Positions 1 to 64,000 of a stretch of 64,000 bases of DNA are shown piece by piece. The notes under the pieces were generated by a model. That model had not been told where the DNA came from. It searched no databases and worked only from the letters and a program-made list of their open reading frames with translations. The DNA comes from a virus (Duplodnaviria; Caudoviricetes), in IMG/VR virus record IMGVR_UViG_3300014204_000120, positions 64,001-128,000 of that record; one strand, 5' to 3'. Position 1 is the stretch's first letter; each line of letters opens with the position of its first letter. The position numbers and the translations under genes are program-made.

Positions 1-756
1 AATGAAGCTATTAATAGACTTAAACATTCAATTAAGAGCATTATAAAACAAAATGTGAATGTGTGTGTTTGTAATACATCTAAGGATTGTATTTATAAAA
101 AAATCAAAGGATTAGGTAATATAAAATATCATCATGAACCTTTAGATTTGAAAATGTATTGTAAGCCAACAACTATTAATATTGGGGTTAAACAATTAAT
201 TAATTCAGATTATTTCTTTTTATCAGATATAGATTTATTTTATCATCCTGAATATGTGAATTGTATGGGTTTGTTTTGGATGAATAGATCTGTACCAGTT
301 AGAGTAGTTGGATATAATAATAATTTAGGACCTTCTTCATATCCTTTAAATATAGAAGACTGTAAAAAAATATTTTTAAATAGTAAAGATAATTTTCGTA
401 CTAAGGGAGGAATAGCACCGGGTAACGGATTGATACATAGAAAATCGTTTGATAAAATTTTAGGATTTGATGAAAGATATATAGGATATGGACCAGAAGA
501 TGCAGACTTTAATTATCGTATTACAAAGATATGTAATTATATATCAGTAGACTTAGAAGAGTTAAATACATACCATTTTTTTCATAAAAACTTAACAGTA
601 TCAACAATAGAACAAATTAATAATAGTATATTATATACTTATATAAAAGAAATCGACGCTGTAAAAAAATATGATATTATTAAATCAGGACAAATTATAA
701 TACCTAAAAAATTATTAGCAGTTAATGAAGATACAATAAAGGAAATAATGATATGA
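1..756 (+). CDS. Glycosyltransferase (GT2/GT7-like), 5'-truncated by window edge
   Basis: Frame open from position 1; SDID (DxD) and GFDERYIGYGPEDADF motif. Confidence 0.8.
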   Translation, partial: NEAINRLKHSIKSIIKQNVNVCVCNTSKDCIYKKIKGLGNIKYHHEPLDLKMYCKPTTINIGVKQLINSDYFFLSDIDLFYHPEYVNCMGLFWMNRSVPVRVVGYNNNLGPSSYPLNIEDCKKIFLNSKDNFRTKGGIAPGNGLIHRKSFDKILGFDERYIGYGPEDADFNYRITKICNYISVDLEELNTYHFFHKNLTVSTIEQINNSILYTYIKEIDAVKKYDIIKSGQIIIPKKLLAVNEDTIKEIMI

Positions 757-1586
757 AAAAAATTACGTTTATCATATTAAGTTATAATAGACCTTGCCAA
801 TTAGATGCAGCTATTAGTAGTATGAAAAAGTTTTTTATAAACTGGCAAAATCATAATATAGTTGTGTTGTATAGAAGTACTAATGATAAATTTAAACAAG
901 GATATGAATTAGTTAAACAGCGTCATAATGATTTAATATATGTAGAAGAAAATAATTTTAGAATTAATATGGATTTTATTTTAAATACATATAAAACAGA
1001 TTACTTAGCAATGATGTGTGACGATGATATTTGGAAAGAATCTTTTAATACTGAAGATCATGACTTTCAGTTTTTTGATTTAAATAAAGATAAAGGTATT
1101 TGTTGTTTTTCTTTACGAATGCATCCTAGAATAAGTAAGTGTTATACTGCTGGAAATATTGATACACATCCACCAAAACAATTCTTACATGAAAATCCTT
1201 ATGTTTGGCAATGGACTAATGAAGAACTTAAAGGAGATTGGAATTATCCTAATTCAGTAGATTGTCATATTTTTGTGTATGATGATATGTATAATTTATT
1301 AATGAGGCGAGATATAGTCAGTGTAAGTCATATTGAAGTTATTATATCTCAGTTAGCTCCTAGAAGTATGAAACCTTTTATGGCTTGTTCAAATAAATCA
1401 GCTATTTTTAATATTCCGTTAAATGCAGTTCAAGAAATATGTAGAAATATCAATATGGGTATAACAATTAATTATTTAAATGAAATGTATTTAGAAGGAT
1501 ATATATTAGATACAGATACATATATTGGGATTGATAATATATCTCCTCATCAAGATCTTCCAATTAGTTTAAAAAGGATAGTATGA
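753..1586 (+). CDS. Putative GT-A fold glycosyltransferase
   Basis: N-terminal ILSYNRPCQL, CDDD motif; glycan cluster context. Confidence 0.6.
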   Translation: MKKITFIILSYNRPCQLDAAISSMKKFFINWQNHNIVVLYRSTNDKFKQGYELVKQRHNDLIYVEENNFRINMDFILNTYKTDYLAMMCDDDIWKESFNTEDHDFQFFDLNKDKGICCFSLRMHPRISKCYTAGNIDTHPPKQFLHENPYVWQWTNEELKGDWNYPNSVDCHIFVYDDMYNLLMRRDIVSVSHIEVIISQLAPRSMKPFMACSNKSAIFNIPLNAVQEICRNINMGITINYLNEMYLEGYILDTDTYIGIDNISPHQDLPISLKRIV

Positions 1587-2317
1587 ATATTGGTATTATT
1601 GGAGCTAATGGATTTGTTGGTAAAGAACTATCAAATGTTTTATCAAAAGATTATGAAGTATATGATATTACAAAAGATAATCAATCATATTTTTATGATA
1701 TGACGTTTGACGTTCTTATTAATGCTAATGGAAATAGTAAAAAATATTGGGCAAATCAAAATCCAATAGAAGATTTTGAATTAAGTACCAAATCTGTATA
1801 TGAATCAATAATAAATTTTAAGTTTAAAAAATATATTTATATATCATCAGTAGATGCTGAATTTAGTAGTACTCCTTATGGATTAAATAAAAGATTATCA
1901 GAAACAATAGTTAAAAATATATCTGATAATAAAAGTTATTTAATATTAAGATGTAGTGTGATTATTGGTAAAGAAATGAAAAAGGGTATACTTTATGATA
2001 TTTTAAATGATAAAGATGTATTTATATCTTCAGATTCTAAGTTACAATTTATTACAAATACAGAAATAGCTAATATTATAAATAAATTATTACAATTAAA
2101 TATATCAAATGAATGTATAGATATAAGCGGTAAATCAAATATAAGTGTTAGTGATATAGGTTTAATGTTAAATAAAAAAATTAATTATAAAGATAAATTA
2201 GAGCTACAATATTATTGTAATTCAACTTATAATTTAGAATTTTATTATAATAATATGAAAACATCAAAAGAATATATTTTGGAGGTTGCTAATGAAAGAA
2301 TGGCAGGATCAGTTTAA
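1583..2317 (+). CDS. NAD-dependent epimerase/dehydratase
   Basis: GANGFVG Rossmann motif, YGLNK (YxxxK). Confidence 0.85.
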   Translation: MNIGIIGANGFVGKELSNVLSKDYEVYDITKDNQSYFYDMTFDVLINANGNSKKYWANQNPIEDFELSTKSVYESIINFKFKKYIYISSVDAEFSSTPYGLNKRLSETIVKNISDNKSYLILRCSVIIGKEMKKGILYDILNDKDVFISSDSKLQFITNTEIANIINKLLQLNISNECIDISGKSNISVSDIGLMLNKKINYKDKLELQYYCNSTYNLEFYYNNMKTSKEYILEVANERMAGSV

Positions 2318-3407
2318 TCCGTTTAATTCAATGAAAGCATTGTATCATAAAGATCACTTAGAAGCTTGCGCTAAAGGTGAATATTTAACTCCTGTATGTG
2401 TAAGTATTGATCCTACTAATAAATGTAACTTCGATTGTATTTTTTGTAATTCGTTTAAAGCTGTTAGTGGTGGTAATGATACTATGTCAGAAGAGCATAT
2501 GGTTAAACTAGCAGATTTTTTAGGAGAATGGGGATCCGATAAACCAGAAGGTCATATTAAAGCGGCGTATATTACTGGTGGCGGTGAGCCTTTAATGAAT
2601 CCTGGTACTATGGCTTTAATAGAACAACTCAAACATAATCAAATACAATCAGCTGTTATTACTAATGGTACTTATTTAACGGATGAAAAAATAGATATAA
2701 TAGTTAAAAATTGTAGATGGATCGGTTTTTCTGTAGATGCTGTAACTAACGAAACATATAATAAAATGAAAGGGTTGCCTAATAATTCTAAAGTATTTGA
2801 TTTAGTTATAAACAATATAAGGAAGATTGTAAAGAGATCTAATGAATTAAATACTGGTTGTGATGTGTGCTTTAAATTTCTTTTACATCCGGTTAATATG
2901 AGTGAAGTTTATGAAGCTGCTTGTTTAGCTAGATCTATTGGTGTAAAAGATTTTCATTTAAGACCTATTAGGTATATAAACTTTGATAAGATAGATGAAA
3001 AAACTATTAATTTTAAGGATAATATAGAGTATATTAATAAACAATTTGATGAAGTACAAACATTAAATACTAATAGTTTTCATGTATATGGTGTTCGTCA
3101 TAAATTTAATCCAGATCTATCTATTAAGAAAAACTTTAGTAAATGTAGAATAATACCAATCGAACCTACTTTTGGTGCTGATGGGAATGTTCATACATGT
3201 TTTGATCATCGTAGTCAAGAAAATATGATATTATGTTCACATTATCCTGATGTAACTGAAATAGCTAAAGTTTGGAATACACAAAAACATAAAGATATAG
3301 TAAATAATATTAACGTTGAACAATGTCCCTCGTGTACGCTGAGTAGTCTGAATGAGGCGATCGAAAAAGTAATACTTAAAGATAATATGTGTATTAATTT
3401 TTTATGA
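2292..3407 (+). CDS. Radical SAM/SPASM protein
   Basis: CNFDCIFC, GGGEP, C-terminal Cys cluster; ATG at 2292 follows GGAGG. Confidence 0.9.
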   Translation: MKEWQDQFNPFNSMKALYHKDHLEACAKGEYLTPVCVSIDPTNKCNFDCIFCNSFKAVSGGNDTMSEEHMVKLADFLGEWGSDKPEGHIKAAYITGGGEPLMNPGTMALIEQLKHNQIQSAVITNGTYLTDEKIDIIVKNCRWIGFSVDAVTNETYNKMKGLPNNSKVFDLVINNIRKIVKRSNELNTGCDVCFKFLLHPVNMSEVYEAACLARSIGVKDFHLRPIRYINFDKIDEKTINFKDNIEYINKQFDEVQTLNTNSFHVYGVRHKFNPDLSIKKNFSKCRIIPIEPTFGADGNVHTCFDHRSQENMILCSHYPDVTEIAKVWNTQKHKDIVNNINVEQCPSCTLSSLNEAIEKVILKDNMCINFL

Positions 3408-3985
3408 GTAATTTTGCTATAGTATCAGATAATTGTTTTGGAACGTTAGTATATAATATACATTTTAATTTACAGTATACATCACCGTTTATTAATATGT
3501 TTATTCATACTCCTCATTATATTAGATTATTAGAAAATTTTTTTGATTATATGAAAGAGGATTTAAAGTTTATTAAATTTGAAGAATCTGAATATGCTAA
3601 TGATCCTTTAAAAGTTTATATTGTTGGTAAATTAAAAGATGTTGAAATATGTTTTCCTCATCCTCATATATATGCTAATGAAGAGGATGTTTATAATAGT
3701 TGGAATCGAAGAAAGGAACGCTTGCCATTAGATGAAAAACAAATATTATTTAAATTAGGAAGTATCTATACATATAATTATGTAAACTATGATAATTTTG
3801 AAGATCTATTAAAAAGATTTTACAATTTGAATTTTACTAATAAGATTTCGTTTACTCGTAAAAAATATGATTATATTAATAATTATGAAATATTACCAGA
3901 ACATTTTTGTAGATGTGACTTAAAAGGTAAAGAGTATTATAAATATTTTAATTTAAATCAATTAATGGGATATGAGATATTATAA
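3404..3985 (+). CDS. DUF1919-like polysaccharide biosynthesis protein
   Basis: SDNCFG...LQYTSPF and WNRRKER motifs. Confidence 0.65.
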   Translation: MSNFAIVSDNCFGTLVYNIHFNLQYTSPFINMFIHTPHYIRLLENFFDYMKEDLKFIKFEESEYANDPLKVYIVGKLKDVEICFPHPHIYANEEDVYNSWNRRKERLPLDEKQILFKLGSIYTYNYVNYDNFEDLLKRFYNLNFTNKISFTRKKYDYINNYEILPEHFCRCDLKGKEYYKYFNLNQLMGYEIL

Positions 3986-4551
3986 TGAAATCTGATGAAC
4001 TTAATAAAAAAAGATTAGATTTTCCATTAATAGATACAAGTATTGTAGTTAATATAGGTGGATATCATGGAGACTGGGCATATGACTTGTATAATAAGTA
4101 TAAATGTGAAATGTATATATATGAACCAGTAAATTCATTTTATAAAATATTAACTAAAAAATTTAAAAAAGATATTAAAGTTCATATATTTAATTATGGT
4201 TTATTAGATGAAGATAAAGAAATGAATATAGGATTACGAGAAGACGGAACATCAATATATAATACTGTAAACGTTGAAAATGTAAAGTTTAAAAATATTA
4301 GTAATATTATAAATGATTTAAAAAATATAGATTTGATGGAAATTAATGCTGAAGGTTCTGAATATTTAATATTAGATAAGATAATAAAAGATAATTTAAT
4401 TGATAAAGTAAATTATTATTTAATACAATTTCATCATAATGTGGAAAATACTAAAGAAAAAATAGATAATATTAGAAAACATTTAGAAATGACACATACA
4501 TGTTTATGGAATGCAGATTTGGTTTTTGAATGTTGGAAAAGGATTAAATAA
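3985..4551 (+). CDS. FkbM-family methyltransferase
   Basis: NIGGYHG, YEP, INAEGSEY motifs. Confidence 0.8.
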   Translation: MKSDELNKKRLDFPLIDTSIVVNIGGYHGDWAYDLYNKYKCEMYIYEPVNSFYKILTKKFKKDIKVHIFNYGLLDEDKEMNIGLREDGTSIYNTVNVENVKFKNISNIINDLKNIDLMEINAEGSEYLILDKIIKDNLIDKVNYYLIQFHHNVENTKEKIDNIRKHLEMTHTCLWNADLVFECWKRIK

Positions 4552-4553
4552 AT

Positions 4554-5393
4554 ATGCTTGAATTGAGATTGATTGATCGAAGTTTTATTAATTGCGGGCC
4601 TAGTTGTGGTACTGGGAATACTGGTAAATCTCCTAAGAAAATTGTCTGGAATACTCAAAAATCAATAGTTAAAGATGATATTGTGGTTTTTACAGACTAT
4701 TGTTTACACGAAGCAGCTCAATATACTAGTTCTAATAAAATAGCTTTGATTTTAGAGCCACCTTCTGTTATACCCCATATCTACCAGTGGATCGAGCAAA
4801 ATCATCAAATGTTCAATACTGTTTTAACATTTGATAAAGAATTATTAGATATTTCAAGTAAATTTGTGTTTAGTCCTAATGCTACTGGGCATTGGTTAAA
4901 AGATAATGATATTAAAATTCATAATAAAAATAAGTTAATATCAATGTTCGCTTCAAACAAAAGAACTACAGACGGGCATCAAATGCGTCATAAGATAGCT
5001 TCTAAGTATAAAGATAGTATAGATGGTTTATTTGGTAGAGGTTCTTATGGGTTTTTAGATGATAAGGCAGATGGATTAAGAGATTATAAGTATCATATAA
5101 CGGTTGAGAATACTAAGAAAGACTATTATTTTAGTGAAAAGCTTATAGATGCATTTTTAACAGGATGTGTGCCAGTTTATTATGGTTGCCCTAGTATTGG
5201 AAATTATTTTGATACTAGAGGTATGTTAATATTCAATACTTTGGAAGAGTTTGATATGATTAAAAAGAATTATATAGATCAAAATTATTATGAAGTTGCT
5301 TTAGAATCCGGTTATATACAGGATAATTTTAATAGAGCTATGAAATATTTGTATCCTGAAGATTATATGTTTGATATATTATTTAAGGAGTAA
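4554..5393 (+). CDS. Glycosyltransferase family 10 (fucosyltransferase-like)
   Basis: ENTKKDYYFSEKLIDAFLTGCVPVYYG motif. Confidence 0.8.
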   Translation: MLELRLIDRSFINCGPSCGTGNTGKSPKKIVWNTQKSIVKDDIVVFTDYCLHEAAQYTSSNKIALILEPPSVIPHIYQWIEQNHQMFNTVLTFDKELLDISSKFVFSPNATGHWLKDNDIKIHNKNKLISMFASNKRTTDGHQMRHKIASKYKDSIDGLFGRGSYGFLDDKADGLRDYKYHITVENTKKDYYFSEKLIDAFLTGCVPVYYGCPSIGNYFDTRGMLIFNTLEEFDMIKKNYIDQNYYEVALESGYIQDNFNRAMKYLYPEDYMFDILFKE

Positions 5394-5397
5394 TTCT

Positions 5398-5943
5398 ATG
5401 GAAAAAGTATTTATTGATGGCGGGGCGCATTCTGGTGAGACTATTAAAGATTTATTAGATAAACGAAATGATATGTTAGGTAGTACTATTTATTTTTTTG
5501 AACCTAATAGAAGCTATGCAAATATACTATATAAAATTAAAGAATCTAATAAAAACTATAATATTGAAGTTATTATGAAAGCTTTATGGATTAAAAATGA
5601 AATATTAGATTTTTATACAATGACTAATGTTCATTTTGGTGATTTAGGTAATACGTTACTTAAAGAAAATAGATTGGAATTAGATAGAGAACATCCTAAT
5701 AAAGTTGAATGTATTAGTTTAAGTGATTTTATTATTGGGTTAAAAGATAAGTATATTGTTTTAAAATTAGATATTGAAGGTGCAGAATTTAAAGTAGTTC
5801 CTGATTTAATTGAGACTGGAGCTATTACTTTTGTTAAAGAACTATATATTGAATGGCATGATAGATTATATCTTAAAGAGAATTCACAACCATTAAAAGA
5901 TAGATTAACTAAAACTAATATTGTTTTACATTCTTGGGATTAA
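5398..5943 (+). CDS. FkbM-family methyltransferase
   Basis: DGGAHSG, FEPN, KLDIEGAE, EWH; start moved to ATG after AAGGAG. Confidence 0.85.
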   Translation: MEKVFIDGGAHSGETIKDLLDKRNDMLGSTIYFFEPNRSYANILYKIKESNKNYNIEVIMKALWIKNEILDFYTMTNVHFGDLGNTLLKENRLELDREHPNKVECISLSDFIIGLKDKYIVLKLDIEGAEFKVVPDLIETGAITFVKELYIEWHDRLYLKENSQPLKDRLTKTNIVLHSWD

Positions 5944-5949
5944 AAATAT

Positions 5950-5978
5950 TTGTGTAATGTAAAAGAAAATGTTATATT
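5950..5978 (+). promoter_or_regulatory. Possible sigma70-type promoter TTGTGT-17-TATATT with extended -10 TG
   Basis: In intergenic gap; same -10 hexamer and spacing as other promoters in window. Confidence 0.45.
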
Positions 5979-5994
5979 TGAAAGGTGAATTATT

Positions 5995-6726
5995 ATGAAA
6001 ACTTGTGTGTTTATGCGTTGGTATAATGAAAATGTATTTGATGAAATTAAGAAGATTAAAAATGAATCTGGTTATGACGTGTATTTAAGTTTGGACTATA
6101 AATTAGGAAGTATATTAAATATAACTGATATATGTCCAATTCATTACTATAATGAAGATGATTTTAATAAATCTAAAATGTTATCGTGGGCTAAGATTTG
6201 TAATAAACCCGGTTCAATGTTTAGATTTAATCCGGAAGTTTCTTTAATTGATTTTAAGAATAAGATAAATTATGATTATTACTGGTTAATTGAAGGTGAT
6301 GTTAAATTGGCAGGTGATTATAATGAGTTTTTTGAAGAGTATAAAAGTGATAGTCATGATTTACTAGCTTATAATATTATGTGCGATCAAAATATAGACC
6401 AGAAGTATTTAACTAGTGCGGATTATGATTACTTGAAAAATGCAGAACAATTTGATAATACAAATTTGTATCAATATATTAATGTTAGATTTAAATCATT
6501 TATGGTAGTATCTAGATTTTCAAAAAAATTATTGGATGCGTTGGAAGATAGTTTTAAGAAAGGGATATTGGGAACTAATGAAAATATAGTTGCAAATGTT
6601 TGCTATTATAACAATATGACTATGCGTTCATTTAATAATAGTTATTTTAAGGAAGAAAACTACTCCGATACACCAAAAGTATTTAATCCTAATGCTCATT
6701 CATTTTTTCATTCTATTAAACGTTAA
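5995..6726 (+). CDS. Putative glycosyltransferase-like protein (DUF3405-like)
   Basis: YDYYWLIEGDV motif; cluster context. Confidence 0.5.
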   Translation: MKTCVFMRWYNENVFDEIKKIKNESGYDVYLSLDYKLGSILNITDICPIHYYNEDDFNKSKMLSWAKICNKPGSMFRFNPEVSLIDFKNKINYDYYWLIEGDVKLAGDYNEFFEEYKSDSHDLLAYNIMCDQNIDQKYLTSADYDYLKNAEQFDNTNLYQYINVRFKSFMVVSRFSKKLLDALEDSFKKGILGTNENIVANVCYYNNMTMRSFNNSYFKEENYSDTPKVFNPNAHSFFHSIKR

Positions 6727-7559
6727 TGAAAACAAAAATATTAATTACTGGAGCTAATGGATTTATTGGATGTCATTTAAAAGAATGGTTATCAGTTACT
6801 AGATATAAGATTTATACAATTAGTCGAGATGATGGAGATATATCTGATGAAAAATATGTTAAATCGTTATATTCAATTAAACCTAATATTATAATACACT
6901 TAGCGTTTGATATATCTAGAGAAGATAGTTATGAAGTATATTTAAGACAATTAAATAATAATATCAAATCTATGTTGTTAATAGCTGAATTAGCTAAGAA
7001 GTGTAAAGCTAAATTAATTATTCCTTCAACTGTTTCACTATATGCTAATAACAATAAGAAGTTTATTGAAAGTAATAGTATAGATCCGAGAAATGTTTAT
7101 AGTTTATCTAAGTATGTATGTGAACAAATAACTAAGATATATGATTTAGATTATTTAATATTACGGATTGGAATACTATATGGGAAGAATCAAAGTGGTA
7201 ATATGCTTATACCTAATATAATTAACCATATAAAAGAAAATAAAACTATTGAGATATATGGTGGAGATCAAACTAGAGATTTTTTGTATATAGATGATTT
7301 TTGTGAATTGATTTTTATAAGTATTGTTAAAGATATATCTGGTATATATAATGTTGGTTATGGGAAAAGTTATTCTATTAAACAAGTTATTCAGTTTATT
7401 GAAATGCTTATGGGCAAAAAATGTTTAGTTAAGTATAAAAAAATCAAGGATAATGAAATATTAAACTATAGTATTAATAATAAAATTGCTAAAAAAATAT
7501 TTAATTGGAATCCACAATACTCTTTAATTGAAGGGTTGAAAAAGACAATATGCGATTAA
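6726..7559 (+). CDS. NAD-dependent epimerase/dehydratase
   Basis: GANGFIG, YSLSK, RDFLYIDD. Confidence 0.9.
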   Translation: MKTKILITGANGFIGCHLKEWLSVTRYKIYTISRDDGDISDEKYVKSLYSIKPNIIIHLAFDISREDSYEVYLRQLNNNIKSMLLIAELAKKCKAKLIIPSTVSLYANNNKKFIESNSIDPRNVYSLSKYVCEQITKIYDLDYLILRIGILYGKNQSGNMLIPNIINHIKENKTIEIYGGDQTRDFLYIDDFCELIFISIVKDISGIYNVGYGKSYSIKQVIQFIEMLMGKKCLVKYKKIKDNEILNYSINNKIAKKIFNWNPQYSLIEGLKKTICD

Positions 7560-8311
7560 ATTTGAATAATATTATTAATCGTCATAAAAATATACCTGCG
7601 TTAGTTATAGCACACGGTCCATCATTAAATGAATATTTACCTATATTAGATCAATTGAAACAAAAAGGTATTATTTTAATTGATTGTAACGAATTTTATG
7701 ATTTTCATAAAGTTAATCCGACATATTGGTGTTTTGCAAGTAGTGTGTTAAGAATAGATAATCAAATTAATTATATTAATAAAACTGATAGTGTTATAGT
7801 TTATGCGAATTCTGTGGATTTTACAAACAAAAATTGGATTGAACAGAATATAAAAACAGATATTATAGCATATGATCAGAGGCATTTTCAATATAAAACG
7901 TGTAATGAGTTAATGCAAAGTTCTTTAAAAAATTATGGAGGTTATAGTTGGAATGGATTATGTTGTAATAATATTGATAGAACAAGACTAACTATTCAAG
8001 AAGAATTACAAAAGATGACAATGTATAGTAAACATTATAAAACTGGAGATTCAATAGCAGTTCATGAATTAGCGTTGGCAGTTTTGTTAGGATGTAATCC
8101 TGTTTATTTTATTGGAATTGATTTAGATTATCGATTAGGATATGCTAATAATATAAAATATAATGTTCCTATGGATGGTTTATCTGAAAATTATGATCGA
8201 ATTGTAGAAGATATGGAAATAATTCGAGATTCTGCTAAAGTAATTGGGATTGAATTAATAAACTTAAATAATTTAAGTTATCTACCATTTAACAAAGGAA
8301 AGATTGAATGA
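7550..8311 (+). CDS. Maf/DUF115 (MptE-like) protein, candidate nonulosonate transferase
   Basis: ALVIAHGPSL and LGCNPVYFIGIDL motifs; adjacent to CMP-sugar synthetase. Confidence 0.7.
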   Translation: MRLNLNNIINRHKNIPALVIAHGPSLNEYLPILDQLKQKGIILIDCNEFYDFHKVNPTYWCFASSVLRIDNQINYINKTDSVIVYANSVDFTNKNWIEQNIKTDIIAYDQRHFQYKTCNELMQSSLKNYGGYSWNGLCCNNIDRTRLTIQEELQKMTMYSKHYKTGDSIAVHELALAVLLGCNPVYFIGIDLDYRLGYANNIKYNVPMDGLSENYDRIVEDMEIIRDSAKVIGIELINLNNLSYLPFNKGKIE

Positions 8312-8991
8312 ACTATTTTATTATTCCTGCTAGAAGTGGTTCAAAAGGAGTTCCTAATAAAAATGTAATATTATTAAATGGAATTCATTTACTTGGATAT
8401 TCTATTAAAACTGCTAGTGCGTCTAGACATACTAATCAGATTATATTATCTACTGATAGTGATGAGTATATTGAGATAGCTAAAATATATGGAAATGTTA
8501 TAAGTATAAAAAGAAATAAATTAACATCTAATGATAAAGCGAAAGATATAGATTATATGCTTCATACTATTTTTCAATTAGAATTAGATGAATTTGATAA
8601 TTTAATTATTTTGCGTCCTACTTCACCAATTCGTAAAATTGAAGTAGTTGATAAAGCAATTGAAATATTTAATACAATAAGTTATGATTTTGATGCATTG
8701 AGATCAATGCATGTATTACCAGAAGCACCAGAAAAAATGTTTAGATTAAATAGCGATAATTCCGTTAAACCATTGTTTGGCGATGACATCGATATAACAA
8801 ATCAACCTAGACAAATGTTTGAAGAATCTTATCATCCAAATGGATATGTTGATATTGTCTCTGTTAGGTCTATTATGCAAACTAAAAAATCTTTTGGAAA
8901 TAAAATATATGGATATATTACTGAAAGAATTTATGAAATTGATACTGTAGAAGATATAGATTTTCTTAATATTAAAATGAAAGGAATATAA
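8308..8991 (+). CDS. neuA: Acylneuraminate cytidylyltransferase (CMP-nonulosonate synthetase)
   Basis: IPARSGSKGVPNKN, LRPTSP, EIDTVED. Confidence 0.9.
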   Translation: MNYFIIPARSGSKGVPNKNVILLNGIHLLGYSIKTASASRHTNQIILSTDSDEYIEIAKIYGNVISIKRNKLTSNDKAKDIDYMLHTIFQLELDEFDNLIILRPTSPIRKIEVVDKAIEIFNTISYDFDALRSMHVLPEAPEKMFRLNSDNSVKPLFGDDIDITNQPRQMFEESYHPNGYVDIVSVRSIMQTKKSFGNKIYGYITERIYEIDTVEDIDFLNIKMKGI

Positions 8992-8995
8992 TTAA

Positions 8996-10216
8996 ATGAA
9001 AACTAAAGAAATTATTGAAACTATTAGTAATTTAGAACCTAGATCTATGAGAAGTTATTATGATATTGTTTGGAAAAAAACTAATAATGATATTTTATAC
9101 GATACTGATGGAAAAAAGTATATTGATTTTACATCTACTATCTTTGTACAAAATGTAGGACATTCTAATCCAAAAGTTATTAATGCTATTAAAAAAGCGG
9201 CTACAAAACAATTAACTCATACTTATACTTATTATCATGAAGGAAGAGCAAAAATATTACAAAAATTAATTAATATGAGTCAACCATATGGAGAAAAAGC
9301 ATTTCTTTTATCGTCAGGTACTGAGGCAACAGAAGCAGCTGTAAAAATGGCGCGGTGGTATGGTGGAGTTAATAAACCTATAGTTTTATCATTTATAGGA
9401 GCAATGCATGGTAGAACTATGGCAGCTGAATTAATGAAGGGAACAAATACGTATCCTCGTCATAAACATTTTTGGCATTTACCATTTCCAAATGATCAAA
9501 ATAATTTTGAATCTGATTTAAAAGATATTGGAGTTAATACAAAAAAAATTTGTGGAATTATTATAGAAAGTTATCAAGGATGGTCTGCAAGATTATTACC
9601 AAAACAGTATGTTCAGGATTTATGTAATTGGGCAAAAGAAAATGATGTATTGGTATGCTTTGATGAAATTCAAGCAGGATTAGGAAGAACAGGTAAATTA
9701 TTTACATTTCAACATTATGATGTTGATCCTGATTTATTTTGTTTGGGTAAAGGATTAGGTGGTGGACTGCCATTGTCTGCTGTTATTGGCAAATCTAAAA
9801 TATTGAATATACCGGATATAGGAGATATGAGTAGTACACATTCAGCAAATCCTATTTGTTGTGCATCTGGTTTAGCAGTATTAAATGAATTAGATAGAAT
9901 AATCAAATCAAATAAATTTAGACAAAATATTAATTGTTTTGAAACATATATTGAAAATATTAAATGTAGACATAATTTTTCATCGATTTTATTAGAAGTT
10001 AATTATTGTGGAATGGTAGCAGGGTTTGTATTTAAAAATAAAACAATTGCTGATAATGTTTGTGATATTTGTGTTAAGAAAGGATTATTGCCGGTTCATA
10101 CAGGAAGGGAATCAGTAAAGATAGGACCTCCGTTAACTATTACACAAGATCATTTAACTAAAGGTCTTATGATTTTTGATAATGCAATTGCTGATGTTTG
10201 GAGAAATAATATATGA
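8996..10216 (+). CDS. Class III PLP-dependent aminotransferase
   Basis: SGTEATEAA, DEIQAGLGRTG, GKGLGGG. Confidence 0.9.
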   Translation: MKTKEIIETISNLEPRSMRSYYDIVWKKTNNDILYDTDGKKYIDFTSTIFVQNVGHSNPKVINAIKKAATKQLTHTYTYYHEGRAKILQKLINMSQPYGEKAFLLSSGTEATEAAVKMARWYGGVNKPIVLSFIGAMHGRTMAAELMKGTNTYPRHKHFWHLPFPNDQNNFESDLKDIGVNTKKICGIIIESYQGWSARLLPKQYVQDLCNWAKENDVLVCFDEIQAGLGRTGKLFTFQHYDVDPDLFCLGKGLGGGLPLSAVIGKSKILNIPDIGDMSSTHSANPICCASGLAVLNELDRIIKSNKFRQNINCFETYIENIKCRHNFSSILLEVNYCGMVAGFVFKNKTIADNVCDICVKKGLLPVHTGRESVKIGPPLTITQDHLTKGLMIFDNAIADVWRNNI

Positions 10217-10860
10217 ATTATGTTGAAATAACTTATAAAAATCATGATTATACATCTTATCCATATAAGTTAATAGATTATTTATTTAAGAGATATCATT
10301 TAAAAGAAGGTCATAATTTATTAGATATAGGGTGCGGTAGAGGAGAATTTTCAAAAGCTTTTCAAACAAAACAATTGAAAGTTACTTCTATTGATAGAAT
10401 TTATAATGAAGATTATCATAAAGATTTAAATTTTTACAAATTTGATTTAGAGAAGCCAATAAAGATAAAATCGACTTTTGATATTATATTTTGTAAATCT
10501 GTTTTAGAACATATAGTAAATCAAGAAATATTTATGAATTCAATTAAAAATTTAATGAGTAAAAATGGATTAATTATAATGTTAGTTCCTGATTGGGATA
10601 ATCAAAAAAATATTTTTTATGATGATCCTACTCATATACATCCTTATAATCAAAAATCCATGAAGGATTTATTAGAAATATATGGATTTAAAAATGTTCA
10701 ATCCGAAAAGTTTTATCAATTACCGTTAGTTTGGAAATATTATATGTTTAAAATACTATGTAAGTCTATAGGATTAATTTTAAAACCAGAGCATTATTTA
10801 AAAAATAAAACCTTACATTGGGCAGTTGAAAATATGATACTAGCAACTGGGAGAAAGTAA
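10213..10860 (+). CDS. Class I SAM-dependent methyltransferase
   Basis: LDIGCGRG, SVLEH, DDPTH. Confidence 0.85.
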   Translation: MNYVEITYKNHDYTSYPYKLIDYLFKRYHLKEGHNLLDIGCGRGEFSKAFQTKQLKVTSIDRIYNEDYHKDLNFYKFDLEKPIKIKSTFDIIFCKSVLEHIVNQEIFMNSIKNLMSKNGLIIMLVPDWDNQKNIFYDDPTHIHPYNQKSMKDLLEIYGFKNVQSEKFYQLPLVWKYYMFKILCKSIGLILKPEHYLKNKTLHWAVENMILATGRK

Positions 10861-10862
10861 GT

Positions 10863-11228
10863 ATGAATGTTAGACATTGTGGAATGTTTGTAAAAGATTT
10901 AATAAAATCAGTTAATTTTTATAAACAATTAGGATTTGTTGAATATTATAATAATATTGAAAAATGGAATTATTTTGGAGAATTGAAAATATCGAAACTT
11001 AAATCAGAAAATGGATTTAATATTGAATTAATTGAATCTGATAAAGTAAATGAATTAAACGATAAACATCATATTGCATTAGAAGTTGAAAATGTAGATG
11101 ATATTTATAATAAATTAAAAGATAATTTTAATTTTATTATAACACCAACAATCTCGCCAGATGGATCAGCAAAGGTTGCTTTTTTTAAAGGATATGAAAA
11201 TTATATTGAATTGGTTGAAATATTATGA
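10863..11228 (+). CDS. VOC/glyoxalase family protein
   Basis: HCGMFVKDL...FY, IELIE, HHIALEV, IELVE. Confidence 0.85.
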   Translation: MNVRHCGMFVKDLIKSVNFYKQLGFVEYYNNIEKWNYFGELKISKLKSENGFNIELIESDKVNELNDKHHIALEVENVDDIYNKLKDNFNFIITPTISPDGSAKVAFFKGYENYIELVEIL

Positions 11229-12619
11229 ATAATTTAAAAAAAAAGATTCTGCTAATAGTGTATGATAATGGATCGTATATACACAATTTTCCATTAGGTA
11301 CGGCTTATATAGCTGAGTATTTAAAACAACATAAGCATCAAGTAACTATTTATAATCAAGATGTATTTCATTGGGAAGAATCTCATTTAACTAATTATTT
11401 AGATAATAATAAATTTGATTATGTTGGATTAGGGTTTATAGCTGGTTATTATCAATATAAAAAAATTCAATTAATCTCTAAAGCTATTAACGCATCAAAG
11501 AATAGATTAAATTTTAAGTTTATATTAGGGGGCCATGGTCCTTCACCAGAACCTAATTTTTTTTTAAAGAAGTTACAAGCGGATTATATTGTAGTTGGTG
11601 AAGGTGAAGTTCCATTTCTATTTTTAGTTGAAGGGCGAAACCCTAGTGATATAGATAGTTTAGTTGGGTTGGATTTTAATAATAATGATAAACGTGATAA
11701 TGTAATAAAAAATATTGATGATTTACGACCTAATTGGGATTTATTTCCTATTGAGAATTATGTTTTAGTTAGAGAGTTTGGATTTAAAAAAACAGCTAGA
11801 GTTATGTCTATGGTTTCGGGTCGTGGATGTAATTTTAGATGTAATTTTTGCTATCGTCTTGATAAAGGATTAAGAATTAGATCAAATGAAAGTATTATAG
11901 ATGAAATTAAATACTTAAAGAAAACTTATAATATAGATACTATTTCTTTCTTAGATGAACTATTAATGTCATCTGAGAAAAGAGTAATATTATTATGCGA
12001 AGAATTTTTAAAGAATAATTTAAATATACAATGGGAATGTAGCGGTAGATTAAATTATGCTAAAAAAGAAGTATTAAAATTAATGAAAAGAGCCGGATGT
12101 GTATTTATTAACTATGGTATAGAATCTTTAGACGATAATGTTTTAAAAAATATGAATAAGTGTTTAACTGTTGATCAAATTATAAAAGGTGTAGAAGCTA
12201 CTAAGGAATTAGATATTAATCAAGGTCTAAATATAATTTTTGGAAATATTGGAGAAACTAAAGAAATATTAATGAAAGGTGTAGAGTTTATTAAAAAATA
12301 TGGAGATGGATGTCAATTAAGAACTATTAGACCTGTTACTCCTTATCCTGGATCTCCTTTGTATTATAAAGCTATTAATGAAGGATTGCTTAAAGACGTT
12401 GAAGACTTTTATGAGAATAAACATTTAAACTCAGATTTAATGTCAGTTAACTTCACAAATTTATCTGATAATGATTTTTATGAAGCTTTAAAGGAAGCTA
12501 ATATTGAATTGATTAAGTTTTATTATAGTAAAAATAATGACGAACAAAGTGTAATAGATCAATGTAAAAACTTGTATGATAACAAAGATGTTAGCTTTAG
12601 AGGATTTAGACAGATGTAA
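11225..12619 (+). CDS. B12-binding radical SAM protein
   Basis: N-terminal cobalamin-binding domain (GGHGPS, GEGE), GRGCNFRCNFC, GIES, TPYPGS. Confidence 0.92.
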   Translation: MNNLKKKILLIVYDNGSYIHNFPLGTAYIAEYLKQHKHQVTIYNQDVFHWEESHLTNYLDNNKFDYVGLGFIAGYYQYKKIQLISKAINASKNRLNFKFILGGHGPSPEPNFFLKKLQADYIVVGEGEVPFLFLVEGRNPSDIDSLVGLDFNNNDKRDNVIKNIDDLRPNWDLFPIENYVLVREFGFKKTARVMSMVSGRGCNFRCNFCYRLDKGLRIRSNESIIDEIKYLKKTYNIDTISFLDELLMSSEKRVILLCEEFLKNNLNIQWECSGRLNYAKKEVLKLMKRAGCVFINYGIESLDDNVLKNMNKCLTVDQIIKGVEATKELDINQGLNIIFGNIGETKEILMKGVEFIKKYGDGCQLRTIRPVTPYPGSPLYYKAINEGLLKDVEDFYENKHLNSDLMSVNFTNLSDNDFYEALKEANIELIKFYYSKNNDEQSVIDQCKNLYDNKDVSFRGFRQM

Positions 12620-12633
12620 TAAGGAGTAATATA

Positions 12634-13425
12634 ATGATAGGTTTAACAACAGTTAATATTGAACTAACAAGTAGATGTAATAAGAATTGTTGGATGTGCG
12701 GTAGAAGGAAAATTGATAGAGATTTTCCTGAGATTAGTATGAATTATGGTGATATGGATTTTGAATTATTAGAAAAAATAGCTTTGCAAATTCCAGACGG
12801 TATTATTGTTCAAGCTCATAATAACGGGGAGCCCTTAATGTATCCTCGTCTAGGTGATGCTTTGAAATTACTAAAAGGAAAAATAAGATGTTTAGATACT
12901 AATGGTAAGTTATTATTAGAGAAGTTTGATCAAATAGAAGGTAATTTAGAATCTATAACTATATCTACGTTTCAAGATGATACAGAATGGGAAGAACAGT
13001 ATAACATATTAATTGATTATTTAAAGATAGTAAACCATAAACACTATGTTATTATTAGAGTACTTGGTGAAGTAGGTGAAAAAAGATTACAACTATATAA
13101 AGATACTGGATGTTTGATAGCTTATAGAACTCTTCATTCTCCTATGGGTAGTTTTAATTATAAAAAGAAAACAGTAATACCAGAACACGGTTTTTGTTTA
13201 GAGATGTTAAGTCATCCAGCTATTAATAGATTTGGGGAAGTTTCAACATGTGTTAGATTCGATCCTTATAAAGAATTGGTTATAGGAAACTTAAATAATC
13301 AGACATTTGAGGAAATATGGTATGGTAAAAAAAGAATGGAATTAGTACATAAACATATAAATTGTGAACGAAATAAAATTCCTTTTTGTTCTAAATGTGA
13401 GTTTTATGGAATTCCTAGAGGGTAA
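12634..13425 (+). CDS. Radical SAM/SPASM protein
   Basis: CNKNCWMC, GEP, C-terminal CSKC. Confidence 0.88.
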   Translation: MIGLTTVNIELTSRCNKNCWMCGRRKIDRDFPEISMNYGDMDFELLEKIALQIPDGIIVQAHNNGEPLMYPRLGDALKLLKGKIRCLDTNGKLLLEKFDQIEGNLESITISTFQDDTEWEEQYNILIDYLKIVNHKHYVIIRVLGEVGEKRLQLYKDTGCLIAYRTLHSPMGSFNYKKKTVIPEHGFCLEMLSHPAINRFGEVSTCVRFDPYKELVIGNLNNQTFEEIWYGKKRMELVHKHINCERNKIPFCSKCEFYGIPRG

Positions 13426-13432
13426 ATAATAA

Positions 13433-13771
13433 ATGAAATATGTTAAAAAGCTTTGGGGTGAAGAGCATTGGTTAGCTAACGATGATTTTTGTTGTAAAGA
13501 ATTAATACTTAAAGAAGATTATAGATGTAGTTTGCATTATCATAAAAATAAGGATGAATTGTTTTATGTTATTTCTGGAAAAGTATTAATTGAATTAAAT
13601 GATATAAAAGAAATATTAATTGAAGGAGATTGGATTAGAGTTAAGCCATACGATAAACATAGATTTACTGGATTGGTAGATAGCGTTATATTAGAAAGTT
13701 CAACACATCATGAAGATGGAGACTCATATAGAATTGAACCAAGTGGTAAATTTAATAATATGGAGGATTAA
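13433..13771 (+). CDS. Cupin (mannose-6-phosphate isomerase-like) protein
   Basis: KLWGEE, SLHYHKNKDE, HRF. Confidence 0.8.
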   Translation: MKYVKKLWGEEHWLANDDFCCKELILKEDYRCSLHYHKNKDELFYVISGKVLIELNDIKEILIEGDWIRVKPYDKHRFTGLVDSVILESSTHHEDGDSYRIEPSGKFNNMED

Positions 13772-14632
13772 ATGAATACTATTTTAGTTTCAGAGATTGG
13801 AATTAACGCGAACGGTTCTCTTGAGATAGCAAAAAAGTTAATAGATTTAGCTGTGTTAGGCGATTGTAAGTTTGTTAAATTTCAAAAAAGAACAGTTGAA
13901 GCTGTATATACTAAGGCTGAATTAGATAAACCTAGAGAATCTCCATGGGGAACAACTAATAGAGAACAAAAGATGGGATTAGAGTTTGGTAAAAAAGAGT
14001 ATGATGAAATAGATAGATATTGTAAGGAAAAGGGTATAGGATGGTTTGCTTCTCCTTGGGATATAGATTCTGTTGACTTTTTAATGCAATATAATCCTAA
14101 GTATATTAAAGTAGCTTCTGCAATGGTAACTAATGAACCTTTATTAAAGAAAATTAATGAAGCTATTAAAGGAACACAAACTAAAGTAATTATAGCTACC
14201 GGTATGACTACAGAAACTGAGTTGTTTGAAGCTTTATCGATTTTAGGGAATAATAATATAGAGTATATATTAGCGTGTACTTCGAGTTATCCTACACCAG
14301 TAAAAGATATGAATATGGCTAAAATAGCAACATTACAAGCTAAGTTTTTAGGAACATCATATAAAATTGGTTTTTCTAATCACTATTCAGGTTTAAAGTT
14401 TATTTTTATGGCTGCTACGTTAGGAGCTAGAATGATTGAGTATCATATAACTTTAGATAGAACAATGTATGGAAGTGATCAGGCTTCTTCTATTGAACCA
14501 TCAGGAGTATTAGAAATACCTTGTCATATTGAAATGATTGAAAATGCTTGGGGAAATGGAAAATTAGAGTGTATGCCTAGTGAATTACCAATTAAGGAAA
14601 AATTAAGAAAGAAGTCAACTACCGGCGGATAA
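13772..14632 (+). CDS. neuB: N-acetylneuraminate/nonulosonate synthase family
   Basis: EIGIN, VKFQKR, CTSSYP, GFSNH, EYHITLDRTMYGSDQ. Confidence 0.92.
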   Translation: MNTILVSEIGINANGSLEIAKKLIDLAVLGDCKFVKFQKRTVEAVYTKAELDKPRESPWGTTNREQKMGLEFGKKEYDEIDRYCKEKGIGWFASPWDIDSVDFLMQYNPKYIKVASAMVTNEPLLKKINEAIKGTQTKVIIATGMTTETELFEALSILGNNNIEYILACTSSYPTPVKDMNMAKIATLQAKFLGTSYKIGFSNHYSGLKFIFMAATLGARMIEYHITLDRTMYGSDQASSIEPSGVLEIPCHIEMIENAWGNGKLECMPSELPIKEKLRKKSTTGG

Positions 14633-14677
14633 ATCTGTGGGCTTGAATCGTGAGGTTCAACGATTAAAATAGTTGGT
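14614..14677 (+). mobile_element. Probable relic of an IS200/IS605 IscB-type element end (omegaRNA/HEARO 5' part)
   Basis: GTCAACTACC-stem(TAAA)-GGCTTG-stem(GTGA)-CAA...TAGTTGGT with closing helix; GC-richer than flanks; recognised by pattern only. Confidence 0.45.
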
Positions 14678-14697
14678 TTCATTTCTATATAGAGATC

Positions 14698-15138
14698 ATG
14701 ATAGAACAAAGTTTATATAATCAAATTGTAGAAAATATGCCAATTTGTTGTGTGGATGTTTGTATATTAAGAGAAAACGGCGTATTATTAGTTAAAAGAA
14801 ATACAGAACCTTCCAAAAATGCGTATTGGTTGCCGGGCGGGCGTCTTTATAAAAACGAGTTACTTAAAGATTGTGCTTATAGAAAAGCTAAAGAAGAAAC
14901 AGGAATTGAATGTATAGTAGGTCCAATCGTTCATACAGACGAAACAGTATTTGATACAGGTCCGTCTGGTATTCCTATTCATAGTATCAATGTTTGTTTT
15001 TTATTGATGCCTATAACATTAACTATTAAATTAGATCAATATAGTGATGATTATAAGTGGGTTAAAACAATTCCATTAGATATTCACCCATACGTAGGTA
15101 AATGTCTAGAAAAATGTGGTCTTAATTATTATAAATAA
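14698..15138 (+). CDS. Nudix hydrolase (GDP-mannose mannosyl hydrolase-like)
   Basis: PICCVD, WLPGGRL..NE....A.RK..EETG. Confidence 0.85.
   Translation: MIEQSLYNQIVENMPICCVDVCILRENGVLLVKRNTEPSKNAYWLPGGRLYKNELLKDCAYRKAKEETGIECIVGPIVHTDETVFDTGPSGIPIHSINVCFLLMPITLTIKLDQYSDDYKWVKTIPLDIHPYVGKCLEKCGLNYYK
15130..15137 (+). promoter_or_regulatory. Possible T4-type late promoter TATAAATA
   Basis: Exact match just upstream of first gene of the capsid-targeting-like array; chance matches are common in AT-rich DNA. Confidence 0.3.
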
Positions 15139-15170
15139 TTATAGATCTTAATAATTAAGGAGAAAATAAT

Positions 15171-15509
15171 ATGTCAGTTATTCAGTTTTTAAAAGAAGCA
15201 ATTTCAAGAGAAGAAGCAGAAGATTTAGTTAAAACTGTAGCCATTATGAGTACTGATGGTGAAACAAAAGGAAGATATCTTAATTTAAATAGAGCTAAAC
15301 GTGGTGAAGTTGAATGGGTTGGCGTTGGTAGTGCTGGGATTTTTTTAATGAAAAATAAAATTATAAAAGATATACTACCGACTGTTGCTGATAAAATTGG
15401 TAACTATAAAATTGTTTATAAAGATGATATGCCTAGAGATTACGGAAAATCTTCATTTAGAGACGAACCAGTAAGAACTTTTACACCTAAAGCTACAACT
15501 ATTGATTAA
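15171..15509 (+). CDS. Hypothetical protein with CTS-like N-terminus (MSVIQFLKE)
   Basis: ORF with AAGGAG RBS. Confidence 0.7.
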   Translation: MSVIQFLKEAISREEAEDLVKTVAIMSTDGETKGRYLNLNRAKRGEVEWVGVGSAGIFLMKNKIIKDILPTVADKIGNYKIVYKDDMPRDYGKSSFRDEPVRTFTPKATTID

Positions 15510-15527
15510 ATAATATAATTCATTTAA

Positions 15528-15535
15528 TATAAATA
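15528..15535 (+). promoter_or_regulatory. Possible T4-type late promoter TATAAATA
   Basis: Exact match in intergenic gap 35 nt before ATG 15571. Confidence 0.3.
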
Positions 15536-15570
15536 TAATTAGGTAATTAAACCTATTAAAGGTAGGTGTT

Positions 15571-15849
15571 ATGACTAATTTTATTTCGTATTATTTTGGT
15601 GAAGACTATAAAATGCAGTATGACATTGGTAGTTCTTTAAGAAATGAATATGCTAGATATCTAATTTCACAATGGTTTGAAGAAGCTAAACGTAAAAGAG
15701 ACTTTGATTTGGACCCTAAAGACCTACAAAGAATGGTAGAATTGGTTCGTCAAAAACATAAATTAGGTGAAGAAGAAATTGAAAATATAGCAGATGAGTT
15801 AAAACTAATAGCTCAAGATATTATTAAATCAGCCGAACAGGTAGCTTAA
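15571..15849 (+). CDS. Hypothetical protein with CTS-like N-terminus (MTNFISYYFGE)
   Basis: ORF with RBS. Confidence 0.7.
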   Translation: MTNFISYYFGEDYKMQYDIGSSLRNEYARYLISQWFEEAKRKRDFDLDPKDLQRMVELVRQKHKLGEEEIENIADELKLIAQDIIKSAEQVA

Positions 15850-15850
15850 A

Positions 15851-16711
15851 ATGAGTAAGTTTACTACTTTTTATGAGAAGTTTGCAAAAGGAGTAAAGTC
15901 ACAATATGGCTATTCCGAACTCTATATTAATCCCAACATTGCTGACCGTGATGAAATGGTTGGTACTGATATATTTGCTTCTTTTCGTGGTATCATAGAT
16001 CCTAAAGGAAACTTATATGTGTGGATTGATAAAGCAGCCTTACACGATGAAGTCTTAGAAGATTTAGGACTTTATAACAACTATAAAGCTATTCCAATTT
16101 ATATTTATCCGGATGATAAGTATAATGTTATAATAAGTTATTGGTCTAGACAAACTGCATCAAATGAAGATAAAAAGTCATATAAAGATAGAGTTTTAAA
16201 TAATAAGTATCTTAAAGATTTTTTAAATAAACCTATTAGTATAAAAGAAACTAATCCATTAAAATCAGATAAAGATATATTTACACCACTTTCAAAAGAG
16301 ACCGTTCATGAAAGAATGGCATTTAAGAAAAAAATGCTTGGTGATAAAAATGAAACTAAACTGTTTATAGACCCTACAGATAGAGAAATACAATATTTAC
16401 TACAAATTGATAATAGAGGTATTAGAGGCGGTATAGATCAAAACGGTATTGTTCATGTATGGAAACTTGATACCAATCCTAAGAAAATCCAACAAGAATT
16501 TAAACTTCACTTCATTGCTGATGTTATGTGGGATGCTAATAATAAAGAAGAAGCTAATATTAAATTATTGGATCCATCGTGGAAAGCCAATACTGTTAAT
16601 GAAGATCTTTTAAAGAAAATAGATTATGGAATGGTTAATGCATTTTCATTTTTAAAATCATACAATATTACTGATTATGCTGGTAAAAATATAATTACCC
16701 GTGAGGTCTAA
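15851..16711 (+). CDS. Hypothetical protein, two tandem copies of NP/DPT..R.GID..G.V.W domain
   Basis: Internal duplication visible; paralog of 17861 and 25388. Confidence 0.7.
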   Translation: MSKFTTFYEKFAKGVKSQYGYSELYINPNIADRDEMVGTDIFASFRGIIDPKGNLYVWIDKAALHDEVLEDLGLYNNYKAIPIYIYPDDKYNVIISYWSRQTASNEDKKSYKDRVLNNKYLKDFLNKPISIKETNPLKSDKDIFTPLSKETVHERMAFKKKMLGDKNETKLFIDPTDREIQYLLQIDNRGIRGGIDQNGIVHVWKLDTNPKKIQQEFKLHFIADVMWDANNKEEANIKLLDPSWKANTVNEDLLKKIDYGMVNAFSFLKSYNITDYAGKNIITREV

Positions 16712-17223
16712 TGGATAAATTTAATAATTATTATTTCAAAGAAGCTGAAGAAAAATCTGAAAAAATAGATGAACTTAAAATATTTATTGATTTGGACGGA
16801 GTCTTAACAAATTTTACTAAAGCTTTGGATGATTTAAAGATTAAAGAAAAAGGAATGACCCAAGATGAATTTTGGGCTGCTATTAAAGATAAAGGTGGTA
16901 TAAGTTTTTGGGAAGATATGGAATGGTTGCCTAATGCTAAAAAACTATGGAACCATGTTAAAAATCATAATCCAACAATATTAACTTCTCCTGCTAGGTC
17001 AACGTATAGTAAAGAAGGTAAAATGTTGTGGATTGCTAGAGAATTAGGTAAAGATGTTCCTTATGTATTTGATAGAGATAAGTTTAAATATGCTACACAA
17101 AACAGTATATTGATAGATAATGAAGATAAAAATATTAAAGACTGGGTTAAGTACGATGGTATTGGAATATTACATAAGTATCCTGAAAAAACTATAGAGG
17201 AACTAAAACGATATGGATTTTAA
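16711..17223 (+). CDS. HAD-family 5'(3')-nucleotidase-like protein with CTS-like N-terminus
   Basis: DLDGVL, ILTSP, K..W, LIDN motifs; MDKFNNYYFKE. Confidence 0.8.
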   Translation: MDKFNNYYFKEAEEKSEKIDELKIFIDLDGVLTNFTKALDDLKIKEKGMTQDEFWAAIKDKGGISFWEDMEWLPNAKKLWNHVKNHNPTILTSPARSTYSKEGKMLWIARELGKDVPYVFDRDKFKYATQNSILIDNEDKNIKDWVKYDGIGILHKYPEKTIEELKRYGF

Positions 17224-17608
17224 TTCATATTATTTTATTGAGGATTCTTGTTCTTATAAGTTAGGTAATTGTGAAGTTTTTGCTATTGCTTTATCAGAAC
17301 TTTTAAATAAACCATTATATGTTGTAAGAGGTTTTTATTGGGATAATAATATAAAAGAAAATGTGTATGAAGATTGTCATGTTGTTGTAAAAGTTAGTAA
17401 TAATAATTATATGGATGTTGATGGAATAAAAAATGAAGAAGAAATTAAATTAAGTTGTATGTTTTTGAACGATATTAAAAAAATTAAGTTAATAAAAATT
17501 ACTAAAGAAGAAGCTAAATTTATATTTTCAACGGAAGGAATTTTAGAAAAAGATATTGAAAAAGCTAAACAAATAATTTTACAAAATAAGAGTAAATATG
17601 GATTTTAA
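17213..17608 (+). CDS. Hypothetical protein (GNC.VFA.AL...H....MDVDG; possible Cys-His catalytic fold)
   Basis: Motif pattern; MDFNSYYFIE N-terminus. Confidence 0.6.
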   Translation: MDFNSYYFIEDSCSYKLGNCEVFAIALSELLNKPLYVVRGFYWDNNIKENVYEDCHVVVKVSNNNYMDVDGIKNEEEIKLSCMFLNDIKKIKLIKITKEEAKFIFSTEGILEKDIEKAKQIILQNKSKYGF

Positions 17609-17864
17609 GTTATTTTATTTTTCTAAGCTTATTACTGAAAATGATAGTGATTTAGATAGTGATCTGAAATCACTTTTGTTGAAAGGTCAAGAAATAGCTA
17701 ATAAGTTAAACTTAAAATTTCATGGTTGGCAAGAAGCATTTGAAACATTTACTGGTGCTTTTGTTTTTACTGATAAGAAAACTCGTAGTACTTTTTTTGC
17801 TAAAGATGAAACTGAAGCAGAACAAAACTTAAATAAAATGAGATTAAAATTTAAAATATCATGA
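17598..17864 (+). CDS. Hypothetical protein with CTS-like N-terminus
   Basis: MDFKLFYFSKLITE; overlapping-gene coupling. Confidence 0.65.
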   Translation: MDFKLFYFSKLITENDSDLDSDLKSLLLKGQEIANKLNLKFHGWQEAFETFTGAFVFTDKKTRSTFFAKDETEAEQNLNKMRLKFKIS

Positions 17865-18292
17865 ACAGATTTAATAATTTTTATTATACAGAATCATTTT
17901 ATAAAGGAAATAACTTTAATACAGATTATTTCAAAGGATATGCTGAAATATATAAAAATCCAACTCATTCAGAATTAAAAGCTATATCTAAAGAATCATA
18001 TGATAAAGGTATACGTTTTGGTATAGACGATAATAATGACGTATATGCTTGGATTGAAGATATATTACACGAAGATATTGAAAGATTTTTAAAAACAGAA
18101 TGGAAACTTAGACTGGAATATACTTTAAATAGAGATACTTTATACTTATCATCCGGAGAAACTGGTAAATATTGGAATGATTATGGTAAACCTAAGGTTA
18201 AATATTTTAAAGAAATTATGCCTTCAATAAATAAAATTGAAATGGTAACTAAACCGTATACAATAGTTTATAATTATGAGGAAGTAAAATGA
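17861..18292 (+). CDS. Hypothetical protein, paralog of 15851 domain
   Basis: EIYKNPT...IRFGIDD..DVYAW...LH. Confidence 0.7.
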   Translation: MNRFNNFYYTESFYKGNNFNTDYFKGYAEIYKNPTHSELKAISKESYDKGIRFGIDDNNDVYAWIEDILHEDIERFLKTEWKLRLEYTLNRDTLYLSSGETGKYWNDYGKPKVKYFKEIMPSINKIEMVTKPYTIVYNYEEVK

Positions 18293-18876
18293 AGTTTTTA
18301 GAATATTATTTGTTTCAAGAGGATCCAGAAGTTTCTAATACTTCTGATTGGCGTGAAAAATATGTTTATCATAGAACTCCAGTTACTAAACAATGGAAAA
18401 AAGTTAAGGTAAAAAGTTTACCTGCCGATCTTCAGTGGAAATATGCCCCTCCGGATGTTAAAATTCAAAGGAAGAAAGCAGGTCATTATGTTTCAGCACA
18501 GTCTGTAGGAAGCGGTCCTACATTAACAAATAAGCATGTATTTGATTTATATTATTCTGGGAATAGAGAAGGTGGATATAATAATTTTGATAATGGAAAA
18601 TTGGTAGTAGCAACAGATGATTCAGCTAAGGCTATTGAAATTGAGAAGTCTGGTCAAATAGTTGCTGTTGCTCATATGGTTCCTTTAGATGCTTTTAAGA
18701 AGTATTATTCATATGAAGATGAGGATTGGAAGGATTTTTCTAAGGATATGAATGACGAACAAAAGTTTGAAATGATAGATTTTACAGACAATGATGTATA
18801 TTTGGTTGATTTTGCAGCGTATAAAGATCAGATAGAATTTAGTTTATCTGAGGATCCTGATAATGAAGTTCAATGA
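18289..18876 (+). CDS. Hypothetical protein with CTS-like N-terminus
   Basis: MKFLEYYLFQE. Confidence 0.7.
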   Translation: MKFLEYYLFQEDPEVSNTSDWREKYVYHRTPVTKQWKKVKVKSLPADLQWKYAPPDVKIQRKKAGHYVSAQSVGSGPTLTNKHVFDLYYSGNREGGYNNFDNGKLVVATDDSAKAIEIEKSGQIVAVAHMVPLDAFKKYYSYEDEDWKDFSKDMNDEQKFEMIDFTDNDVYLVDFAAYKDQIEFSLSEDPDNEVQ

Positions 18877-19309
18877 TTATTATTTTAAAGAGATAGAAAT
18901 ATATGGTAATAAGAAACCTTTTATTACTAAAGATGAAAGTGGTCAGTTAGAACATTTAGTTGATGAAATAGATTCAGAAGATATTAGAGTTTTAATAGGT
19001 AAAGAAAAGTTAGTTAAGACTTTAGGGAATATTGATCAGACTAGTTCAGAATATGATGGGTGGAGATTTTTATATAGAGATAATGGTAAGATAGTAGGAG
19101 CTGTTCAAGGTGTTATTATGTCTGATGGAACTAATGTATTATCAAATATATATGTTAAAGATGAATATAGAAAACAAGGTATTGGAACTAAATTAGTTAA
19201 TATAGCTAAAGAACATATGAAAAATCTTAAAGCTAGTAATGACTTTACAGAATTAGGTTATAAATTTTTTAACAAATTAGATAATAAGGATAAATATGTC
19301 AATCAATAA
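18863..19309 (+). CDS. GNAT acetyltransferase with CTS-like N-terminus
   Basis: IYVKDEYRKQGIGTKL motif A; MKFNDYYFKE. Confidence 0.85.
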   Translation: MKFNDYYFKEIEIYGNKKPFITKDESGQLEHLVDEIDSEDIRVLIGKEKLVKTLGNIDQTSSEYDGWRFLYRDNGKIVGAVQGVIMSDGTNVLSNIYVKDEYRKQGIGTKLVNIAKEHMKNLKASNDFTELGYKFFNKLDNKDKYVNQ

Positions 19310-20000
19310 TTTATTAAAAAATATGTTATATTTGAAAGAATCTGATGTTTCGTTTCATATTAGTCGTAAGGAAGTGCCATCTGAAATATTAATATGGGCT
19401 GATGAAATATTAGGTAAAAAGATTAATTCAAATATTTCTGTTATACAATCAGGTGAAATAGAAGCTAAAATGCCTTGGCACGAAGCTGATAGAGAATATT
19501 ATGCTATGTTTAAATTAATGAATGGTAAAGCTATTAAAACGGAATTTGAATTTACAAGAAGTGGAATGGAAGGTGATGGTAATATTACTGGTAAAGAAAT
19601 TAAAGGTACTACTAAAATACCAACAGGATATATCTTTGCTGTTGCTGGTATATATCCACAAAGATTAAAAATATATACTTCAGAGGATGCTACTAAATTT
19701 TTACCTGATAAAACTGATAACGATATAACAGATACAGAATTATTAACATTGTATTGGGCCAGAAGTCTTATGTCATTTGCTAGACCTAGATTTAAGGAAT
19801 ATGATAATATAGTTAGTTCATTAGTTTCAAAAGGGTTTATGAAAGTTAACGGATCTATAACTAGTAATGGAAAAAATGCTCTTAATACTAATATTGATAA
19901 AATAAGAACTATATTTAAAGATAAAACGTATGCAGATCCTAAATTATATTCTAAGAATTATAATGATTATATGTTTAGTAATTATCCAATAACGTATTAA
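19296..20000 (+). CDS. Hypothetical protein
   Basis: 234 aa ORF in operon; N-terminus ends LYLKE. Confidence 0.7.
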   Translation: MSINNLLKNMLYLKESDVSFHISRKEVPSEILIWADEILGKKINSNISVIQSGEIEAKMPWHEADREYYAMFKLMNGKAIKTEFEFTRSGMEGDGNITGKEIKGTTKIPTGYIFAVAGIYPQRLKIYTSEDATKFLPDKTDNDITDTELLTLYWARSLMSFARPRFKEYDNIVSSLVSKGFMKVNGSITSNGKNALNTNIDKIRTIFKDKTYADPKLYSKNYNDYMFSNYPITY

Positions 20001-20009
20001 AGGTTATAT

Positions 20010-20897
20010 ATGAAATTCAGTGAATACTATATGATGAGTGAAGTTTCTGAAATAGCTTTAAATAAAGCTAAGGAAAAATTTATTCAACAAGGTGAAGATA
20101 ATAATGAAGTTGAAACTATAGTTAATAAATTTAATGAATTAGAAAAGAAACATTTAACTAAAGGTATTGATCTGTTTAAAATAAGATTTCAAGAATTAAA
20201 AGACTTTATTACTAATTCTCAAGAATCTAAAACGGTTAAAAAGAAAGAAGTTAAATCATCAGGAGCAGATAAAGTATACGAAGATTCACAATATATATTA
20301 TATAAAATATTAACTAAAGAAGCAGCTTGTTTATATGGAAAAGGAACTAAGTGGTGTATATCTGCTAAAGAAAATAATATGTTTGATGAATATAAAAATA
20401 TATATAGTTTTTATTTTTTAATAGATAAAACTAAAAATGAAAATGATCCTTTATATAAAATAGCATTTTCAGTTGGAAGACCTGATGTTATTGTATATAA
20501 TGCCGAGGATATAGAATTAAATAATTATGTTATTCCTGAAAAAATCAGACCTTTTTTAAAGAAAGATGAATATTATGTTTTAGAAATAAATAGCAAGGAT
20601 AATAAAATAAAATACGTTATTGTATCTTTAAAAGGATTATTAGATATTAAACATTTAATATTTAAAAATTTAAATAAAATGGATTTGTATGTAACCACAA
20701 AAAACAGTTTATCTTTTACTCAAAATATTATTATCATTAAAAATTCATTAAATAATCATGCTAATTTAAAATCAAAAATATATAAAAAGAACGAAATGCA
20801 AACATATTTAGATGAATTAGCCAAAAAAGAAAAAGATATGAAAATTGTTTTTATATATGGTGATGGTGTAGATCCCAAAAAAATTAATACTTTATAA
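20010..20897 (+). CDS. Hypothetical protein with C.YG.GT.WC domain
   Basis: ACLYGKGTKWCIS; paralog of next two genes. Confidence 0.75.
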   Translation: MKFSEYYMMSEVSEIALNKAKEKFIQQGEDNNEVETIVNKFNELEKKHLTKGIDLFKIRFQELKDFITNSQESKTVKKKEVKSSGADKVYEDSQYILYKILTKEAACLYGKGTKWCISAKENNMFDEYKNIYSFYFLIDKTKNENDPLYKIAFSVGRPDVIVYNAEDIELNNYVIPEKIRPFLKKDEYYVLEINSKDNKIKYVIVSLKGLLDIKHLIFKNLNKMDLYVTTKNSLSFTQNIIIIKNSLNNHANLKSKIYKKNEMQTYLDELAKKEKDMKIVFIYGDGVDPKKINTL

Positions 20898-20907
20898 GAG
20901 ATAACTT

Positions 20908-22248
20908 ATGAAATTCAGCGAATACTATGTTTTAAATGAACTAACTCAAGTAGCTTTAAATAAAGCTATTACTAAGTTTGTTAAATCCGGTATTGAACAA
21001 ACAGACGCAGAACAAGCAGTTAAAACTTTTAATGATCTAACTAAAAAAAATAAGATTAAAAAAGGCATTGATATATTCTCATTGTCTTTTGACGAACTAC
21101 AACAACATATAACAGATGCAAGCGGTAAAGTCTCACGTAAAGAAAAATCACAACGAATTAAAGATAAAGATACTGAATATGTATACGAAGACGATAAAAT
21201 ACTTATAGTTAGCCCTAAAACTCATGAATCATCTTGTAAGTATGGCTCTGGTACTCAATGGTGTATAACAATGACTAGTCCTTCTTATTGGAATCAATAC
21301 TATCAAAAAGGTATAAAGATGTACTTTATTATACCTAAAAAACATACAAAAGCAAGTAAAGACGACGAAAAAGTAGCAGTTGCAGTTGATATTAATGACA
21401 ATTTTGAAATTTTTAATGCTAACGATCAAACACTTTCTAGAACTTCTTTTGAAAATTGGTTAGAAGAAGATGCTGAATCAGATGTTGAAGAAGTATTACA
21501 ATATTTACAACCATTAGATCGCGGTGAATATTTAGAAAGAACTCAAATAACAGAATCAGAATATGAAGATTTAACTGAAAGATGGCTAGAAGCTTTAGGC
21601 ATTAAAACAAAAGATCCATATTATGATACAGCTAAAAAAGATATATTACAAACATTAAATGATCATTATAATATAGAATTAGCATCAGAGTTAGAAAATG
21701 TTTCTTTATATGATTATGCAAGAGACGATTTAGATAGATTATTTTATGATGTTGATGCATCATTAGAAATGTTAGAAAATCAATATGGTATTGATTCAGA
21801 ATCGGCAAAAAATAAAGTTATATTATTTCCATATGTTTTTTATGGCGATTTACAATATGATGTTAAAAATGAAAATGAACCTTTTGATGATATCTATAGT
21901 GATAGATTTAATTGGGAATTTATAGACAATCTTTCTGTTGAGCAATTATTAGATCGTTTAAAGATAAATTTACATGATAAAGACGGATTAGATGATGGTA
22001 TTGTAAAGAATATTGAATTGTGGTTAACTCTAAAATATAAAAACAAACATAATGAATTTATATCATTTTTTGACGATATAAAAGAATATGCTTTAGAAGA
22101 TCCTAATCATGGTGGTAAAGTTTCTGATACAGTTTTAAATCAATTAAAACAATTATATGATAAAGTCGAAAAGGTCGAATATGGTAAACAAGACCATCCT
22201 AAACTTGATTTACAAGGTATATCATTTAAAGACTATTTAAGAATATAG
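20908..22248 (+). CDS. Hypothetical protein with C.YG.GT.WC domain
   Basis: SCKYGSGTQWCIT; acidic C-half shared with 22257. Confidence 0.75.
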   Translation: MKFSEYYVLNELTQVALNKAITKFVKSGIEQTDAEQAVKTFNDLTKKNKIKKGIDIFSLSFDELQQHITDASGKVSRKEKSQRIKDKDTEYVYEDDKILIVSPKTHESSCKYGSGTQWCITMTSPSYWNQYYQKGIKMYFIIPKKHTKASKDDEKVAVAVDINDNFEIFNANDQTLSRTSFENWLEEDAESDVEEVLQYLQPLDRGEYLERTQITESEYEDLTERWLEALGIKTKDPYYDTAKKDILQTLNDHYNIELASELENVSLYDYARDDLDRLFYDVDASLEMLENQYGIDSESAKNKVILFPYVFYGDLQYDVKNENEPFDDIYSDRFNWEFIDNLSVEQLLDRLKINLHDKDGLDDGIVKNIELWLTLKYKNKHNEFISFFDDIKEYALEDPNHGGKVSDTVLNQLKQLYDKVEKVEYGKQDHPKLDLQGISFKDYLRI

Positions 22249-22256
22249 GAGATAAC

Positions 22257-23942
22257 ATGTCTTTTTTAGATTTTTATGAACTGAATGAAGTAACTGCAGA
22301 TCAAAAATATGATCTTCAATATAAAAATAAGCTAGATCGTAATCAGTTTAATTTAGCAGTTGAATTGGATCCTACTTCTAAAGGTCAAGAAAAAGTTGGT
22401 AAATATGTAGATTGGATTATTAAAAACCAATTGTTTGATAAAAAACCAGAAGAAATAAAAGACTTACTATCTAAATATGAAAAGTTTAAAAGCAAACTAG
22501 AAATCAATCAACGTGATATTAATAAACTAAAATATGACGATGTTGTTGGAGCTATTGATACTTTAATTCAAAAAGGCGCTTTAGTTTCACAAACAGATAA
22601 AGATAAAGAAAGAAGAAAAAAAGCTGAAAGTGAAGCAGAAATAGCTTATCAAGACGATGATGTAATTGTAATAATACCTAAAACAATGTTTGCATCTCAA
22701 TACTTTGGTGCAGGATCTGATTGGTGTACTGCCAGACAAGACGATAAATCATGTATGTTTGATTCATATGATAGAGATGGTACTTTATATATTATTAAGG
22801 ATAAACACGATAATAAAAAATATCAGTTATTTGTTGATACTGAAAAAAAGCATTATGAATATAGAAACAGTCAAAATAAAAATATAGATCCTTTTCAAAT
22901 ATTTTCAGATTATAGTGATTTTATAGAATGGTTAGAAACTAAAGAATTTCCTAACCAAGGAAAATTAACAGAAGAACAAAGAGATTCAATAGCTCGTGGC
23001 ATATTAAACGGCTTAGATATAGACGATTTAACAGATGAAGAAGAAAAAGATGCACTTGACACAATTAAAACACAATTTTCAGCATATGAAGAAATGTATG
23101 AAGACGAAGGTAATGTAACAGATATGCACGAGGCAATTACAAATATAACAGATGAATGGGATTATTATTTTGAAAAAGTATTAGATTTATTAGAAAGTAA
23201 ATATGGAATAGATTCTTCAGCTAAAGAAAATAAACTAATATTGGTAAGTTATTTAGATAGTTTAAATGATTTATCGTATGATTTAGAAAAAAATAGAGAA
23301 CATTATTCAATAGATAGTTTTGATCCTGAAAATATTCATGAGTTTCAATGGAAGTATTTATCAGATATGGAATTAGACAAAATGATTGATAGTTTAGATA
23401 TAAATTTTGAAGATAATGAAGGTTTAGATAAAGAAACATTAAGCATTATAGAACAATGGCTAACTAGAAAATATAATACCGATCATGAAGCTTTTGTTAG
23501 TTTTATGGATGATTTAAATGATATAATTAATTCTGGTCCTTATAAAACATTTTTATCTAAAGAAATAGAAAAACAATTAAAAGATTTAATAGATAAAGTT
23601 GAAAAGGTAGAATACGGTAAAGAAGGTCATCCCGAATTAGATCTACAAGGTATATCATTTAAAGATTATCTAAGATTAACAATAAATGAAACTAAAAAAG
23701 GAAGCTCTAAAGCTAAAGTAAGAACCAGACCTAATCCTGTATTTGATTCAACTCATTCTAAAGTAAACGATAATAAAGATCACTTTCCTTTAGGTAATGC
23801 TAATCAAGCCAGAAACGCATTAGCTAGAGTAGCACAATATACAAGTAAACCTAAATGGTATAATGGAACTTTAGAAAGTTTAAAGAATGCTGTGAAACGC
23901 GCAGTTCATAAAGAATATCCTTTAATTGAGATAAGTGATTGA
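22257..23942 (+). CDS. Hypothetical protein with G.G..WC domain plus basic C-terminal DHFP..NQARNALAR domain
   Basis: SQYFGAGSDWCTA; C-terminal extension beyond the 20908-like end. Confidence 0.75.
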   Translation: MSFLDFYELNEVTADQKYDLQYKNKLDRNQFNLAVELDPTSKGQEKVGKYVDWIIKNQLFDKKPEEIKDLLSKYEKFKSKLEINQRDINKLKYDDVVGAIDTLIQKGALVSQTDKDKERRKKAESEAEIAYQDDDVIVIIPKTMFASQYFGAGSDWCTARQDDKSCMFDSYDRDGTLYIIKDKHDNKKYQLFVDTEKKHYEYRNSQNKNIDPFQIFSDYSDFIEWLETKEFPNQGKLTEEQRDSIARGILNGLDIDDLTDEEEKDALDTIKTQFSAYEEMYEDEGNVTDMHEAITNITDEWDYYFEKVLDLLESKYGIDSSAKENKLILVSYLDSLNDLSYDLEKNREHYSIDSFDPENIHEFQWKYLSDMELDKMIDSLDINFEDNEGLDKETLSIIEQWLTRKYNTDHEAFVSFMDDLNDIINSGPYKTFLSKEIEKQLKDLIDKVEKVEYGKEGHPELDLQGISFKDYLRLTINETKKGSSKAKVRTRPNPVFDSTHSKVNDNKDHFPLGNANQARNALARVAQYTSKPKWYNGTLESLKNAVKRAVHKEYPLIEISD

Positions 23943-23945
23943 ATT

Positions 23946-25391
23946 ATGAAAAAATCATTTTCAAAATATTACTTTAAAGAAAACGTACTAGATAATTGGG
24001 ATGAAATAAAACAAAAATATCCTAATATCCAAAACGCTATTGAATTAATGGATAAAATAAACAAAGCAGGATTTGAAGCACTAATGGTTGGAGGAGTTGT
24101 TAGAGACTTAGTATTAGGTAATGAACCAAACGACGTAGATATTACAACTGACGCAATACCTGATCAAATTGAAAAAATATTTGGTAAAGTTATAGATATA
24201 GGTCAAAATAAAAAGATGGGTGTCTCCGTTGTACCATATAAAGGTGAAAATTATGAAATTGCTACATATAGAAAAGATCAATTTAATGATTTAAGTAAAG
24301 GTAAAGGCGCTGATACTGTTGAACTAACTACTTCATTTAAAGACGATACTAGTAGAAGAGACTTTAAGATCAACCAACTTGGAATTGATAAGGATGGTAA
24401 TATAATAGATAATTGGGGTGGGTTAAAAGATATAAAAAATAAAGTAATATCTACTGTTGGAGATCCAAATCTTAGATTTAAAGAGGACCAGATCAGAAGT
24501 CTAAGAGCCGTTCGATTTTCTTCTAGATTAGGATTTACTATTAGTCCTGAAACTATTGAAGCAATGAAACAAAATGCACCTGAAATAACTAAGGTAGCTC
24601 CAGAACGTATTACAAAAGAATTAATGAAGATGGCCGAACAAAGTGGACCTGCATTTGCTGAAGCTATTATAACAATGGATAAAGTAGGTTTGTTACAATA
24701 TATATTACCTGAAATATTTAAAATGCATGAATTAGAACATAACAAAGAATTTCATCCAGAAACAGACGATGAAGGTAAACATACAGTATTTGGGCATGTT
24801 ATTCAAGCATTAAGATCACAACCATTAAAAGATAGTATTTTGAATTTATCAGTTTTAATGCACGACGTAGGCAAAATAAATACTCAATCTATTGATGATC
24901 AAGGCTTCATACATTATTTAAGACACGCACAAGAAGCAGATAAACTAATAGATCAAATAGCAGATAGACTTAAGTTTGATAATGAAACTCGCCGTAAAAT
25001 ACAATTTGCAGCTATTAATCATATGAAAGCGCACGAAATATTAGCAATGTCAAATAGTAAGATAGCAGAATTAATGAACAATGATGCTTTTGATATATTG
25101 ATTAAGGTAGCAGAAGCTGATGCTAGAGCAAGAGGTAAACTGTTTGATGATGTAGAATGGCAAAAGATATTATCCAAGATAAACGACATAGCTATTAAAT
25201 TCAAGGATAAAAAGGCTAAAGATGCCGTAAAAAAGGTAGTTAATGGCAATTGGGTTATGGGTTTAAAGGGTATAACAAAGCCAGGTCCTGAAGTTGGAAG
25301 AATTATAAATACTACAGTGGATTGGATTATAGATTCTGGTATTGATATGAATGATACTAAGGCAATAGAGGATTATATTAAAAGCATATGA
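23946..25391 (+). CDS. cca: CCA tRNA nucleotidyltransferase with HD domain
   Basis: VGGVVRD..LG..PNDVDITT, RRDFKIN, RFKED..R.LRAVRF, ERI..EL, HP..H..MHD. Confidence 0.9.
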   Translation: MKKSFSKYYFKENVLDNWDEIKQKYPNIQNAIELMDKINKAGFEALMVGGVVRDLVLGNEPNDVDITTDAIPDQIEKIFGKVIDIGQNKKMGVSVVPYKGENYEIATYRKDQFNDLSKGKGADTVELTTSFKDDTSRRDFKINQLGIDKDGNIIDNWGGLKDIKNKVISTVGDPNLRFKEDQIRSLRAVRFSSRLGFTISPETIEAMKQNAPEITKVAPERITKELMKMAEQSGPAFAEAIITMDKVGLLQYILPEIFKMHELEHNKEFHPETDDEGKHTVFGHVIQALRSQPLKDSILNLSVLMHDVGKINTQSIDDQGFIHYLRHAQEADKLIDQIADRLKFDNETRRKIQFAAINHMKAHEILAMSNSKIAELMNNDAFDILIKVAEADARARGKLFDDVEWQKILSKINDIAIKFKDKKAKDAVKKVVNGNWVMGLKGITKPGPEVGRIINTTVDWIIDSGIDMNDTKAIEDYIKSI

Positions 25392-25873
25392 TAAACGAAA
25401 AGTATTATTCTACAATGGAAGTAATAACTGGAGCTATGGAAGTCTTTTTGAATCCTACTATAGATGAAATTAAGGAAATATCATTGGCTGGTGAAGATAC
25501 TGATAATGAGTTTAGTTATAATAATCCACCGAGTCGAACACTTAGAGCTTTTATATTAGAAGATGGAAATGTAATAGCTTGGAATGAATATAAATCAGAT
25601 CATAGAGAAATGATTAAAAAGTTAGATTTGGTTAATAAGAAAGTTATACCAATATATATTTACATGAATAAAAATATGAAGTCAGCTGAGAATGTTGAGA
25701 TATCCGTTTGGTCTGGTGCATTATTAGGTTATAACGTTGATGATCCTGATGTTATGAATCAGTTAGAACGTAAAAAAGAAAGTAATCCTTATTTAGTTTC
25801 AATATTACAGGGTAAGGATTATTATGGTGAGTCATATCATAAATATATTGATTGTTATATTTTTAAAGGATAA
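25388..25873 (+). CDS. Hypothetical protein, paralog of 15851 domain
   Basis: EVFLNPT...RAFILEDGNVIAW...H. Confidence 0.7.
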   Translation: MINEKYYSTMEVITGAMEVFLNPTIDEIKEISLAGEDTDNEFSYNNPPSRTLRAFILEDGNVIAWNEYKSDHREMIKKLDLVNKKVIPIYIYMNKNMKSAENVEISVWSGALLGYNVDDPDVMNQLERKKESNPYLVSILQGKDYYGESYHKYIDCYIFKG

Positions 25874-25895
25874 ATACAGTTAAAGGAGTTTTAAA

Positions 25896-26141
25896 ATGAA
25901 AAAAAGTGTAAATTCATTAGTTGAAGCTTATAAAAGTAAGGCTAATTATTTATTGGAGACTGATGAAGAGTTAATGGAAAAGTTTGATGTGGCTCATATG
26001 AGATGCCCACATTGTAAATTAGATTTAGTTAAGCAATCTAATGCTATTGAAGTTCCGTCAGAAAAAGGTAAGACAAAAATAGGATTAGATGTAAGTTCGT
26101 GTCCTAAATGTGGATTTGTTGGTGATATAGACATTCAATAA
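25896..26141 (+). CDS. Small Zn-ribbon protein
   Basis: CPHC...CPKC; AAGGAG RBS. Confidence 0.7.
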   Translation: MKKSVNSLVEAYKSKANYLLETDEELMEKFDVAHMRCPHCKLDLVKQSNAIEVPSEKGKTKIGLDVSSCPKCGFVGDIDIQ

Positions 26142-26157
26142 AGGAGATTAATATAAT

Positions 26158-26493
26158 ATGAGTATTTTAACAGAACTGGGTTTATTAATTGAAGCACCAA
26201 AAGATGATGAAGTTGATACTGATGAAATTCTTGATGTACCTGAAGAGCCAGCTGAAGATATTGAAGTTCCTGAAGAAGAACCAGCTGATAAACATGAAGA
26301 AGAGGCTAATGTTGGTGAAGTTGGCGATTTATTAAAACATATAGAATCTTTACAGAACATTGTGCAAGATATAGATTCTAGAGTTGATATACAAAGTGAA
26401 GACGATCCTGCGTTTAGAGCGGAAATATCAATTCGTAAGGCTATTGGTGCATTACAGGATTTGTCAGATAAACTTTATAAGAAAACAAAGTAA
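26158..26493 (+). CDS. Acidic hypothetical protein
   Basis: RBS; E/D-rich; N-terminus ends LLIE. Confidence 0.7.
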   Translation: MSILTELGLLIEAPKDDEVDTDEILDVPEEPAEDIEVPEEEPADKHEEEANVGEVGDLLKHIESLQNIVQDIDSRVDIQSEDDPAFRAEISIRKAIGALQDLSDKLYKKTK

Positions 26494-26505
26494 GGAGATA
26501 CAACC

Positions 26506-27327
26506 ATGTCTTTTCTGAATGTATTAAAAGAAAAACTTCAAGCTCAACAGATTTGGGATGAGTTAAAAGGCAAGTATGAAATGCATTTTAATGTGAATGG
26601 AGTTGATTATGCGTTTATAGCTACTTCTGTTGGTGGCGATGTTAATGATGATACTATATGGTACTTAGAATTTGAAAACACACAAAGTCATAGATTAAGT
26701 AACGGTGATAATGATAAGAACGTTATTAAAGCTATGGTAGAAGCAGTTAAGACATGGGTAGAAGAAACAGGACCTTATTCATTCTTTACGCACGGTTCTA
26801 CTATTGAATCTATGAAAGCTGTTATTGAAGGTATTAAAAAGGCTGTTAAAAAATATAATGTTACTGATGATACTGCTGATAAGAAAGACGAACAAGGTAA
26901 TGTTATTGAAGGTAATCCAATAGGTAAAGTATCATGGAATAAAATGGCGGATGTTGAAGTAACACCATCAGAAGAAAAAGCAGATACTAAAAGTATTGAA
27001 TTTGAAAAAACATTTGAAGAACCTAAAGATCTTAAAACAACTAAAGATTTTACAAAAGGAACTTCTAAAACTGATAAATTAGATAAAGGCGATAAATCTT
27101 ATGAGCTAAAGACCGAATCTGTTGAAGTTGGTAAAACCGTTACAATACCTAAAGATCTTACAACGGATCCAATTAATAAACAAGGTAAGTCTGGTAAAGT
27201 TATTAAAGTTACTGATGATGTTGTAGAAGTTAAATTTGATGATAATAAAGTTGGTAAATATAAATCTGAAATATTTGAAAGTACTGGATCGTGGCAAGAC
27301 TTTAAAAATAAAAGAATAAATTCATAA
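26506..27327 (+). CDS. Hypothetical protein with C-terminal SH3/KOW-like segment
   Basis: MSFLNVLKE; VGKTV...GKSGKVIKV..DVVEVKFD. Confidence 0.7.
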   Translation: MSFLNVLKEKLQAQQIWDELKGKYEMHFNVNGVDYAFIATSVGGDVNDDTIWYLEFENTQSHRLSNGDNDKNVIKAMVEAVKTWVEETGPYSFFTHGSTIESMKAVIEGIKKAVKKYNVTDDTADKKDEQGNVIEGNPIGKVSWNKMADVEVTPSEEKADTKSIEFEKTFEEPKDLKTTKDFTKGTSKTDKLDKGDKSYELKTESVEVGKTVTIPKDLTTDPINKQGKSGKVIKVTDDVVEVKFDDNKVGKYKSEIFESTGSWQDFKNKRINS

Positions 27328-27337
27328 GGAAACTAAC

Positions 27338-28621
27338 ATGTCTTATAAACAATACTTAAAAAATTTAAAAGAAGCATCTGAACAAATTAATAATCCAGAT
27401 TATAAGTTTTATGTAGTGGCAAATGGTGTAATACATTCTGGTTGGGAATATATTGAAGATGCTAAAGATGATATAAAAGAGTTAGAAGAAAATGGACTTA
27501 AGGCCAGAGTATATCAGCGATTTGGTTTAAAAAAGCTAGGATTAAGTCCTGATAATAATAGTGATTGGGGTAATGCTTATAAGACAAATAAAGTTGAACA
27601 AAATGAAGGTATATTTGATGATAATGATTTTAATGATAGAGAAGAACCAGAAAATGTTGAAACAATTAAATATGAAAAAATTGAACCTATTACAGACGAA
27701 GAGGGAAGTACAGTTCATTGGTTTCATGATGAAGAAGTAGAGTTTACTGATAATATAGAACAAACAATTCAAAGTATTATTGATAATGGATACGAGGATT
27801 TTTTATATAGTGAATTAGGATCTGAAGAAGGAATAATGAGTCCTGATGAAAAGATAGTCTATTGGGGTAGTGATATTCAAGATTATTTAAGAAAACATAA
27901 AGTAAATGAGAATGAGAATGTAACGAAAATAGTAGATCCTGAAACTGTTAATCCTCAAGAAATTAATAAGTTAATAAAGGCACCTTATGTTAATGCTATG
28001 TTATCTACATTAGGTGGAAAGGATAGAGCTTCATTATTAATTAAGTTTTCATTAGATCCAAAAGAAAAATGGGCAAATAATATACTACAAAATTCTAGAT
28101 GGGGTATGTTTCATTTAAATAATAATGGTAGTCTAGAACTATCTCACGGAAAAATTAAATTTAGAAAAACAAAAGTTACAAGTTTAGAAGATGCAATTAA
28201 CAAAATTAATGCAGCTATAGAAAATCAATCTACAACGGAATCATGGCAAGAATTTAAAAATAAGAAACTAAATGAATGGGAAGACGATGAAATAGACGAC
28301 GAATTAAATACTTTGTTAGGAAAAGTTTCAGACGAAGATATAGCTAATGCTCCTTCTGATGATAACGAACCTGAAGAAGTTGAAGAAGACAAAACAACTA
28401 TTACTATTAATGAAATTCTAAATAAATTACAATTACTTGCTAGAAAGAAACCAATTGAATATAATAACATGATGACTGATTGGAGAGATTCGGTTCCACA
28501 TACCGGAAAAGAAGATGTTTTTCTTAAAAGTGATAAATTTCAAGGTTGGCTAAGAGATAGTGGCGAAGCTGATGCTTTTATGAAAGATTTGGCCAATAGA
28601 TGCTCTGGTTTGAAGTTATAA
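27338..28621 (+). CDS. Multidomain hypothetical protein with CTS-like N-terminus
   Basis: MSYKQYLKNLKE; internal SWQEFKNKKLNE. Confidence 0.7.
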   Translation: MSYKQYLKNLKEASEQINNPDYKFYVVANGVIHSGWEYIEDAKDDIKELEENGLKARVYQRFGLKKLGLSPDNNSDWGNAYKTNKVEQNEGIFDDNDFNDREEPENVETIKYEKIEPITDEEGSTVHWFHDEEVEFTDNIEQTIQSIIDNGYEDFLYSELGSEEGIMSPDEKIVYWGSDIQDYLRKHKVNENENVTKIVDPETVNPQEINKLIKAPYVNAMLSTLGGKDRASLLIKFSLDPKEKWANNILQNSRWGMFHLNNNGSLELSHGKIKFRKTKVTSLEDAINKINAAIENQSTTESWQEFKNKKLNEWEDDEIDDELNTLLGKVSDEDIANAPSDDNEPEEVEEDKTTITINEILNKLQLLARKKPIEYNNMMTDWRDSVPHTGKEDVFLKSDKFQGWLRDSGEADAFMKDLANRCSGLKL

Positions 28622-28648
28622 CTAAAAAATCAATTACATACCAATATC

Positions 28649-28677
28649 TTGACAATTCTATGATTTGAATGTATATT
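28649..28677 (+). promoter_or_regulatory. Sigma70-type promoter TTGACA-17-TATATT
   Basis: Perfect -35 and 17-nt spacer in intergenic gap. Confidence 0.8.
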
Positions 28678-28696
28678 ATAGAAGAAAGGGATAATT

Positions 28697-29335
28697 ATGG
28701 TCAATTTTAAAGAATACATTAAAAAACTTGAAACAAATCAATTAGTTGAAACTAGTTTGTCTAGAGTATGGTCTTATATGGAAAAGTATGAGACTGGAAT
28801 TATAACTGCTTTTAGATATGCTGAAGATTGTGGAAATGGAAAGAAATATAGTAGACACGAAAACAAACAACGTAATAGATCTTTATTGGCTAAGTTAAGA
28901 AATATGGGTTATGGAGTAACAGCTGTTCAAGGAACATGGATAAACAATGCTGGGCTAAAAAGTGCTGAAACATCTTACTTTGTTGTAGATATAGAAAATA
29001 TTGGAAAACTTAAAAATAATCTTATTGAGTTAGGTACAGAGTTTGATCAAGATGCAATTTTATGGATTCCTAAAGGTGGAAAGAATGCAGAAATGATTGC
29101 TACTAATCAATGTGAAAATGGATTTCCTGGACCTAATAAAGTTAAGATTTTTAGTGGAGTATACTTTGGAGATAAAGGAACCGTGTTTACTAGAGTTGGG
29201 GATAGACCATTTATATTTAAGGAAGATTTTATAGTTAAAGATATAACAATTCCTCCTCATGGTTTTATGGGAGTATTAGGTTGTAATACTTTTTCAAAAA
29301 TGAAATGGCAGAATATATCAGTAGATAAGGATTAA
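28697..29335 (+). CDS. Phage protein, ES.LSR...IITAFR family (paralog 1)
   Basis: ETSLSRV, GIITAFR, N..RN..L, LG.EF.Q.AI. Confidence 0.75.
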   Translation: MVNFKEYIKKLETNQLVETSLSRVWSYMEKYETGIITAFRYAEDCGNGKKYSRHENKQRNRSLLAKLRNMGYGVTAVQGTWINNAGLKSAETSYFVVDIENIGKLKNNLIELGTEFDQDAILWIPKGGKNAEMIATNQCENGFPGPNKVKIFSGVYFGDKGTVFTRVGDRPFIFKEDFIVKDITIPPHGFMGVLGCNTFSKMKWQNISVDKD

Positions 29336-29338
29336 TAT

Positions 29339-29986
29339 ATGAGTGAATTTAAAGAATATATTAAACAACATGAGTTAAATCCACTTGTTGAATCAGGATT
29401 ATCACGAATATATGATATGATGAAACTGCATGATTGCGGTATTATTACAGCTTTTAGAAGTTATGCAGATTGTGGTAAAGGTGCAAAATATTCAATAGCA
29501 GATAATAGAAAAAGAAATAAGTCGTTGTTAGCTAAACTTCAGGATAAAAGATACGGAGTTACTAATGTTCAAGGTGCATGGATTGAGAATATGGGAACAG
29601 ATTTTGAAAAGTCTGGTGCAGAAACATCTTTTTTTGTAGTTGATTTAAATGATAATGGAACTTTAGAAAAGGATTTACAATCTTTAGGAGAAGAATTTGA
29701 ACAAGAAGCTATCTTATGGATTCCTAAAGGTGGTGAGTCTGCAACTTTTATTGGAACTAATCGTTGTCCTAATACAAGAATTAAATACGGTGAAAAACAA
29801 GTTGTAGGTAAAAGATTTTTAGGTAAGAAAAGTGAATTCTTTACATCTATTTCTAATAGACCATTTGTATTTGAAAATATTAAAGATATACATGAACTTG
29901 TATTACCTGAAGGATTTTTTAGTCGTTGGGTCTGTAATTCATGTGCTAAAAAGAAATGGCAGGATATGAAAGTAGAGGAAAATTAA
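29339..29986 (+). CDS. Phage protein, ES.LSR...IITAFR family (paralog 2)
   Basis: Closely similar to 28697 over full length. Confidence 0.75.
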   Translation: MSEFKEYIKQHELNPLVESGLSRIYDMMKLHDCGIITAFRSYADCGKGAKYSIADNRKRNKSLLAKLQDKRYGVTNVQGAWIENMGTDFEKSGAETSFFVVDLNDNGTLEKDLQSLGEEFEQEAILWIPKGGESATFIGTNRCPNTRIKYGEKQVVGKRFLGKKSEFFTSISNRPFVFENIKDIHELVLPEGFFSRWVCNSCAKKKWQDMKVEEN

Positions 29987-29988
29987 TT

Positions 29989-30699
29989 ATGGACTATAAA
30001 AATTTTATAGATTGTAAAAATTTATATCAATTAGATTATTATGGAGAAACTATAAGAGTTTTTAAAGGGCTAAAGCTTTATGAACAAGGATGTCCAAATT
30101 TAAGTGTTATAAGTGAATCTTCATTAAGTCATATATTAGATTTAATGCAAAAACAGACATTTGCTATAATTTCCGCGCATTTAGCAATGTTTGATCGTAA
30201 AGAAAACATTTTAAGAAATAGAAAATTAAGAGCTATATTTAATAATGCTAAAATGGGAGTTCATTCATTAATAGGGCATTGGAGAGAATGTCAGTTAAAA
30301 GGTACAGATAACAATCCAATTAAATATCAAGATTGTCCTGAAAATAAATTAGTTGATGTGATTGAAAGAAGTTATTTAGTTATTAAACCAAATAATATGA
30401 TTTATGATGATTTTGAAAATCTTATTCGTGACGCTATGACTATCGACGGAGAAGTACAAAACGGAGTAATTATTAAAAATGCAAAAGGCGATTATGTTGT
30501 AATGGATAAACAAGGAGTTAAATTTAAAATTGGAAATAATATTAAACTTAATAAAATAGCTCAAGCATATTCACAACACATTAAAAAACAAAATGTTCCT
30601 TTTATGTTTGAAGGTTTAGAAGTACCAAATGGGTCTATAATGTCATATCAAATATGGAACAATAAAGAACAAAATTTTAGATATGATAAGGTGGATTAA
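29989..30699 (+). CDS. Phage protein, ES.LSR family (paralog 3)
   Basis: ESSLSHI, AIISAH, ENILRNRKL, ERSYLV; start moved to ATG 29989. Confidence 0.7.
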   Translation: MDYKNFIDCKNLYQLDYYGETIRVFKGLKLYEQGCPNLSVISESSLSHILDLMQKQTFAIISAHLAMFDRKENILRNRKLRAIFNNAKMGVHSLIGHWRECQLKGTDNNPIKYQDCPENKLVDVIERSYLVIKPNNMIYDDFENLIRDAMTIDGEVQNGVIIKNAKGDYVVMDKQGVKFKIGNNIKLNKIAQAYSQHIKKQNVPFMFEGLEVPNGSIMSYQIWNNKEQNFRYDKVD

Positions 30700-30702
30700 A
30701 TT

Positions 30703-31404
30703 ATGAGTTTTAAACAATATATAAAGAATAAAAATGAGCAACTAATAATAGAGTCTGGGTTTTCTAGATTGGCTCAAATTATTACCGGATTAGTACCAAG
30801 TGTTAAAACTTTTGCTTTTGTAACATGGGAAAATCCAATGAATCAAGAATTAAACAAAAAAGAAAACGAAGATAGAAATAATCGGTTAAAAAGTCAATTA
30901 AGAAGTGGAGCATATGGTTTTATTCAAATACATGGTAAATATGATTATTTAGAAAATCCATATTTTATTTTAAATATAACTGAAAAAAATGCTATTGAAT
31001 TAGGCAAAGAAGGAAAACAAGAATCTGTTATCTTTGGCTTTGGAGAAGTTAAAGATAAATTTAATATTACTTTTAAAATGATATATTGTTTTACCGATCA
31101 AATACTTGTTAGGAGAGTGCGGCGAACTCGTGAAGAAAACAATTATTATTCAGAATATAAAGGTGGAAAATTTCAAATACCATTTTTTGATGATCACTTT
31201 AAAACAGCTAAGTTTGATAAAGGTAAAATAGTTAAAGATTCATATAATATATTTTATCAAAAAGACTTTCCAGAAGAAATTATTAATGAAGTAGAAAAGC
31301 GTGTATCAGATAGATATGATGAAAAATTGATTGGAAAACATCACTGGCTTATGCGCGGTATATCTTTTGAAATGCTTAAAGAATATCTACAAAACAAATC
31401 TTGA
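30703..31404 (+). CDS. Phage protein, ES.LSR family (paralog 4)
   Basis: ESGFSRL, TWENP, ENEDRNNRL, LGKEGKQESVI. Confidence 0.7.
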   Translation: MSFKQYIKNKNEQLIIESGFSRLAQIITGLVPSVKTFAFVTWENPMNQELNKKENEDRNNRLKSQLRSGAYGFIQIHGKYDYLENPYFILNITEKNAIELGKEGKQESVIFGFGEVKDKFNITFKMIYCFTDQILVRRVRRTREENNYYSEYKGGKFQIPFFDDHFKTAKFDKGKIVKDSYNIFYQKDFPEEIINEVEKRVSDRYDEKLIGKHHWLMRGISFEMLKEYLQNKS

Positions 31405-31429
31405 CAATATTTTTGGAAGATATTATATT
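31401..31429 (+). promoter_or_regulatory. Sigma70-type promoter TTGACA-17-TATATT
   Basis: Perfect -35 and 17-nt spacer upstream of ligase operon. Confidence 0.8.
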
Positions 31430-31461
31430 TGTAATACACATCATACAGAAAGGATGTTTAA

Positions 31462-31728
31462 ATGTATTCAGTCTATTCACTTAGAAAGAATGGTTATCGT
31501 GTATGGGTTCAGCACATTCGACCTGTTATAACAATTCAAGATGATAATAATAATTTTCGGGATGAAGTACTTTCTCGTGGTGGAGAAACTAAGGTTGAAG
31601 TTAGAGTTAGGGATACAGACGCTTTGATTGGTGTAGGTACAGCTCGTTGTAGTTTAAAAGATAATTATAATAAGAAATTGGGCGTTCAAATTGCTTTAGG
31701 TAGAGCATTATGTGGTAAACTAAGTTAA
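31462..31728 (+). CDS. Conserved phage hypothetical protein
   Basis: GGET...G.ARCS..DNYNKKLG..IALGRA pattern. Confidence 0.7.
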   Translation: MYSVYSLRKNGYRVWVQHIRPVITIQDDNNNFRDEVLSRGGETKVEVRVRDTDALIGVGTARCSLKDNYNKKLGVQIALGRALCGKLS

Positions 31729-31742
31729 AAAGGAGTTATTTG

Positions 31743-32852
31743 ATGTCTTTATCATATGATGAAATGAAGTTGAAGTTAATTCAGGCGTGTGATTCTTATT
31801 ATAATAAATCATTTTCTTTTATAACAGATAAAGAATTTGATGACCTTAAAGATGCGTTTAAAGAACAATATCCAGATGATCCGTTTTTAAAAACCATTGG
31901 TGCTCCTGTTCCTGAAGCTTCTGATTGGTCTAAAGTAAAACATAGTATTCCTATGTGTTCGTGTAATAAGGTTAAAACTGTTGATGAATTTATAGATTGG
32001 TGTGCTTCTAATCGTTTTGATGCAGATACAGCTTTAATTACATCAGAAAAGTTAGATGGAATGTCTTTATCAATAGATTATATTAATGGTAAATTAGTTA
32101 ATGGTATTACTCGTGGAGATGGTTTTATTGGTGAAGCAATTACACAAAATGTAATTAAAATGCAAAATGTTAAAGTTAATCTTGATAATAAGTATACTGG
32201 GAGTCTGCGTGGTGAAGTTCTATTAAATAAAAATGATTTTAAGGCTGTTAATTTAATATGTGAAGCTCGTGGTGAAAAAGGATTTCAGAACATACGTAAT
32301 GGAGCTTCTGGTATAGCTAAAAGATATGACTCTAAGTATTCAGAATATCTATATGTAAGATATTATTATGCTTCTGGTGATTTTAAAACCAAATCAGAAA
32401 TGTATCAATTTATTGAATCATTAGGTTTAAAAACATGTAAACATTTTTCTGGAAACTTTGAAACATCTAAAATAGTTTATAATGAATACGAACAATCTAT
32501 TAGAGCAGGATTGGATCATGCCATTGATGGATTAGTTATAGAACCAGATAATATTGAAACGCTTAATGATTTAGGTATGCTTAATGAGAATTTGAGAGGT
32601 CAAATTGCTTGGAAGTTTACTAGTGAAACAGCAATGACTAAGATTAAGGATATTGTCTGGCAGTTGGGTAACAGTTCGCGTATCACTCCTGTTGCAATTT
32701 TAGAGACAGTAGAATTAAATGGAGTTAATATTAGTCGTGCAACAATGCATAATTTAGATATATTTGAAAAGTTAAAGCCGTATAAAGGGGCTACTTGTTT
32801 AATATCAAGACGTGGTGATGTAATTCCTTTTATTGAAAAAGTTTATCCTTAA
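31743..32852 (+). CDS. ligA: NAD-dependent DNA ligase, N-terminal part (adenylation + OB domains)
   Basis: EKLDG (KxDG), TRGDG, RGEV, RNGASG, DGLVI, AWKF, ITPVA, RATMHN, RRGDVIP; stops before Zn finger. Confidence 0.93.
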   Translation: MSLSYDEMKLKLIQACDSYYNKSFSFITDKEFDDLKDAFKEQYPDDPFLKTIGAPVPEASDWSKVKHSIPMCSCNKVKTVDEFIDWCASNRFDADTALITSEKLDGMSLSIDYINGKLVNGITRGDGFIGEAITQNVIKMQNVKVNLDNKYTGSLRGEVLLNKNDFKAVNLICEARGEKGFQNIRNGASGIAKRYDSKYSEYLYVRYYYASGDFKTKSEMYQFIESLGLKTCKHFSGNFETSKIVYNEYEQSIRAGLDHAIDGLVIEPDNIETLNDLGMLNENLRGQIAWKFTSETAMTKIKDIVWQLGNSSRITPVAILETVELNGVNISRATMHNLDIFEKLKPYKGATCLISRRGDVIPFIEKVYP

Positions 32853-32872
32853 CATTTTAATAAGGAGTTTTG

Positions 32873-33325
32873 ATGCATTATAGAACTGTTAAAAGTATAG
32901 TTGAGAATGAGATAGATATGGCTTCTGAGTTTACATTATGTGGTATTATTATAGATGAGGATAGTTTTGAGGGGTTTTTAGAAAATGTTAAAGCTGAAAT
33001 ATTAGAAGAAATTCATGAGAAGTATGCATTTATTTCAACTAATAATATTTTATGTCATCCAGATGGTTTTGTATTGTTTGGTAGATTTATAAATGATTTG
33101 GATGAAAATAAAACTATTGCGCAGTCTAAGTCTGAAATGATGGATGATTTTTTAAAGTACGGATTATTTAATAACAACTTACAAGTTGTGAGTAAAGGAG
33201 TTGTTTTTTTATCAGGTATATTAGTGGATAATGATGATATTGAAGATGCAGAAGTAACTGAACAAAATGAATCACAAGTTAAAGGTATTGAAGAAGCAAT
33301 TAAAAAAGAAAGAAGTGAATTATGA
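32873..33325 (+). CDS. Acidic hypothetical protein
   Basis: ORF with AAGGAG RBS. Confidence 0.7.
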   Translation: MHYRTVKSIVENEIDMASEFTLCGIIIDEDSFEGFLENVKAEILEEIHEKYAFISTNNILCHPDGFVLFGRFINDLDENKTIAQSKSEMMDDFLKYGLFNNNLQVVSKGVVFLSGILVDNDDIEDAEVTEQNESQVKGIEEAIKKERSEL

Positions 33326-33873
33326 AGATTAGAAATGGATTTGTAAGTAACAGTTCTTCAAGTTCATTTATTGTTTATTTTGAAAAGCTTCCTGAAAATG
33401 TAGATGAACTTAAAAAAATGTTGTTTGGCGATAGAAAAGAATATCATTCACCATATAGCGAAGGTTTTTGGTCAACAGATCAAATAGCTGAAATTGTATG
33501 GAATGATATGCAAGAAAATAAAAATGCTACTGTTAAAGAAATTGTAGAAGATATTAAATCAGGTCATCCAGTAAATGATCCTATAGTTGAATCTATTATA
33601 GGTCAATATAATAAAATGCCGGATTACTTTAGTTATAAAAAACCAGGAACAGATGAAAAGACACCTTGGAATGAAAGATATGATAATGATACTTATGAAA
33701 AAGCATTAGATGAATATTTAAAACCTTATATAAACATGATTGATAAAGCTGCAGTTAAAGAAAAAAGAGCATTTAGATTTGAATATAGTGATAATGATGG
33801 CGAATTATATTCTGCAATGGAACACGGTAATTTGTTTGATAAAGTTAAACATCAAAAAATTTCACATCATTGA
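33322..33873 (+). CDS. MKIRxGFVSNSSSSSF-motif protein 1
   Basis: N-terminus MKIRNGFVSNSSSSSF. Confidence 0.85.
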   Translation: MKIRNGFVSNSSSSSFIVYFEKLPENVDELKKMLFGDRKEYHSPYSEGFWSTDQIAEIVWNDMQENKNATVKEIVEDIKSGHPVNDPIVESIIGQYNKMPDYFSYKKPGTDEKTPWNERYDNDTYEKALDEYLKPYINMIDKAAVKEKRAFRFEYSDNDGELYSAMEHGNLFDKVKHQKISHH

Positions 33874-33885
33874 AAGAAAAAAGTA

Positions 33886-34947
33886 ATGATTAAAAAGTAT
33901 CGCTCACCAGAATATAACTATAACTTTAATACGGAAACAGGCTTCTTTGTTAGATGGGGTAAAACATTAGAAGAAGATCCTCGTTTTTCCCCGTTCGGTC
34001 CTGAAATATTAGATCTAGAAATTAGTATTAATGGGTGTCCAAACAAATGCCCAATGTGTTATAAAGATAATACTAATAAACTTCCTACTAATATGTCATT
34101 TGAAACATTTAAATTAATATTAGATAAAATGCCTGATACATTAACTCAAATAGCTTTTGGAATTACTGGTATTCAAACAAATCCAGATTTTATTAAAATG
34201 TTAAAATATACTAAAGAAAAAGGAATTATACCTAATTTTACATTGTCAGGAATCGATTTAACAGATGAAATAGCTAAAGAAGTAGTTAATTATATTGGAG
34301 CTTGTGCTGTGTCAGCTTATGAAAGTAATAAAAATATATGTTATAATACAGTTAAGAAATTTACGGATTTGGGTATTAAACAAACAAACATTCATTTATT
34401 CACATCAAAAGAATCTAAAGATTTTGTATACGAAGTATTAAATGATACATTAATAGATGAAAGATTAAAAAATCTTAATGCTGTTGTTTTGTTAAAATGT
34501 AAACCTAAGGGTAGAGCTGCTAATAATTTTCATGTATTAACTACAAATGAATATAATGATTTGGTTAATTTTTGTTTGAAAAATAATATTAGATATGGAT
34601 TTGATTCTTGCTCAACCCCAGATTTTGAAAATGCTATTGCGATTAATAAAGAGATGTCATTAAAACAGAAGTCTGATTTATTAATGATGTCAGAAAGTTG
34701 TGAGAGTTTTGGGTTGTTTTCATCGTATATAGATGTTTATGGAAATTATTATCCGTGTAGTTTTGCTACAGGTGAAGGTGAATGGATAGAAGGATTGTCT
34801 GTTATAAATTGTAATAACTTTTTAAAAGATATATGGTTTAATGAAAAAGTTAATAAATATAGAAATATATCATTAAATACTTGTTATAAAAGCGGTTGTA
34901 GAAAATGTTTAATATTTGATATTAATCCTAAAGATTATGAAATTTAA
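33886..34947 (+). CDS. Radical SAM protein with C-terminal SPASM/Twitch-like domain
   Basis: CPNKCPMC; SCES...YIDVYGNYYPCSF...CRKC. Confidence 0.9.
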   Translation: MIKKYRSPEYNYNFNTETGFFVRWGKTLEEDPRFSPFGPEILDLEISINGCPNKCPMCYKDNTNKLPTNMSFETFKLILDKMPDTLTQIAFGITGIQTNPDFIKMLKYTKEKGIIPNFTLSGIDLTDEIAKEVVNYIGACAVSAYESNKNICYNTVKKFTDLGIKQTNIHLFTSKESKDFVYEVLNDTLIDERLKNLNAVVLLKCKPKGRAANNFHVLTTNEYNDLVNFCLKNNIRYGFDSCSTPDFENAIAINKEMSLKQKSDLLMMSESCESFGLFSSYIDVYGNYYPCSFATGEGEWIEGLSVINCNNFLKDIWFNEKVNKYRNISLNTCYKSGCRKCLIFDINPKDYEI

Positions 34948-34955
34948 GGAACAAT

Positions 34956-35168
34956 ATGAAATCGTCTGAGTTATTTGATAAAGCTTCAAAGATTATTCAA
35001 ATGAAGATAGATTCAATTACTCTTAGTAATCAGGCTATAGTTGATGCTCAAACATTAAAACAAGAAGTTGAAAGTAATAAAAATTATTATTTAGAATTCA
35101 TGGAAGCTAAAGATCTTAATGAAGTTTTAACTGGGCTTAATCACGTTATACCAAAGGGGTCATTATGA
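34956..35168 (+). CDS. Hypothetical protein
   Basis: 70 aa ORF with AAGGA RBS. Confidence 0.6.
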   Translation: MKSSELFDKASKIIQMKIDSITLSNQAIVDAQTLKQEVESNKNYYLEFMEAKDLNEVLTGLNHVIPKGSL

Positions 35169-35470
35169 AGATTAGAAAAGGATTTGTAAGTAATAGTTCT
35201 AGTTCCAGTTTTATTATAATGCAGAAAAGAATGGATTTATCACAAACTGAATTAGATAAACGTAATAAAAAAATATTATTGGATTATGGTATAGATAAAA
35301 GTGATATTAAAGATACTTTAAAAGAATATGAAAAAAATCAACTTATACTAATTTATACTTCAGTAGATCAAAATGCTTTTTCAGGTGAAGGAGAGTCTCC
35401 TGATTCAATTATATATAAGTTAATGGAAAAATTAAACATTAAGGATATTACAATAAAAATAGAAGATTAG
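35165..35470 (+). CDS. MKIRxGFVSNSSSSSF-motif protein 2
   Basis: MKIRKGFVSNSSSSSF. Confidence 0.85.
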   Translation: MKIRKGFVSNSSSSSFIIMQKRMDLSQTELDKRNKKILLDYGIDKSDIKDTLKEYEKNQLILIYTSVDQNAFSGEGESPDSIIYKLMEKLNIKDITIKIED

Positions 35471-35478
35471 GAGAAAAT

Positions 35479-35988
35479 ATGAAAATTAGAAAAGGATTTG
35501 TTAGTAATTCAAGTAGTTCATCTTATATTATTACATTAGATAAGAATAAAGCAGATTTTTTAGCAGATATGGTTACAGCTTATGAATATGGAGCATTTAA
35601 TGTAAACTATATTGTTGAAAATATAAAAAAGACAATTAAGGAATGCGAAGAACCAGATCAAGTAAGTATTTCTTTTATGGCAGAACATATGCAAAATCGT
35701 ATTAATGATTTAAAGTTATTGTTAGAAAAAATATACGATTTAACTAAAATTGAAGACGAAGATAAGAATAGTAGATATTATGTGTGTAATACTTCGGTTA
35801 TAGAATTGTTATTAAACGAATATTATAATGTGAAAATTGAAGAATTAACTAAGATTATTAATGTTTCTGGTTGGACCCCTATGCATAATAGTTATAATGA
35901 TATGCCAGAAATATTGAAGGATATTATTATTTGGTATACATTTGAAGATCCTAAGGTTATTTTAAAAACTAAACAAATAGAAGAATAA
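35479..35988 (+). CDS. MKIRxGFVSNSSSSSF-motif protein 3
   Basis: MKIRKGFVSNSSSSSY. Confidence 0.85.
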   Translation: MKIRKGFVSNSSSSSYIITLDKNKADFLADMVTAYEYGAFNVNYIVENIKKTIKECEEPDQVSISFMAEHMQNRINDLKLLLEKIYDLTKIEDEDKNSRYYVCNTSVIELLLNEYYNVKIEELTKIINVSGWTPMHNSYNDMPEILKDIIIWYTFEDPKVILKTKQIEE

Positions 35989-35997
35989 GGAGAAAAT

Positions 35998-36345
35998 ATG
36001 AAAATTAGAAATGGGTTTGTAAGTAATAGTAGTTCTAGTTCTTTTATTGTTGCTGTAAAAAAGAATACTAAAGTAAAATTTACTGGTGAAATTGATTTAA
36101 AATCGTTAGCAGACTATGTTTGTGAAGATGAAGACGATTTAATAAAAGCACTTGCAGAGATAGATAATGATGATAAAAAGTTGTTTACTAAATGTTTGAA
36201 ATTGATTGAAGAAGGTAATACAATTTTATTTGGTTCATTTGATGATCAATCCGGTGATACTATAGAAGGAGCTATATGTGAGTGTGGTATAGATAGAAAA
36301 AATAATCCACATGTAACAGTTATTGAAAACGAAGCAGGATACTAA
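35998..36345 (+). CDS. MKIRxGFVSNSSSSSF-motif protein 4
   Basis: MKIRNGFVSNSSSSSF. Confidence 0.85.
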   Translation: MKIRNGFVSNSSSSSFIVAVKKNTKVKFTGEIDLKSLADYVCEDEDDLIKALAEIDNDDKKLFTKCLKLIEEGNTILFGSFDDQSGDTIEGAICECGIDRKNNPHVTVIENEAGY

Positions 36346-36354
36346 GGAGGAAGT

Positions 36355-36753
36355 ATGAAAGTTCGTTTAGGATTTGTAAGTAATAGCAGCTCCAGTTCGT
36401 TTGTATTAGTTGCAGATAAAAAGGATTTTGATGAAGCAATAGTAAAATTACATCCATCAATACAACATGTAATTGGTAGAACTAAAACTGTAAATTTTAA
36501 TGGTAAAGATATTATATGCATTTTAGATCATGAATCAACAGAAGATGTTTGTTTTCAGGATATTTTTGAAGATTATGAAAGTCATAAATTTATAAATCAT
36601 GAAGGAAAAGAAGTTGTATTAACTGAAGAAGAAATGGACGATTGGGATACTATTGAAGGTATAGTATATATGCGTGAAAGCGCTTTGAGAATTTTAAGTG
36701 ATAAAATTAAAAAAATGAAAAAAGATTGTGTTTTTGAAAGTCTTTCTTGTTAA
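36355..36753 (+). CDS. MKIRxGFVSNSSSSSF-motif protein 5
   Basis: MKVRLGFVSNSSSSSF. Confidence 0.85.
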   Translation: MKVRLGFVSNSSSSSFVLVADKKDFDEAIVKLHPSIQHVIGRTKTVNFNGKDIICILDHESTEDVCFQDIFEDYESHKFINHEGKEVVLTEEEMDDWDTIEGIVYMRESALRILSDKIKKMKKDCVFESLSC

Positions 36754-36764
36754 TTGAGAATATT

Positions 36765-37208
36765 ATGAAGATCAGAAAAGGATTTGTAAGTAATAGTTCA
36801 ACTAGTTCATTTTTAATATATGGAATTGCAATTGATAGTGAAGATAGAGATGTTATACTTATAAATGAAATTAAAAAACTGAAAACAATTGAAGAATTTA
36901 AATCAGTTTATAAGTATACAGATGAAGAAATATACAATATAATTCACCAAGAAAATCAAACTGTTGATCAAATTATTGAAAAACTTACTGAAGAATATGA
37001 AGATGATTGGGAAGATCTAAAATCTGATAGTAGTGATTTATTTTTTGGTACTTCTGATGTAGGTTATTATATTGGAAAATCACCACAGAGTGCGCCAAAT
37101 GATATAACTTTTGCTGATTGGAAAAAACAAATTGAAGAAGAAACCAGTGAACTTTTAGGTAAAAAAGTTAAATGTAGTTGGATTGAAGAGGCATGGTCTG
37201 ATGGATAA
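36765..37208 (+). CDS. MKIRxGFVSNSSSSSF-motif protein 6
   Basis: MKIRKGFVSNSSTSSF; start moved to ATG 36765. Confidence 0.85.
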   Translation: MKIRKGFVSNSSTSSFLIYGIAIDSEDRDVILINEIKKLKTIEEFKSVYKYTDEEIYNIIHQENQTVDQIIEKLTEEYEDDWEDLKSDSSDLFFGTSDVGYYIGKSPQSAPNDITFADWKKQIEEETSELLGKKVKCSWIEEAWSDG

Positions 37209-37431
37209 TAAAAAAATCAAACAAGTATTAGTTGATGGTAGAGGTTTTATTTATGCTGAAGGTGATATATCTTCTGGTATATCTCCTTGTAAGTTAGAGT
37301 GGTTTGAAGTTAATGGCGAAATGGCTATTGTTAAATGGATAAAAGCTACTTATCCTGATGGAACTGTAAAAGAATTTAATGGAAAATATATAATTGAAGT
37401 TGAATACTATCCATTGAAAGCGAAGGAGTAA
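37201..37431 (+). CDS. Hypothetical protein
   Basis: ORF coupled to neighbours; start moved to ATG 37201. Confidence 0.6.
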   Translation: MDNKKIKQVLVDGRGFIYAEGDISSGISPCKLEWFEVNGEMAIVKWIKATYPDGTVKEFNGKYIIEVEYYPLKAKE

Positions 37432-37434
37432 TAG

Positions 37435-38235
37435 ATGAATAAGGAATATTTCACTCCACCATTGAATTGCCCTGTATGTAATTGTGAAACTAAACGAGAT
37501 GGAGTTTATTTAATTTGTCCTAATCCTGAATGTTCTGGTGGAAAAATCGGGGATTTGATTAAATGGATTAAAAAGCTTGATTTAAAAGGCGTTGCAGAAG
37601 CTACCTTAGAAAAACTATATAACGCTGAATTAGTGGCAACCCCAGCAGACCTTTATAAATTAAAACCAGAATTAATTGAAAACTTAGAAGGTTTTGGTTC
37701 CAGTTCAGCTAATAAGATTGTTGAAACATTAAATGAAAAGAAAGATATATCGTTTGGTGAGTTTATAGGTGGATTGAATATACCTAATGTTAGTCAAAAA
37801 ACAGCCGAATTGTTAGAACGTAATGGATATGATACCATAAATAAACTATTAGAATCAAAGTCTATTGATTTATCTAATATTAAAGGTATTGGTGAAACTA
37901 CGGCAAATGATATAATTAATGGCATTTCAAAGAAGAAAGATGTTATATTACAATTATTGAATGTTGGTATTAAGATAAAGGAGAAAGTTAAAATGACAAA
38001 GTCACATCCATTGACAGGGAAAAAGGTAGTTTTTACTGGTGCTTTGAATATTAAAAGAAACGAAGCACAGAAAATGGTAATGGAAGTTGGTGGAGAGTGC
38101 CCGTCGTCTTTAAGTAAGGATACTGATTTTCTTGTTATGGCAGATCCAAATTCTGGTTCTTCTAAGGCTGTTAAGGCACAATCATATGGAACAAAAGTTC
38201 TTAGTGAAGATCAATTTATGGAATTGTTTGAATGA
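37435..38235 (+). CDS. ligA: NAD-dependent DNA ligase, C-terminal part (Zn finger, HhH, BRCT)
   Basis: CPVC...CPNPEC, LEGFG, IKGIG HhH motifs, GKKVVFTGAL...SSKAVKA BRCT; own AAGGAG RBS. Confidence 0.92.
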   Translation: MNKEYFTPPLNCPVCNCETKRDGVYLICPNPECSGGKIGDLIKWIKKLDLKGVAEATLEKLYNAELVATPADLYKLKPELIENLEGFGSSSANKIVETLNEKKDISFGEFIGGLNIPNVSQKTAELLERNGYDTINKLLESKSIDLSNIKGIGETTANDIINGISKKKDVILQLLNVGIKIKEKVKMTKSHPLTGKKVVFTGALNIKRNEAQKMVMEVGGECPSSLSKDTDFLVMADPNSGSSKAVKAQSYGTKVLSEDQFMELFE

Positions 38236-38537
38236 ATAGATTAGAATCCGTAGATCAAATACCAAATTTAGGTATTGTTGTTATCTTAGTACAAGTTGAG
38301 TCTAGAACTCCTTGTAAAAAATTTTTAAATGAAATGAACGCTTGTATTAGTGAATTATTAAAAGATGTTAATGCGACTTATTATACTTTAGAATTAACTA
38401 ATGTCATAAAAGAATCATTAGGAGTACATTATATACCAACAGTTATAGTTTATAAGGATGGAAAAGAAACTAAAAGGTTTAATGGTCATTATTGGAGTAA
38501 ATTTCAAATTGCTGGATATATTCGGGAAGGATTATGA
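38232..38537 (+). CDS. Thioredoxin-like protein, degenerate active site
   Basis: SRTPCK in place of WCxxC; GVHYIPTVIVYKDG. Confidence 0.65.
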   Translation: MNRLESVDQIPNLGIVVILVQVESRTPCKKFLNEMNACISELLKDVNATYYTLELTNVIKESLGVHYIPTVIVYKDGKETKRFNGHYWSKFQIAGYIREGL

Positions 38538-39106
38538 AAAAAAAGAAGGATATAAAGAAAGATATAGAAAAGGATATAGATAGTTCTGAAATATTTTCAA
38601 CTGTTAAAGAAATGTTTAGTTCTATAACAGAAAGATTAAAAAATAGACCTTGGTATCAAAAGATCTGGGATTATATTTATTATAGAATTATTGTTAAGAT
38701 ATGGGATATAATTAATCCTGTATATAATTGGCGTAGGTTAAGATTTTTATGGCAAAGAATTACAAGAGGATTTGATGATTCTGATACTTGGAGTTTAGAT
38801 GATACTATAGCTAAGTTTATTTTACCTAGACTTAAAAGATTTCGTGAACTTGAATTAAAAGGATTTCCTGGTAATATATCTAAATTAACATGGGAAGAAG
38901 AAAGTAAGTTAAGTAAAGAAGCATCTGAAGCACATTGGGAACAAATGGAGAAGGATTGGAACGAAATAATAGATAAAATGATTTTAGCATTTGAAACTAT
39001 AGTAAAAGATGATTGGAAAGATATTAATGATATGCAGAACCAAGAAAAAATTATAAATGAAGGATTGAGTTTATTTGCTCAATACCTTAGAGGATTATGG
39101 TGGTAA
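38534..39106 (+). CDS. Conserved phage hypothetical protein
   Basis: DTWSLD.TIA.FILPRL, W..IIDKMI.AF, EGL.LF..Y...LW. Confidence 0.7.
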   Translation: MKKKKDIKKDIEKDIDSSEIFSTVKEMFSSITERLKNRPWYQKIWDYIYYRIIVKIWDIINPVYNWRRLRFLWQRITRGFDDSDTWSLDDTIAKFILPRLKRFRELELKGFPGNISKLTWEEESKLSKEASEAHWEQMEKDWNEIIDKMILAFETIVKDDWKDINDMQNQEKIINEGLSLFAQYLRGLWW

Positions 39107-39107
39107 A

Positions 39108-39611
39108 ATGGATAGTAAATTAAATAATAGAATATACGAAGCTTTTCCTGAATTTTTTAAACATAAAGATAATATTCAAGTTAGTTTAATGGGTTGGGGT
39201 TGTGAATGTTCTGACGGCTGGTTTGATATTATATGGGAATTATTAACTAGTATTTATTTAACTATAGATGATAAAGACGAGTTTGAACTATTACAGATTA
39301 AAGAAAAATATGGGACCTTAAGAGTGTATTTTGATTTTGAATCTAATGAAATAAAATATAATTTACCTTATAAATTTAATCAAATAACAAAGTATAAGGT
39401 GCAAAGAGTATTTGATTATGTTAGACATTTATTAGGAATATATACAAAATATGAAATAATTAATCATAATGTAGATACTGCTGAAATATTAAGCGCACAT
39501 ACATGTGAAGTATGTGGTGATGATGGTGAAACAAGATGGGATTTAGGTTGGATAAAGACTTTATGTGACACGCATTATAAAGAAGAGTTAGCCCGAACAG
39601 GTCGGGGATAG
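39108..39611 (+). CDS. Conserved phage protein with Zn-binding tail
   Basis: ECSDGW, QIKEKYGTLR.Y, CEVCG...TLC..H; start moved to 39108. Confidence 0.7.
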   Translation: MDSKLNNRIYEAFPEFFKHKDNIQVSLMGWGCECSDGWFDIIWELLTSIYLTIDDKDEFELLQIKEKYGTLRVYFDFESNEIKYNLPYKFNQITKYKVQRVFDYVRHLLGIYTKYEIINHNVDTAEILSAHTCEVCGDDGETRWDLGWIKTLCDTHYKEELARTGRG

Positions 39612-39639
39612 TTGTAATCTTTAACAAGAGGAGGTCATA

Positions 39640-39786
39640 ATGACCCGGAAGTTGACGCCTAAGCAACAGGCAAAGAGAGATGTACGTATTCGTAAGATGT
39701 ATAGCACTGGTCATTTCAGTGTTCGTTCACTTGCGAATAGGATTGGTCTTTCAAAGACTCGGATCCATGAAATCGTTGCTTATTGA
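39640..39786 (+). CDS. 48-aa helix-turn-helix DNA-binding protein (not in ORF track)
   Basis: GAGGAGG RBS; MTRKLTPKQQAKRDVRIRKMYSTGHFSVRSLANRIGLSKTRIHEIVAY. Confidence 0.8.
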   Translation: MTRKLTPKQQAKRDVRIRKMYSTGHFSVRSLANRIGLSKTRIHEIVAY

Positions 39787-39804
39787 TTAATGGATTTATG
39801 ACTG

Positions 39805-39836
39805 AAAGTAGGGCCCTGAAAAGGGTCCTACTTTTT
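39805..39836 (+). terminator. Intrinsic terminator
   Basis: AAAGTAGGGCCCT-GAAA-AGGGTCCTACTTTTT hairpin with U tail. Confidence 0.85.
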
Positions 39837-39852
39837 AGAAAGGATTAATATT

Positions 39853-40587
39853 GTGAGCTTAAAAAAGATTAAACAAGAAGTATCATTATCAGTTAGAGAA
39901 ATTGCTGATGCTTTAGGCGCAAACAAAATTGTTCCTAATGTTATTAAACACAAATCCAAAAGTAAATTAAATTTTTATCCTTTTAATCATAAAGATTGTA
40001 TACTGATAAAAGACAATAAAGCAATTTTATCGTGTGATAGTCATTTATGCGGTTATGTAGCATTACCAGTTGATCAAGTTCCTGTTGAATGGTATGGTGA
40101 GTATAATGCAGATGCTTTACAATATTTAAATATTCATGGTGGAATAACTTTCTGTGAAGTCTATAGTAATGATATTGGTTATAAATATTTTGAAAGTAAA
40201 GCTGTTGAAGAAATTAATGGAATTCAAGAAACTGATTTTATGAAACGAATGGATTTAAGAAAAGAAATTATTCAAAAATATAATAAAGAAATTGTTAAGT
40301 TAAATGATTCATATATAGTTTTTGGATTTGACTGTAATCATTATAGAGATGAAAATAATGCGGAATTAAAAGATATTAATTATGTTATGCTATTAACGCA
40401 AGATATGGAAGATCAATTACTTACTTATTCTAAATCAATTGATATATGGCGACAAGCTAATAAAGAAGAAAAAATAAAATTAATGGATGTTATTAGAGAA
40501 AGATCTATTGTTAAAGAAGAACTTGGTTTTGGTGCAATGATTGGAATATTAGGCGGCGCTAAGGAATTTAAAAACGAAAATGAATAA
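39853..40587 (+). CDS. Conserved phage hypothetical protein
   Basis: HLCGYV, HGGITF, FGFDC.H motifs. Confidence 0.7.
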   Translation: MSLKKIKQEVSLSVREIADALGANKIVPNVIKHKSKSKLNFYPFNHKDCILIKDNKAILSCDSHLCGYVALPVDQVPVEWYGEYNADALQYLNIHGGITFCEVYSNDIGYKYFESKAVEEINGIQETDFMKRMDLRKEIIQKYNKEIVKLNDSYIVFGFDCNHYRDENNAELKDINYVMLLTQDMEDQLLTYSKSIDIWRQANKEEKIKLMDVIRERSIVKEELGFGAMIGILGGAKEFKNENE

Positions 40588-40852
40588 AAAAGAAACTAAA
40601 GAAGAATTTATTAAAATACTGTTTAAACCTTTAGTCGAACTAACCCAAATTCCAAATAAAAAATTGGCTTATAAGATCAATTATATTATTAGAAAATTAA
40701 TTGACGGAACTCTTGATTTTGTTAATGCAATGAATTATATTGATAATAATATGAAAAGTGCCAAAGAAAAGCCAGATGTAGTTATTTGGGGTAAAGTCGC
40801 GCAAATAGTTAAAAATTACTTTAATACTATTAATGCAAGGAAGGTTAAATGA
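40580..40852 (+). CDS. Hypothetical protein
   Basis: Coupled ORF. Confidence 0.55.
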   Translation: MNKKETKEEFIKILFKPLVELTQIPNKKLAYKINYIIRKLIDGTLDFVNAMNYIDNNMKSAKEKPDVVIWGKVAQIVKNYFNTINARKVK

Positions 40853-41418
40853 ATAACGTATTTGTAGACGTTGATACTTTAGTTGATTTTTTTGAAGGTG
40901 GAGCATTACCTGTACCAAATGCAAATTCAATTAAACCGGCTTTAGCAAAGATAACTAAACTTGCTAAAGACGATAAAATTCAAGTAATAAAGTTTAATGA
41001 TGAACACGATGGCAGTGAACCGGAAATGAATTGTAATGGTGGTACTTTTCCATTACATTGTATTAAAGATTCTAGTGGCGCAGCTGGTATCATTGAAACA
41101 GCTAATAAAAGAGCAATTATATTTCCTAAGCAGACATATGATGTATTTGATTCAAAATTAGGTAATAAAAAAGTCGCTTCTTGGTTAATGGAAAATCGCG
41201 TAACTGATGCTTATGTTTATGGTATAGTTGGAAATATTTGTGTAGAATCAGCTGTTATGGGGCTTATTAAGTTAGGTATAAATGTTAATGTGTTTGAAAA
41301 TGCTGTTGTTTGGATGGATTTAGAAAACGGAATTTTATGTAAAGGAATAGATAATCAATATGAATCTATGAAACGTATGAAAAAAGCAGGAGCCCATTTT
41401 GCTATAGCTAGACTTTAA
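40849..41418 (+). CDS. pncA: Nicotinamidase (isochorismatase family)
   Basis: VDVDTLVDFFEGGAL, DEH, FPLHC, K..YDVF, GIVGNICV; next to nadE. Confidence 0.85.
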   Translation: MNNVFVDVDTLVDFFEGGALPVPNANSIKPALAKITKLAKDDKIQVIKFNDEHDGSEPEMNCNGGTFPLHCIKDSSGAAGIIETANKRAIIFPKQTYDVFDSKLGNKKVASWLMENRVTDAYVYGIVGNICVESAVMGLIKLGINVNVFENAVVWMDLENGILCKGIDNQYESMKRMKKAGAHFAIARL

Positions 41419-41430
41419 AAAGGAATATAA

Positions 41431-42324
41431 ATGAAAAATTGTGAATTGGTTATAGAAACTATTCAGAATGAGTTAAAGTCTTATATTCAAAGTCATGATT
41501 TAAAGAGTTTAGTTTTAGGGGTGTCTGGTGGTATTGATTCTACATTATGTGCTGCTTTAGCTAGACCAGTATGTGATAGTTTAAATATTCCTCTTATCGG
41601 TCGAAGTATTCCTATTATTTCAAATAAACAGAACGAAATTGATAGAGCTAAGGCTATTGGTAATTTATATTGTCATAATTTTAAAGAAGTAAGTTTTAAT
41701 GCAACATTTACAGGATTACAAAATTATATATTAGAGGTTGAAGGCATACATGATAAAATATCTGATGGCAATATTAAAGCTAGACTTCGTATGATATATC
41801 TTTATAACATTGCAGGATTAAATAAAGGTATGGTTCTTAGTACAGATAATTATACAGAATATATGCTTGGTTATTGGACCATATGCGGCGATGTTGGGGA
41901 TTATGAACTGATTAAGGCTTTATGGAAAACTGATGTATATGATTTAGCAAGACATATAATGAATAATTCATTAATACAAACTAAAGATTCGTGGAAATCA
42001 GAAGCTTTAAATGCTTGTATTCATGCTACACCAACAGCAGGATTAGGAGTTACTAATAGTGATTTAGATGAACTTGGTGCTGATTCATATGAAGAAGTAG
42101 ATAAGATATTGAAAACTTGGCTAACAACAGATGCAGATTGTTTTTGTTGGGATGATTATTTATATTGGGATGGTAGACCTGAAAAATATGAAGATTTTGT
42201 AACTTATCGTCAAACATTTAAAGATCATCCTGTTGTTCAAAGGTATATTAAATCAATGTTTAAAAGAGAAATTCCTATAAGTAATTCTAGAGCTATATCT
42301 CGTTTAAGTAACATTTGGGTATAA
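41431..42324 (+). CDS. nadE: NH3-dependent NAD+ synthetase
   Basis: GVSGGIDS, NIKARLRM, TDN.TE...GY.T..GD, KTDVY, PTAGL. Confidence 0.93.
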   Translation: MKNCELVIETIQNELKSYIQSHDLKSLVLGVSGGIDSTLCAALARPVCDSLNIPLIGRSIPIISNKQNEIDRAKAIGNLYCHNFKEVSFNATFTGLQNYILEVEGIHDKISDGNIKARLRMIYLYNIAGLNKGMVLSTDNYTEYMLGYWTICGDVGDYELIKALWKTDVYDLARHIMNNSLIQTKDSWKSEALNACIHATPTAGLGVTNSDLDELGADSYEEVDKILKTWLTTDADCFCWDDYLYWDGRPEKYEDFVTYRQTFKDHPVVQRYIKSMFKREIPISNSRAISRLSNIWV

Positions 42325-42355
42325 AACGACTCATACATTAAAAATATGGCCAGAA

Positions 42356-42586
42356 ATGTTTAAAGATGTAGTTTCTGGTATTAAAACATTTGAATATCGT
42401 AAGAATGATAGAGATTATAAAGTTAATGATATATTAGAATTGTGTGAATGGGATCCTGCAACTAATGATTTTACTGATGATAGATTTTATGTTGTTGTTA
42501 CTTATATTATTAAAGGTGGAAGTTTTGGTATTCCAGAAGATTATTGTATTATGAGTATTGTACCTGAAGATGAGGATTTGGAATAA
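42356..42586 (+). CDS. DUF3850/ASCH (PUA-like) domain protein, natural start apparently damaged
   Basis: GIKTFEYRKNDRDYKVND; in-frame HTLKIWPE lies upstream of the first ATG. Confidence 0.75.
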   Translation: MFKDVVSGIKTFEYRKNDRDYKVNDILELCEWDPATNDFTDDRFYVVVTYIIKGGSFGIPEDYCIMSIVPEDEDLE

Positions 42587-42589
42587 TAA

Positions 42590-43225
42590 ATGAGAATAGG
42601 TGTATTTGGTGGGTCTTTTGATCCGCCGCATAAAACTCACTTAAATATTGTACAAGATGTATTACTTCAAGATTTAGTAGATCAAGTTATCGTTATACCT
42701 TCATATATTAGAGAAGATAAAACTAATGTTATAGGACCGGAACATAGATTAAATATGTGTAAGTTATGTTTTGGTCATATTAAAAATGTAATAGTTTCGT
42801 CTTTAGAAATTGATAACAAGTTAAATGGTAAATCACTTTCAACTTTTGAGTTTATATTAAAAGATGAAAGAATTAATAGTTTTGTTGAAAGCCGGGATAA
42901 AAACCAGTATTATAATATTGTTGGTGCAGATTGTATAAAGAACATTAAGACTTGGTGGAATTGGGAAAAGTTAATTGAAACTATTCCTTTTATAGTTTAT
43001 CAAAGACCAACTTATTCTTTTTTAAATGAAGAAGAAATTGAAATAGCTAATATGTTTAAAACTTCACATCATCAAACGGTTCAAAGTAATATTATATATG
43101 ATCATATAAGTTCAACAACTATTAGGTATAATATAATTCATAAACCAGAATATGCTAAAAATATGGTAATAGATAATGTGTGGAACTATATTATTAAACA
43201 TCAACTTTATGGAGCTAAGTTGTGA
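42590..43225 (+). CDS. nadD: Nicotinate-nucleotide adenylyltransferase
   Basis: GVFGGSFDPPHKTH, RLNMC, GAD....KTW, ISSTTIR. Confidence 0.92.
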   Translation: MRIGVFGGSFDPPHKTHLNIVQDVLLQDLVDQVIVIPSYIREDKTNVIGPEHRLNMCKLCFGHIKNVIVSSLEIDNKLNGKSLSTFEFILKDERINSFVESRDKNQYYNIVGADCIKNIKTWWNWEKLIETIPFIVYQRPTYSFLNEEEIEIANMFKTSHHQTVQSNIIYDHISSTTIRYNIIHKPEYAKNMVIDNVWNYIIKHQLYGAKL

Positions 43226-43569
43226 ACATTTTTGTATTAGAAGATGATGAGCAAAGGAAAACGGCTTTTAAAAGAAAGTTTATTGGTCATAATATTACTA
43301 TAATTGATAATATTAAAGAAGCTATTAATATATTATCAACTAATATAGCATTTGATATGATATTTTTAGATCATGATTTAGGCGGTGAAGTATATGTTAA
43401 TTCAGAAAATGAAAATACAGGTTATCAGTTAGCTAAGTGGATAAGTCAACAGAAAAAAATATTAAAAGAATCTATAATAATAGTTCATTCTTTAAATCAA
43501 GTAGGTGCGCAAAATATTAAAGCTGTATTACCTAATGCTTGGTTACAGCCGTTTGCTTGGAAAGAATAA
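43222..43569 (+). CDS. Cyclic-phosphate-processing receiver-like domain protein
   Basis: LEDD..R, FLDHDLG, TGY, VHSLN.VG. Confidence 0.7.
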   Translation: MNIFVLEDDEQRKTAFKRKFIGHNITIIDNIKEAINILSTNIAFDMIFLDHDLGGEVYVNSENENTGYQLAKWISQQKKILKESIIIVHSLNQVGAQNIKAVLPNAWLQPFAWKE

Positions 43570-43583
43570 AGAAAGGATAAGCA

Positions 43584-44822
43584 ATGATTTGGTGGGCTTT
43601 AATAATTCCTCTTGTAGCCGTAATATCTCTTTTAACAAGTAAAAAAATAGTCTTATGGGAATATTTAATACTATTTGGTATACCTAGTGTTGCTATAGTT
43701 ATAACCTATTTTATATCATTAAGTGCTAGACAAATTGATACGGAATATTGGAACGGTTATGTAAACTCTGCTATTTATTATCAATCATGGCAAACATGGG
43801 ATCGGGAAACTTGTTATAAGAATGTTAATTGTCATGAAGTTTGTACTGGGTCTGATGAAAATAAGATATGTTCTGAACATTGTGATAGAGTTGCATATGA
43901 TTGCTCTCATTGTGATAATTATCCTGAAGAATGGGAAGCTTCAGATAATTTAGGTAATGAATGGAGAATTACGTCAGCTACATACGAAACTTGGGCTAAT
44001 ATGTGGCATAATAAGGTTTTTGTAGAATTAAATAGACATATTGAGTTTAATACTGGCCTTTTTGGTGGTTGTGGTAAAGATGGTGATGCATATCGTGTAA
44101 CTTATAATAATGATACTAATAAAATTATACCTGTTGTTATAGGTAAGCATTATATTAATAAAGTTCAAACAACATATAAAGAATTAGATACATCTATTAT
44201 AAATGAATATGAATTGTTTAATTATCCAATATATGATAGATTTAATTATAATCCTGTATTAGGTATTAATGATTTTAAGGTTTCAAAAAGATTGGCTAAT
44301 TGGAACGCTATACTTGGTAAAAGCAAACAAGTTCATATGTTGCTTTTAGTATTTCATAATAAGACTATTGAGGCTGCTGAATATCAAGAAAAGTATTGGA
44401 GGGGTGGAAATAAGAATGAATTTATATTAACTGTAGGTGTTAATAAAGTATGCGAATGGGATTCTACTCTGCCAGGAATAAGTTGCGGTGATATTATACA
44501 ATGGGCCAAAGTTATATCATTTACAGATCAACGTGGGCTTAAAAGTAAAATTGAAAGTATTGTTTCTAATATGAAAAACAATATTGATTATAAAGCTATA
44601 GTTGATACAATGGCTATTAATGTGTCTAAAAGCTTTATACGTAAGGATTGGGATTATTATGATAGTATAAGTGTTCAGCCTTCTAAAACAGCCATTATTA
44701 TAACTTATATCATTACATTTATATTTACTGGTGGAATTGTTTTGTTTGTTTTATTTAATGATATAAACAGAACTGATTTTAAAGAGGAAGAAGAATGGAA
44801 ATACAAACAACTGAAACTTTAA
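43584..44822 (+). CDS. Membrane protein with Cys-rich extracytoplasmic domain
   Basis: Two N-terminal and one C-terminal hydrophobic helices; YWRGGNKNE. Confidence 0.7.
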   Translation: MIWWALIIPLVAVISLLTSKKIVLWEYLILFGIPSVAIVITYFISLSARQIDTEYWNGYVNSAIYYQSWQTWDRETCYKNVNCHEVCTGSDENKICSEHCDRVAYDCSHCDNYPEEWEASDNLGNEWRITSATYETWANMWHNKVFVELNRHIEFNTGLFGGCGKDGDAYRVTYNNDTNKIIPVVIGKHYINKVQTTYKELDTSIINEYELFNYPIYDRFNYNPVLGINDFKVSKRLANWNAILGKSKQVHMLLLVFHNKTIEAAEYQEKYWRGGNKNEFILTVGVNKVCEWDSTLPGISCGDIIQWAKVISFTDQRGLKSKIESIVSNMKNNIDYKAIVDTMAINVSKSFIRKDWDYYDSISVQPSKTAIIITYIITFIFTGGIVLFVLFNDINRTDFKEEEEWKYKQLKL

Positions 44823-45358
44823 TTAAAACTAAGTGGTTGCATTTAAAAGCAACGGAATTTTTAGATAAAGAAGGTAAATCTAACTTTTGGGTATGGGTTC
44901 AAAGGCCTAATAAACAAAAAGCTATCATGATCATACCTAAGATTGTTGATAAGGTATTAGGTGATAAGTTAGTTTTAATTAAAGAAAAACGAATTCCAAT
45001 AGGCTTTTATGATAGAAATTATTATGAATGGGGTTTCCCGGCTGGCTTAGTTAATGATAAAGAAGATATAATTGATGCTGCTAAACGTGAACTTAAAGAA
45101 GAAGTTGGATTAACCTTAAATAAAGTAATTAAAATTAGCCCGTTTGTGTATAATTCAGCCGGTTTGACAGATGAATCAATATCTATGGTATTTTGCGAAG
45201 CTATTGGTGAAATAACTAATAAAAACAATGAATCTACAGAAGATATTGAACCAGTGATATTATCTAAGCCTGAAATCAGTAAATTATTAAATGATTCAAC
45301 ACAAAAATTTGCAGCTAAGGCTTGGATAATATTAAATAACTTTGTAGAAACTATTTAA
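44795..45358 (+). CDS. Nudix hydrolase (ADP-ribose pyrophosphatase-like)
   Basis: FPAGLV....I..AA.RELKEEVG Nudix box; SAGLTDE. Confidence 0.85.
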   Translation: MEIQTTETLIKTKWLHLKATEFLDKEGKSNFWVWVQRPNKQKAIMIIPKIVDKVLGDKLVLIKEKRIPIGFYDRNYYEWGFPAGLVNDKEDIIDAAKRELKEEVGLTLNKVIKISPFVYNSAGLTDESISMVFCEAIGEITNKNNESTEDIEPVILSKPEISKLLNDSTQKFAAKAWIILNNFVETI

Positions 45359-45374
45359 ACGAAAGGAAATAGAT

Positions 45375-46265
45375 ATGGATAATAAGTATAGTTATGGATC
45401 CGTTGAATATAAACTAAACGAAGCTAAAGAAAATATAGACAAGATATTACAAGATATAGTTGAAACTAAGGCTAAATTAGCTGCTGATATTGGTCCGGCT
45501 AAACCAATTACCCCCAGTAATTGTATGGGTCTATTAAAAAGTTCATTAGAATATTATTATCCTTCTTCTTCATATTGGGGTTTTAATAAAGATAATGAAG
45601 ATCATATTAATACTTGTTGTAATAAAGCTGTTCAACATGCTAATGAGTTATTATGTCAATCAAAAACAAAACACGAGGAAAATCTTCAAAACTTAGAGTA
45701 TAATCTTAAAATAAAAACAAATTTAGTTAATATTATGAAATTAGCAGGCATATCAGAAAGATATACTACATACGAATATAAAAGTAATAGATCTAGAAGT
45801 AAAGCTGAGGTAGGTCATATTGCAGGCTATATATCTGATTTAAATAGAACGTTTGTTACTTCAGATGATTACGATGGAGTTGTTAATAGTTATAATAATT
45901 TTATTAAAAGATTAGACGAATGGAAAAATACGTTGTTGAAAAATATTGAATTTAAAAAACAAGAAACTGAAAAACAAGACCTATATATCCGTAAAATTGC
46001 TAAAGCACAAACATTAGCTGAAAAATATAATATAACTGAATATAAAACTAATGAGGAATTAATAAGTCAAGTTAATGAAGTAATGAAAAAAGAATATATT
46101 AAAGAAAATTATCCTGATGGAACATCCTTAGACATTAAATGCTGTGATAGTTGTAGTACTTGGGTTGTTGGTGAGCATAGATGTTCTTGCGGTAATAGAA
46201 GAATAGATTTGAGTACAGAAGGTGATTTCTTTGAGGGATTTAATGCTTATCCAGAAGCATATTAG
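45375..46265 (+). CDS. Hypothetical protein with C-terminal C..C..W...RC.CGNRR motif
   Basis: 296 aa ORF with RBS. Confidence 0.7.
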   Translation: MDNKYSYGSVEYKLNEAKENIDKILQDIVETKAKLAADIGPAKPITPSNCMGLLKSSLEYYYPSSSYWGFNKDNEDHINTCCNKAVQHANELLCQSKTKHEENLQNLEYNLKIKTNLVNIMKLAGISERYTTYEYKSNRSRSKAEVGHIAGYISDLNRTFVTSDDYDGVVNSYNNFIKRLDEWKNTLLKNIEFKKQETEKQDLYIRKIAKAQTLAEKYNITEYKTNEELISQVNEVMKKEYIKENYPDGTSLDIKCCDSCSTWVVGEHRCSCGNRRIDLSTEGDFFEGFNAYPEAY

Positions 46266-46271
46266 ACTCTA

Positions 46272-46301
46272 TTGACATTTTAATGAACAATGATGTATAT
46301 T
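46272..46301 (+). promoter_or_regulatory. Sigma70-type promoter TTGACA-18-TATATT
   Basis: Perfect -35; TGATGTATATT shared with promoter at 62876. Confidence 0.7.
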
Positions 46302-46323
46302 ATATCTAATGGAGTTCAATGTA

Positions 46324-46548
46324 ATGAAGTTGGTTGATTTTAAAAACAAAGATAGATTGCATGTTTATGATAGATCAATAAATTATCAACTTCAAGATAA
46401 AACAATGATATTTATGACTTTTATGATAGATTCTTTTAATACACCACCAGAACTTTCAAATTATGTTTGGAAAGTTCGAAATATATTTATGCAGATTATT
46501 TGGAAATTAAAGGATCAATTAAATGAAACTATTTCATATAAATCATAG
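46324..46548 (+). CDS. Small hypothetical protein
   Basis: First gene after promoter; GGAG RBS. Confidence 0.55.
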   Translation: MKLVDFKNKDRLHVYDRSINYQLQDKTMIFMTFMIDSFNTPPELSNYVWKVRNIFMQIIWKLKDQLNETISYKS

Positions 46549-46750
46549 AGATTTATTAAGTGTTCAAATTTATAAAACAATTCAACCAGAAAAAATTGCA
46601 CAATTAAATCATATTATTAAAGAACTTAGTTTTTCCTATTATGTTGATAATATTAGTGCAGCACAATCTATGTGGAATTTAAATAGAATTCATAATAAAG
46701 ATTTGATGTATGATGAAATAATGAGTAAATTAAATGAAAAAATTAGTTGA
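46523..46750 (+). CDS. Small hypothetical protein
   Basis: Overlapping chain of ~70 aa ORFs. Confidence 0.55.
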   Translation: MKLFHINHRDLLSVQIYKTIQPEKIAQLNHIIKELSFSYYVDNISAAQSMWNLNRIHNKDLMYDEIMSKLNEKIS

Positions 46751-46961
46751 TATAAAAGTATATGATTTTAAAAATATGTTTGATAATTATTGTGATGATA
46801 TTGATCTAAAAATTGATATACATTGTAATTCATTTGTTAATCATGGTGTATATTCTGATTTGTGGTATTTAGTTAGAAGACCTGTTCGATTTTGTATTAA
46901 AACGCATACTAGAAATTTAATTCTTTCTGAGTTGAGTGGAATATTTAATGGAATTAAATAA
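46734..46961 (+). CDS. Small hypothetical protein
   Basis: Overlapping chain of ~70 aa ORFs. Confidence 0.55.
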   Translation: MKKLVDIKVYDFKNMFDNYCDDIDLKIDIHCNSFVNHGVYSDLWYLVRRPVRFCIKTHTRNLILSELSGIFNGIK

Positions 46962-47154
46962 TATAAAAAGCGAAATAGATATGGAAATAGGACTTCTTTC
47001 TGCAAATAAAGTAGATAAAATGATGTACTCTACAATAAGTCATGAAAATTATTCAATGGCTTTTAGACTATTATTTAAAATAAATATTTTAACTCAATTA
47101 CATTTTGACCTAACAGAACAAATAAATGAACAAACAGAAAAAAATATCGTTTGA
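46948..47154 (+). CDS. Small hypothetical protein
   Basis: Overlapping chain of ~70 aa ORFs. Confidence 0.5.
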   Translation: MELNNIKSEIDMEIGLLSANKVDKMMYSTISHENYSMAFRLLFKINILTQLHFDLTEQINEQTEKNIV

Positions 47155-47389
47155 TTATACTGATAATAATAAAAATTGTTATAAAACATCTCATTGGCGA
47201 GGGTGTTGTTGTGAGTGTATTAATCATGGATTAGTACATAAGCATTGTTTTCATTCACAGAGAAAGAAAAAAGAAGGTTGTGTATGTGATAAATCTTTAA
47301 ATTTTTATGTATGTACTACGTTTGGACCGAGATTTAATTTATCAGGTAAGCATGGTTATTGTGAAATGTTTCAAAGAAGGAAAAAATAA
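47126..47389 (+). CDS. Cys/His-rich hypothetical protein
   Basis: GCCCEC..H, HC.H, C.C, HGYCE. Confidence 0.6.
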   Translation: MNKQKKISFDYTDNNKNCYKTSHWRGCCCECINHGLVHKHCFHSQRKKKEGCVCDKSLNFYVCTTFGPRFNLSGKHGYCEMFQRRKK

Positions 47390-47394
47390 TAAAC

Positions 47395-48567
47395 ATGATA
47401 ATTAATAGCCTGCTATCTCAAGACGTTTATAAACTAACAATGCTTCAATTTTTTTATTATAAATTTCGTTATACTAGTGCTAAATATCGTTTTAAATGTA
47501 GAAATAAAGGTATTAATTTATTAGATTATAAAGACGAAATATATAAAGAAATAGAATATCTTTGCACTTTAAATTATACAGATGAAGAATTAACTTATCT
47601 AGAATCTTTAGGATACTTTAAACCAGAGTTTTTAAACTATCTTAAAACATATCAATTAAGCACTGTTGATATTAATTTGGCGGAAAAAGATAAGAACTTA
47701 GATATAATGATGTATGGATTGTTAGTTGATACTTCTCCATTTGAAATATTTGTACTAAAGATTGTACACGAAATCTATACTAGAAAAGTTAATCTTTCAC
47801 TGAGTGGATTAGAATTAGACGAAGGTAGAAAAAGACTTAATAAAAAAATAAATGATTTTAAAGAATTTACTAAAAATGAAGGATATAAGCCTAATGTGAT
47901 TGATTTCGGTGGTAGAAGAGCTTTTACAACCAAGTATCATGAGTTTGTTGTTAAAACTTTAAAAGATAATGATATAATAACAGGAACAAGTGATATAGAT
48001 TTAGCTAGACGATATAATTTAATGCCTGTTGGAACTATGGCTCATGAATTTATACAAACATATCAATCTGTTGTAGATCCTTTACAAAGTCAGTCTAAAG
48101 CTTTATATGAATGGATTAACTTTTATGATGGTAAGTTGGGAATTGCTTTAAGTGATACTTTAGGCGATAAAAAGTTTTTAATGGATTTTAATTATGAGTT
48201 GGCTAATAGATATAGTGGAGTTCGACATGATTCAGGTGATCCAATTGTGTGGGGTGATATGATGTTAAAGCATTATTATAGTTTTGGTATTGATCCTAAA
48301 GAAAAGACTTTGGTATTTAGTGATGGATTAGACTTCCCAACAATGTTTAAATTAGCTAAATACTTTAAAGATAAAGTTAAGATTTCGTTTGGTATAGGAA
48401 CAAATTTAACTAATGATTTAGGTGTACCAGCACTACAAAATGTTATTAAGCAGATTGAATGTAATTGGAAACCTACAGCAAAGCTTAGTAATAACCCTGA
48501 TAAAACTATGTGTGAAGATTTTGACTATTTAGAATGTTTGAAGAAGAAATTAAATGATGAAGTTTAA
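47395..48567 (+). CDS. pncB: Nicotinate phosphoribosyltransferase
   Basis: SLLSQDVYKLTM, DFGGRR, GTMAHE, VRHDSGDP, FSDGL, FGIGTNLTND. Confidence 0.93.
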   Translation: MIINSLLSQDVYKLTMLQFFYYKFRYTSAKYRFKCRNKGINLLDYKDEIYKEIEYLCTLNYTDEELTYLESLGYFKPEFLNYLKTYQLSTVDINLAEKDKNLDIMMYGLLVDTSPFEIFVLKIVHEIYTRKVNLSLSGLELDEGRKRLNKKINDFKEFTKNEGYKPNVIDFGGRRAFTTKYHEFVVKTLKDNDIITGTSDIDLARRYNLMPVGTMAHEFIQTYQSVVDPLQSQSKALYEWINFYDGKLGIALSDTLGDKKFLMDFNYELANRYSGVRHDSGDPIVWGDMMLKHYYSFGIDPKEKTLVFSDGLDFPTMFKLAKYFKDKVKISFGIGTNLTNDLGVPALQNVIKQIECNWKPTAKLSNNPDKTMCEDFDYLECLKKKLNDEV

Positions 48568-48892
48568 TTTTAATACAAACCATTATATTAAGGTAGTATC
48601 TGCGCGTAAAGAAGCAGGATTACCAGTTGAGAACCGTAATATTATGGTTGAAAGTAATCTAATTGGTAAAAAGGTAATATCTACTTTAAGCAATGAGACT
48701 TTTACTGTTCAAGCCGTGCATAGGTTATGGAAAAACGGTTGGTATGAAATGTTGTTGTTAGTTAATAAAGTCGGAAGTCATTCGATGGCTGTATGGAAGA
48801 TTTTTAATTGTAATGATCAATGTATAGAAAACTTATGTAAAAAAAGTCATACTAATTGGAAAATACTAAGTCATGAACCAATGGAAAGATAA
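48554..48892 (+). CDS. Hypothetical protein
   Basis: Coupled ORF. Confidence 0.6.
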   Translation: MMKFNFNTNHYIKVVSARKEAGLPVENRNIMVESNLIGKKVISTLSNETFTVQAVHRLWKNGWYEMLLLVNKVGSHSMAVWKIFNCNDQCIENLCKKSHTNWKILSHEPMER

Positions 48893-49121
48893 TAGAAATA
48901 AAATAAAACATATTAAAATAATTCATTACTGTTGCTGCTGTTATAAACGTATTGAAACCTATTGGGATGAACAAGGATTACTTCAAGGTAAATGGAAAAC
49001 GTTTGAAGCGATACCAAGTGAGTTATTAAATTGTTATGTTGCAGATCCAAAACTTATATTATGTAATCAATGCTACGGAACAGGTGAATGGAAAAAGAAA
49101 GGAAAAGGAAAATGTGCTTAG
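48873..49121 (+). CDS. Small Cys-rich hypothetical protein
   Basis: CCCC...CNQC. Confidence 0.5.
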   Translation: MNQWKDNRNKIKHIKIIHYCCCCYKRIETYWDEQGLLQGKWKTFEAIPSELLNCYVADPKLILCNQCYGTGEWKKKGKGKCA

Positions 49122-49492
49122 ACTCATTTAAAACACGTAATAATACTTGTGATGTTGGTTATGGGTGGAAGATTTTTAACGAACGTAAAAATAGACAAAT
49201 AAGATTTAGATATAGAAAACACGAGGGGAATTTTATAGTACCTATTAATAAATGGTTGAAGATTAAATCTAAATCATATATTGATTCGTGGGGCGGAAAG
49301 TATCATACTGGTTTTCATATTTATACAGATTATAATGAAGCTAAAAAGATATTTTCATTTATTTCGTTTGACAAAAATTGTATTATAAGGAAGGTTGCAT
49401 TTAAAGGAGTCTATGCTATAGGTAGAGATTCTGGTGTGAAAGTTATAGTAGCCAGAGAAATGTTTGTATTACCTAAGAAGGAAAATGAATGA
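49112..49492 (+). CDS. Hypothetical phage protein (MCL...GWK.F...Y.TGFH)
   Basis: Start moved to MCL. Confidence 0.6.
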   Translation: MCLDSFKTRNNTCDVGYGWKIFNERKNRQIRFRYRKHEGNFIVPINKWLKIKSKSYIDSWGGKYHTGFHIYTDYNEAKKIFSFISFDKNCIIRKVAFKGVYAIGRDSGVKVIVAREMFVLPKKENE

Positions 49493-50418
49493 TATATACA
49501 GAATTGTTTGCTAAAGAACGCTTTGAAGCTCATGAACAATGGATTAAGGATAACTTAATCTATGAATGTATTATGGGCTCACAAGCATATGGATTGGCTA
49601 CAGCAGAATCAGATATTGATATAGTTGCTATAGTTATGCCTCAAGAAATCCATTTATGGCCACAAAAGTATGGTTATATCTTAGGATTTGATTCGTTACC
49701 TAACTTTGAATCTAAAGATATTAAAGGCGAAAAGAAACGTATTCCATATGAAGGTACTGATATAGAAGGAGAATGGACTTCACTAATACGTTTCTTTTAT
49801 CTTGCAGGATTAAAAGGTTCACCCAATCTAATTGAAACTTTATTTGTTAGAAGAAACTTAGTTACTTTTGGTACTGATATTGCATGGAAGTTAAGAGATA
49901 ATGCACAATTGTTTTTAAGTATGCGTTCATTTCATGCTTTTAAAGGTTATGCTTTTGCACAATTACATAGAATTCGTTCAGATATTAAACGAGGTAAAAC
50001 AGATAATCCTAAAAGACAACATTACTTAAATGAATTCGGTTTTGACATTAAAATGGCCTCACAAATTTTAAGACTATTAGATCAGTTAAATCAGATTCTT
50101 GATACTGGTACTTTAGATTTAATGCATAATAAAGAAGAAGCGAAATCTATGCGTGCTGGTACTTGGGGTTCTTGGGATAGGTTTGAAAAGCATGTATTAG
50201 AACAATTAGACTTATTAGAAAAGAAAGCTTTAGTTCAAAATTCTATTTCAAATAAACCAAGATTAGGCGAACTTAAAAATCTATTAACTGAAATTCTTGA
50301 AGATTATTATGGTTCAGAACTTAATATGCAAAAACAAAGCAATGAATATATTTCAGTTAAAGATATTTGGAATAGATTTGATAGACTAGAAGAAAAAATA
50401 AATGAAAGGATTAAGTAA
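49489..50418 (+). CDS. Pol-beta superfamily nucleotidyltransferase (RlaP/YcgL-like)
   Basis: GSQAYGLATAESDID, GSPNLIETLF, F.GYA..Q, FDIKMA. Confidence 0.85.
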   Translation: MIYTELFAKERFEAHEQWIKDNLIYECIMGSQAYGLATAESDIDIVAIVMPQEIHLWPQKYGYILGFDSLPNFESKDIKGEKKRIPYEGTDIEGEWTSLIRFFYLAGLKGSPNLIETLFVRRNLVTFGTDIAWKLRDNAQLFLSMRSFHAFKGYAFAQLHRIRSDIKRGKTDNPKRQHYLNEFGFDIKMASQILRLLDQLNQILDTGTLDLMHNKEEAKSMRAGTWGSWDRFEKHVLEQLDLLEKKALVQNSISNKPRLGELKNLLTEILEDYYGSELNMQKQSNEYISVKDIWNRFDRLEEKINERIK

Positions 50419-50714
50419 TGGATCCTATTTTAACTAAACTGTTTATATTAGATATAATTATGATAGTAATGTTATGGTTTACATTATTTGTAAAAAACCT
50501 ACATATTTCTTATAAAGTTTTAACTGTTTATATATTAATATGGATAGAAATTTTAAAAATGATAAGTAATATTGGAAATTATCTTACTATAATATCCTTA
50601 ATATGTTGGATTGGATTATTAATAACTTATATTTTAGATTATATTATAGATTATTCAAGGAGAACTAAAAACGGATGGAAAAAATCTACTTCGTATCAGG
50701 ACACAGAGACTTAA
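50418..50714 (+). CDS. Small membrane protein
   Basis: Three hydrophobic segments. Confidence 0.55.
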   Translation: MDPILTKLFILDIIMIVMLWFTLFVKNLHISYKVLTVYILIWIEILKMISNIGNYLTIISLICWIGLLITYILDYIIDYSRRTKNGWKKSTSYQDTET

Positions 50715-51037
50715 CGGAAGAAGAATTTAGTAAACATTATGAACAGAAGTTATTTGAAGCAGTTAATGAAGAATCTTCGTTTGTAGTTGGCGATAATAAT
50801 GGTGCAGATACTTTAGCTCAAAAGTATCTTAAAGCCTTAATGGCTGATGTAACGGTTTATCATCGGTCAGATTATCTAAATTATTGTGCTTTTAATAAAA
50901 CAGTTGGGAATTTTTATAGCCAAAAAGAATGTGATGAGGCTATGACTGCTAATTCTTCAGCAGATATAGCATGGGTAAGACCAGGTAATGAAAAATCAAC
51001 TACTTATATAAATTTACAACGGCGAAAGAGAAAATAA
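50675..51037 (+). CDS. Stand-alone SLOG-like protein
   Basis: FVSGHRDL, VGD..GAD.LAQ.Y, MT..S...IAW. Confidence 0.6.
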   Translation: MEKIYFVSGHRDLTEEEFSKHYEQKLFEAVNEESSFVVGDNNGADTLAQKYLKALMADVTVYHRSDYLNYCAFNKTVGNFYSQKECDEAMTANSSADIAWVRPGNEKSTTYINLQRRKRK

Positions 51038-52500
51038 TGATACCTGTTGAAGTTGAAAACAAATCAAATGATAAAAGTTTAGTAGGTAAAGTAATAGAAG
51101 ATCTTGGTGGGGTTGTTTTTGCAATTCAATCAAGTGAATTAGTATTGCATTTGTGTTCTTCTTTATTTAAAAACAATAAGTTTTATCAAGAAACAATTAA
51201 AGGATTAAAGAAAACATTACCAGCAGCTATAACAGGATATAAGGTTTATAATTCTGTTAAAAATTATTATAATGATAAAGGTTTAAAGTATACTAGTCAA
51301 CGAAAAATTCATCACATTGCTACATTAATGCGTTGTTATAATCCTGAAGAAATTTGTACTTATAAGTTTCATTTAGGTAAGGAAATAGTACATTGGTTTT
51401 TAACAAAGCCTGCGACTAATAAATTTAAAATAATAGATTTTTATAATAATGATTTTGAAAAGGTAACAAAAATTACTGAGTCTGGCTGCTATTATATTTT
51501 AATGGAATATGGTATTAAAAAGTTAAATTTAATAGAAATTGAAATTGGACTTAATAATAATATACTTTTATTAACTAATTGTGAAAATAATACAATAGGG
51601 TATAAAGACAATGATTTAATAAGAAGTTATATTTTTAAAGAATTTATTGATAGATTAGATATTAAAAATAATGTTATTGAATATAGACCTTATAGTGGAA
51701 TGTATAGTAGACCTCGTAAAAACATTAATTTCAATATTGATCAATTTAATATGAATGCTTTTTCAGATGAAATTTTAAAATCTATTGAAAAAAAGAAAAG
51801 AAGAGGCTATGTTTTTGTGGGACCTGCAGGAGTTGGTAAATCTACAATAGTTTTAAAATTAGAAAATCTAATAAAGGATATTCCAATTGTTTATATACAA
51901 GCTAATGGAGAAGGAACAGCATCAGACGATATACAAAATATATTTAGATTTTTAAGATCTATTACTCCATGTATAGCTATATTTGAAGATTTAGATGCAT
52001 ATGAACTAACTAATAAACAAGATAGAGTATTTAGTGAATTTTTAGAACAACTAGACGGTGTAAAATATAATGATTGTATTATAATTATAAGTACTATGAA
52101 CGAACCTGAAAACATACATGGTTCTTTATTAAATCGTCGCGGAAGAATTGATAGAGTATTTTTTATTGATTATCCTAAAACCGAAAAAGAAATCTATGAA
52201 ATATTAAAGAATAAATATAATCAAGAAACTAATCAACTTATACCAATTAAAAATATAACTAAAGTGTTTAAAAAGAAAGTACTTAGTTATAAGTTAACTC
52301 ACTCAGATCTATGTGAAATAATAGAATATTTATTTATCAACGACTTACAAATAAATCAATCTAATTTAATGAAAAGTTTAAATGTATTAATTGAGACGAA
52401 GAATGCTATTATAAAATGTATAGATTTAAATCAAAATGATATTAAAGAAGTTGTAGATATTAAAGGAAATCAGCCAACTGCAATTTTACATTCAGAATAA
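51037..52500 (+). CDS. AAA+ ATPase
   Basis: Walker A GPAGVGKS, Walker B FEDLD, SRH RRGRID. Confidence 0.9.
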   Translation: MIPVEVENKSNDKSLVGKVIEDLGGVVFAIQSSELVLHLCSSLFKNNKFYQETIKGLKKTLPAAITGYKVYNSVKNYYNDKGLKYTSQRKIHHIATLMRCYNPEEICTYKFHLGKEIVHWFLTKPATNKFKIIDFYNNDFEKVTKITESGCYYILMEYGIKKLNLIEIEIGLNNNILLLTNCENNTIGYKDNDLIRSYIFKEFIDRLDIKNNVIEYRPYSGMYSRPRKNINFNIDQFNMNAFSDEILKSIEKKKRRGYVFVGPAGVGKSTIVLKLENLIKDIPIVYIQANGEGTASDDIQNIFRFLRSITPCIAIFEDLDAYELTNKQDRVFSEFLEQLDGVKYNDCIIIISTMNEPENIHGSLLNRRGRIDRVFFIDYPKTEKEIYEILKNKYNQETNQLIPIKNITKVFKKKVLSYKLTHSDLCEIIEYLFINDLQINQSNLMKSLNVLIETKNAIIKCIDLNQNDIKEVVDIKGNQPTAILHSE

Positions 52501-52513
52501 AAAGGAGAGAATT

Positions 52514-52666
52514 ATGAGTGAACCTTGGTTGTATCCAGACACAGAATTACGTTCAGATTGTTGTGATGCTGTTGCTGATGGAGAAGTAATTGATGGTATT
52601 GGAATATGTTCTAAATGTAAAGAACATGCTTCATTTACTAACGAAAACGAAGACGATAATCAATAA
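52514..52666 (+). CDS. 50-aa Zn-binding protein (not in ORF track)
   Basis: AAGGAG RBS; SDCCDA...CSKCKEH. Confidence 0.7.
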   Translation: MSEPWLYPDTELRSDCCDAVADGEVIDGIGICSKCKEHASFTNENEDDNQ

Positions 52667-52667
52667 C

Positions 52668-52874
52668 ATGCAATTAAAACAAATAACTAATTTATCTCAA
52701 ATAATCGATCAAGTTAATTTTCATATAAGTTTACTTTTATTACAGATTAATTCTTTAGAAGAAATACGCTATACCATGAAATCGGGATATCAAATAAATA
52801 ATATAGTTGAGACTCAAGTTATTTATCAAGTCGAGTCAAAAATTAAAGATCAAATAAAGGAATTTTATGTTTAA
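52668..52874 (+). CDS. Small hypothetical protein
   Basis: True start likely ATG 52668, after stop of preceding gene. Confidence 0.5.
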   Translation: MQLKQITNLSQIIDQVNFHISLLLLQINSLEEIRYTMKSGYQINNIVETQVIYQVESKIKDQIKEFYV

Positions 52875-54195
52875 ATATAAAAAGATATATGTAGTATTAG
52901 GATTACTTTTATCATTAAATTGTTGTTATATTAAACCGTTAAGTTATCCTAAACCAGAAAATAAAAATAATTATTATTTGAGAGATACGTTGGATAGAAT
53001 AACTATATATCATGGTGTTAATGTTTCAAACTATTCTAAACATTCAGAAGGTAATTTACCGTGGCAATCAAATGAAGATTTTTATAAAATGAAAGATTGG
53101 GGATTTAATATTGTTAGGTACTTAGTCTTTTGGAGTGCAATTGAACCAACTAAAGGTAATTATGATACAGTTTATATTAATAATGTTTTAAATCAAATTA
53201 AGTTTTTAGATAACATAGGAATTACTACTATTATAGATATTCATCAAGATTTATATGCAGATACGTTTGGTGGTAATGGTTTTCCGGATTGGACTATAGA
53301 TGATGATAGTATTCCTTTTGGCGGATTAAAAGAACCTTGGAGTTTAACTTATTTGGATCCTGCAGTTATTGCCTCATATAATAATTTTTGGAATAATAAA
53401 GAATTAAAAACTAAGTATATTAAAATGATAGACCTTCTAGTTAATACATTTGATACTATACCTGGAGTTTTAGGTATAGATGTAATGAATGAGCCTATTC
53501 CAAATAAATCACCTAATAGATTTGAAAGAACAACATTAACTAAGTTTTATTATAATATAGAAAAGGTTTTTGTTGGGTCTAAGTTAAAAATGTTTTTTGA
53601 ACCTTGGATGTCAACTAGTTCTATGCTACCTTCTTGTTTGAATTTTAAACCTAAAGTTTCATCTGTATATTACCCTCATTATTATGATGTATATGTAGAT
53701 GCACAAAAGCCTTATGAAGATCTTAGTAAGAATATAATGAATAATATGTTTCCTTTAAAGATATCTGAAGCTCAAAAGTATGGTGTTCCTATAATGATTG
53801 GAGAGTTTGGAGTCTCTTTAAATTATAATAACTTTCTTAAAGATTTATTGAATATCTATGATAAATATAATGTAGGATGGTGTTATTACGCTTATGATAA
53901 ACTTTCATATAGTTATTATGGTATATTAGATGATAATGGTAATTTAAGACCTCAAATGAAGTACTTAGTTAGAGCATATCCACAAAAGATAGCCGGTAAT
54001 AATCCAAAATGGCAAACAACAGAACACGAATTTACTTTACAATATGAAAAGCATGGTAATGGTCAAACAGAAATTTATATACCTAGAACTGATAGTATTA
54101 CAATTATAACATATGGTTCTTGGCTTTTGGACGGAAAAATGTTATATTATACAAATACAGATAGTTTATTACAACAAATTAGGATAACTTATTAA
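52867..54195 (+). CDS. Glycoside hydrolase family 5 (endoglycoceramidase-like), signal peptide
   Basis: HGVNV, GFNIVR, DIHQD, NEP acid/base, GEFG nucleophile, RAYPQKIAG. Confidence 0.88.
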   Translation: MFKYKKIYVVLGLLLSLNCCYIKPLSYPKPENKNNYYLRDTLDRITIYHGVNVSNYSKHSEGNLPWQSNEDFYKMKDWGFNIVRYLVFWSAIEPTKGNYDTVYINNVLNQIKFLDNIGITTIIDIHQDLYADTFGGNGFPDWTIDDDSIPFGGLKEPWSLTYLDPAVIASYNNFWNNKELKTKYIKMIDLLVNTFDTIPGVLGIDVMNEPIPNKSPNRFERTTLTKFYYNIEKVFVGSKLKMFFEPWMSTSSMLPSCLNFKPKVSSVYYPHYYDVYVDAQKPYEDLSKNIMNNMFPLKISEAQKYGVPIMIGEFGVSLNYNNFLKDLLNIYDKYNVGWCYYAYDKLSYSYYGILDDNGNLRPQMKYLVRAYPQKIAGNNPKWQTTEHEFTLQYEKHGNGQTEIYIPRTDSITIITYGSWLLDGKMLYYTNTDSLLQQIRITY

Positions 54196-54203
54196 GGTTA
54201 AAT

Positions 54204-54377
54204 ATGATAGATCAATTAATACCAGTTGCAAATAATGATGATTCTAAGTTTATAGTACTTTTAAAATTGATAATAGGTGTATCAACATCAATTATTATAG
54301 GAATATTATCAATAAGTAGTGCTATTAGAGTTTTAAATCTTAAACATAAGAAGATTGGATTTAGAAATGACGCATGA
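54204..54377 (+). CDS. 57-aa membrane protein (not in ORF track)
   Basis: ATG after AAGG; one hydrophobic helix. Confidence 0.5.
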   Translation: MIDQLIPVANNDDSKFIVLLKLIIGVSTSIIIGILSISSAIRVLNLKHKKIGFRNDA

Positions 54378-54552
54378 ACAAAAAATCATTGACGGTTGTT
54401 ATAAAGTAGGCCAAAATACAGGCGATTGTGTTTTTGGTGGTACATATAGGCTATGTCGCCGAACTGTTATAATAATAACTACTCTTTTATTTGGATTGAT
54501 ATTTTTTATATATGGACTAATACATTTTAAACAAAAGCATTTAAACAATTAA
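54367..54552 (+). CDS. Small membrane protein
   Basis: One hydrophobic helix. Confidence 0.45.
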   Translation: MTHEQKIIDGCYKVGQNTGDCVFGGTYRLCRRTVIIITTLLFGLIFFIYGLIHFKQKHLNN

Positions 54553-54580
54553 CAGAAAAGGATACTAAGGAAGGTTTCAG

Positions 54581-54751
54581 ATGAGTAAAACGTTTTCAGA
54601 TGAGTACTATGATACTTTTGGAAAAAAGAAGGATAAAGGTAAGCATAAACAGAAAAGAAAAGATGTTAAAGCATTTTTAAGAAATCTTAAAATCGATGAT
54701 ATTGATAACGATGAAGCTAGTGACTGGGAAGATAAATTAACAGATGAATAA
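54581..54751 (+). CDS. 56-aa basic/acidic bipartite protein (not in ORF track)
   Basis: MSKTFSDEYYDTFGKKKDKGKHKQKRK...DDIDNDEASDWEDKLTDE; RBS. Confidence 0.6.
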   Translation: MSKTFSDEYYDTFGKKKDKGKHKQKRKDVKAFLRNLKIDDIDNDEASDWEDKLTDE

Positions 54752-54816
54752 CTAAAGAAAGGAATATAAATAAGAGCACAGCTGAAGTATTAAACAAAAG
54801 CTGTAAGTGGGAAGGA

Positions 54817-55089
54817 ATGGATAAGAAACAGGCGTATTTGTTTTGTAAATTCCTTGAAACTGAAATGAAGAAGATTGATCTTGATAAATGGTACGAAGGT
54901 GAAAAAATCAATAAAGATCCGGGTCAATCTTATATTGTAGAATGGATTAAGTTAAATGCTGCTAATTGGCGTAAAGAATGGGAAGAGTCTTTATGTCAAC
55001 ATTGTAATAATTGGAAAACTTGTGGTTATTTATTAACTAAAGAATGTAAAATATTTGAATTTGATAAGCACGAAGACAATATTAAATAA
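54817..55089 (+). CDS. Hypothetical protein (KWYE.EK..D.G...WI...A..WR)
   Basis: Motif-like pattern; RBS. Confidence 0.65.
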   Translation: MDKKQAYLFCKFLETEMKKIDLDKWYEGEKINKDPGQSYIVEWIKLNAANWRKEWEESLCQHCNNWKTCGYLLTKECKIFEFDKHEDNIK

Positions 55090-55105
55090 TTGAAAGGAAC
55101 ATTAA

Positions 55106-56197
55106 ATGTGGCGAGAACTATCTGATGATTTTCCTAGGTTTAGTAATTCAATAGATGTTCATGTTCATTTATTTAATTACAAAAGTGTGCCGGATAAGTT
55201 TTTAGGTTTTAGAATACCTTTTCGTCAAAAAACATTTATCTTTTTACGCAATATAACTAAAGCATTAGGATTCATTAGTCAAAATGCAAGTATAACAGGA
55301 GCAGCATATTTTTTAGATTTATTTAGAAAAACTGATATAGATATTTTACAAAAGGTTTTAAGTTGTTATCCAGCTGATACTATATTATGTCCGTTGCTTA
55401 TGGATATGGAACATAGTATTGGCGGTAAAGAAAAAATAACTTATCAGCAACAAATTGATGATATGTATGATTTATGTGAGTTATATCCTGGTAAATTGTT
55501 ACCTTTCTTATGTTTAAATCCTCTTAATCCGCATATGTATGAATTATTTAACGAACACTTATTAAATAGAACTGTTTTTTGGGGAGTTAAAATATATCCT
55601 TCGTTAGGTTATTTACCTTCTGATAAAAGATTATTACCTGTTTATAAAAAATGTGAAGAGTTAGGTATACCAATAATAGCTCATTCTACTATTGGGCCGG
55701 TTCATATAACGGATCATCATTTAAAAAATATTAATGGAATTAAAATAGTTGATAATGTTCCTGTTGAGTTTACTGATGATAAATGGTTTTGGACTAAGAA
55801 CGATTATGCAGAGTATTTTAATCATCCGCGAAATTGGGAATCTGTAATGTTTATGTTTCCAAACTTGATTTTAAATTTAGCTCATTTTGGTGGATTTGAT
55901 ATAACAACTAAAAAAGGTACTTGGACCAGTCGTATTATTAATTTAATGACACGATATAGTAAGGTATATTCAGATATTTCATTTGTTTTATCTGATAAAA
56001 AAATAATTAAACCTTTAAGAGAGTTAATTGAAAATAATCCTATAGTTGCTGATAAAGTTCTATATGGAACAGATTATTATATGATTGAAATAGAAGGTCA
56101 TTTTAGAGACAGCATAACAAGGTTTAGCGCTGCTATGGGTCAAAAGAATATGGATAAGTTATATAGCAACAATAAACAATTTTTATTTCATTCATAA
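55106..56197 (+). CDS. Amidohydrolase family (TIM-barrel metallohydrolase)
   Basis: DVHVH, GVKIYP.LG, AHFGG, YGTDY. Confidence 0.88.
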   Translation: MWRELSDDFPRFSNSIDVHVHLFNYKSVPDKFLGFRIPFRQKTFIFLRNITKALGFISQNASITGAAYFLDLFRKTDIDILQKVLSCYPADTILCPLLMDMEHSIGGKEKITYQQQIDDMYDLCELYPGKLLPFLCLNPLNPHMYELFNEHLLNRTVFWGVKIYPSLGYLPSDKRLLPVYKKCEELGIPIIAHSTIGPVHITDHHLKNINGIKIVDNVPVEFTDDKWFWTKNDYAEYFNHPRNWESVMFMFPNLILNLAHFGGFDITTKKGTWTSRIINLMTRYSKVYSDISFVLSDKKIIKPLRELIENNPIVADKVLYGTDYYMIEIEGHFRDSITRFSAAMGQKNMDKLYSNNKQFLFHS

Positions 56198-56202
56198 ACT
56201 CA

Positions 56203-56231
56203 TTGATATTTATAAACGCATATATTATATT
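56203..56231 (+). promoter_or_regulatory. Sigma70-type promoter TTGATA-17-TATATT
   Basis: Intergenic; matches the window consensus. Confidence 0.6.
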
Positions 56232-56248
56232 ACAATAATTGGAACGTC

Positions 56249-56668
56249 ATGAAAATACCAAAAGATAAGTCTAAGCGTAAACGTAATGAGATATTAAAAA
56301 CTAAAAAATGTAGTTTTCCTGGATGTGAAGTAACTTTTGAAGGAACTGGTAAATCAAAGTATTGTTTAGAACACTGTCTTAAAAAATACCGTAAAATAAT
56401 TGATGAAGATAAAAATAATAAAGAAAAATTAAAATTATTAAGTTCTAATCAATTAATAGAACATGATTATATTACTCCAGTTGTATTAGATTTAAAATGC
56501 GCTTTAGAAGATTGCAATAATCATTTTGAGATTATTTTGTTACCGAGAGTTAATGTATATCCACAATACTGCGAGGCGCACAGAAATGTCTACAAACGAA
56601 CGTTCTTTGTCCAAAACAGAAATAAAGTGCGAACAGAAATGCAAACTGAAGTATTGCCTAAACAATGA
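56249..56668 (+). CDS. Protein with two C-x4-C...YC..H Zn fingers
   Basis: CSFPGC...YCLEH; CALEDC...YCEAH. Confidence 0.7.
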   Translation: MKIPKDKSKRKRNEILKTKKCSFPGCEVTFEGTGKSKYCLEHCLKKYRKIIDEDKNNKEKLKLLSSNQLIEHDYITPVVLDLKCALEDCNNHFEIILLPRVNVYPQYCEAHRNVYKRTFFVQNRNKVRTEMQTEVLPKQ

Positions 56669-56927
56669 AAATGAATTGTGTTCTTTAATTAAACCATTTG
56701 CAAAACTGATTAAACCTGATAGTATTCACTGCGAATTTTTTGAAGATGATTTTGAAAAGTCTTGGAAAAATTATAAAGAACGAGGAGGTACTATCGGAGC
56801 CTTAATTAGATTAAAAAAGAAATTACCATTTGATGCAGATATAAGTAGTAAATCTAAAACAAACAAAAAGAATAATAAAAAGAATAAATCGGAACCAGAA
56901 ACTAATAACTTAGATGAAATAATTTAA
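56586..56927 (+). CDS. Hypothetical protein
   Basis: Start moved to ATG 56586 after GAGG. Confidence 0.55.
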   Translation: MSTNERSLSKTEIKCEQKCKLKYCLNNENELCSLIKPFAKLIKPDSIHCEFFEDDFEKSWKNYKERGGTIGALIRLKKKLPFDADISSKSKTNKKNNKKNKSEPETNNLDEII

Positions 56928-56941
56928 CCAAAGGATGCTAT

Positions 56942-57265
56942 ATGTACTTTGTAAAAACATATAAATCGGGTGGTGAAGATTACGATCCAAGACAGAGAAC
57001 CTGGGCTCTTTTTAAATGCGGTTTGTGTAATAAAGACAATGTAATTGATATAACACGTATCAAGGATACTTTTGACTTTTCTTGTGAACGTAGATGTGAA
57101 AAATGTGGTATGATAAATTCTGAAGACAAGATACTAAATATGAAAGCTCAATTGAATAAATTAACTGTTGAAAAGTCTAGAATACAAATTCAAATAGAAC
57201 AAATTGAAAGAGAATTAAACGAAGCTACATCAATGAAAGGATTAGTTAATGAAAAACAAATCTAA
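56942..57265 (+). CDS. Zn-ribbon plus coiled-coil protein
   Basis: CGLC...CEKC then heptad region. Confidence 0.65.
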   Translation: MYFVKTYKSGGEDYDPRQRTWALFKCGLCNKDNVIDITRIKDTFDFSCERRCEKCGMINSEDKILNMKAQLNKLTVEKSRIQIQIEQIERELNEATSMKGLVNEKQI

Positions 57266-57506
57266 TGAATATAATGTTGTAATATATTCAGGAGAACATA
57301 AAATATTTACTAGTTTATCATTTAATGAATCTTTTTTAGAAACTAAAAGAAAAGAAATTGAAGAATTACTTACAGATTTAAAAAATAATCAATTATCACA
57401 TATGGAATGTAGAGACGAAAATAATAACATAACTTTTATACCTTATACTGTATTATCAAGTTCACGCATAATATTAAATAGAATAGAAAATGAAAAAAAG
57501 GAATAA
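57249..57506 (+). CDS. Hypothetical protein
   Basis: Coupled ORF. Confidence 0.55.
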   Translation: MKNKSNEYNVVIYSGEHKIFTSLSFNESFLETKRKEIEELLTDLKNNQLSHMECRDENNNITFIPYTVLSSSRIILNRIENEKKE

Positions 57507-57508
57507 TA

Positions 57509-57730
57509 ATGATTACTTCCTGCCAAAATAAATTTTGTATTAATAATGAAAAAGGTTTGTACTTTTGTAATTGTAAAAGATGTGATAGTACTAAATCAGC
57601 AAGTTATTTGGGTGTTTGTAAAAAATTAAAAATGTATAATGATTCAATGAATAAAAATGAAAACGATTATCAAACTCTTTATGAAGAATATGTTTATTTA
57701 AGAAGAGGAGAAGAAATTCGTGGAATATAA
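57509..57730 (+). CDS. Small Cys-rich hypothetical protein
   Basis: RBS; several Cys. Confidence 0.55.
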   Translation: MITSCQNKFCINNEKGLYFCNCKRCDSTKSASYLGVCKKLKMYNDSMNKNENDYQTLYEEYVYLRRGEEIRGI

Positions 57731-58430
57731 ATTTTCAATGGATTTTTGGAATAAAGATCATATTAGAAACTTCAATAGAATTAGAAATTATTTCTTTTAT
57801 GAAGACGAACATTTATATATACCCGGATTTTTAAGTTTTTTAGAAATTGGTGTTTTTGAAGGTAGAACTTCAACTTGGTTGTTAGATAATATATTATTAA
57901 ATGATGAAGATGGTAGTAGCGATTGTTTAACACTAATAGATCCAGATGTTGGTCCAAACTTTAATTATAATATGCAAAAATGGTTAATTGAAGGTGAATT
58001 AACTGAAGAAGGTAAAAAACGTATTAACTTTATTAAAGATTATTCATATAACGCATTACCAAAACTTAAAACCGAAAACAAGTTATTTGATTTAATTTAT
58101 ATTGATGGTGATCATAATGCTTGTGGTGTATTAGAAGATGCTGTCATGGCATGGAAATTATTAAAAGAAAATGGTATTTTATTGTTTGATGATTATCTTA
58201 TGGAAGTGAAGGATTCATGGTTTTATATATCTCATAAAGAATTCAATCAGCATCATAGCTTAGTCTGGCAACATCCAAGAAATGCTATAGATTGCTTTCT
58301 TAATATATATAAAGGGCAATACGAAATCATAATAGATAATTATCAAATTGGAATAAGAAAAGTCTGTGATTTAGGGGCAAAGAACCTTAATCATGGTGAT
58401 AATACCCAAAAAGCTATTTACGAGGTATAA
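57720..58430 (+). CDS. Class I SAM methyltransferase (Methyltransf_24-like)
   Basis: LEIGVFEG.T, FDLIYIDGDH, FDDY. Confidence 0.85.
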   Translation: MEYKFSMDFWNKDHIRNFNRIRNYFFYEDEHLYIPGFLSFLEIGVFEGRTSTWLLDNILLNDEDGSSDCLTLIDPDVGPNFNYNMQKWLIEGELTEEGKKRINFIKDYSYNALPKLKTENKLFDLIYIDGDHNACGVLEDAVMAWKLLKENGILLFDDYLMEVKDSWFYISHKEFNQHHSLVWQHPRNAIDCFLNIYKGQYEIIIDNYQIGIRKVCDLGAKNLNHGDNTQKAIYEV

Positions 58431-58431
58431 A

Positions 58432-58827
58432 ATGGATCGTTTATATGAATTAGCAGAAAAACAAGCTGTACTAACCGAAGAATTACAAACATTAGAAAAC
58501 AAAGTCAATTATACGGAAAGAGAAATTAAATCAACAGAAGAATCAATTAAAGAACTTAAACTTCAAAGAGATACAGCAGCTTTTAAATTTGTTCGTTCTA
58601 AAATGGCTGATATTCTTTTAAAAATTGCACCTAAACATAAAATCCCAATGGATAGAGAAATATCAGTTCCTATATCAAACGATTCAAATATGACAGTTAA
58701 AGTGCCTTATACTAAAGATAAAGAATGTTCAGACGAAGATCCTTTTAATGTATCTATATGTCCAAGATGTGCTTTATTACATTTTAGTTCTATAATGGAT
58801 AGAACTATTGCTGAGTATTATTCATGA
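58432..58827 (+). CDS. Coiled-coil hypothetical protein
   Basis: Start moved to ATG 58432; CSD...CPRC. Confidence 0.6.
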   Translation: MDRLYELAEKQAVLTEELQTLENKVNYTEREIKSTEESIKELKLQRDTAAFKFVRSKMADILLKIAPKHKIPMDREISVPISNDSNMTVKVPYTKDKECSDEDPFNVSICPRCALLHFSSIMDRTIAEYYS

Positions 58828-59492
58828 AAAAAACTAAACGTAGAAGAAATAAAATTGTTGTTAAAGTTGATATGCCTATACTTGAAACAACTCTTGCAAT
58901 TAAACTCATTAAAAAAATTGCAACGATTAATAATTTATGTTTTGATTTAACTGTTGCTTATAATTATAACTTAAAAGATTGTGGTGAATATAGACCTTAC
59001 GAAAAAACTTCATTAAATTGTATATATGTAAATCCTTTAGTATGTGGTAGAAGATATGAAGAAACACCAGAACCATTTTGCCCAGGTTATGTTTCAGATA
59101 TGACTTTATTTGGAGTAACAATACACGAATTTTGTCATTATATGCATTTTAGAATTTTTCCTAACATGTTAAACGATTATAAAGATCAATTCCCAACTGA
59201 AAGATTCTATTTAAATTGTTATAGTAATAACGAACTAATGGATGAATTAGCTGAAACAATGACTCTTTATATCACTAATCCATATCTATTAAGACTTATA
59301 TCTAAAAAACATTGGTATTTCTTTAAACAATACTTTATATCTCCTGTTGCTTGTACATTTAGTAGATGTAAATATATATTCAGTAAATTTCCTATTGATG
59401 TTAAAGAACACTGTAAGAAAAAATTTGGTATAGTTTATAATATTTCTGATGATACTTTTGATAAAATTGATAATAAAATAGAAACAAAATGA
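58824..59492 (+). CDS. Zincin-like HExxH protein
   Basis: IHEFCH...ELAE. Confidence 0.65.
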   Translation: MKKTKRRRNKIVVKVDMPILETTLAIKLIKKIATINNLCFDLTVAYNYNLKDCGEYRPYEKTSLNCIYVNPLVCGRRYEETPEPFCPGYVSDMTLFGVTIHEFCHYMHFRIFPNMLNDYKDQFPTERFYLNCYSNNELMDELAETMTLYITNPYLLRLISKKHWYFFKQYFISPVACTFSRCKYIFSKFPIDVKEHCKKKFGIVYNISDDTFDKIDNKIETK

Positions 59493-59749
59493 ATAATGAT
59501 AACGAAGAAGTAAGTTATGTATCACGAAAGGATTGGATAAGAATAACTGTATTACCTTATTCAGATTATTTTCCAATTGTTCAAAAAATATTAAGAATAA
59601 TTGCACCTAAACAAAAAGAAATAACGATTAAAGTATTAAATAAACGTAAAAGCCAAGCTAAACGTAAAGAAGTTAAAGATTTGTTTAAACTAGTTTTTGA
59701 TGATGAAGAACAATGTGGATTTGAATTTTTTATGAAAGAAGGTGAATAA
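59489..59749 (+). CDS. Hypothetical protein
   Basis: Coupled ORF. Confidence 0.55.
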   Translation: MNNDNEEVSYVSRKDWIRITVLPYSDYFPIVQKILRIIAPKQKEITIKVLNKRKSQAKRKEVKDLFKLVFDDEEQCGFEFFMKEGE

Positions 59750-59952
59750 TGGAAATAGGTGATAAAGTTACTTATAAGTCATTTAATAAAATAGAGCATG
59801 GTATTGTTAAAAGGTTATCAGATGAAAATCATGCTTTTGTAGTCTATCATTGTGCTGGTAATTGGGACCGATACTTTGATTACACTGCAGCTAGAACTGA
59901 TATACGTGATTTAGTTCCAGGATGGATTAAAGAAGAAAATAATGGAGAATAA
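59749..59952 (+). CDS. Small SH3-like hypothetical protein
   Basis: IGDKVTY...GIVK...FVVY. Confidence 0.6.
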   Translation: MEIGDKVTYKSFNKIEHGIVKRLSDENHAFVVYHCAGNWDRYFDYTAARTDIRDLVPGWIKEENNGE

Positions 59953-59955
59953 ATT

Positions 59956-60267
59956 ATGAAGTTAAAAAAACAACTAGATATTAAAGATCTTATTAAGAAG
60001 AAAAAATATTGTGATTATAGAAAATTACATGAAGTACATTTAACTGATAGTTATGGTATATGTGATATAATAGGTGGAATTAATGAAATTATTCGTTTTA
60101 TAAATGGCGAGATAATTCCTTCATTGCAAAATAAAGAAGAAACATTTGAAACAATTATATTATTAAATAAATTATGTTCTCTTACTGATGGAATAAATAA
60201 CAAGAATAATCAATTAGAAGCAAAAAATGTTATTAAAGAATTAAAAGAAATTATAATGAAAGGATAA
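59956..60267 (+). CDS. Hypothetical protein
   Basis: ORF with RBS. Confidence 0.55.
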   Translation: MKLKKQLDIKDLIKKKKYCDYRKLHEVHLTDSYGICDIIGGINEIIRFINGEIIPSLQNKEETFETIILLNKLCSLTDGINNKNNQLEAKNVIKELKEIIMKG

Positions 60268-60270
60268 TTT

Positions 60271-60630
60271 ATGAAACAGATTTTTGTTGCTATTGTAATG
60301 TTATTTACTTCTATGCACGTATGGGCTGAAGATACTGTATGTGACTCATGTATACCATATATGTACTTAGAAAAACAAAGTGATGTTGGTAAAGGTATTG
60401 CTACTGGCGGAATTTTATTCGTGCTTTTAGGACCGATAGGAATATTAGGAGTTCTTAATAATACTAAATGGGTATCAAATTCAGTATGTATAAACGAAAA
60501 GCGTAAGGATTGGTTTGCTGCTTATGATGCAAATACTAATTCAGGAGTTTATAAATATGCATCAATAGCTGATAGTCTTGTGTATAATCAATTTAAAACC
60601 AAAAATGCATTATGTGTAAAGAAACCATGA
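60271..60630 (+). CDS. Exported/membrane hypothetical protein
   Basis: Signal peptide plus hydrophobic segment. Confidence 0.6.
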   Translation: MKQIFVAIVMLFTSMHVWAEDTVCDSCIPYMYLEKQSDVGKGIATGGILFVLLGPIGILGVLNNTKWVSNSVCINEKRKDWFAAYDANTNSGVYKYASIADSLVYNQFKTKNALCVKKP

Positions 60631-60661
60631 AAGTCCAAACCATATAAAGTGAGGAGCCATC

Positions 60662-60790
60662 ATGGCAGGAGATGAGTGGTACTTCGGCCCAAGTGTGGAG
60701 TGTAGGATGCCCTTTGCATTGCAGTTGGTATTGTTCGTGGTGGTCGTATCAAGCATCACTTGGATGGTTTGGTTTGCCTATAAAGGATAA
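60662..60790 (+). CDS. 42-aa membrane protein (not in ORF track)
   Basis: GAGGAG RBS; MAGDEWYFGPSVECRMPFALQLVLFVVVVSSITWMVWFAYKG. Confidence 0.55.
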   Translation: MAGDEWYFGPSVECRMPFALQLVLFVVVVSSITWMVWFAYKG

Positions 60791-60793
60791 TTT

Positions 60794-61132
60794 ATGAAAC
60801 TTTTAGATGATTATTTAAAATTAAAAGAAGAAATATTTGATTACTTTGGTTATAAAGAAGACTGGAAGGTTATACCAATTGATGATGCACGTGAATATTA
60901 TTGGAGTTTAACAGGTGAAGGTTATGGTGATGAAGTAAAATTTGCTAAAGATAAAGATAATGTTTTTGAAGGAACTGAAGATGATGGATATTCAAATGAA
61001 ATATATACAGAAAGATTTCATCGTAAGTGGGTCCATCGAGGTAAAGATTATACAATGATTTGTGTTGATACTCATACTGATGGTAATCAGTTCTTACAAA
61101 TATTTGATAATACAAAAGAAATTAAAGAATAA
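60794..61132 (+). CDS. Conserved phage hypothetical protein
   Basis: YFGY.EDW..IPIDD...TMI.VDTHTDGN.FL.IFDN. Confidence 0.7.
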   Translation: MKLLDDYLKLKEEIFDYFGYKEDWKVIPIDDAREYYWSLTGEGYGDEVKFAKDKDNVFEGTEDDGYSNEIYTERFHRKWVHRGKDYTMICVDTHTDGNQFLQIFDNTKEIKE

Positions 61133-61141
61133 TAAATTACT

Positions 61142-61303
61142 ATGAAAACTAAAAAGCATTGGTATTTTATTACAATTCGTAAATGTTGTTTATGTGGTAA
61201 AACATATGAATATCGTGAAAGAAGATATACTAAAAAACCAAAAGATAGAAGTAAATGTATTGATTATAGTAATCAAACAGCTTGTTCAAGTCATTTTATA
61301 TGA
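61142..61303 (+). CDS. 53-aa Cys-containing protein (not in ORF track)
   Basis: MKTKKHWYF...CCLCG...RERRY...AC..H. Confidence 0.6.
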   Translation: MKTKKHWYFITIRKCCLCGKTYEYRERRYTKKPKDRSKCIDYSNQTACSSHFI

Positions 61304-61327
61304 TGAATTTAATTAAAAGGAGTTCTA

Positions 61328-61534
61328 ATGAAATGGAAGAATGTGTTAATTGATACCATTATTATATTTGTATTAGTATGGGTGAGTTATATTATTTTTA
61401 CATTACTTAAATTAGAATGGAATAGTAATATATGGTTTACGGGTTATATGTGTTCGTGTGTTCATGATATAATAAAATTAATAATTAAAGAAGTTAAAGT
61501 ACACCATAATAAAGGAGGATATAATGTCAAGTAG
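61328..61534 (+). CDS. Small membrane protein
   Basis: AAGGAG RBS; hydrophobic N-terminus. Confidence 0.55.
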   Translation: MKWKNVLIDTIIIFVLVWVSYIIFTLLKLEWNSNIWFTGYMCSCVHDIIKLIIKEVKVHHNKGGYNVK

Positions 61535-61722
61535 CAGTTCAAGTTCATCAGGTGGTATTGGATTTCTTGGATTACTTACTATTGTTTTTTATTGTGCTTA
61601 AATTATTAGGTAAAATCACATGGTCTTGGTTATGGGTTTTAGCGCCAATGTGGATACCTATAAGTTTAGCTATAGTAATTTTTATCATTCTTGGTATTTG
61701 CTACGTTTGTTTTAAACGATAA
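61524..61722 (+). pseudogene. Small phage membrane protein (GIGFLGLLTIVFIVLKL.G.I.WSW.WVLAP.W) with +1 frameshift
   Basis: AAGGAGG RBS; an extra T in T6 run 61585-61590 breaks the frame. Confidence 0.7.
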
Positions 61723-61777
61723 TATACAACAACTTATAGATCGTGTATGTTTTTAAATGAATATGAAAGGATAATTT

Positions 61778-61978
61778 ATGAAAACTTTCTATATTATATG
61801 TTTACTTGGTTTGTTTGTTCTAATTGGTGAAGTTATGTCTGTGGTTAAATGTATTCATTCAGATTGGCTTCCTCCTTATAAACGTGAAATAATCTATGGA
61901 GCAGCTGCACTTACTGGATTAGGCGGAATTGTAGGATATTTTAATATTCAAGATAATAAACCTAATAACATTCAATAA
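61778..61978 (+). CDS. Small membrane protein
   Basis: Two hydrophobic segments; RBS. Confidence 0.6.
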   Translation: MKTFYIICLLGLFVLIGEVMSVVKCIHSDWLPPYKREIIYGAAALTGLGGIVGYFNIQDNKPNNIQ

Positions 61979-61991
61979 TATAAATATTATA

Positions 61992-62258
61992 ATGAACAAC
62001 AAAATACCAGCTTTGTTAGACGGCGAAGGCGAATTTGATTATACTAATGTTCGTGTCTGCCCTAAATGTGGTAATATAAATCTATCTATTGATATTACTA
62101 CAAATAAAACTATATGTACTAAATGCAATGAACAAAGTAACGAAATTAAAACTGCAAACTTCCAAAAAATTAACGAAGATCTAATAGAAAAAGATAATAA
62201 AGAAATAGAACAAGCAATTAAGCAAGGCACTAAAATTTCTATTGAAGGATTTAAATGA
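61992..62258 (+). CDS. Zn-ribbon protein
   Basis: CPKC...CTKC. Confidence 0.6.
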   Translation: MNNKIPALLDGEGEFDYTNVRVCPKCGNINLSIDITTNKTICTKCNEQSNEIKTANFQKINEDLIEKDNKEIEQAIKQGTKISIEGFK

Positions 62259-62872
62259 CAGATAACGATAAATTATTTATTGGTAATGCAATAAGCCACT
62301 TAAATAATAAACATATAGAAGTTATATTCTCTAAACAAAATAACGTATACCAAGAACACGAAAAAATTAAATGTACTGGTTACTTCGATTGTAAAAATAA
62401 AAGTCTAGTCGTTGCAACTGGTTTACCGCAAAAAAACTGGCTACCAGTATTTTTACACGAATATTCTCATTTTATACAATGGCTTAATAAAGATAAACTA
62501 TTTTATAAACTAATTGAAAATAAAAATCTACAAAACTATTTTTGGTATTGGTTACAAGGTCAAGAAATCAGACCTAAATCTAAAGTTATTGAATCAGCAA
62601 GAGCTATTCAAACTATGGAATATGAATGCGAAAAAATTGTATTTAATTTACTACAAAAAAATAAACTAAGCATATTATATCAAGATTATGTTAAATATGC
62701 TAACATTGATGTATTATTTTATAACGTAGTTTTAAAATATCGTAGATGGTACGATATACCTCCGCATACAATACAATCTATATTAGATATAATTCCAATT
62801 GAACCAATAGATGATATAACTAAGGTAATACCTTTATTTAATGAACTAGTTCTTAAAAATTGTTTTAAATAA
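62255..62872 (+). CDS. Zincin-like HExxH protein
   Basis: GYF...LHEYSH.IQW...E.ECE. Confidence 0.65.
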   Translation: MTDNDKLFIGNAISHLNNKHIEVIFSKQNNVYQEHEKIKCTGYFDCKNKSLVVATGLPQKNWLPVFLHEYSHFIQWLNKDKLFYKLIENKNLQNYFWYWLQGQEIRPKSKVIESARAIQTMEYECEKIVFNLLQKNKLSILYQDYVKYANIDVLFYNVVLKYRRWYDIPPHTIQSILDIIPIEPIDDITKVIPLFNELVLKNCFK

Positions 62873-62875
62873 CTC

Positions 62876-62904
62876 TTGACAAATTAATGGCGTTGATGTA
62901 TATT
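62876..62904 (+). promoter_or_regulatory. Sigma70-type promoter TTGACA-17-TATATT
   Basis: Perfect -35, 17-nt spacer, intergenic. Confidence 0.8.
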
Positions 62905-62946
62905 GTTTGAGATGAAACAAAAATCACTCAAACAGAAAGGTTTTAT

Positions 62947-64000
62947 ATGTCAGCCAATTTGAGTTATAACAAAGATGGAAAAGCGGAAATGTTCAGTGGT
63001 TCCGGAATTATACCTTGGCATAAAGAAGGTACGGTAATTTCCGGTCGTGCAACAGCCAGCGAAGCTTTGAAATTGGCTTCATTGAATTGGACTGTTGAAG
63101 GCTTCCCGGTCTTCTACAATAGTAATAATGACAAGTTGTTCAGTCCGGTTCAAATCCCAAATCAGTTTGTTAATCGCCGCACAGATAAAGACGGGACCGA
63201 TTCTATTCTTGGGATTGTTGGAAAGAATTATCAGGTCGTGCAGAATGTTGATTGCTTTGACTTCTTCGATTCAATCATTGAGGCTAATCAGGCAATTTAT
63301 GAATCTGCCGGTGCTTTGGATAACGGCAGAAAAGTTTGGATCCTCGCGAAACTCCCTTCACAGATTAAACTTCGTGGTGATGATATTGTTGATAAGTTCG
63401 TACTGCTTGCCACTTCACATGATGGTTCAACTAATCTGATGGCAAAAATGACTGGTGTTCGTGTTGTGTGTCAGAATACTCTTCGTGCCGCAATGTCTGA
63501 TAAGAGTGAAACTGTGCGTATCAGGCATAGTACCAATGCAAAGGATAAGATTGCTGAGGCTGCTCGTGTTCTTGGATTGGTTAATACTGAGTGGGAGAAG
63601 GCAAAAGACCGGTATGAACACCTTACGGAAGTTAAGGTTGATACGATGATGGTTGATTATTTCTTGGCTTATGTGCTTCCTTCAGTCGGTGTTAATCCTA
63701 CACGTGCAACAAATATGCGTCAGGTTATTCAGGAATTGTTTGAAAGCAAAGGTAAAGGTTGTACGTTTGACAGCAGCAAAGGTACGGCTTGGGGTTTGTA
63801 TAATGCTGTTACGGAATATATCACCCACGTTAAGACTTATAAAGAAAATACCAGTAAACTTGATGCAATTTGGTTTGGATCCGGAGATTCATTGTCTGGT
63901 AAGGCTTTTGAGTGTGCTATGAGCCTTGATAATACCAGCCGCGCAAAAATGGAAGACTTGGTTAATACTGAAAAGAAAAAGACGAAGGAATGGGAAAGTC
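62947..64000 (+). CDS. DUF932 / phage-plasmid TIGR03299-like protein, 3'-truncated by window edge (not in ORF track)
   Basis: Open frame from ATG 62947: PWH..G, SHDGS, VRVVCQNTL, IRHS, GTAWGLYNAVTEY. Confidence 0.88.
   Translation, partial: MSANLSYNKDGKAEMFSGSGIIPWHKEGTVISGRATASEALKLASLNWTVEGFPVFYNSNNDKLFSPVQIPNQFVNRRTDKDGTDSILGIVGKNYQVVQNVDCFDFFDSIIEANQAIYESAGALDNGRKVWILAKLPSQIKLRGDDIVDKFVLLATSHDGSTNLMAKMTGVRVVCQNTLRAAMSDKSETVRIRHSTNAKDKIAEAARVLGLVNTEWEKAKDRYEHLTEVKVDTMMVDYFLAYVLPSVGVNPTRATNMRQVIQELFESKGKGCTFDSSKGTAWGLYNAVTEYITHVKTYKENTSKLDAIWFGSGDSLSGKAFECAMSLDNTSRAKMEDLVNTEKKKTKEWES

Follow-up and report, generated by a model that had tools for sequence, protein, structure and literature searches.

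How does a phage come to encode an NAD+-dependent DNA ligase (LigA) as two genes lying 4.6 kb apart, and do the two halves still make up one enzyme? The question is raised by a 64,000-nt stretch of the metagenomic record of a large, uncultured Caudoviricetes phage (IMGVR_UViG_3300014204_000120), referred to here as the window, in which the N-terminal half (subunit A) ends at a TAA stop codon at 32850, other genes follow, and the C-terminal half (subunit B) begins at an ATG at 37435. The analyses described below favor, with a probability that we put at roughly 0.8, a 'genes-in-pieces' ligase whose two separate chains most likely reassemble as a heterodimer and whose gap probably received its cargo after the gene was split.

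Two intact halves of one ligase

The open reading frame of subunit A spans 31740/31743-32852 (370/369 aa, with alternative starts), and its product ends ...RRGDVIPFIEKVYP seven residues beyond motif VI, with the stop codon TAA occupying 32850-32852. The protein matches the Pfam NAD-ligase adenylation family (PF01653, E=8e-42) and OB family (PF03120, E=2e-19), both above cut-off, and covers profile positions 8-380 of phrog_3869, the full-length phage ligase family (E=3e-91). It aligns with the E. coli LigA structures 2owo/4glx at E~1e-36, and the 4glx alignment confirms motifs I, III, IV and V of the nucleotidyltransferase (NTase) domain and motif VI of the OB fold. Across 16 stand-alone A halves, the residues K103/D105/G106 of motif I (KxDG), R156-G157-E158, D262/G263, K291 and F292, and R356/D359/P362 of motif VI are invariant. 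Equivalents were also sought in subunit A for Y22, D32 and D36 of E. coli LigA, residues of domain Ia that contact NMN; Y19, Y20, D29 and D33 of domain Ia are invariant among 16 stand-alone A halves and keep the E. coli spacing.

Subunit B comprises 266 aa, begins MNKEYFTPPLNCPVC and reaches its first zinc cysteine 11 residues after the start. Its HHH_5 (8e-14) and BRCT (9e-14) domains both exceed the Pfam cut-off, and profile positions 389-652 of phrog_3869 are covered at E=2e-59. The protein aligns to residues 403-656 of T. filiformis LigA (1dgs, E=4e-28) and, at E=4e-9, to chain B of 9hu3, itself named 'DNA ligase subunit B'. Among 15 stand-alone B halves, C12, C15, C28 and C33, T201 and G202, and G219 and G220 are invariant.

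Together A and B amount to 635 aa, compared with a median of 640 aa (range 620-648) for fused ligases; no sequence has been lost, and intein fragments would not fit. When mapped onto a fused reference, A halves end at residues 373-384 (n=22) and B halves start at residues 365-383 (n=21). These termini lie in the interval from motif VI (364-367) to the first zinc cysteine (391), in the segment that varies most, and the OB-to-Zn linker is coil in an AlphaFold model. An initial annotation of this DNA had described two intact LigA genes 4.6 kb apart with ten same-strand genes between them, a ribosome-binding site belonging to B itself and a break in the OB/Zn-finger linker, and the frames, domains and mapped termini bear out each of these statements.

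Content of the gap between the halves

Exactly ten plus-strand ORFs occupy the gap (Table 1), namely one conserved ligase neighbor, a radical SAM enzyme, six paralogs with a Ser motif and two small ORFs.

Table 1. Features of the split ligase locus, with positions counted in the window
Feature	Position	Strand	Remarks
Subunit A, LigA N-terminal half	31743..32852	+	Domain Ia, nucleotidyltransferase (adenylation) domain, OB fold
Acidic 150/151-aa protein	32870..33325	+	Conserved ligase neighbor; likely start ATG 32873
Ser-motif paralog 1, cargo	33322..33873	+	N-terminus MKIRNGFVSNSSSSSF; phrog_7397 E=1.6e-16; motif scan
Radical SAM / SPASM-type enzyme, cargo	33886..34947	+	phrog_7293 E=1.8e-79
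70-aa ORF, cargo	34956..35168	+	No family (Pfam, PHROG, NCBIfam)
Ser-motif paralog 2, cargo	35165..35470	+	Motif scan
Ser-motif paralog 3, cargo	35479..35988	+	Motif scan
Ser-motif paralog 4, cargo	35998..36345	+	Motif scan
Ser-motif paralog 5, cargo	36355..36753	+	Motif scan; C-terminal 89 aa 90% identical in L093
Ser-motif paralog 6, cargo	36765..37208	+	Motif scan; 80% identical in L093
82-aa ORF	37183..37431	+	Directly upstream of subunit B; 85% identical in L093
Shine-Dalgarno AAGGAG of subunit B	37423..37428	+	Read from sequence, 6 nt 5' of ATG
Subunit B, LigA C-terminal half	37435..38235	+	Cys4 zinc finger, HhH, BRCT

The acidic protein encoded first in the gap, whose likely start is preceded by AAGGAG at 32862-32867, has no significant family match in Pfam, PHROG or NCBIfam. 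It is 41% identical (8e-30) to a protein whose ORF immediately precedes the B half within the gap of another split locus, L007, and 33% identical (3e-17) to one whose ORF comes directly before the fused ligase of L008. Besides its PHROG match, the radical SAM enzyme matches PF04055 and PF13186, both below Pfam's cut-off, and, weakly, the rSAM maturases of NCBIfam; the protein is 40% identical to one from a KP15-like phage. Homologs of Ser-motif paralog 1 occur in T4-like phages of Klebsiella, Enterobacter and Cronobacter. The Shine-Dalgarno sequence of subunit B lies within the last codons of the 82-aa ORF.

Searches of the ten gap ORFs against Pfam, PHROG, NCBIfam and defence-system models returned no homing endonuclease, transposase, recombinase or nuclease family, and the defence-system models gave no significant match to any gap gene. 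These searches and the combined length of A and B uphold the earlier observation that inteins, homing endonucleases and transposases are absent from the window's gap. No repeats flank the gap, and a comparison of the whole window with Rfam gives no intron, and no RNA family of any kind, at gathering score. The 137.8-kb record, which is ~53% complete, encodes no other DNA ligase; the rest of the genome may hold a second one, fused or ATP-dependent.

Genes are tightly packed from A to B. Terminator prediction on the plus strand gives nothing between genes, and its sole terminator-like site falls within the radical SAM gene. In a scan for a promoter serving B separately, matches to a sigma-70-like promoter in the gap do not exceed those in shuffled sequence, although this consensus may not be that of the phage, and the gap lacks the motif TATAAATA, which may not fit the phage's own promoters. 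We infer that A and B are co-transcribed.

A near-twin of the locus is found in L093, an independent metagenome contig from another sample, whose sequence matches the end of the gap and the beginning of B with 88-97% nucleotide identity. The start of B is 98% identical between the two and the neighboring genes 80-90%, and synonymous divergence drops ten-fold on entry into the B half. Gap content turns over even within this pair, L093 carrying a further 79-aa ORF after the counterpart of the 82-aa ORF. Identical A proteins are encoded in five contigs and identical B proteins in four. The split ligase, seen in these contigs and again in L093, is not an assembly artefact.

Split and fused relatives

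Megablast of positions 31000-39000 against 50,697 phage records found no near-identical record, and neither half, used alone as a protein query against viral contigs, gave a match; relatives were reached with alignment queries. In the comparison of fused and split states that had been proposed alongside the initial annotation, 9/85 related phage loci carry a split ligase and 74/85 a fused one, with fused ligases 59-66% identical to the window's including P0003, P0004 and P0007. The B half lies within 10 kb in all nine split loci surveyed, and the gaps measure 0.26 to 5.7 kb and often hold nuclease genes.

The linker broken in the window is also broken in L005, L006, L007, L016, L018/L019, L053 and L073/L076. 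The gap of L005 contains a nuclease gene of phrog_559 (E=9e-74), that of L018 a gene for a TnsA-like nuclease (E=1e-11) and that of L006 a gene with weak HNH-family matches, and the 5.7-kb gap of L053 carries AAA ATPase, CYTH and RecA-like genes. The ligase halves of L073 and L076 lie on opposite strands. The survey suggests that large phages commonly carry the break, at about one locus in ten, and that it is tied to mobile nuclease genes.

Since the only close pair, the window and L093, differs at 3 of 64 B codons and the other relatives are too diverged, a regression of A identity against B identity took the place of dN/dS. Split forms fall on the line defined by pairs of fused ligases (residual -0.005, sd 0.042), and the terminal branches of the window, at 0.34 for A and 0.20 for B, are near or below the medians of 0.32 and 0.36. 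As far as these sequence comparisons reach, neither half appears to have evolved under relaxed constraint, which speaks against the relaxed selection that had been named as a possible objection to a functional pair.

The trees of A and B come from 'quick' searches and are weakly resolved in the close clade. Grouping the five closest split forms as one clade is not rejected (AU p=0.557). An independent origin of the window's split, suggested by the quick tree, was dropped for the close clade given this value and the lack of resolution in the B tree.

Reassembly, rival explanations and known systems

If the two genes specify one enzyme, subunit A, with domain Ia, the NTase domain and the OB fold, would hold the NAD+ site, become adenylylated on the motif I lysine and carry out the nick-sealing chemistry, and subunit B, with its zinc finger, HhH and BRCT domains, would contribute the clamp's DNA-binding half. 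The chains would reassemble non-covalently through the native OB/Zn-finger surface and through the NTase-HhH contacts that close the clamp on nicked DNA, and the outcome would be a heterodimeric ligase like T5 LigA/LigB. Two-chain assembly and ligase activity are thus predictions from sequence. The natural two-subunit ligase proposed in the initial annotation is supported, so far as sequence goes, by the intact halves, the conserved residues, the constraint, the co-retention of A and B and the T5-type heterodimer, but enzymes of this kind were already known.

As to origin, phage ligases appear to have been broken many times in the variable, unstructured OB-to-Zn linker, usually with a free-standing nuclease gene lodged there, and the window's gap would later have become the landing site for the ten-gene cargo. 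A nuclease origin of the split is suggested by the relatives, the window's own gap being free of nucleases. The split probably came before the cargo, judging from the gene content of related gaps: the first gap gene is common to the gap of L007, where the module is absent, which makes it likelier that the radical SAM/Ser-motif module moved into a gap already present. The initial annotation had instead supposed that insertion of this module broke a fused ligase gene. Among the sampled relatives the module occurs only in the window and L093, and the lack of a nuclease in the gap would also agree with such an event. We nevertheless consider it unlikely, given that L005, L006, L007, L016 and L018 show the same break with no module, that L007 has the first gap gene in its own gap, that a single clade of the closest split forms stands unrejected, that the module includes no recombinase and the gap no bordering repeats, and that gap content is unstable even between the window and L093.

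The assembly of A and B into one enzyme must likewise be weighed against other fates of the halves. Their functions could have diverged, with A acting as a minimal ligase or adenylyltransferase, alone or with a host factor, and B as a DNA-binding BRCT scaffold. The 4.6 kb of unrelated genes between the halves would be compatible with such a divergence, as would L073 and L076, whose opposite strands imply that strict co-expression is not required. This seems quite improbable to us, however, when the B half has been kept nearby in 9/9 split loci, the relative rates of evolution of A and B match those in fused enzymes, and the T5-type pair has been solved as two chains together. The HhH domain is moreover described as the source of essential DNA binding, and the zinc finger as positioning it against the OB fold (review PMC7470946). 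Interruption of the gene, in a phage whose host would supply LigA, could also mean that both ORFs are decaying remnants. We give this very little credence, as both frames are open, every catalytic, NMN-binding and zinc residue is present, neither branch is accelerated, and the start of B has held at 98% identity in L093 next to neighbors that have diverged to 80-90%. For a rejoining of the halves through splicing, of protein or of RNA, or through excision of DNA, and for a split created in assembly, we found no supporting evidence. A total length in line with that of fused ligases leaves no intein fragments, neither an Rfam intron nor flanking repeats nor a recombinase was detected, the halves have separate stop or start codons and separate ribosome-binding sites, and the same proteins recur in four to five contigs and the layout in an independent sample; this last alternative is barely credible.

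Preferring a heterodimer built from two separately encoded chains, we see in this locus one more natural example that LigA tolerates a cut at the OB/Zn linker, and that both halves can stay under normal constraint despite kilobases of unrelated genes between them. This can help in the engineering of split ligases, and annotators of phage genomes should pair half-length 'ligase' calls instead of flagging them as pseudogenes. We further offer, tentatively and as a possibility that we rate below even odds by a good deal, that the OB-to-Zn linker of phage LigA is a recurrent 'safe harbour', with the ligase halves serving as homology arms for the exchange of cargo by recombination. Consistent with this reading, every split lineage has a gap content of its own, that content turns over from the window to L093, and synonymous divergence falls ten-fold where the B half begins. 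If it is true, a nuclease or cargo module between the halves would move among co-infecting phages, and a split ligase would be a site of cargo exchange, more than a scar.

The closest functional parallel is the two-subunit ligase of phage T5 (ligA/ligB, cited in PMC3632103). T5-type subunits A and B are annotated across the Demerecviridae and form the half-length PHROG families 3359 and 3498, and a T5-type heterodimer has been solved with its two chains together (PDB 9hu3/9i5i). As in T5 ligA/ligB and the Ceto subunits, the break in the window falls between the OB fold and the zinc finger, at most a few residues away from theirs; as in T5, A and B are separate ORFs, A with a stop codon and B with a start codon of its own, and the subunits have the same domain content. 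A two-piece phage ligase broken at the OB-to-Zn linker is thus already known, from T5-like and many other phages. Unlike the T5 type, in which the halves are adjacent or at most about 1.1 kb apart, the window places 4.6 kb and ten genes between them, and common descent with the Demerecviridae subunits of phrog_3359 and phrog_3498 is not indicated. The half-length families match the window's A and B at 1e-46 and 7e-34, and phrog_3869 is the better match for both. Because T5-type sequences form a distant long-branch outgroup and the window nests among the fused jumbo-phage ligases of phrog_3869, its best PHROG, the window ligase does not descend from the T5 type.

Genes in pieces created by free-standing homing endonucleases offer a second comparison, with Aeh1 nrdA/mobE, the topoisomerase genes 39/60 of T4 with mobA, and gene 43A/43B of Aeromonas phages as known cases (PMC2988022). 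The ligase resembles the Aeh1 nrdA type in that an essential replication enzyme is made as two translated pieces that would have to reassemble, with fused alleles in close relatives and, between the ligase halves of split relatives, nuclease genes of HNH/DUF723 or TnsA-like type. The window's gap differs in holding no nuclease but a multi-gene cargo of unrelated function, a content that also sets it and L093 apart from other split phage LigA loci, though the linker broken is the same. In contrast to a split-intein 'fractured gene', no N- or C-intein fragments occur at the break, and in contrast to an intron-interrupted gene, the gap is filled with ORFs and matches no intron RNA, whether of group I or of group II. 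With canonical LigA (E. coli 2owo, T. filiformis 1dgs) the pair shares all domains and motifs in canonical order, on two polypeptides instead of one chain. The locus introduces no new principle, since phage ligases in two pieces were already established, as were genes split by endonucleases; the only unusual feature of its split ligase is the ten-gene cargo in the gap.

Two genes for one ligase

Jointly, the two ligase genes account for one full-length NAD-dependent ligase sequence with nothing missing, since the N-terminal half (A) covers positions 8-380 and the C-terminal half (B) positions 389-652 of phrog_3869, the full-length phage ligase family. Alignment with E. coli LigA (2owo, 4glx) carries A through residue 388, and T. 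filiformis LigA aligns with B from residue 403 onward. The A stop codon (TAA, 32850-32852) falls seven residues past motif VI, and B starts eleven residues ahead of the first zinc cysteine; an AAGGAG lies 6 nt 5' of the B ATG. Ten + strand ORFs occupy the 4.6-kb gap. The initial annotation, which had described two intact genes 4.6 kb apart with ten same-strand genes between them, a ribosome-binding site for B and a break in the OB/Zn-finger linker, is borne out on each of these points.

To judge from their residues, both halves look functional. The domain Ia residues, the motif I lysine and motifs III-VI are kept in 16 stand-alone A halves, and the four zinc cysteines and BRCT signature residues are all kept in 15 stand-alone B halves. 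Among 325 fused-versus-fused pairs, B identity follows A identity with a slope of 1.00 (residual sd 0.042); the window (residual -0.005) and split loci L005-L007 all lie on this line, which means that neither half has relaxed with respect to its partner. Terminal branches are of ordinary length, 0.34 for A (median 0.32) and 0.20 for B (median 0.36). Relaxed selection on one half, raised initially as a way in which the reading could fail, thus finds no footing here. Nor does an assembly artefact: the identical A protein is recorded in 5 contigs and the identical B protein in 4, and a locus from another metagenome, L093, has the same layout, matching the final 960 bp of the gap (88% identity) and the B start (97%).

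Nothing suggests that the halves are rejoined. A and B together come to 635 aa, close to the median of 640 aa for fused ligases, which excludes intein fragments. No Rfam family, introns included, matches the window; the gap lacks flanking repeats, and a recombinase was not found.

Recurrence of the break among related phages

Fused (~640 aa) and split (~370 aa) ligases mingle among the nearest relatives in the database (45-66% identity), where stand-alone B halves also occur. The comparison of fused and split relatives proposed at the outset, comprising 80 IMG/VR loci and five fetched contigs (85 loci), yields 74 fused and 9 split ligases, with a B half in reach in every split locus. At L073/L076 the halves lie on opposite strands, and no shared transcript is therefore possible there. 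In the numbering of the fused reference P0007, 22/22 A ends map to residues 373-384 and 21/21 B starts to residues 365-383. Motif VI (364-367) and the first zinc cysteine (391) thus bracket all of the breaks, and the segment involved is the most variable in the region (entropy 2.61 bits, gap fraction 0.13). In the AlphaFold model of P0007 (mean pLDDT 89.6), residues 373-396 form a coil from the last OB strand to the first Zn-finger strand, over which confidence drops only mildly.

A quick maximum-likelihood tree built from 71 A regions requires at least 11 changes of the split label, six of them forced by starred branches, and sets T5-type sequences apart as a distant outgroup. Multiple origins of the split across phages are well supported. 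A single clade for the five closest split forms (the window, P0002, P0006, P0012 and P0016), a group chosen after the tree was seen, is not rejected and even fits a little better (p-AU 0.557). Resolution in the B tree is poor, and the window's B pairs there only with the stand-alone P0122. The window's split may thus be shared with L005-L007.

Mobile nucleases also crowd this locus around an unbroken ligase, as in L008. Separately, the annotation of Serratia phage 2050HW spreads the ligase over three successive CDS; this would put a break near the N-terminus and not in the OB/Zn linker, and could reflect frameshifts, sequencing errors or another type of split.

Features of the window and of related loci
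Sequence	Position	Strand	Gap	Content
Window	28697-31404			Four consecutive paralogs, 212-247 aa, similar N-termini (..FKEYIK..), directly upstream of ligase region
Window	31743 (ATG; or TTG 31740)-32852	+		A; Pfam NAD-ligase adenylation + OB
Window	32870-33325	+		First gap gene
Window	33322-37208	+		Six paralogs, nearly invariant N-terminus MKIRxGFVSNSS(S/T)SS(F/Y), unrelated C-terminal parts; radical SAM/SPASM-type gene amid them
Window	37435-38235	+		B; Pfam HhH + BRCT
Window	40849-48567			Downstream NAD salvage set: isochorismatase-type (PncA-like), NAD synthase, NMNAT-type, Nudix, NAPRTase-type
L016			262 bp	No ORF >=50 aa
L007	4355-4750 (homolog of first gap gene)		714 bp	Three small ORFs, including this homolog
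L018/L019			784 bp	TnsA-like nuclease
L006			1011 bp	Protein weakly matching HNH families
L005			1182 bp	DUF723 protein; phrog_559 'HNH endonuclease', E=9e-74
L053 (high-GC phage)	11092-16749		5726 bp	AAA ATPase (clamp-loader-like), CYTH-domain protein, RecA-like fragment
L073/L076	L073:8655-11113	opposite		B upstream of and divergent from A; one 159-aa ORF between
L008 (fused)	9585-9998			Homolog of first gap gene, directly upstream of ligase
L008	11906-12586	-		HNH endonuclease, abutting ligase 3' end on the opposite strand
L008	13584-14333	-		DUF723-type endonuclease, 1.7 kb further on
L093	961-1200			Extra Cys-rich ORF, 79 aa, immediately upstream of B
L002 (Serratia phage 2050HW)	4606-6590			NAD ligase as three CDS, 65, 59, 535 aa
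L011 (T4-like Cronobacter phage GAP161)	3501; 7448			Same N-terminus as the six window paralogs, at both positions

Genome setting and contents of the gap

The window spans bases 64001-128000 of a 137.8-kb IMG/VR record that is ~53% complete by CheckV. The phage is large and uncultured, and no close relative of it has been sequenced: nucleotide similarity to the ligase region is absent from the phage records, and the closest ligase match among 50,697 of them is 34% identical. The window has a GC content of ~27%, nearly every gene on the + strand and no tRNA genes. Neither an ATP-dependent ligase nor a second LigA domain was found in the 137.8-kb record, and the split enzyme is the sole ligase within the sequenced half of the genome. 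The NAD salvage cluster, syntenic with L006, L008 and L009 and so linked to the NAD-dependent ligase, fits a phage investing in NAD-dependent ligation. The four upstream paralogs have no counterpart in related loci.

The first gap gene encodes an acidic protein of ~130-150 aa without a family match, found beside the ligase in three phages, of which two are split forms that have it within the gap and one is a fused form that has it directly upstream. It is an old ligase neighbor and not part of the radical SAM module. Its product may act as a factor associated with the ligase, or the gene may mark how the locus was rearranged. The initial annotation had suggested that insertion of the Ser-motif/radical SAM module possibly created the split. 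The presence of the first gap gene in the L007 gap as well, the lack of counterparts of the other nine genes in relatives' gaps and the additional ORF in L093 instead make cargo accretion in a pre-existing gap the more likely course. Synonymous divergence between the window and L093 points the same way: it falls about ten-fold across the gap/B junction, from 0.26-0.33 in the neighboring genes of the gap to 0.025 within B, marking a mosaic boundary.

The radical SAM protein shares 40% identity with a protein of a KP15-like phage; Ser-motif and radical SAM genes are not neighbors in the stretches of GAP161 and KP15 that were compared.

Probable reassembly and known two-piece ligases

In LigA, DNA binding by the HhH domain is essential; the Zn finger sets this domain in place against the OB fold, and the clamp is closed through NTase-HhH contacts (PMC7470946). 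As far as sequence can tell, the break leaves the HhH, Zn finger/OB and NTase-HhH surfaces intact, and with these preserved A and B would most likely reassemble non-covalently on the nick, as in T5. The proposal of a natural two-subunit ligase accordingly stands for the halves themselves, which are intact, conserved and equally constrained; for their assembly we infer the mechanism by analogy.

Free-standing endonucleases have divided other genes into functional parts, among them Aeh1 nrdA/mobE, T4 39/60 and gene 43A/B (reviewed in PMC2988022). For ligases, T5 ligA/ligB are named in PMC3632103, and T5-like phages carry annotated subunits A and B, separated by 200 bp in phage OSYSP and by 1.1 kb containing two small ORFs in Vibrio phage Ceto. 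PHROGs holds half-length ligase families 3359 and 3498, and PDB entries 9hu3/9i5i pair 'DNA ligase (NAD+)' with 'DNA ligase subunit B', chain A matching T5-like subunit A (E=1.9e-103). By junction alignment, the T5-type break sits in the same linker as the window's. The split ligase described here is real and carefully conserved, and two-piece phage ligases are already known; what distinguishes this locus is the size and content of its gap, and even so L053 parallels it.

Follow-up and report, generated by a model that had tools for sequence, protein, structure and literature searches.

A radical SAM enzyme coupled to an invariant N-terminal tag on diverse proteins of large phages, probably an undescribed protein-modification system

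We analysed a 64,000-nucleotide stretch (the window) of the genome, 137,849 bp in length, of an uncultured phage. Part of it carries a gene for a radical SAM enzyme among six genes whose products begin with the same short peptide, here called the tag. The features of this region, in window coordinates, are as follows.

31740..32852, + strand: NAD-dependent DNA ligase, N-terminal half (adenylation and OB domains; PF01653 at 8e-42, PF03120 at 2e-19); left boundary
32870..33325, + strand: untagged acidic ORF, 151 aa; 5' edge of the insert
33322..33873, + strand: tagged protein 1, 183 aa; phrog_7397 member
33886..34947, + strand: radical SAM enzyme, 353 aa; Cx3Cx2C at C51/C55/C58
34956..35168, + strand: untagged ORF, 70 aa; between the enzyme gene and tagged gene 2
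35165..35470, + strand: tagged protein 2, 101 aa; singleton body
35479..35988, + strand: tagged protein 3, 169 aa; Y16 at the end of the tag
35998..36345, + strand: tagged protein 4, 115 aa; recurrent body family
36355..36753, + strand: tagged protein 5, 132 aa; MKVRL... start; singleton body
36765..37208, + strand: tagged protein 6, 147 aa from the ATG at 36765; T13 in the tag
37183..37431, + strand: untagged ORF, 82 aa; 3' edge of the insert
37435..38235, + strand: NAD-dependent DNA ligase, C-terminal half (Cys-rich start, HhH, BRCT; HHH_5 at 8e-14, BRCT at 9e-14); right boundary

In this phage the cassette is flanked by a split NAD-dependent DNA ligase, with one half on each side, and full-length ligases adjoin the cassette at loci L056, L101, L102 and L088. 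None of the untagged ORFs (32870..33325, 34956..35168 and 37183..37431) has a family match; homologues of the second are absent from about 160 related loci and none was found in related loci for the other two, and it is doubtful that any of them is part of the enzyme-tag system. The start of tagged gene 2 and the stop of the ORF before it form an ATGA-type overlap. Tagged gene 6 could also start at a TTG (36747); with the ATG at 36765 its product, like the other five, opens with the tag. Its product gave a weak PqqD-related match (E 0.0018), which fell under the cut-off and was taken as chance.

All six tagged ORFs (+ strand, starting at 33322, 35165, 35479, 35998, 36355 and 36765) begin with MK[IV]Rx-GFVSNSS[ST]SS[FY] followed by two hydrophobic residues, which bears out the 16-residue N-terminus common to six genes that the initial annotation had described. 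The tag occurs these six times only, both in the window and in the entire genome, and its pattern found no match in 797 kb of shuffled related DNA. Serine codons of the AGY and TCN types are mixed at tag positions 11–15, Arg4 is encoded by AGA or CGT, and the six 48-nt tag regions are identical at 29–42 of 48 positions in pairwise comparison, so selection acts on the peptide, as had been proposed. The acidic, diverging bodies of that description were also recovered: the six proteins (101–183 aa) have pI values of 4.2–5.1 and their bodies were assigned to different BLAST groups. The 33322 protein matches phrog_7397 over its full length (1.6e-16), and the other five match this family only via residues 1–24, or weakly. 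Both phrog_7397 and phrog_7293, which the enzyme matches at 1.8e-79, are annotated as 'unknown function' in PHROGs.

The enzyme belongs to the radical SAM superfamily, as judged by its Cx3Cx2C motif (C51, C55 and C58, invariant in 21 homologues) and by Pfam Radical_SAM (PF04055), which matches just below its gathering score (2.3e-6, 28.3 bits versus 29.5) and is a precomputed assignment in most homologues. In this superfamily the Cx3Cx2C motif binds the SAM-cleaving [4Fe-4S] cluster and lies in a partial TIM-barrel core. At the N-terminus there is a conserved 45-residue extension, and in the C-terminal part C242, C272 and C291 are also invariant and a terminal CxxC is usually present. A SPASM domain has seven cysteines (CX9-15GX4C ... 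CX2CX5CX3C ... C) and two auxiliary [4Fe-4S] clusters; the SPASM models score below cut-off on the enzyme (PF13186, 18.9 bits versus 21.5; TIGR04085 of NCBIfam, 19.2 versus 27), and its tail has no CX2CX5CX3C, the conserved cysteines there being only the four elements just named. From its sequence, the tail would fit a one-cluster Twitch-like domain better than a full seven-Cys SPASM. The initial annotation's CxxxCxxC radical SAM with a SPASM/Twitch-like tail holds for the cluster motif, and of its two alternatives for the tail the Twitch-like one looks the better fit. The clade to which the enzyme belongs comprises 2047 clusters, none with a functional name. Glycyl-radical-enzyme activases are small, lack a SPASM tail and act on a client Gly in the R-V-x-G-[YF] of the glycyl-radical domain. 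We rejected this activity for the enzyme, on which the NrdG model covers only 87 residues around the cluster motif (23.5 bits versus a cut-off of 151.7), and likewise the tag as a glycyl-radical client motif, given that its Arg lies at -2 from the Gly, not -3, and that Gly6 is D, S, C, K or A in natural variants.

Enzyme and tag are coupled in phage genomes in both directions. Tagged ORFs lie no more than 10 kb away at 79 of 84 enzyme-anchored viral loci and, after reduction to non-redundant loci at 90% identity, within 10 kb at 71 of 74; the background is low, the enzyme clade having matched only 179 stretches among 2.9 million viral contigs. These tagged ORFs almost all share the strand of the enzyme gene, and many begin less than 400 nt past its stop. 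In the other direction, the enzyme is present in 11 of 15 large contigs retrieved with a DNA pattern for the tag only, in all five tag-anchored contigs that are at least 90% complete, and in six of seven near-complete tag-bearing phage genomes (a set that adds G002, with the enzyme, and G004, without it). Co-occurrence with this radical SAM clade, which had been suggested as a check, is therefore found from either side. Only one tagged gene is present in the complete genome that lacks the enzyme; it starts with ACG instead of ATG, and family-invariant residues are changed in it. Adjacency is not universal, because in T4-like and some jumbo phages the enzyme lies 20–50 kb from the tagged genes; in T4-like Klebsiella phages, for example, the two are in one genome, 20 kb apart. 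The number of tagged proteins per phage is six here and 1–14 elsewhere, and hundreds of large phages carry the enzyme-tag pair. No third gene family is common to the approximately 160 loci, which share no protease, RRE, exporter, peptidase or NTPase, and a Pfam search recognised no PqqD-like RRE in the enzyme. On these grounds, and with clients of 84–208 aa, we rejected its identification as a RiPP maturase with an RRE; it may work like a RiPP maturase despite having none.

A profile of the tag only retrieved about 24,900 protein clusters, and in nearly all of them the tag begins at residue 1. It does so too in 452 distinct tagged proteins, with K2, R4, G6, F7, V8 and F16 each conserved in at least 95%, and it is invariant in 116 of 120 homologues of family 1 (phrog_7397) that were found by whole-length similarity. 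Tag codons differ among paralogues, pairs of which are identical at 26–42 of 48 nt, and the peptide is retained across phages of very different base composition. Rare tag variants follow the enzyme lineage. They are uniform within a genome (SFVAN four times and GHVSN three times, with diverged codons), and the enzymes neighbouring Thr9 tags (GFVTN, DFxTN) make up one long-branch clade (SH-aLRT 100), a covariation that rests on one or two evolutionary events.

The bodies behind the tag fall into 126 BLAST groups, most of them acidic. Pairwise hhalign comparison of the 14 largest groups gave probabilities of at most 20% and disclosed no conserved second site common to the bodies. Tagged proteins elsewhere have 84–208 aa and include Zn-ribbon-like CxxC proteins. 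Family 1 is the most widespread, with a conserved C-terminal block (FxYSDNDG...MEHGxLF...H..ISHH) and invariant acidic and His residues (D157, E167, H168 and H183); no Pfam domain was found in 326 homologues of tagged protein 1. The body of tagged protein 3 has one relative in the sample, that of tagged protein 4 belongs to a family (19 distinct members) whose C-terminus is conserved (GSxxDDSGD...SGGxY), and that of tagged protein 6 to a recurrent family of the F[CL]IYG[IA] type with 30 distinct members. In several body families a strand is followed by an S/G-D-x-D/S-G loop, and the bodies may, by sequence, possess a distant common core.

AlphaFold models of tagged proteins 1 and 4 have mean pLDDT values of 90 and 80, respectively, with residues 1–10 below 50 (43) in the former and averaging 50 in the latter. 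The order of secondary structure elements differs between the two models and neither has a fold match in the PDB; folds similar to tagged protein 1 were found in the ESM Atlas only among viral hypothetical proteins. In the family-1 model the body's first strand is made up of residues 13–19 of the tag region, so part of the tag conservation may be structural. Complex prediction for the enzyme with a tagged protein, another check that had been proposed, gave a score of 0.44 against 0.00 for the best of three controls, with contacts agreeing between runs at 46% or more and partner pLDDT of at least 69. This reaches a mark that 58 of 80 solved complexes and 2 of 110 mismatched pairs also reach, only 7 of those 80 and both passing mismatched pairs doing so at scores of 0.60 or less, and the predicted complex lends weak support to binding. 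The computational checks that the initial annotation had put forward all favoured its interpretation.

Co-encoded peptides are common substrates of SPASM/Twitch radical SAM enzymes, and whole proteins are occasional ones, as sulfatases are for anSME. We found no paper describing the tag in the literature, and the enzyme-tag pair is probably an undescribed protein-modification system. The best explanation, to which we give about an even chance, is a two-component phage system in which a dedicated radical SAM enzyme recognises and modifies an invariant N-terminal tag on varied proteins. Physical binding, the covalent modification with its site, and the biological role are what we infer, in the following terms. 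An enzyme of the SPASM/Twitch branch would recognise MK[ITV]Rx-GFVSN-SSSSS-F on a changeable set of small, mostly acidic and otherwise unrelated proteins. Tag residues 1 to 10–12 would be free of the folded body, and this free end would enter the active site, where the enzyme would cleave SAM reductively, abstract a hydrogen atom and leave a covalent change in the tag. The Ser9-Asn10-Ser11..15 stretch is the most likely site, and the enzyme might oxidise Ser, epimerise a C-alpha or form a cross-link to Phe7 or Phe16. If the enzyme takes the free tag end and modifies it, a single enzyme would therefore mature every tagged protein of a phage, like a RiPP maturase with leader-sharing precursors. 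A probable role for the tagged proteins is as early accessory effectors in host takeover or counter-defence. Somewhat more tentatively, and a little short of even, we propose that the radical-SAM mark on the N-terminal tag is a general maturation step for about 25,000 clusters (50% identity) with more than 100 unrelated body types.

The tag might instead be a docking handle that only binds proteins to the enzyme, with the bodies modified elsewhere or bringing host molecules, much as F-box proteins bring substrates to one ligase core. Docking without chemistry on the tag is expected to leave the same genomic pattern: it accounts equally for the linkage, the uniformity of the tag within a genome, its covariation with the enzyme and the very large diversity of bodies, and the weak complex score (0.44 versus 0.00) suits binding as well as catalysis. 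Docking motifs usually tolerate conservative changes, however, whereas thousands of proteins keep the five serines in a row, Asn10 and an unchanged spacing from Met1, as would better befit an active-site substrate, and the bodies have no conserved second site; we consider mere docking unlikely but deserving of attention. Rather less likely is a tag function independent of the enzyme (capsid sorting, localisation, controlled degradation or co-assembly through an N-terminal strand), the enzyme being a frequent neighbour in accessory regions. Hypervariable phage proteins can carry conserved N-terminal signals, as the T4 internal proteins do, the enzyme is sometimes 20–50 kb away, and it is absent from one complete genome. 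Yet such neighbourhood sits poorly with linkage at 71 of 74 enzyme loci over a background of 179 stretches in 2.9 million contigs, with the enzyme's presence in six of seven near-complete tag-bearing genomes, and with the pairing of Thr9 tags with one enzyme clade; the tag gene of the one genome lacking the enzyme does not begin with ATG, and sorting signals are normally far more degenerate than this tag.

Improbable, in our estimate, is the idea that all tagged proteins are divergent members of one fold, whose N-terminal strand and loop, represented by the tag, would serve in catalysis or metal binding and might process themselves, the enzyme acting in the same pathway and not on the tag. The family-1 residues D157, E167, H168 and H183 do resemble an active or metal site, and the strand with its S/G-D-x-D/S-G loop recurs in several body families. 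The initial annotation had itself set a single fold, with the tag as a structural hairpin, against its proposal, and the first strand at residues 13–19 in the family-1 model speaks for it; against it are the hhalign probabilities of no more than 20% between body families, the differing element orders in the two models, and residues 1–10, the most invariant part, which are of low confidence and unplaced in both. Moreover, the bodies vary in length between 84 and 208 aa, and the Zn-ribbon-like CxxC proteins are among them. Conservation at the nucleic acid level, whether as an RNA element for translation initiation or regulation or as a site where cassettes recombine and are shuffled, could be imagined from the position of the tags at the extreme starts of genes in tightly packed arrays, but is contradicted by free synonymous variation (AGY/TCN for Ser, AGA/CGT for Arg; 26–42 of 48 nt) and by a peptide kept across very different base compositions, and we regard it as highly improbable.

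Provided that the enzyme modifies the tag, this would be a new whole-protein post-translational modification system, confined to large phages and with an unusually large and diverse client set, and phrog_7293, phrog_7397 and many tagged relatives would gain a function. It would also be a virus-wide enzymatic chemistry for tagging proteins without a described counterpart, and could represent a hidden control layer over early and accessory phage proteins. Because the phrog_7293 and phrog_7397 families occur in cultured T4-like phages of Klebsiella, Enterobacter, Cronobacter and Citrobacter, including therapy candidates, the system could be put to the test directly in the laboratory. A 16-residue tag with one dedicated enzyme could serve as a portable handle for site-specific protein modification and engineering.

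Several known systems resemble parts of this arrangement. The capsid-targeting sequences of T4 internal proteins are likewise short conserved N-terminal peptides on small hypervariable phage proteins encoded in arrays, but their consensus is different and more degenerate, they are cleaved by the prohead protease at (L/I)xE, and they have no radical SAM partner. An FxSxx-COOH / FxsB radical SAM-SPASM system was reportedly described by Haft and Basu in 2011. In FxSxx-COOH / FxsB systems, variable proteins with a short conserved terminal F-x-S-x-x peptide are tied to a radical SAM/SPASM gene in conflict-system contexts (Kaur et al. 2020, PMC7159879). The phage tag contains F-V-S-N-S and is N-terminal, whereas the FxsA motif is C-terminal and is released by a peptidase in VMAP/AP-ATPase ternary systems; with this N-terminal motif, no match to the FxsB model (NCBIfam) and no linked peptidase or NTPase, we rejected FxsB identity.

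The anSME/AtsB enzymes offer a parallel: they are radical SAM proteins with auxiliary clusters whose target is a Ser or Cys within a short motif close to the N-terminus of whole proteins, and one enzyme handles many such clients. The phage enzyme has about four conserved auxiliary cysteines, not the seven-Cys SPASM pattern, and identity with anSME/AtsB was rejected since the tag lacks (C/S)-x-(P/A)-x-R, no anSME NCBIfam model matches at E <=0.1 and the clients have no sulfatase domain. Among RiPP systems, the radical SAM/SPASM pathways (sactipeptides, ranthipeptides, streptide with StrB, PqqE-PqqA and MftC-MftA) have in common with the phage loci one maturase, co-oriented genes and a common N-terminal peptide on otherwise hypervariable products, and in prochlorosin, too, one enzyme serves many substrates. 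The phage clients, however, are folded proteins of 84–208 aa and not peptides of 20–60 aa, their conserved piece is 16 near-invariant residues at residue 1 with no Cys needed, and the system is viral and has no RRE/PqqD, leader protease or exporter. In Methanococcus voltae, CrpC, a SPASM radical SAM enzyme, installs thioether cross-links on the protein substrate CrpA, an experimental demonstration that RiPP-type radical SAM enzymes can work on substrates of protein size encoded alongside them (PMC13692751). CrpA is Cys-rich and CrpC has an RRE and two SPASM clusters, whereas the phage tag has no Cys and its enzyme no RRE.

Seven closely packed genes occupy positions 33322–37208 on the + strand. 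One encodes a radical SAM protein (the enzyme) and the other six encode proteins that begin with the same 16-residue peptide (the tag), as the initial annotation had described. A six-frame search confirmed this observation: the tag occurs six times in the window and these same six are all that the entire 137,849-bp phage genome contains, while in related DNA that had been shuffled (797 kb) the tag pattern gave 0 matches. The genes form part of a ten-gene cassette (32870–37431; 4.6 kb) located exactly between two halves of an NAD-dependent DNA ligase.

Features of the cassette and its flanks
31740–32852: NAD-dependent DNA ligase, N-terminal half; intact ORF with the adenylation and OB domains
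Starts at 33322, 35165, 35479, 35998, 36355 and 36765, + strand: six tagged genes with the common N-terminal peptide MK[IV]Rx-GFVSNSS[ST]SS[FY]
33886–34947, + strand: radical SAM protein gene, 353 aa; Cx3Cx2C motif, match to phrog_7293
37435–38235: NAD-dependent DNA ligase, C-terminal half; intact ORF with the Cys-rich, HhH and BRCT domains

A full-length ligase adjoins the cassette in four other phages (loci L056, L101, L102 and L088), and in a further related locus, L057, one ORF matches the C-terminal half only. In a comparison made with one ligase half, no cultured phage exceeded 34% identity, so this phage is without a close cultured relative; a megablast search of cultured phages with the cassette returned no match. 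No related locus encodes a homologue of the untagged small ORFs at 32870, 34956 and 37183, which are therefore not conserved parts of the system. Directly after the ligase C-terminal half, and near the Fe-S enzyme cassette, is a thioredoxin-like gene (38232–38537; PF00085, 3.7e-5). Scanning this AT-rich DNA for promoters and terminators was uninformative (59 sites versus 60 expected).

Serine codons of the AGY and TCN types are mixed at equivalent positions of the six tags, Arg4 is encoded by AGA or CGT, and the 48-nt tag regions are identical at only 29–42 of 48 positions in pairwise comparisons. Selection therefore acts on the peptide, as had been proposed from the sequence, and on this codon variation we rejected conservation at the DNA level.

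The Cx3Cx2C motif of the enzyme (C51/C55/C58) is invariant across 21 homologues, as are C242, C272 and C291, and a C-terminal CxxC is usually present. On this cysteine pattern, the tail resembles a Twitch domain with one cluster more than a SPASM domain with seven Cys. Matches to the Pfam Radical_SAM and SPASM models fall slightly below their cut-offs, and the top NCBIfam matches, which are generic SPASM-type maturases, fall far below theirs. The enzyme matches phrog_7293 (1.8e-79), a family of unknown function, and none of the 2047 clusters (at 90% identity) in its clade carries a functional name. Searching PDB sequences with the enzyme profile produced weak matches to SkfB (1e-3) and GDGT synthase over the cluster region, together with PPR-repeat matches that we judged spurious. 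A suspected in-frame stop in the enzyme of locus L063 proved to be the natural stop codon. In a 138,951-bp viral contig (G015:C1:43219-44944), the enzyme homologue is in two pieces, residues 2–96 and 93–336, with about 740 nt between them; either an insertion, for example of a mobile element or intron, or breakage of the gene may account for this.

Beyond the tag, the six proteins have acidic and apparently unrelated bodies, as the initial annotation had noted. Their body pI values are 4.2–5.1 and, more widely, the body pI is below 5 in 76% of 440 tagged proteins versus 23% among similarly sized other ORFs of the same loci. The 33322 protein is a member of phrog_7397 and of a family of >300 metagenomic proteins (family 1), none with a Pfam domain, in which the tag is invariant and a C-terminal block, FxYSDNDG..MEHG.LF..H..ISHH, is also retained. 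The other five match phrog_7397 through their first 20–24 residues only, or weakly. No credible family was found for any tagged protein in Pfam, NCBIfam or PADLOC; a match of the 36765 protein to PqqD (E = 0.0018, under cut-off) and PADLOC matches at E ~0.003 were taken as chance. A singleton tagged protein likewise gave no tblastn match in the phage collection, since the tag is masked by the low-complexity filter. AlphaFold models of the 33322 and 35998 proteins are confident overall (pLDDT 90 and 80, respectively) with mean values of only 43 and 50 for residues 1–10, and the first strand of the 33322 model spans residues 13–19. Neither model matched a known structure using Foldseek (PDB) or VIA-align (48,161 chains; best Z 3.3 and 4.1), which does not imply new folds, and in the ESM Atlas the 33322 model resembles viral hypothetical proteins only.

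We compared 452 distinct tagged proteins (median length 136 aa). The tag is at the start of all of them, with Met as the first residue in 428 and alternative start codons explaining most of the remainder; K2, R4, G6, F7, V8 and F16 are each at least 95% conserved. BLAST sorted the bodies into 126 groups, and hhalign comparisons among the 14 largest gave probabilities of at most 20%, which speaks against the possibility, raised at the outset, that all share one fold with the tag as a structural beta-hairpin. One family of 31 distinct members resembles a Zn ribbon, with CxxC ... C.NGH.FC ... CPxC right after the tag (L016:9505-10014, L057:13238-13723, L093:7486-9087 and others), and not every tagged protein is a simple acidic one. 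A 30-column profile with conservation in the tag columns alone matched 24,907 representative proteins among 1.84 billion (E ≤0.001). The tag lies at residue 1 in about 139 of the best 150 matches, and a few of the matches are tandem fusions with two tags or gene calls extended upstream. Four representative proteins (P0242, P0244, P0245 and P0246) contain a second complete tag internally, Met included; such proteins may be true fusions of tagged modules or the result of stop read-through in phages with an alternative code.

Tag and enzyme are strongly linked, both from the enzyme side and at the level of whole genomes. The first-family profile retrieved 78 viral loci, nearly all with arrays of 2–14 tagged genes and most with an enzyme homologue at 33–60% identity. 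Conversely, the enzyme profile retrieved 84 loci, 79 of which have tagged ORFs within 10 kb, nearly always on the enzyme's strand and often directly downstream. Co-occurrence of motif and enzyme, the check proposed in the initial annotation, was thus found in 71 of 74 enzyme loci after removal of redundancy at 90% identity and allowing for tag variants, and in 11 of 15 large contigs retrieved with a tag-only DNA pattern. All five tag-pattern contigs that are at least 90% complete encode the enzyme, and the four without it are merely 26–40% complete; of two further complete genomes, G002 has it (50 kb away) and G004 does not. When the ORFs of these loci were clustered, only the tagged proteins and the enzyme emerged as widely shared families, the next commonest being present in only 24 loci. 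That third family consists of 335-aa proteins with 12 distinct sequences (e.g. L009:7590-8669).

Both components are encoded by cultured T4-like phages of Klebsiella, Enterobacter, Cronobacter and Citrobacter. Of the cultured-phage records, 172 contain the enzyme and 166 contain family 1, with identical host-genus profiles. Enzyme and tagged genes need not be adjacent: they are separated by 20–50 kb in T4-like and some jumbo phages, and by about 20 kb in Klebsiella phage RCIP0008, the one examined. Among 185,579 bacterial and archaeal species genomes the tag was found in only 17 loci, nearly all on viral-looking MAG contigs. One, L167, is a 178,077-bp contig of a Flagellimonas marina assembly (NZ_JBHSCL010000010.1) with two tagged genes 3,950 nt apart, a spacing like that in T4-like Klebsiella phages. 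Its length is that of a T4-like genome, and the contig probably represents a phage genome inside the bacterial assembly.

Within any one genome, rare variants of the tag are uniform: four SFVAN tags adjoin one enzyme, three GHVSN tags and one CHVSN tag with diverged codons adjoin another, and other genomes have sets of GFVTN tags or of DF[VI]TN tags, the latter with K4 (variant sets at L084:12064-14147 and L090:9496-12229, and in L232, L217, L277, L041, L061, L062 and L067). In a tree of 125 enzymes, those beside Thr9 tags form a single long-branch clade (SH-aLRT 100) containing GFVTN and DFxTN sub-clades (support 99 and 96). The covariation amounts to one or two evolutionary events and is suggestive rather than statistical. 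G004 (224.8 kb) is the sole complete tag-bearing genome that lacks the enzyme. Its one tagged gene (L028:10001-10669) starts with ACG rather than ATG and has changes at family-invariant residues (EHG to ENG and ISHH to INKH), so in this single case the gene is possibly decaying in the absence of its partner.

We also predicted the complex of the enzyme with one tagged protein, two clusters and SAM. The score was 0.44 versus 0.00 for the best of three controls, with at least 46% contact agreement between runs and a partner pLDDT of at least 69. This reaches a mark that 58 of 80 solved complexes and 2 of 110 mismatched pairs also attained, and lends weak support to a predicted interaction. Only 7 of those 80 solved complexes, but both passing mismatches, attained the mark with scores of 0.60 or less.

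In the best-supported reading, to which we give about even odds, the system has two components: the enzyme would take in the free N-terminal end of each tagged protein and perform radical chemistry upon it. On sequence alone, Ser oxidation, epimerisation and cross-linking to Phe7 or Phe16 are all candidate reactions. A glycyl-radical mechanism at R-x-G-F was rejected, as the Arg is wrongly spaced and Gly6 can be replaced by D, S, C, K or A. The tag might instead be the docking handle of an adaptor-type system, which we consider unlikely, or a sorting or assembly signal independent of the enzyme, which is a little less likely again. An active-site substrate would account better than either of these for the near-total invariance of the five Ser residues and Asn10, for their constant spacing from Met1 and for the switch between Ser9 and Thr9 by clade. 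Less probable still is that the bodies share a hidden common fold whose N-terminal loop is catalytic. The original proposal, that one maturase modifies or is recruited by a Ser-rich tag, is supported to the extent that computation allows, the modification itself being putative. Judging only from the type of gene and its context, we favour the tagged proteins as early accessory proteins that would serve host takeover or counter-defence.

The logic of this system is shared with radical SAM/SPASM maturases that serve several leader-sharing precursors, and with anSME and its sulfatases. Experiments on CrpC-CrpA show that such radical SAM enzymes can act on proteins (PMC13692751), and in FxSxx-COOH/FxsB systems variable proteins carry a short terminal F-x-S-x-x peptide that is linked to a radical SAM/SPASM gene (PMC7159879). 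The phage system lacks the defining features of the RiPP-type SPASM, anSME, CrpC-CrpA and FxsB families, and none of their family models matched it. Unlike RiPP-type maturases it comes without an RRE, protease or exporter; its tag is without the (C/S)xPxR motif of anSME clients and is N-terminal, whereas that of FxSxx-COOH is C-terminal. Neither the tag string nor its description returned a paper in the literature searched. The system is undescribed in that literature, occurs very widely and can be tested directly in cultured phages.
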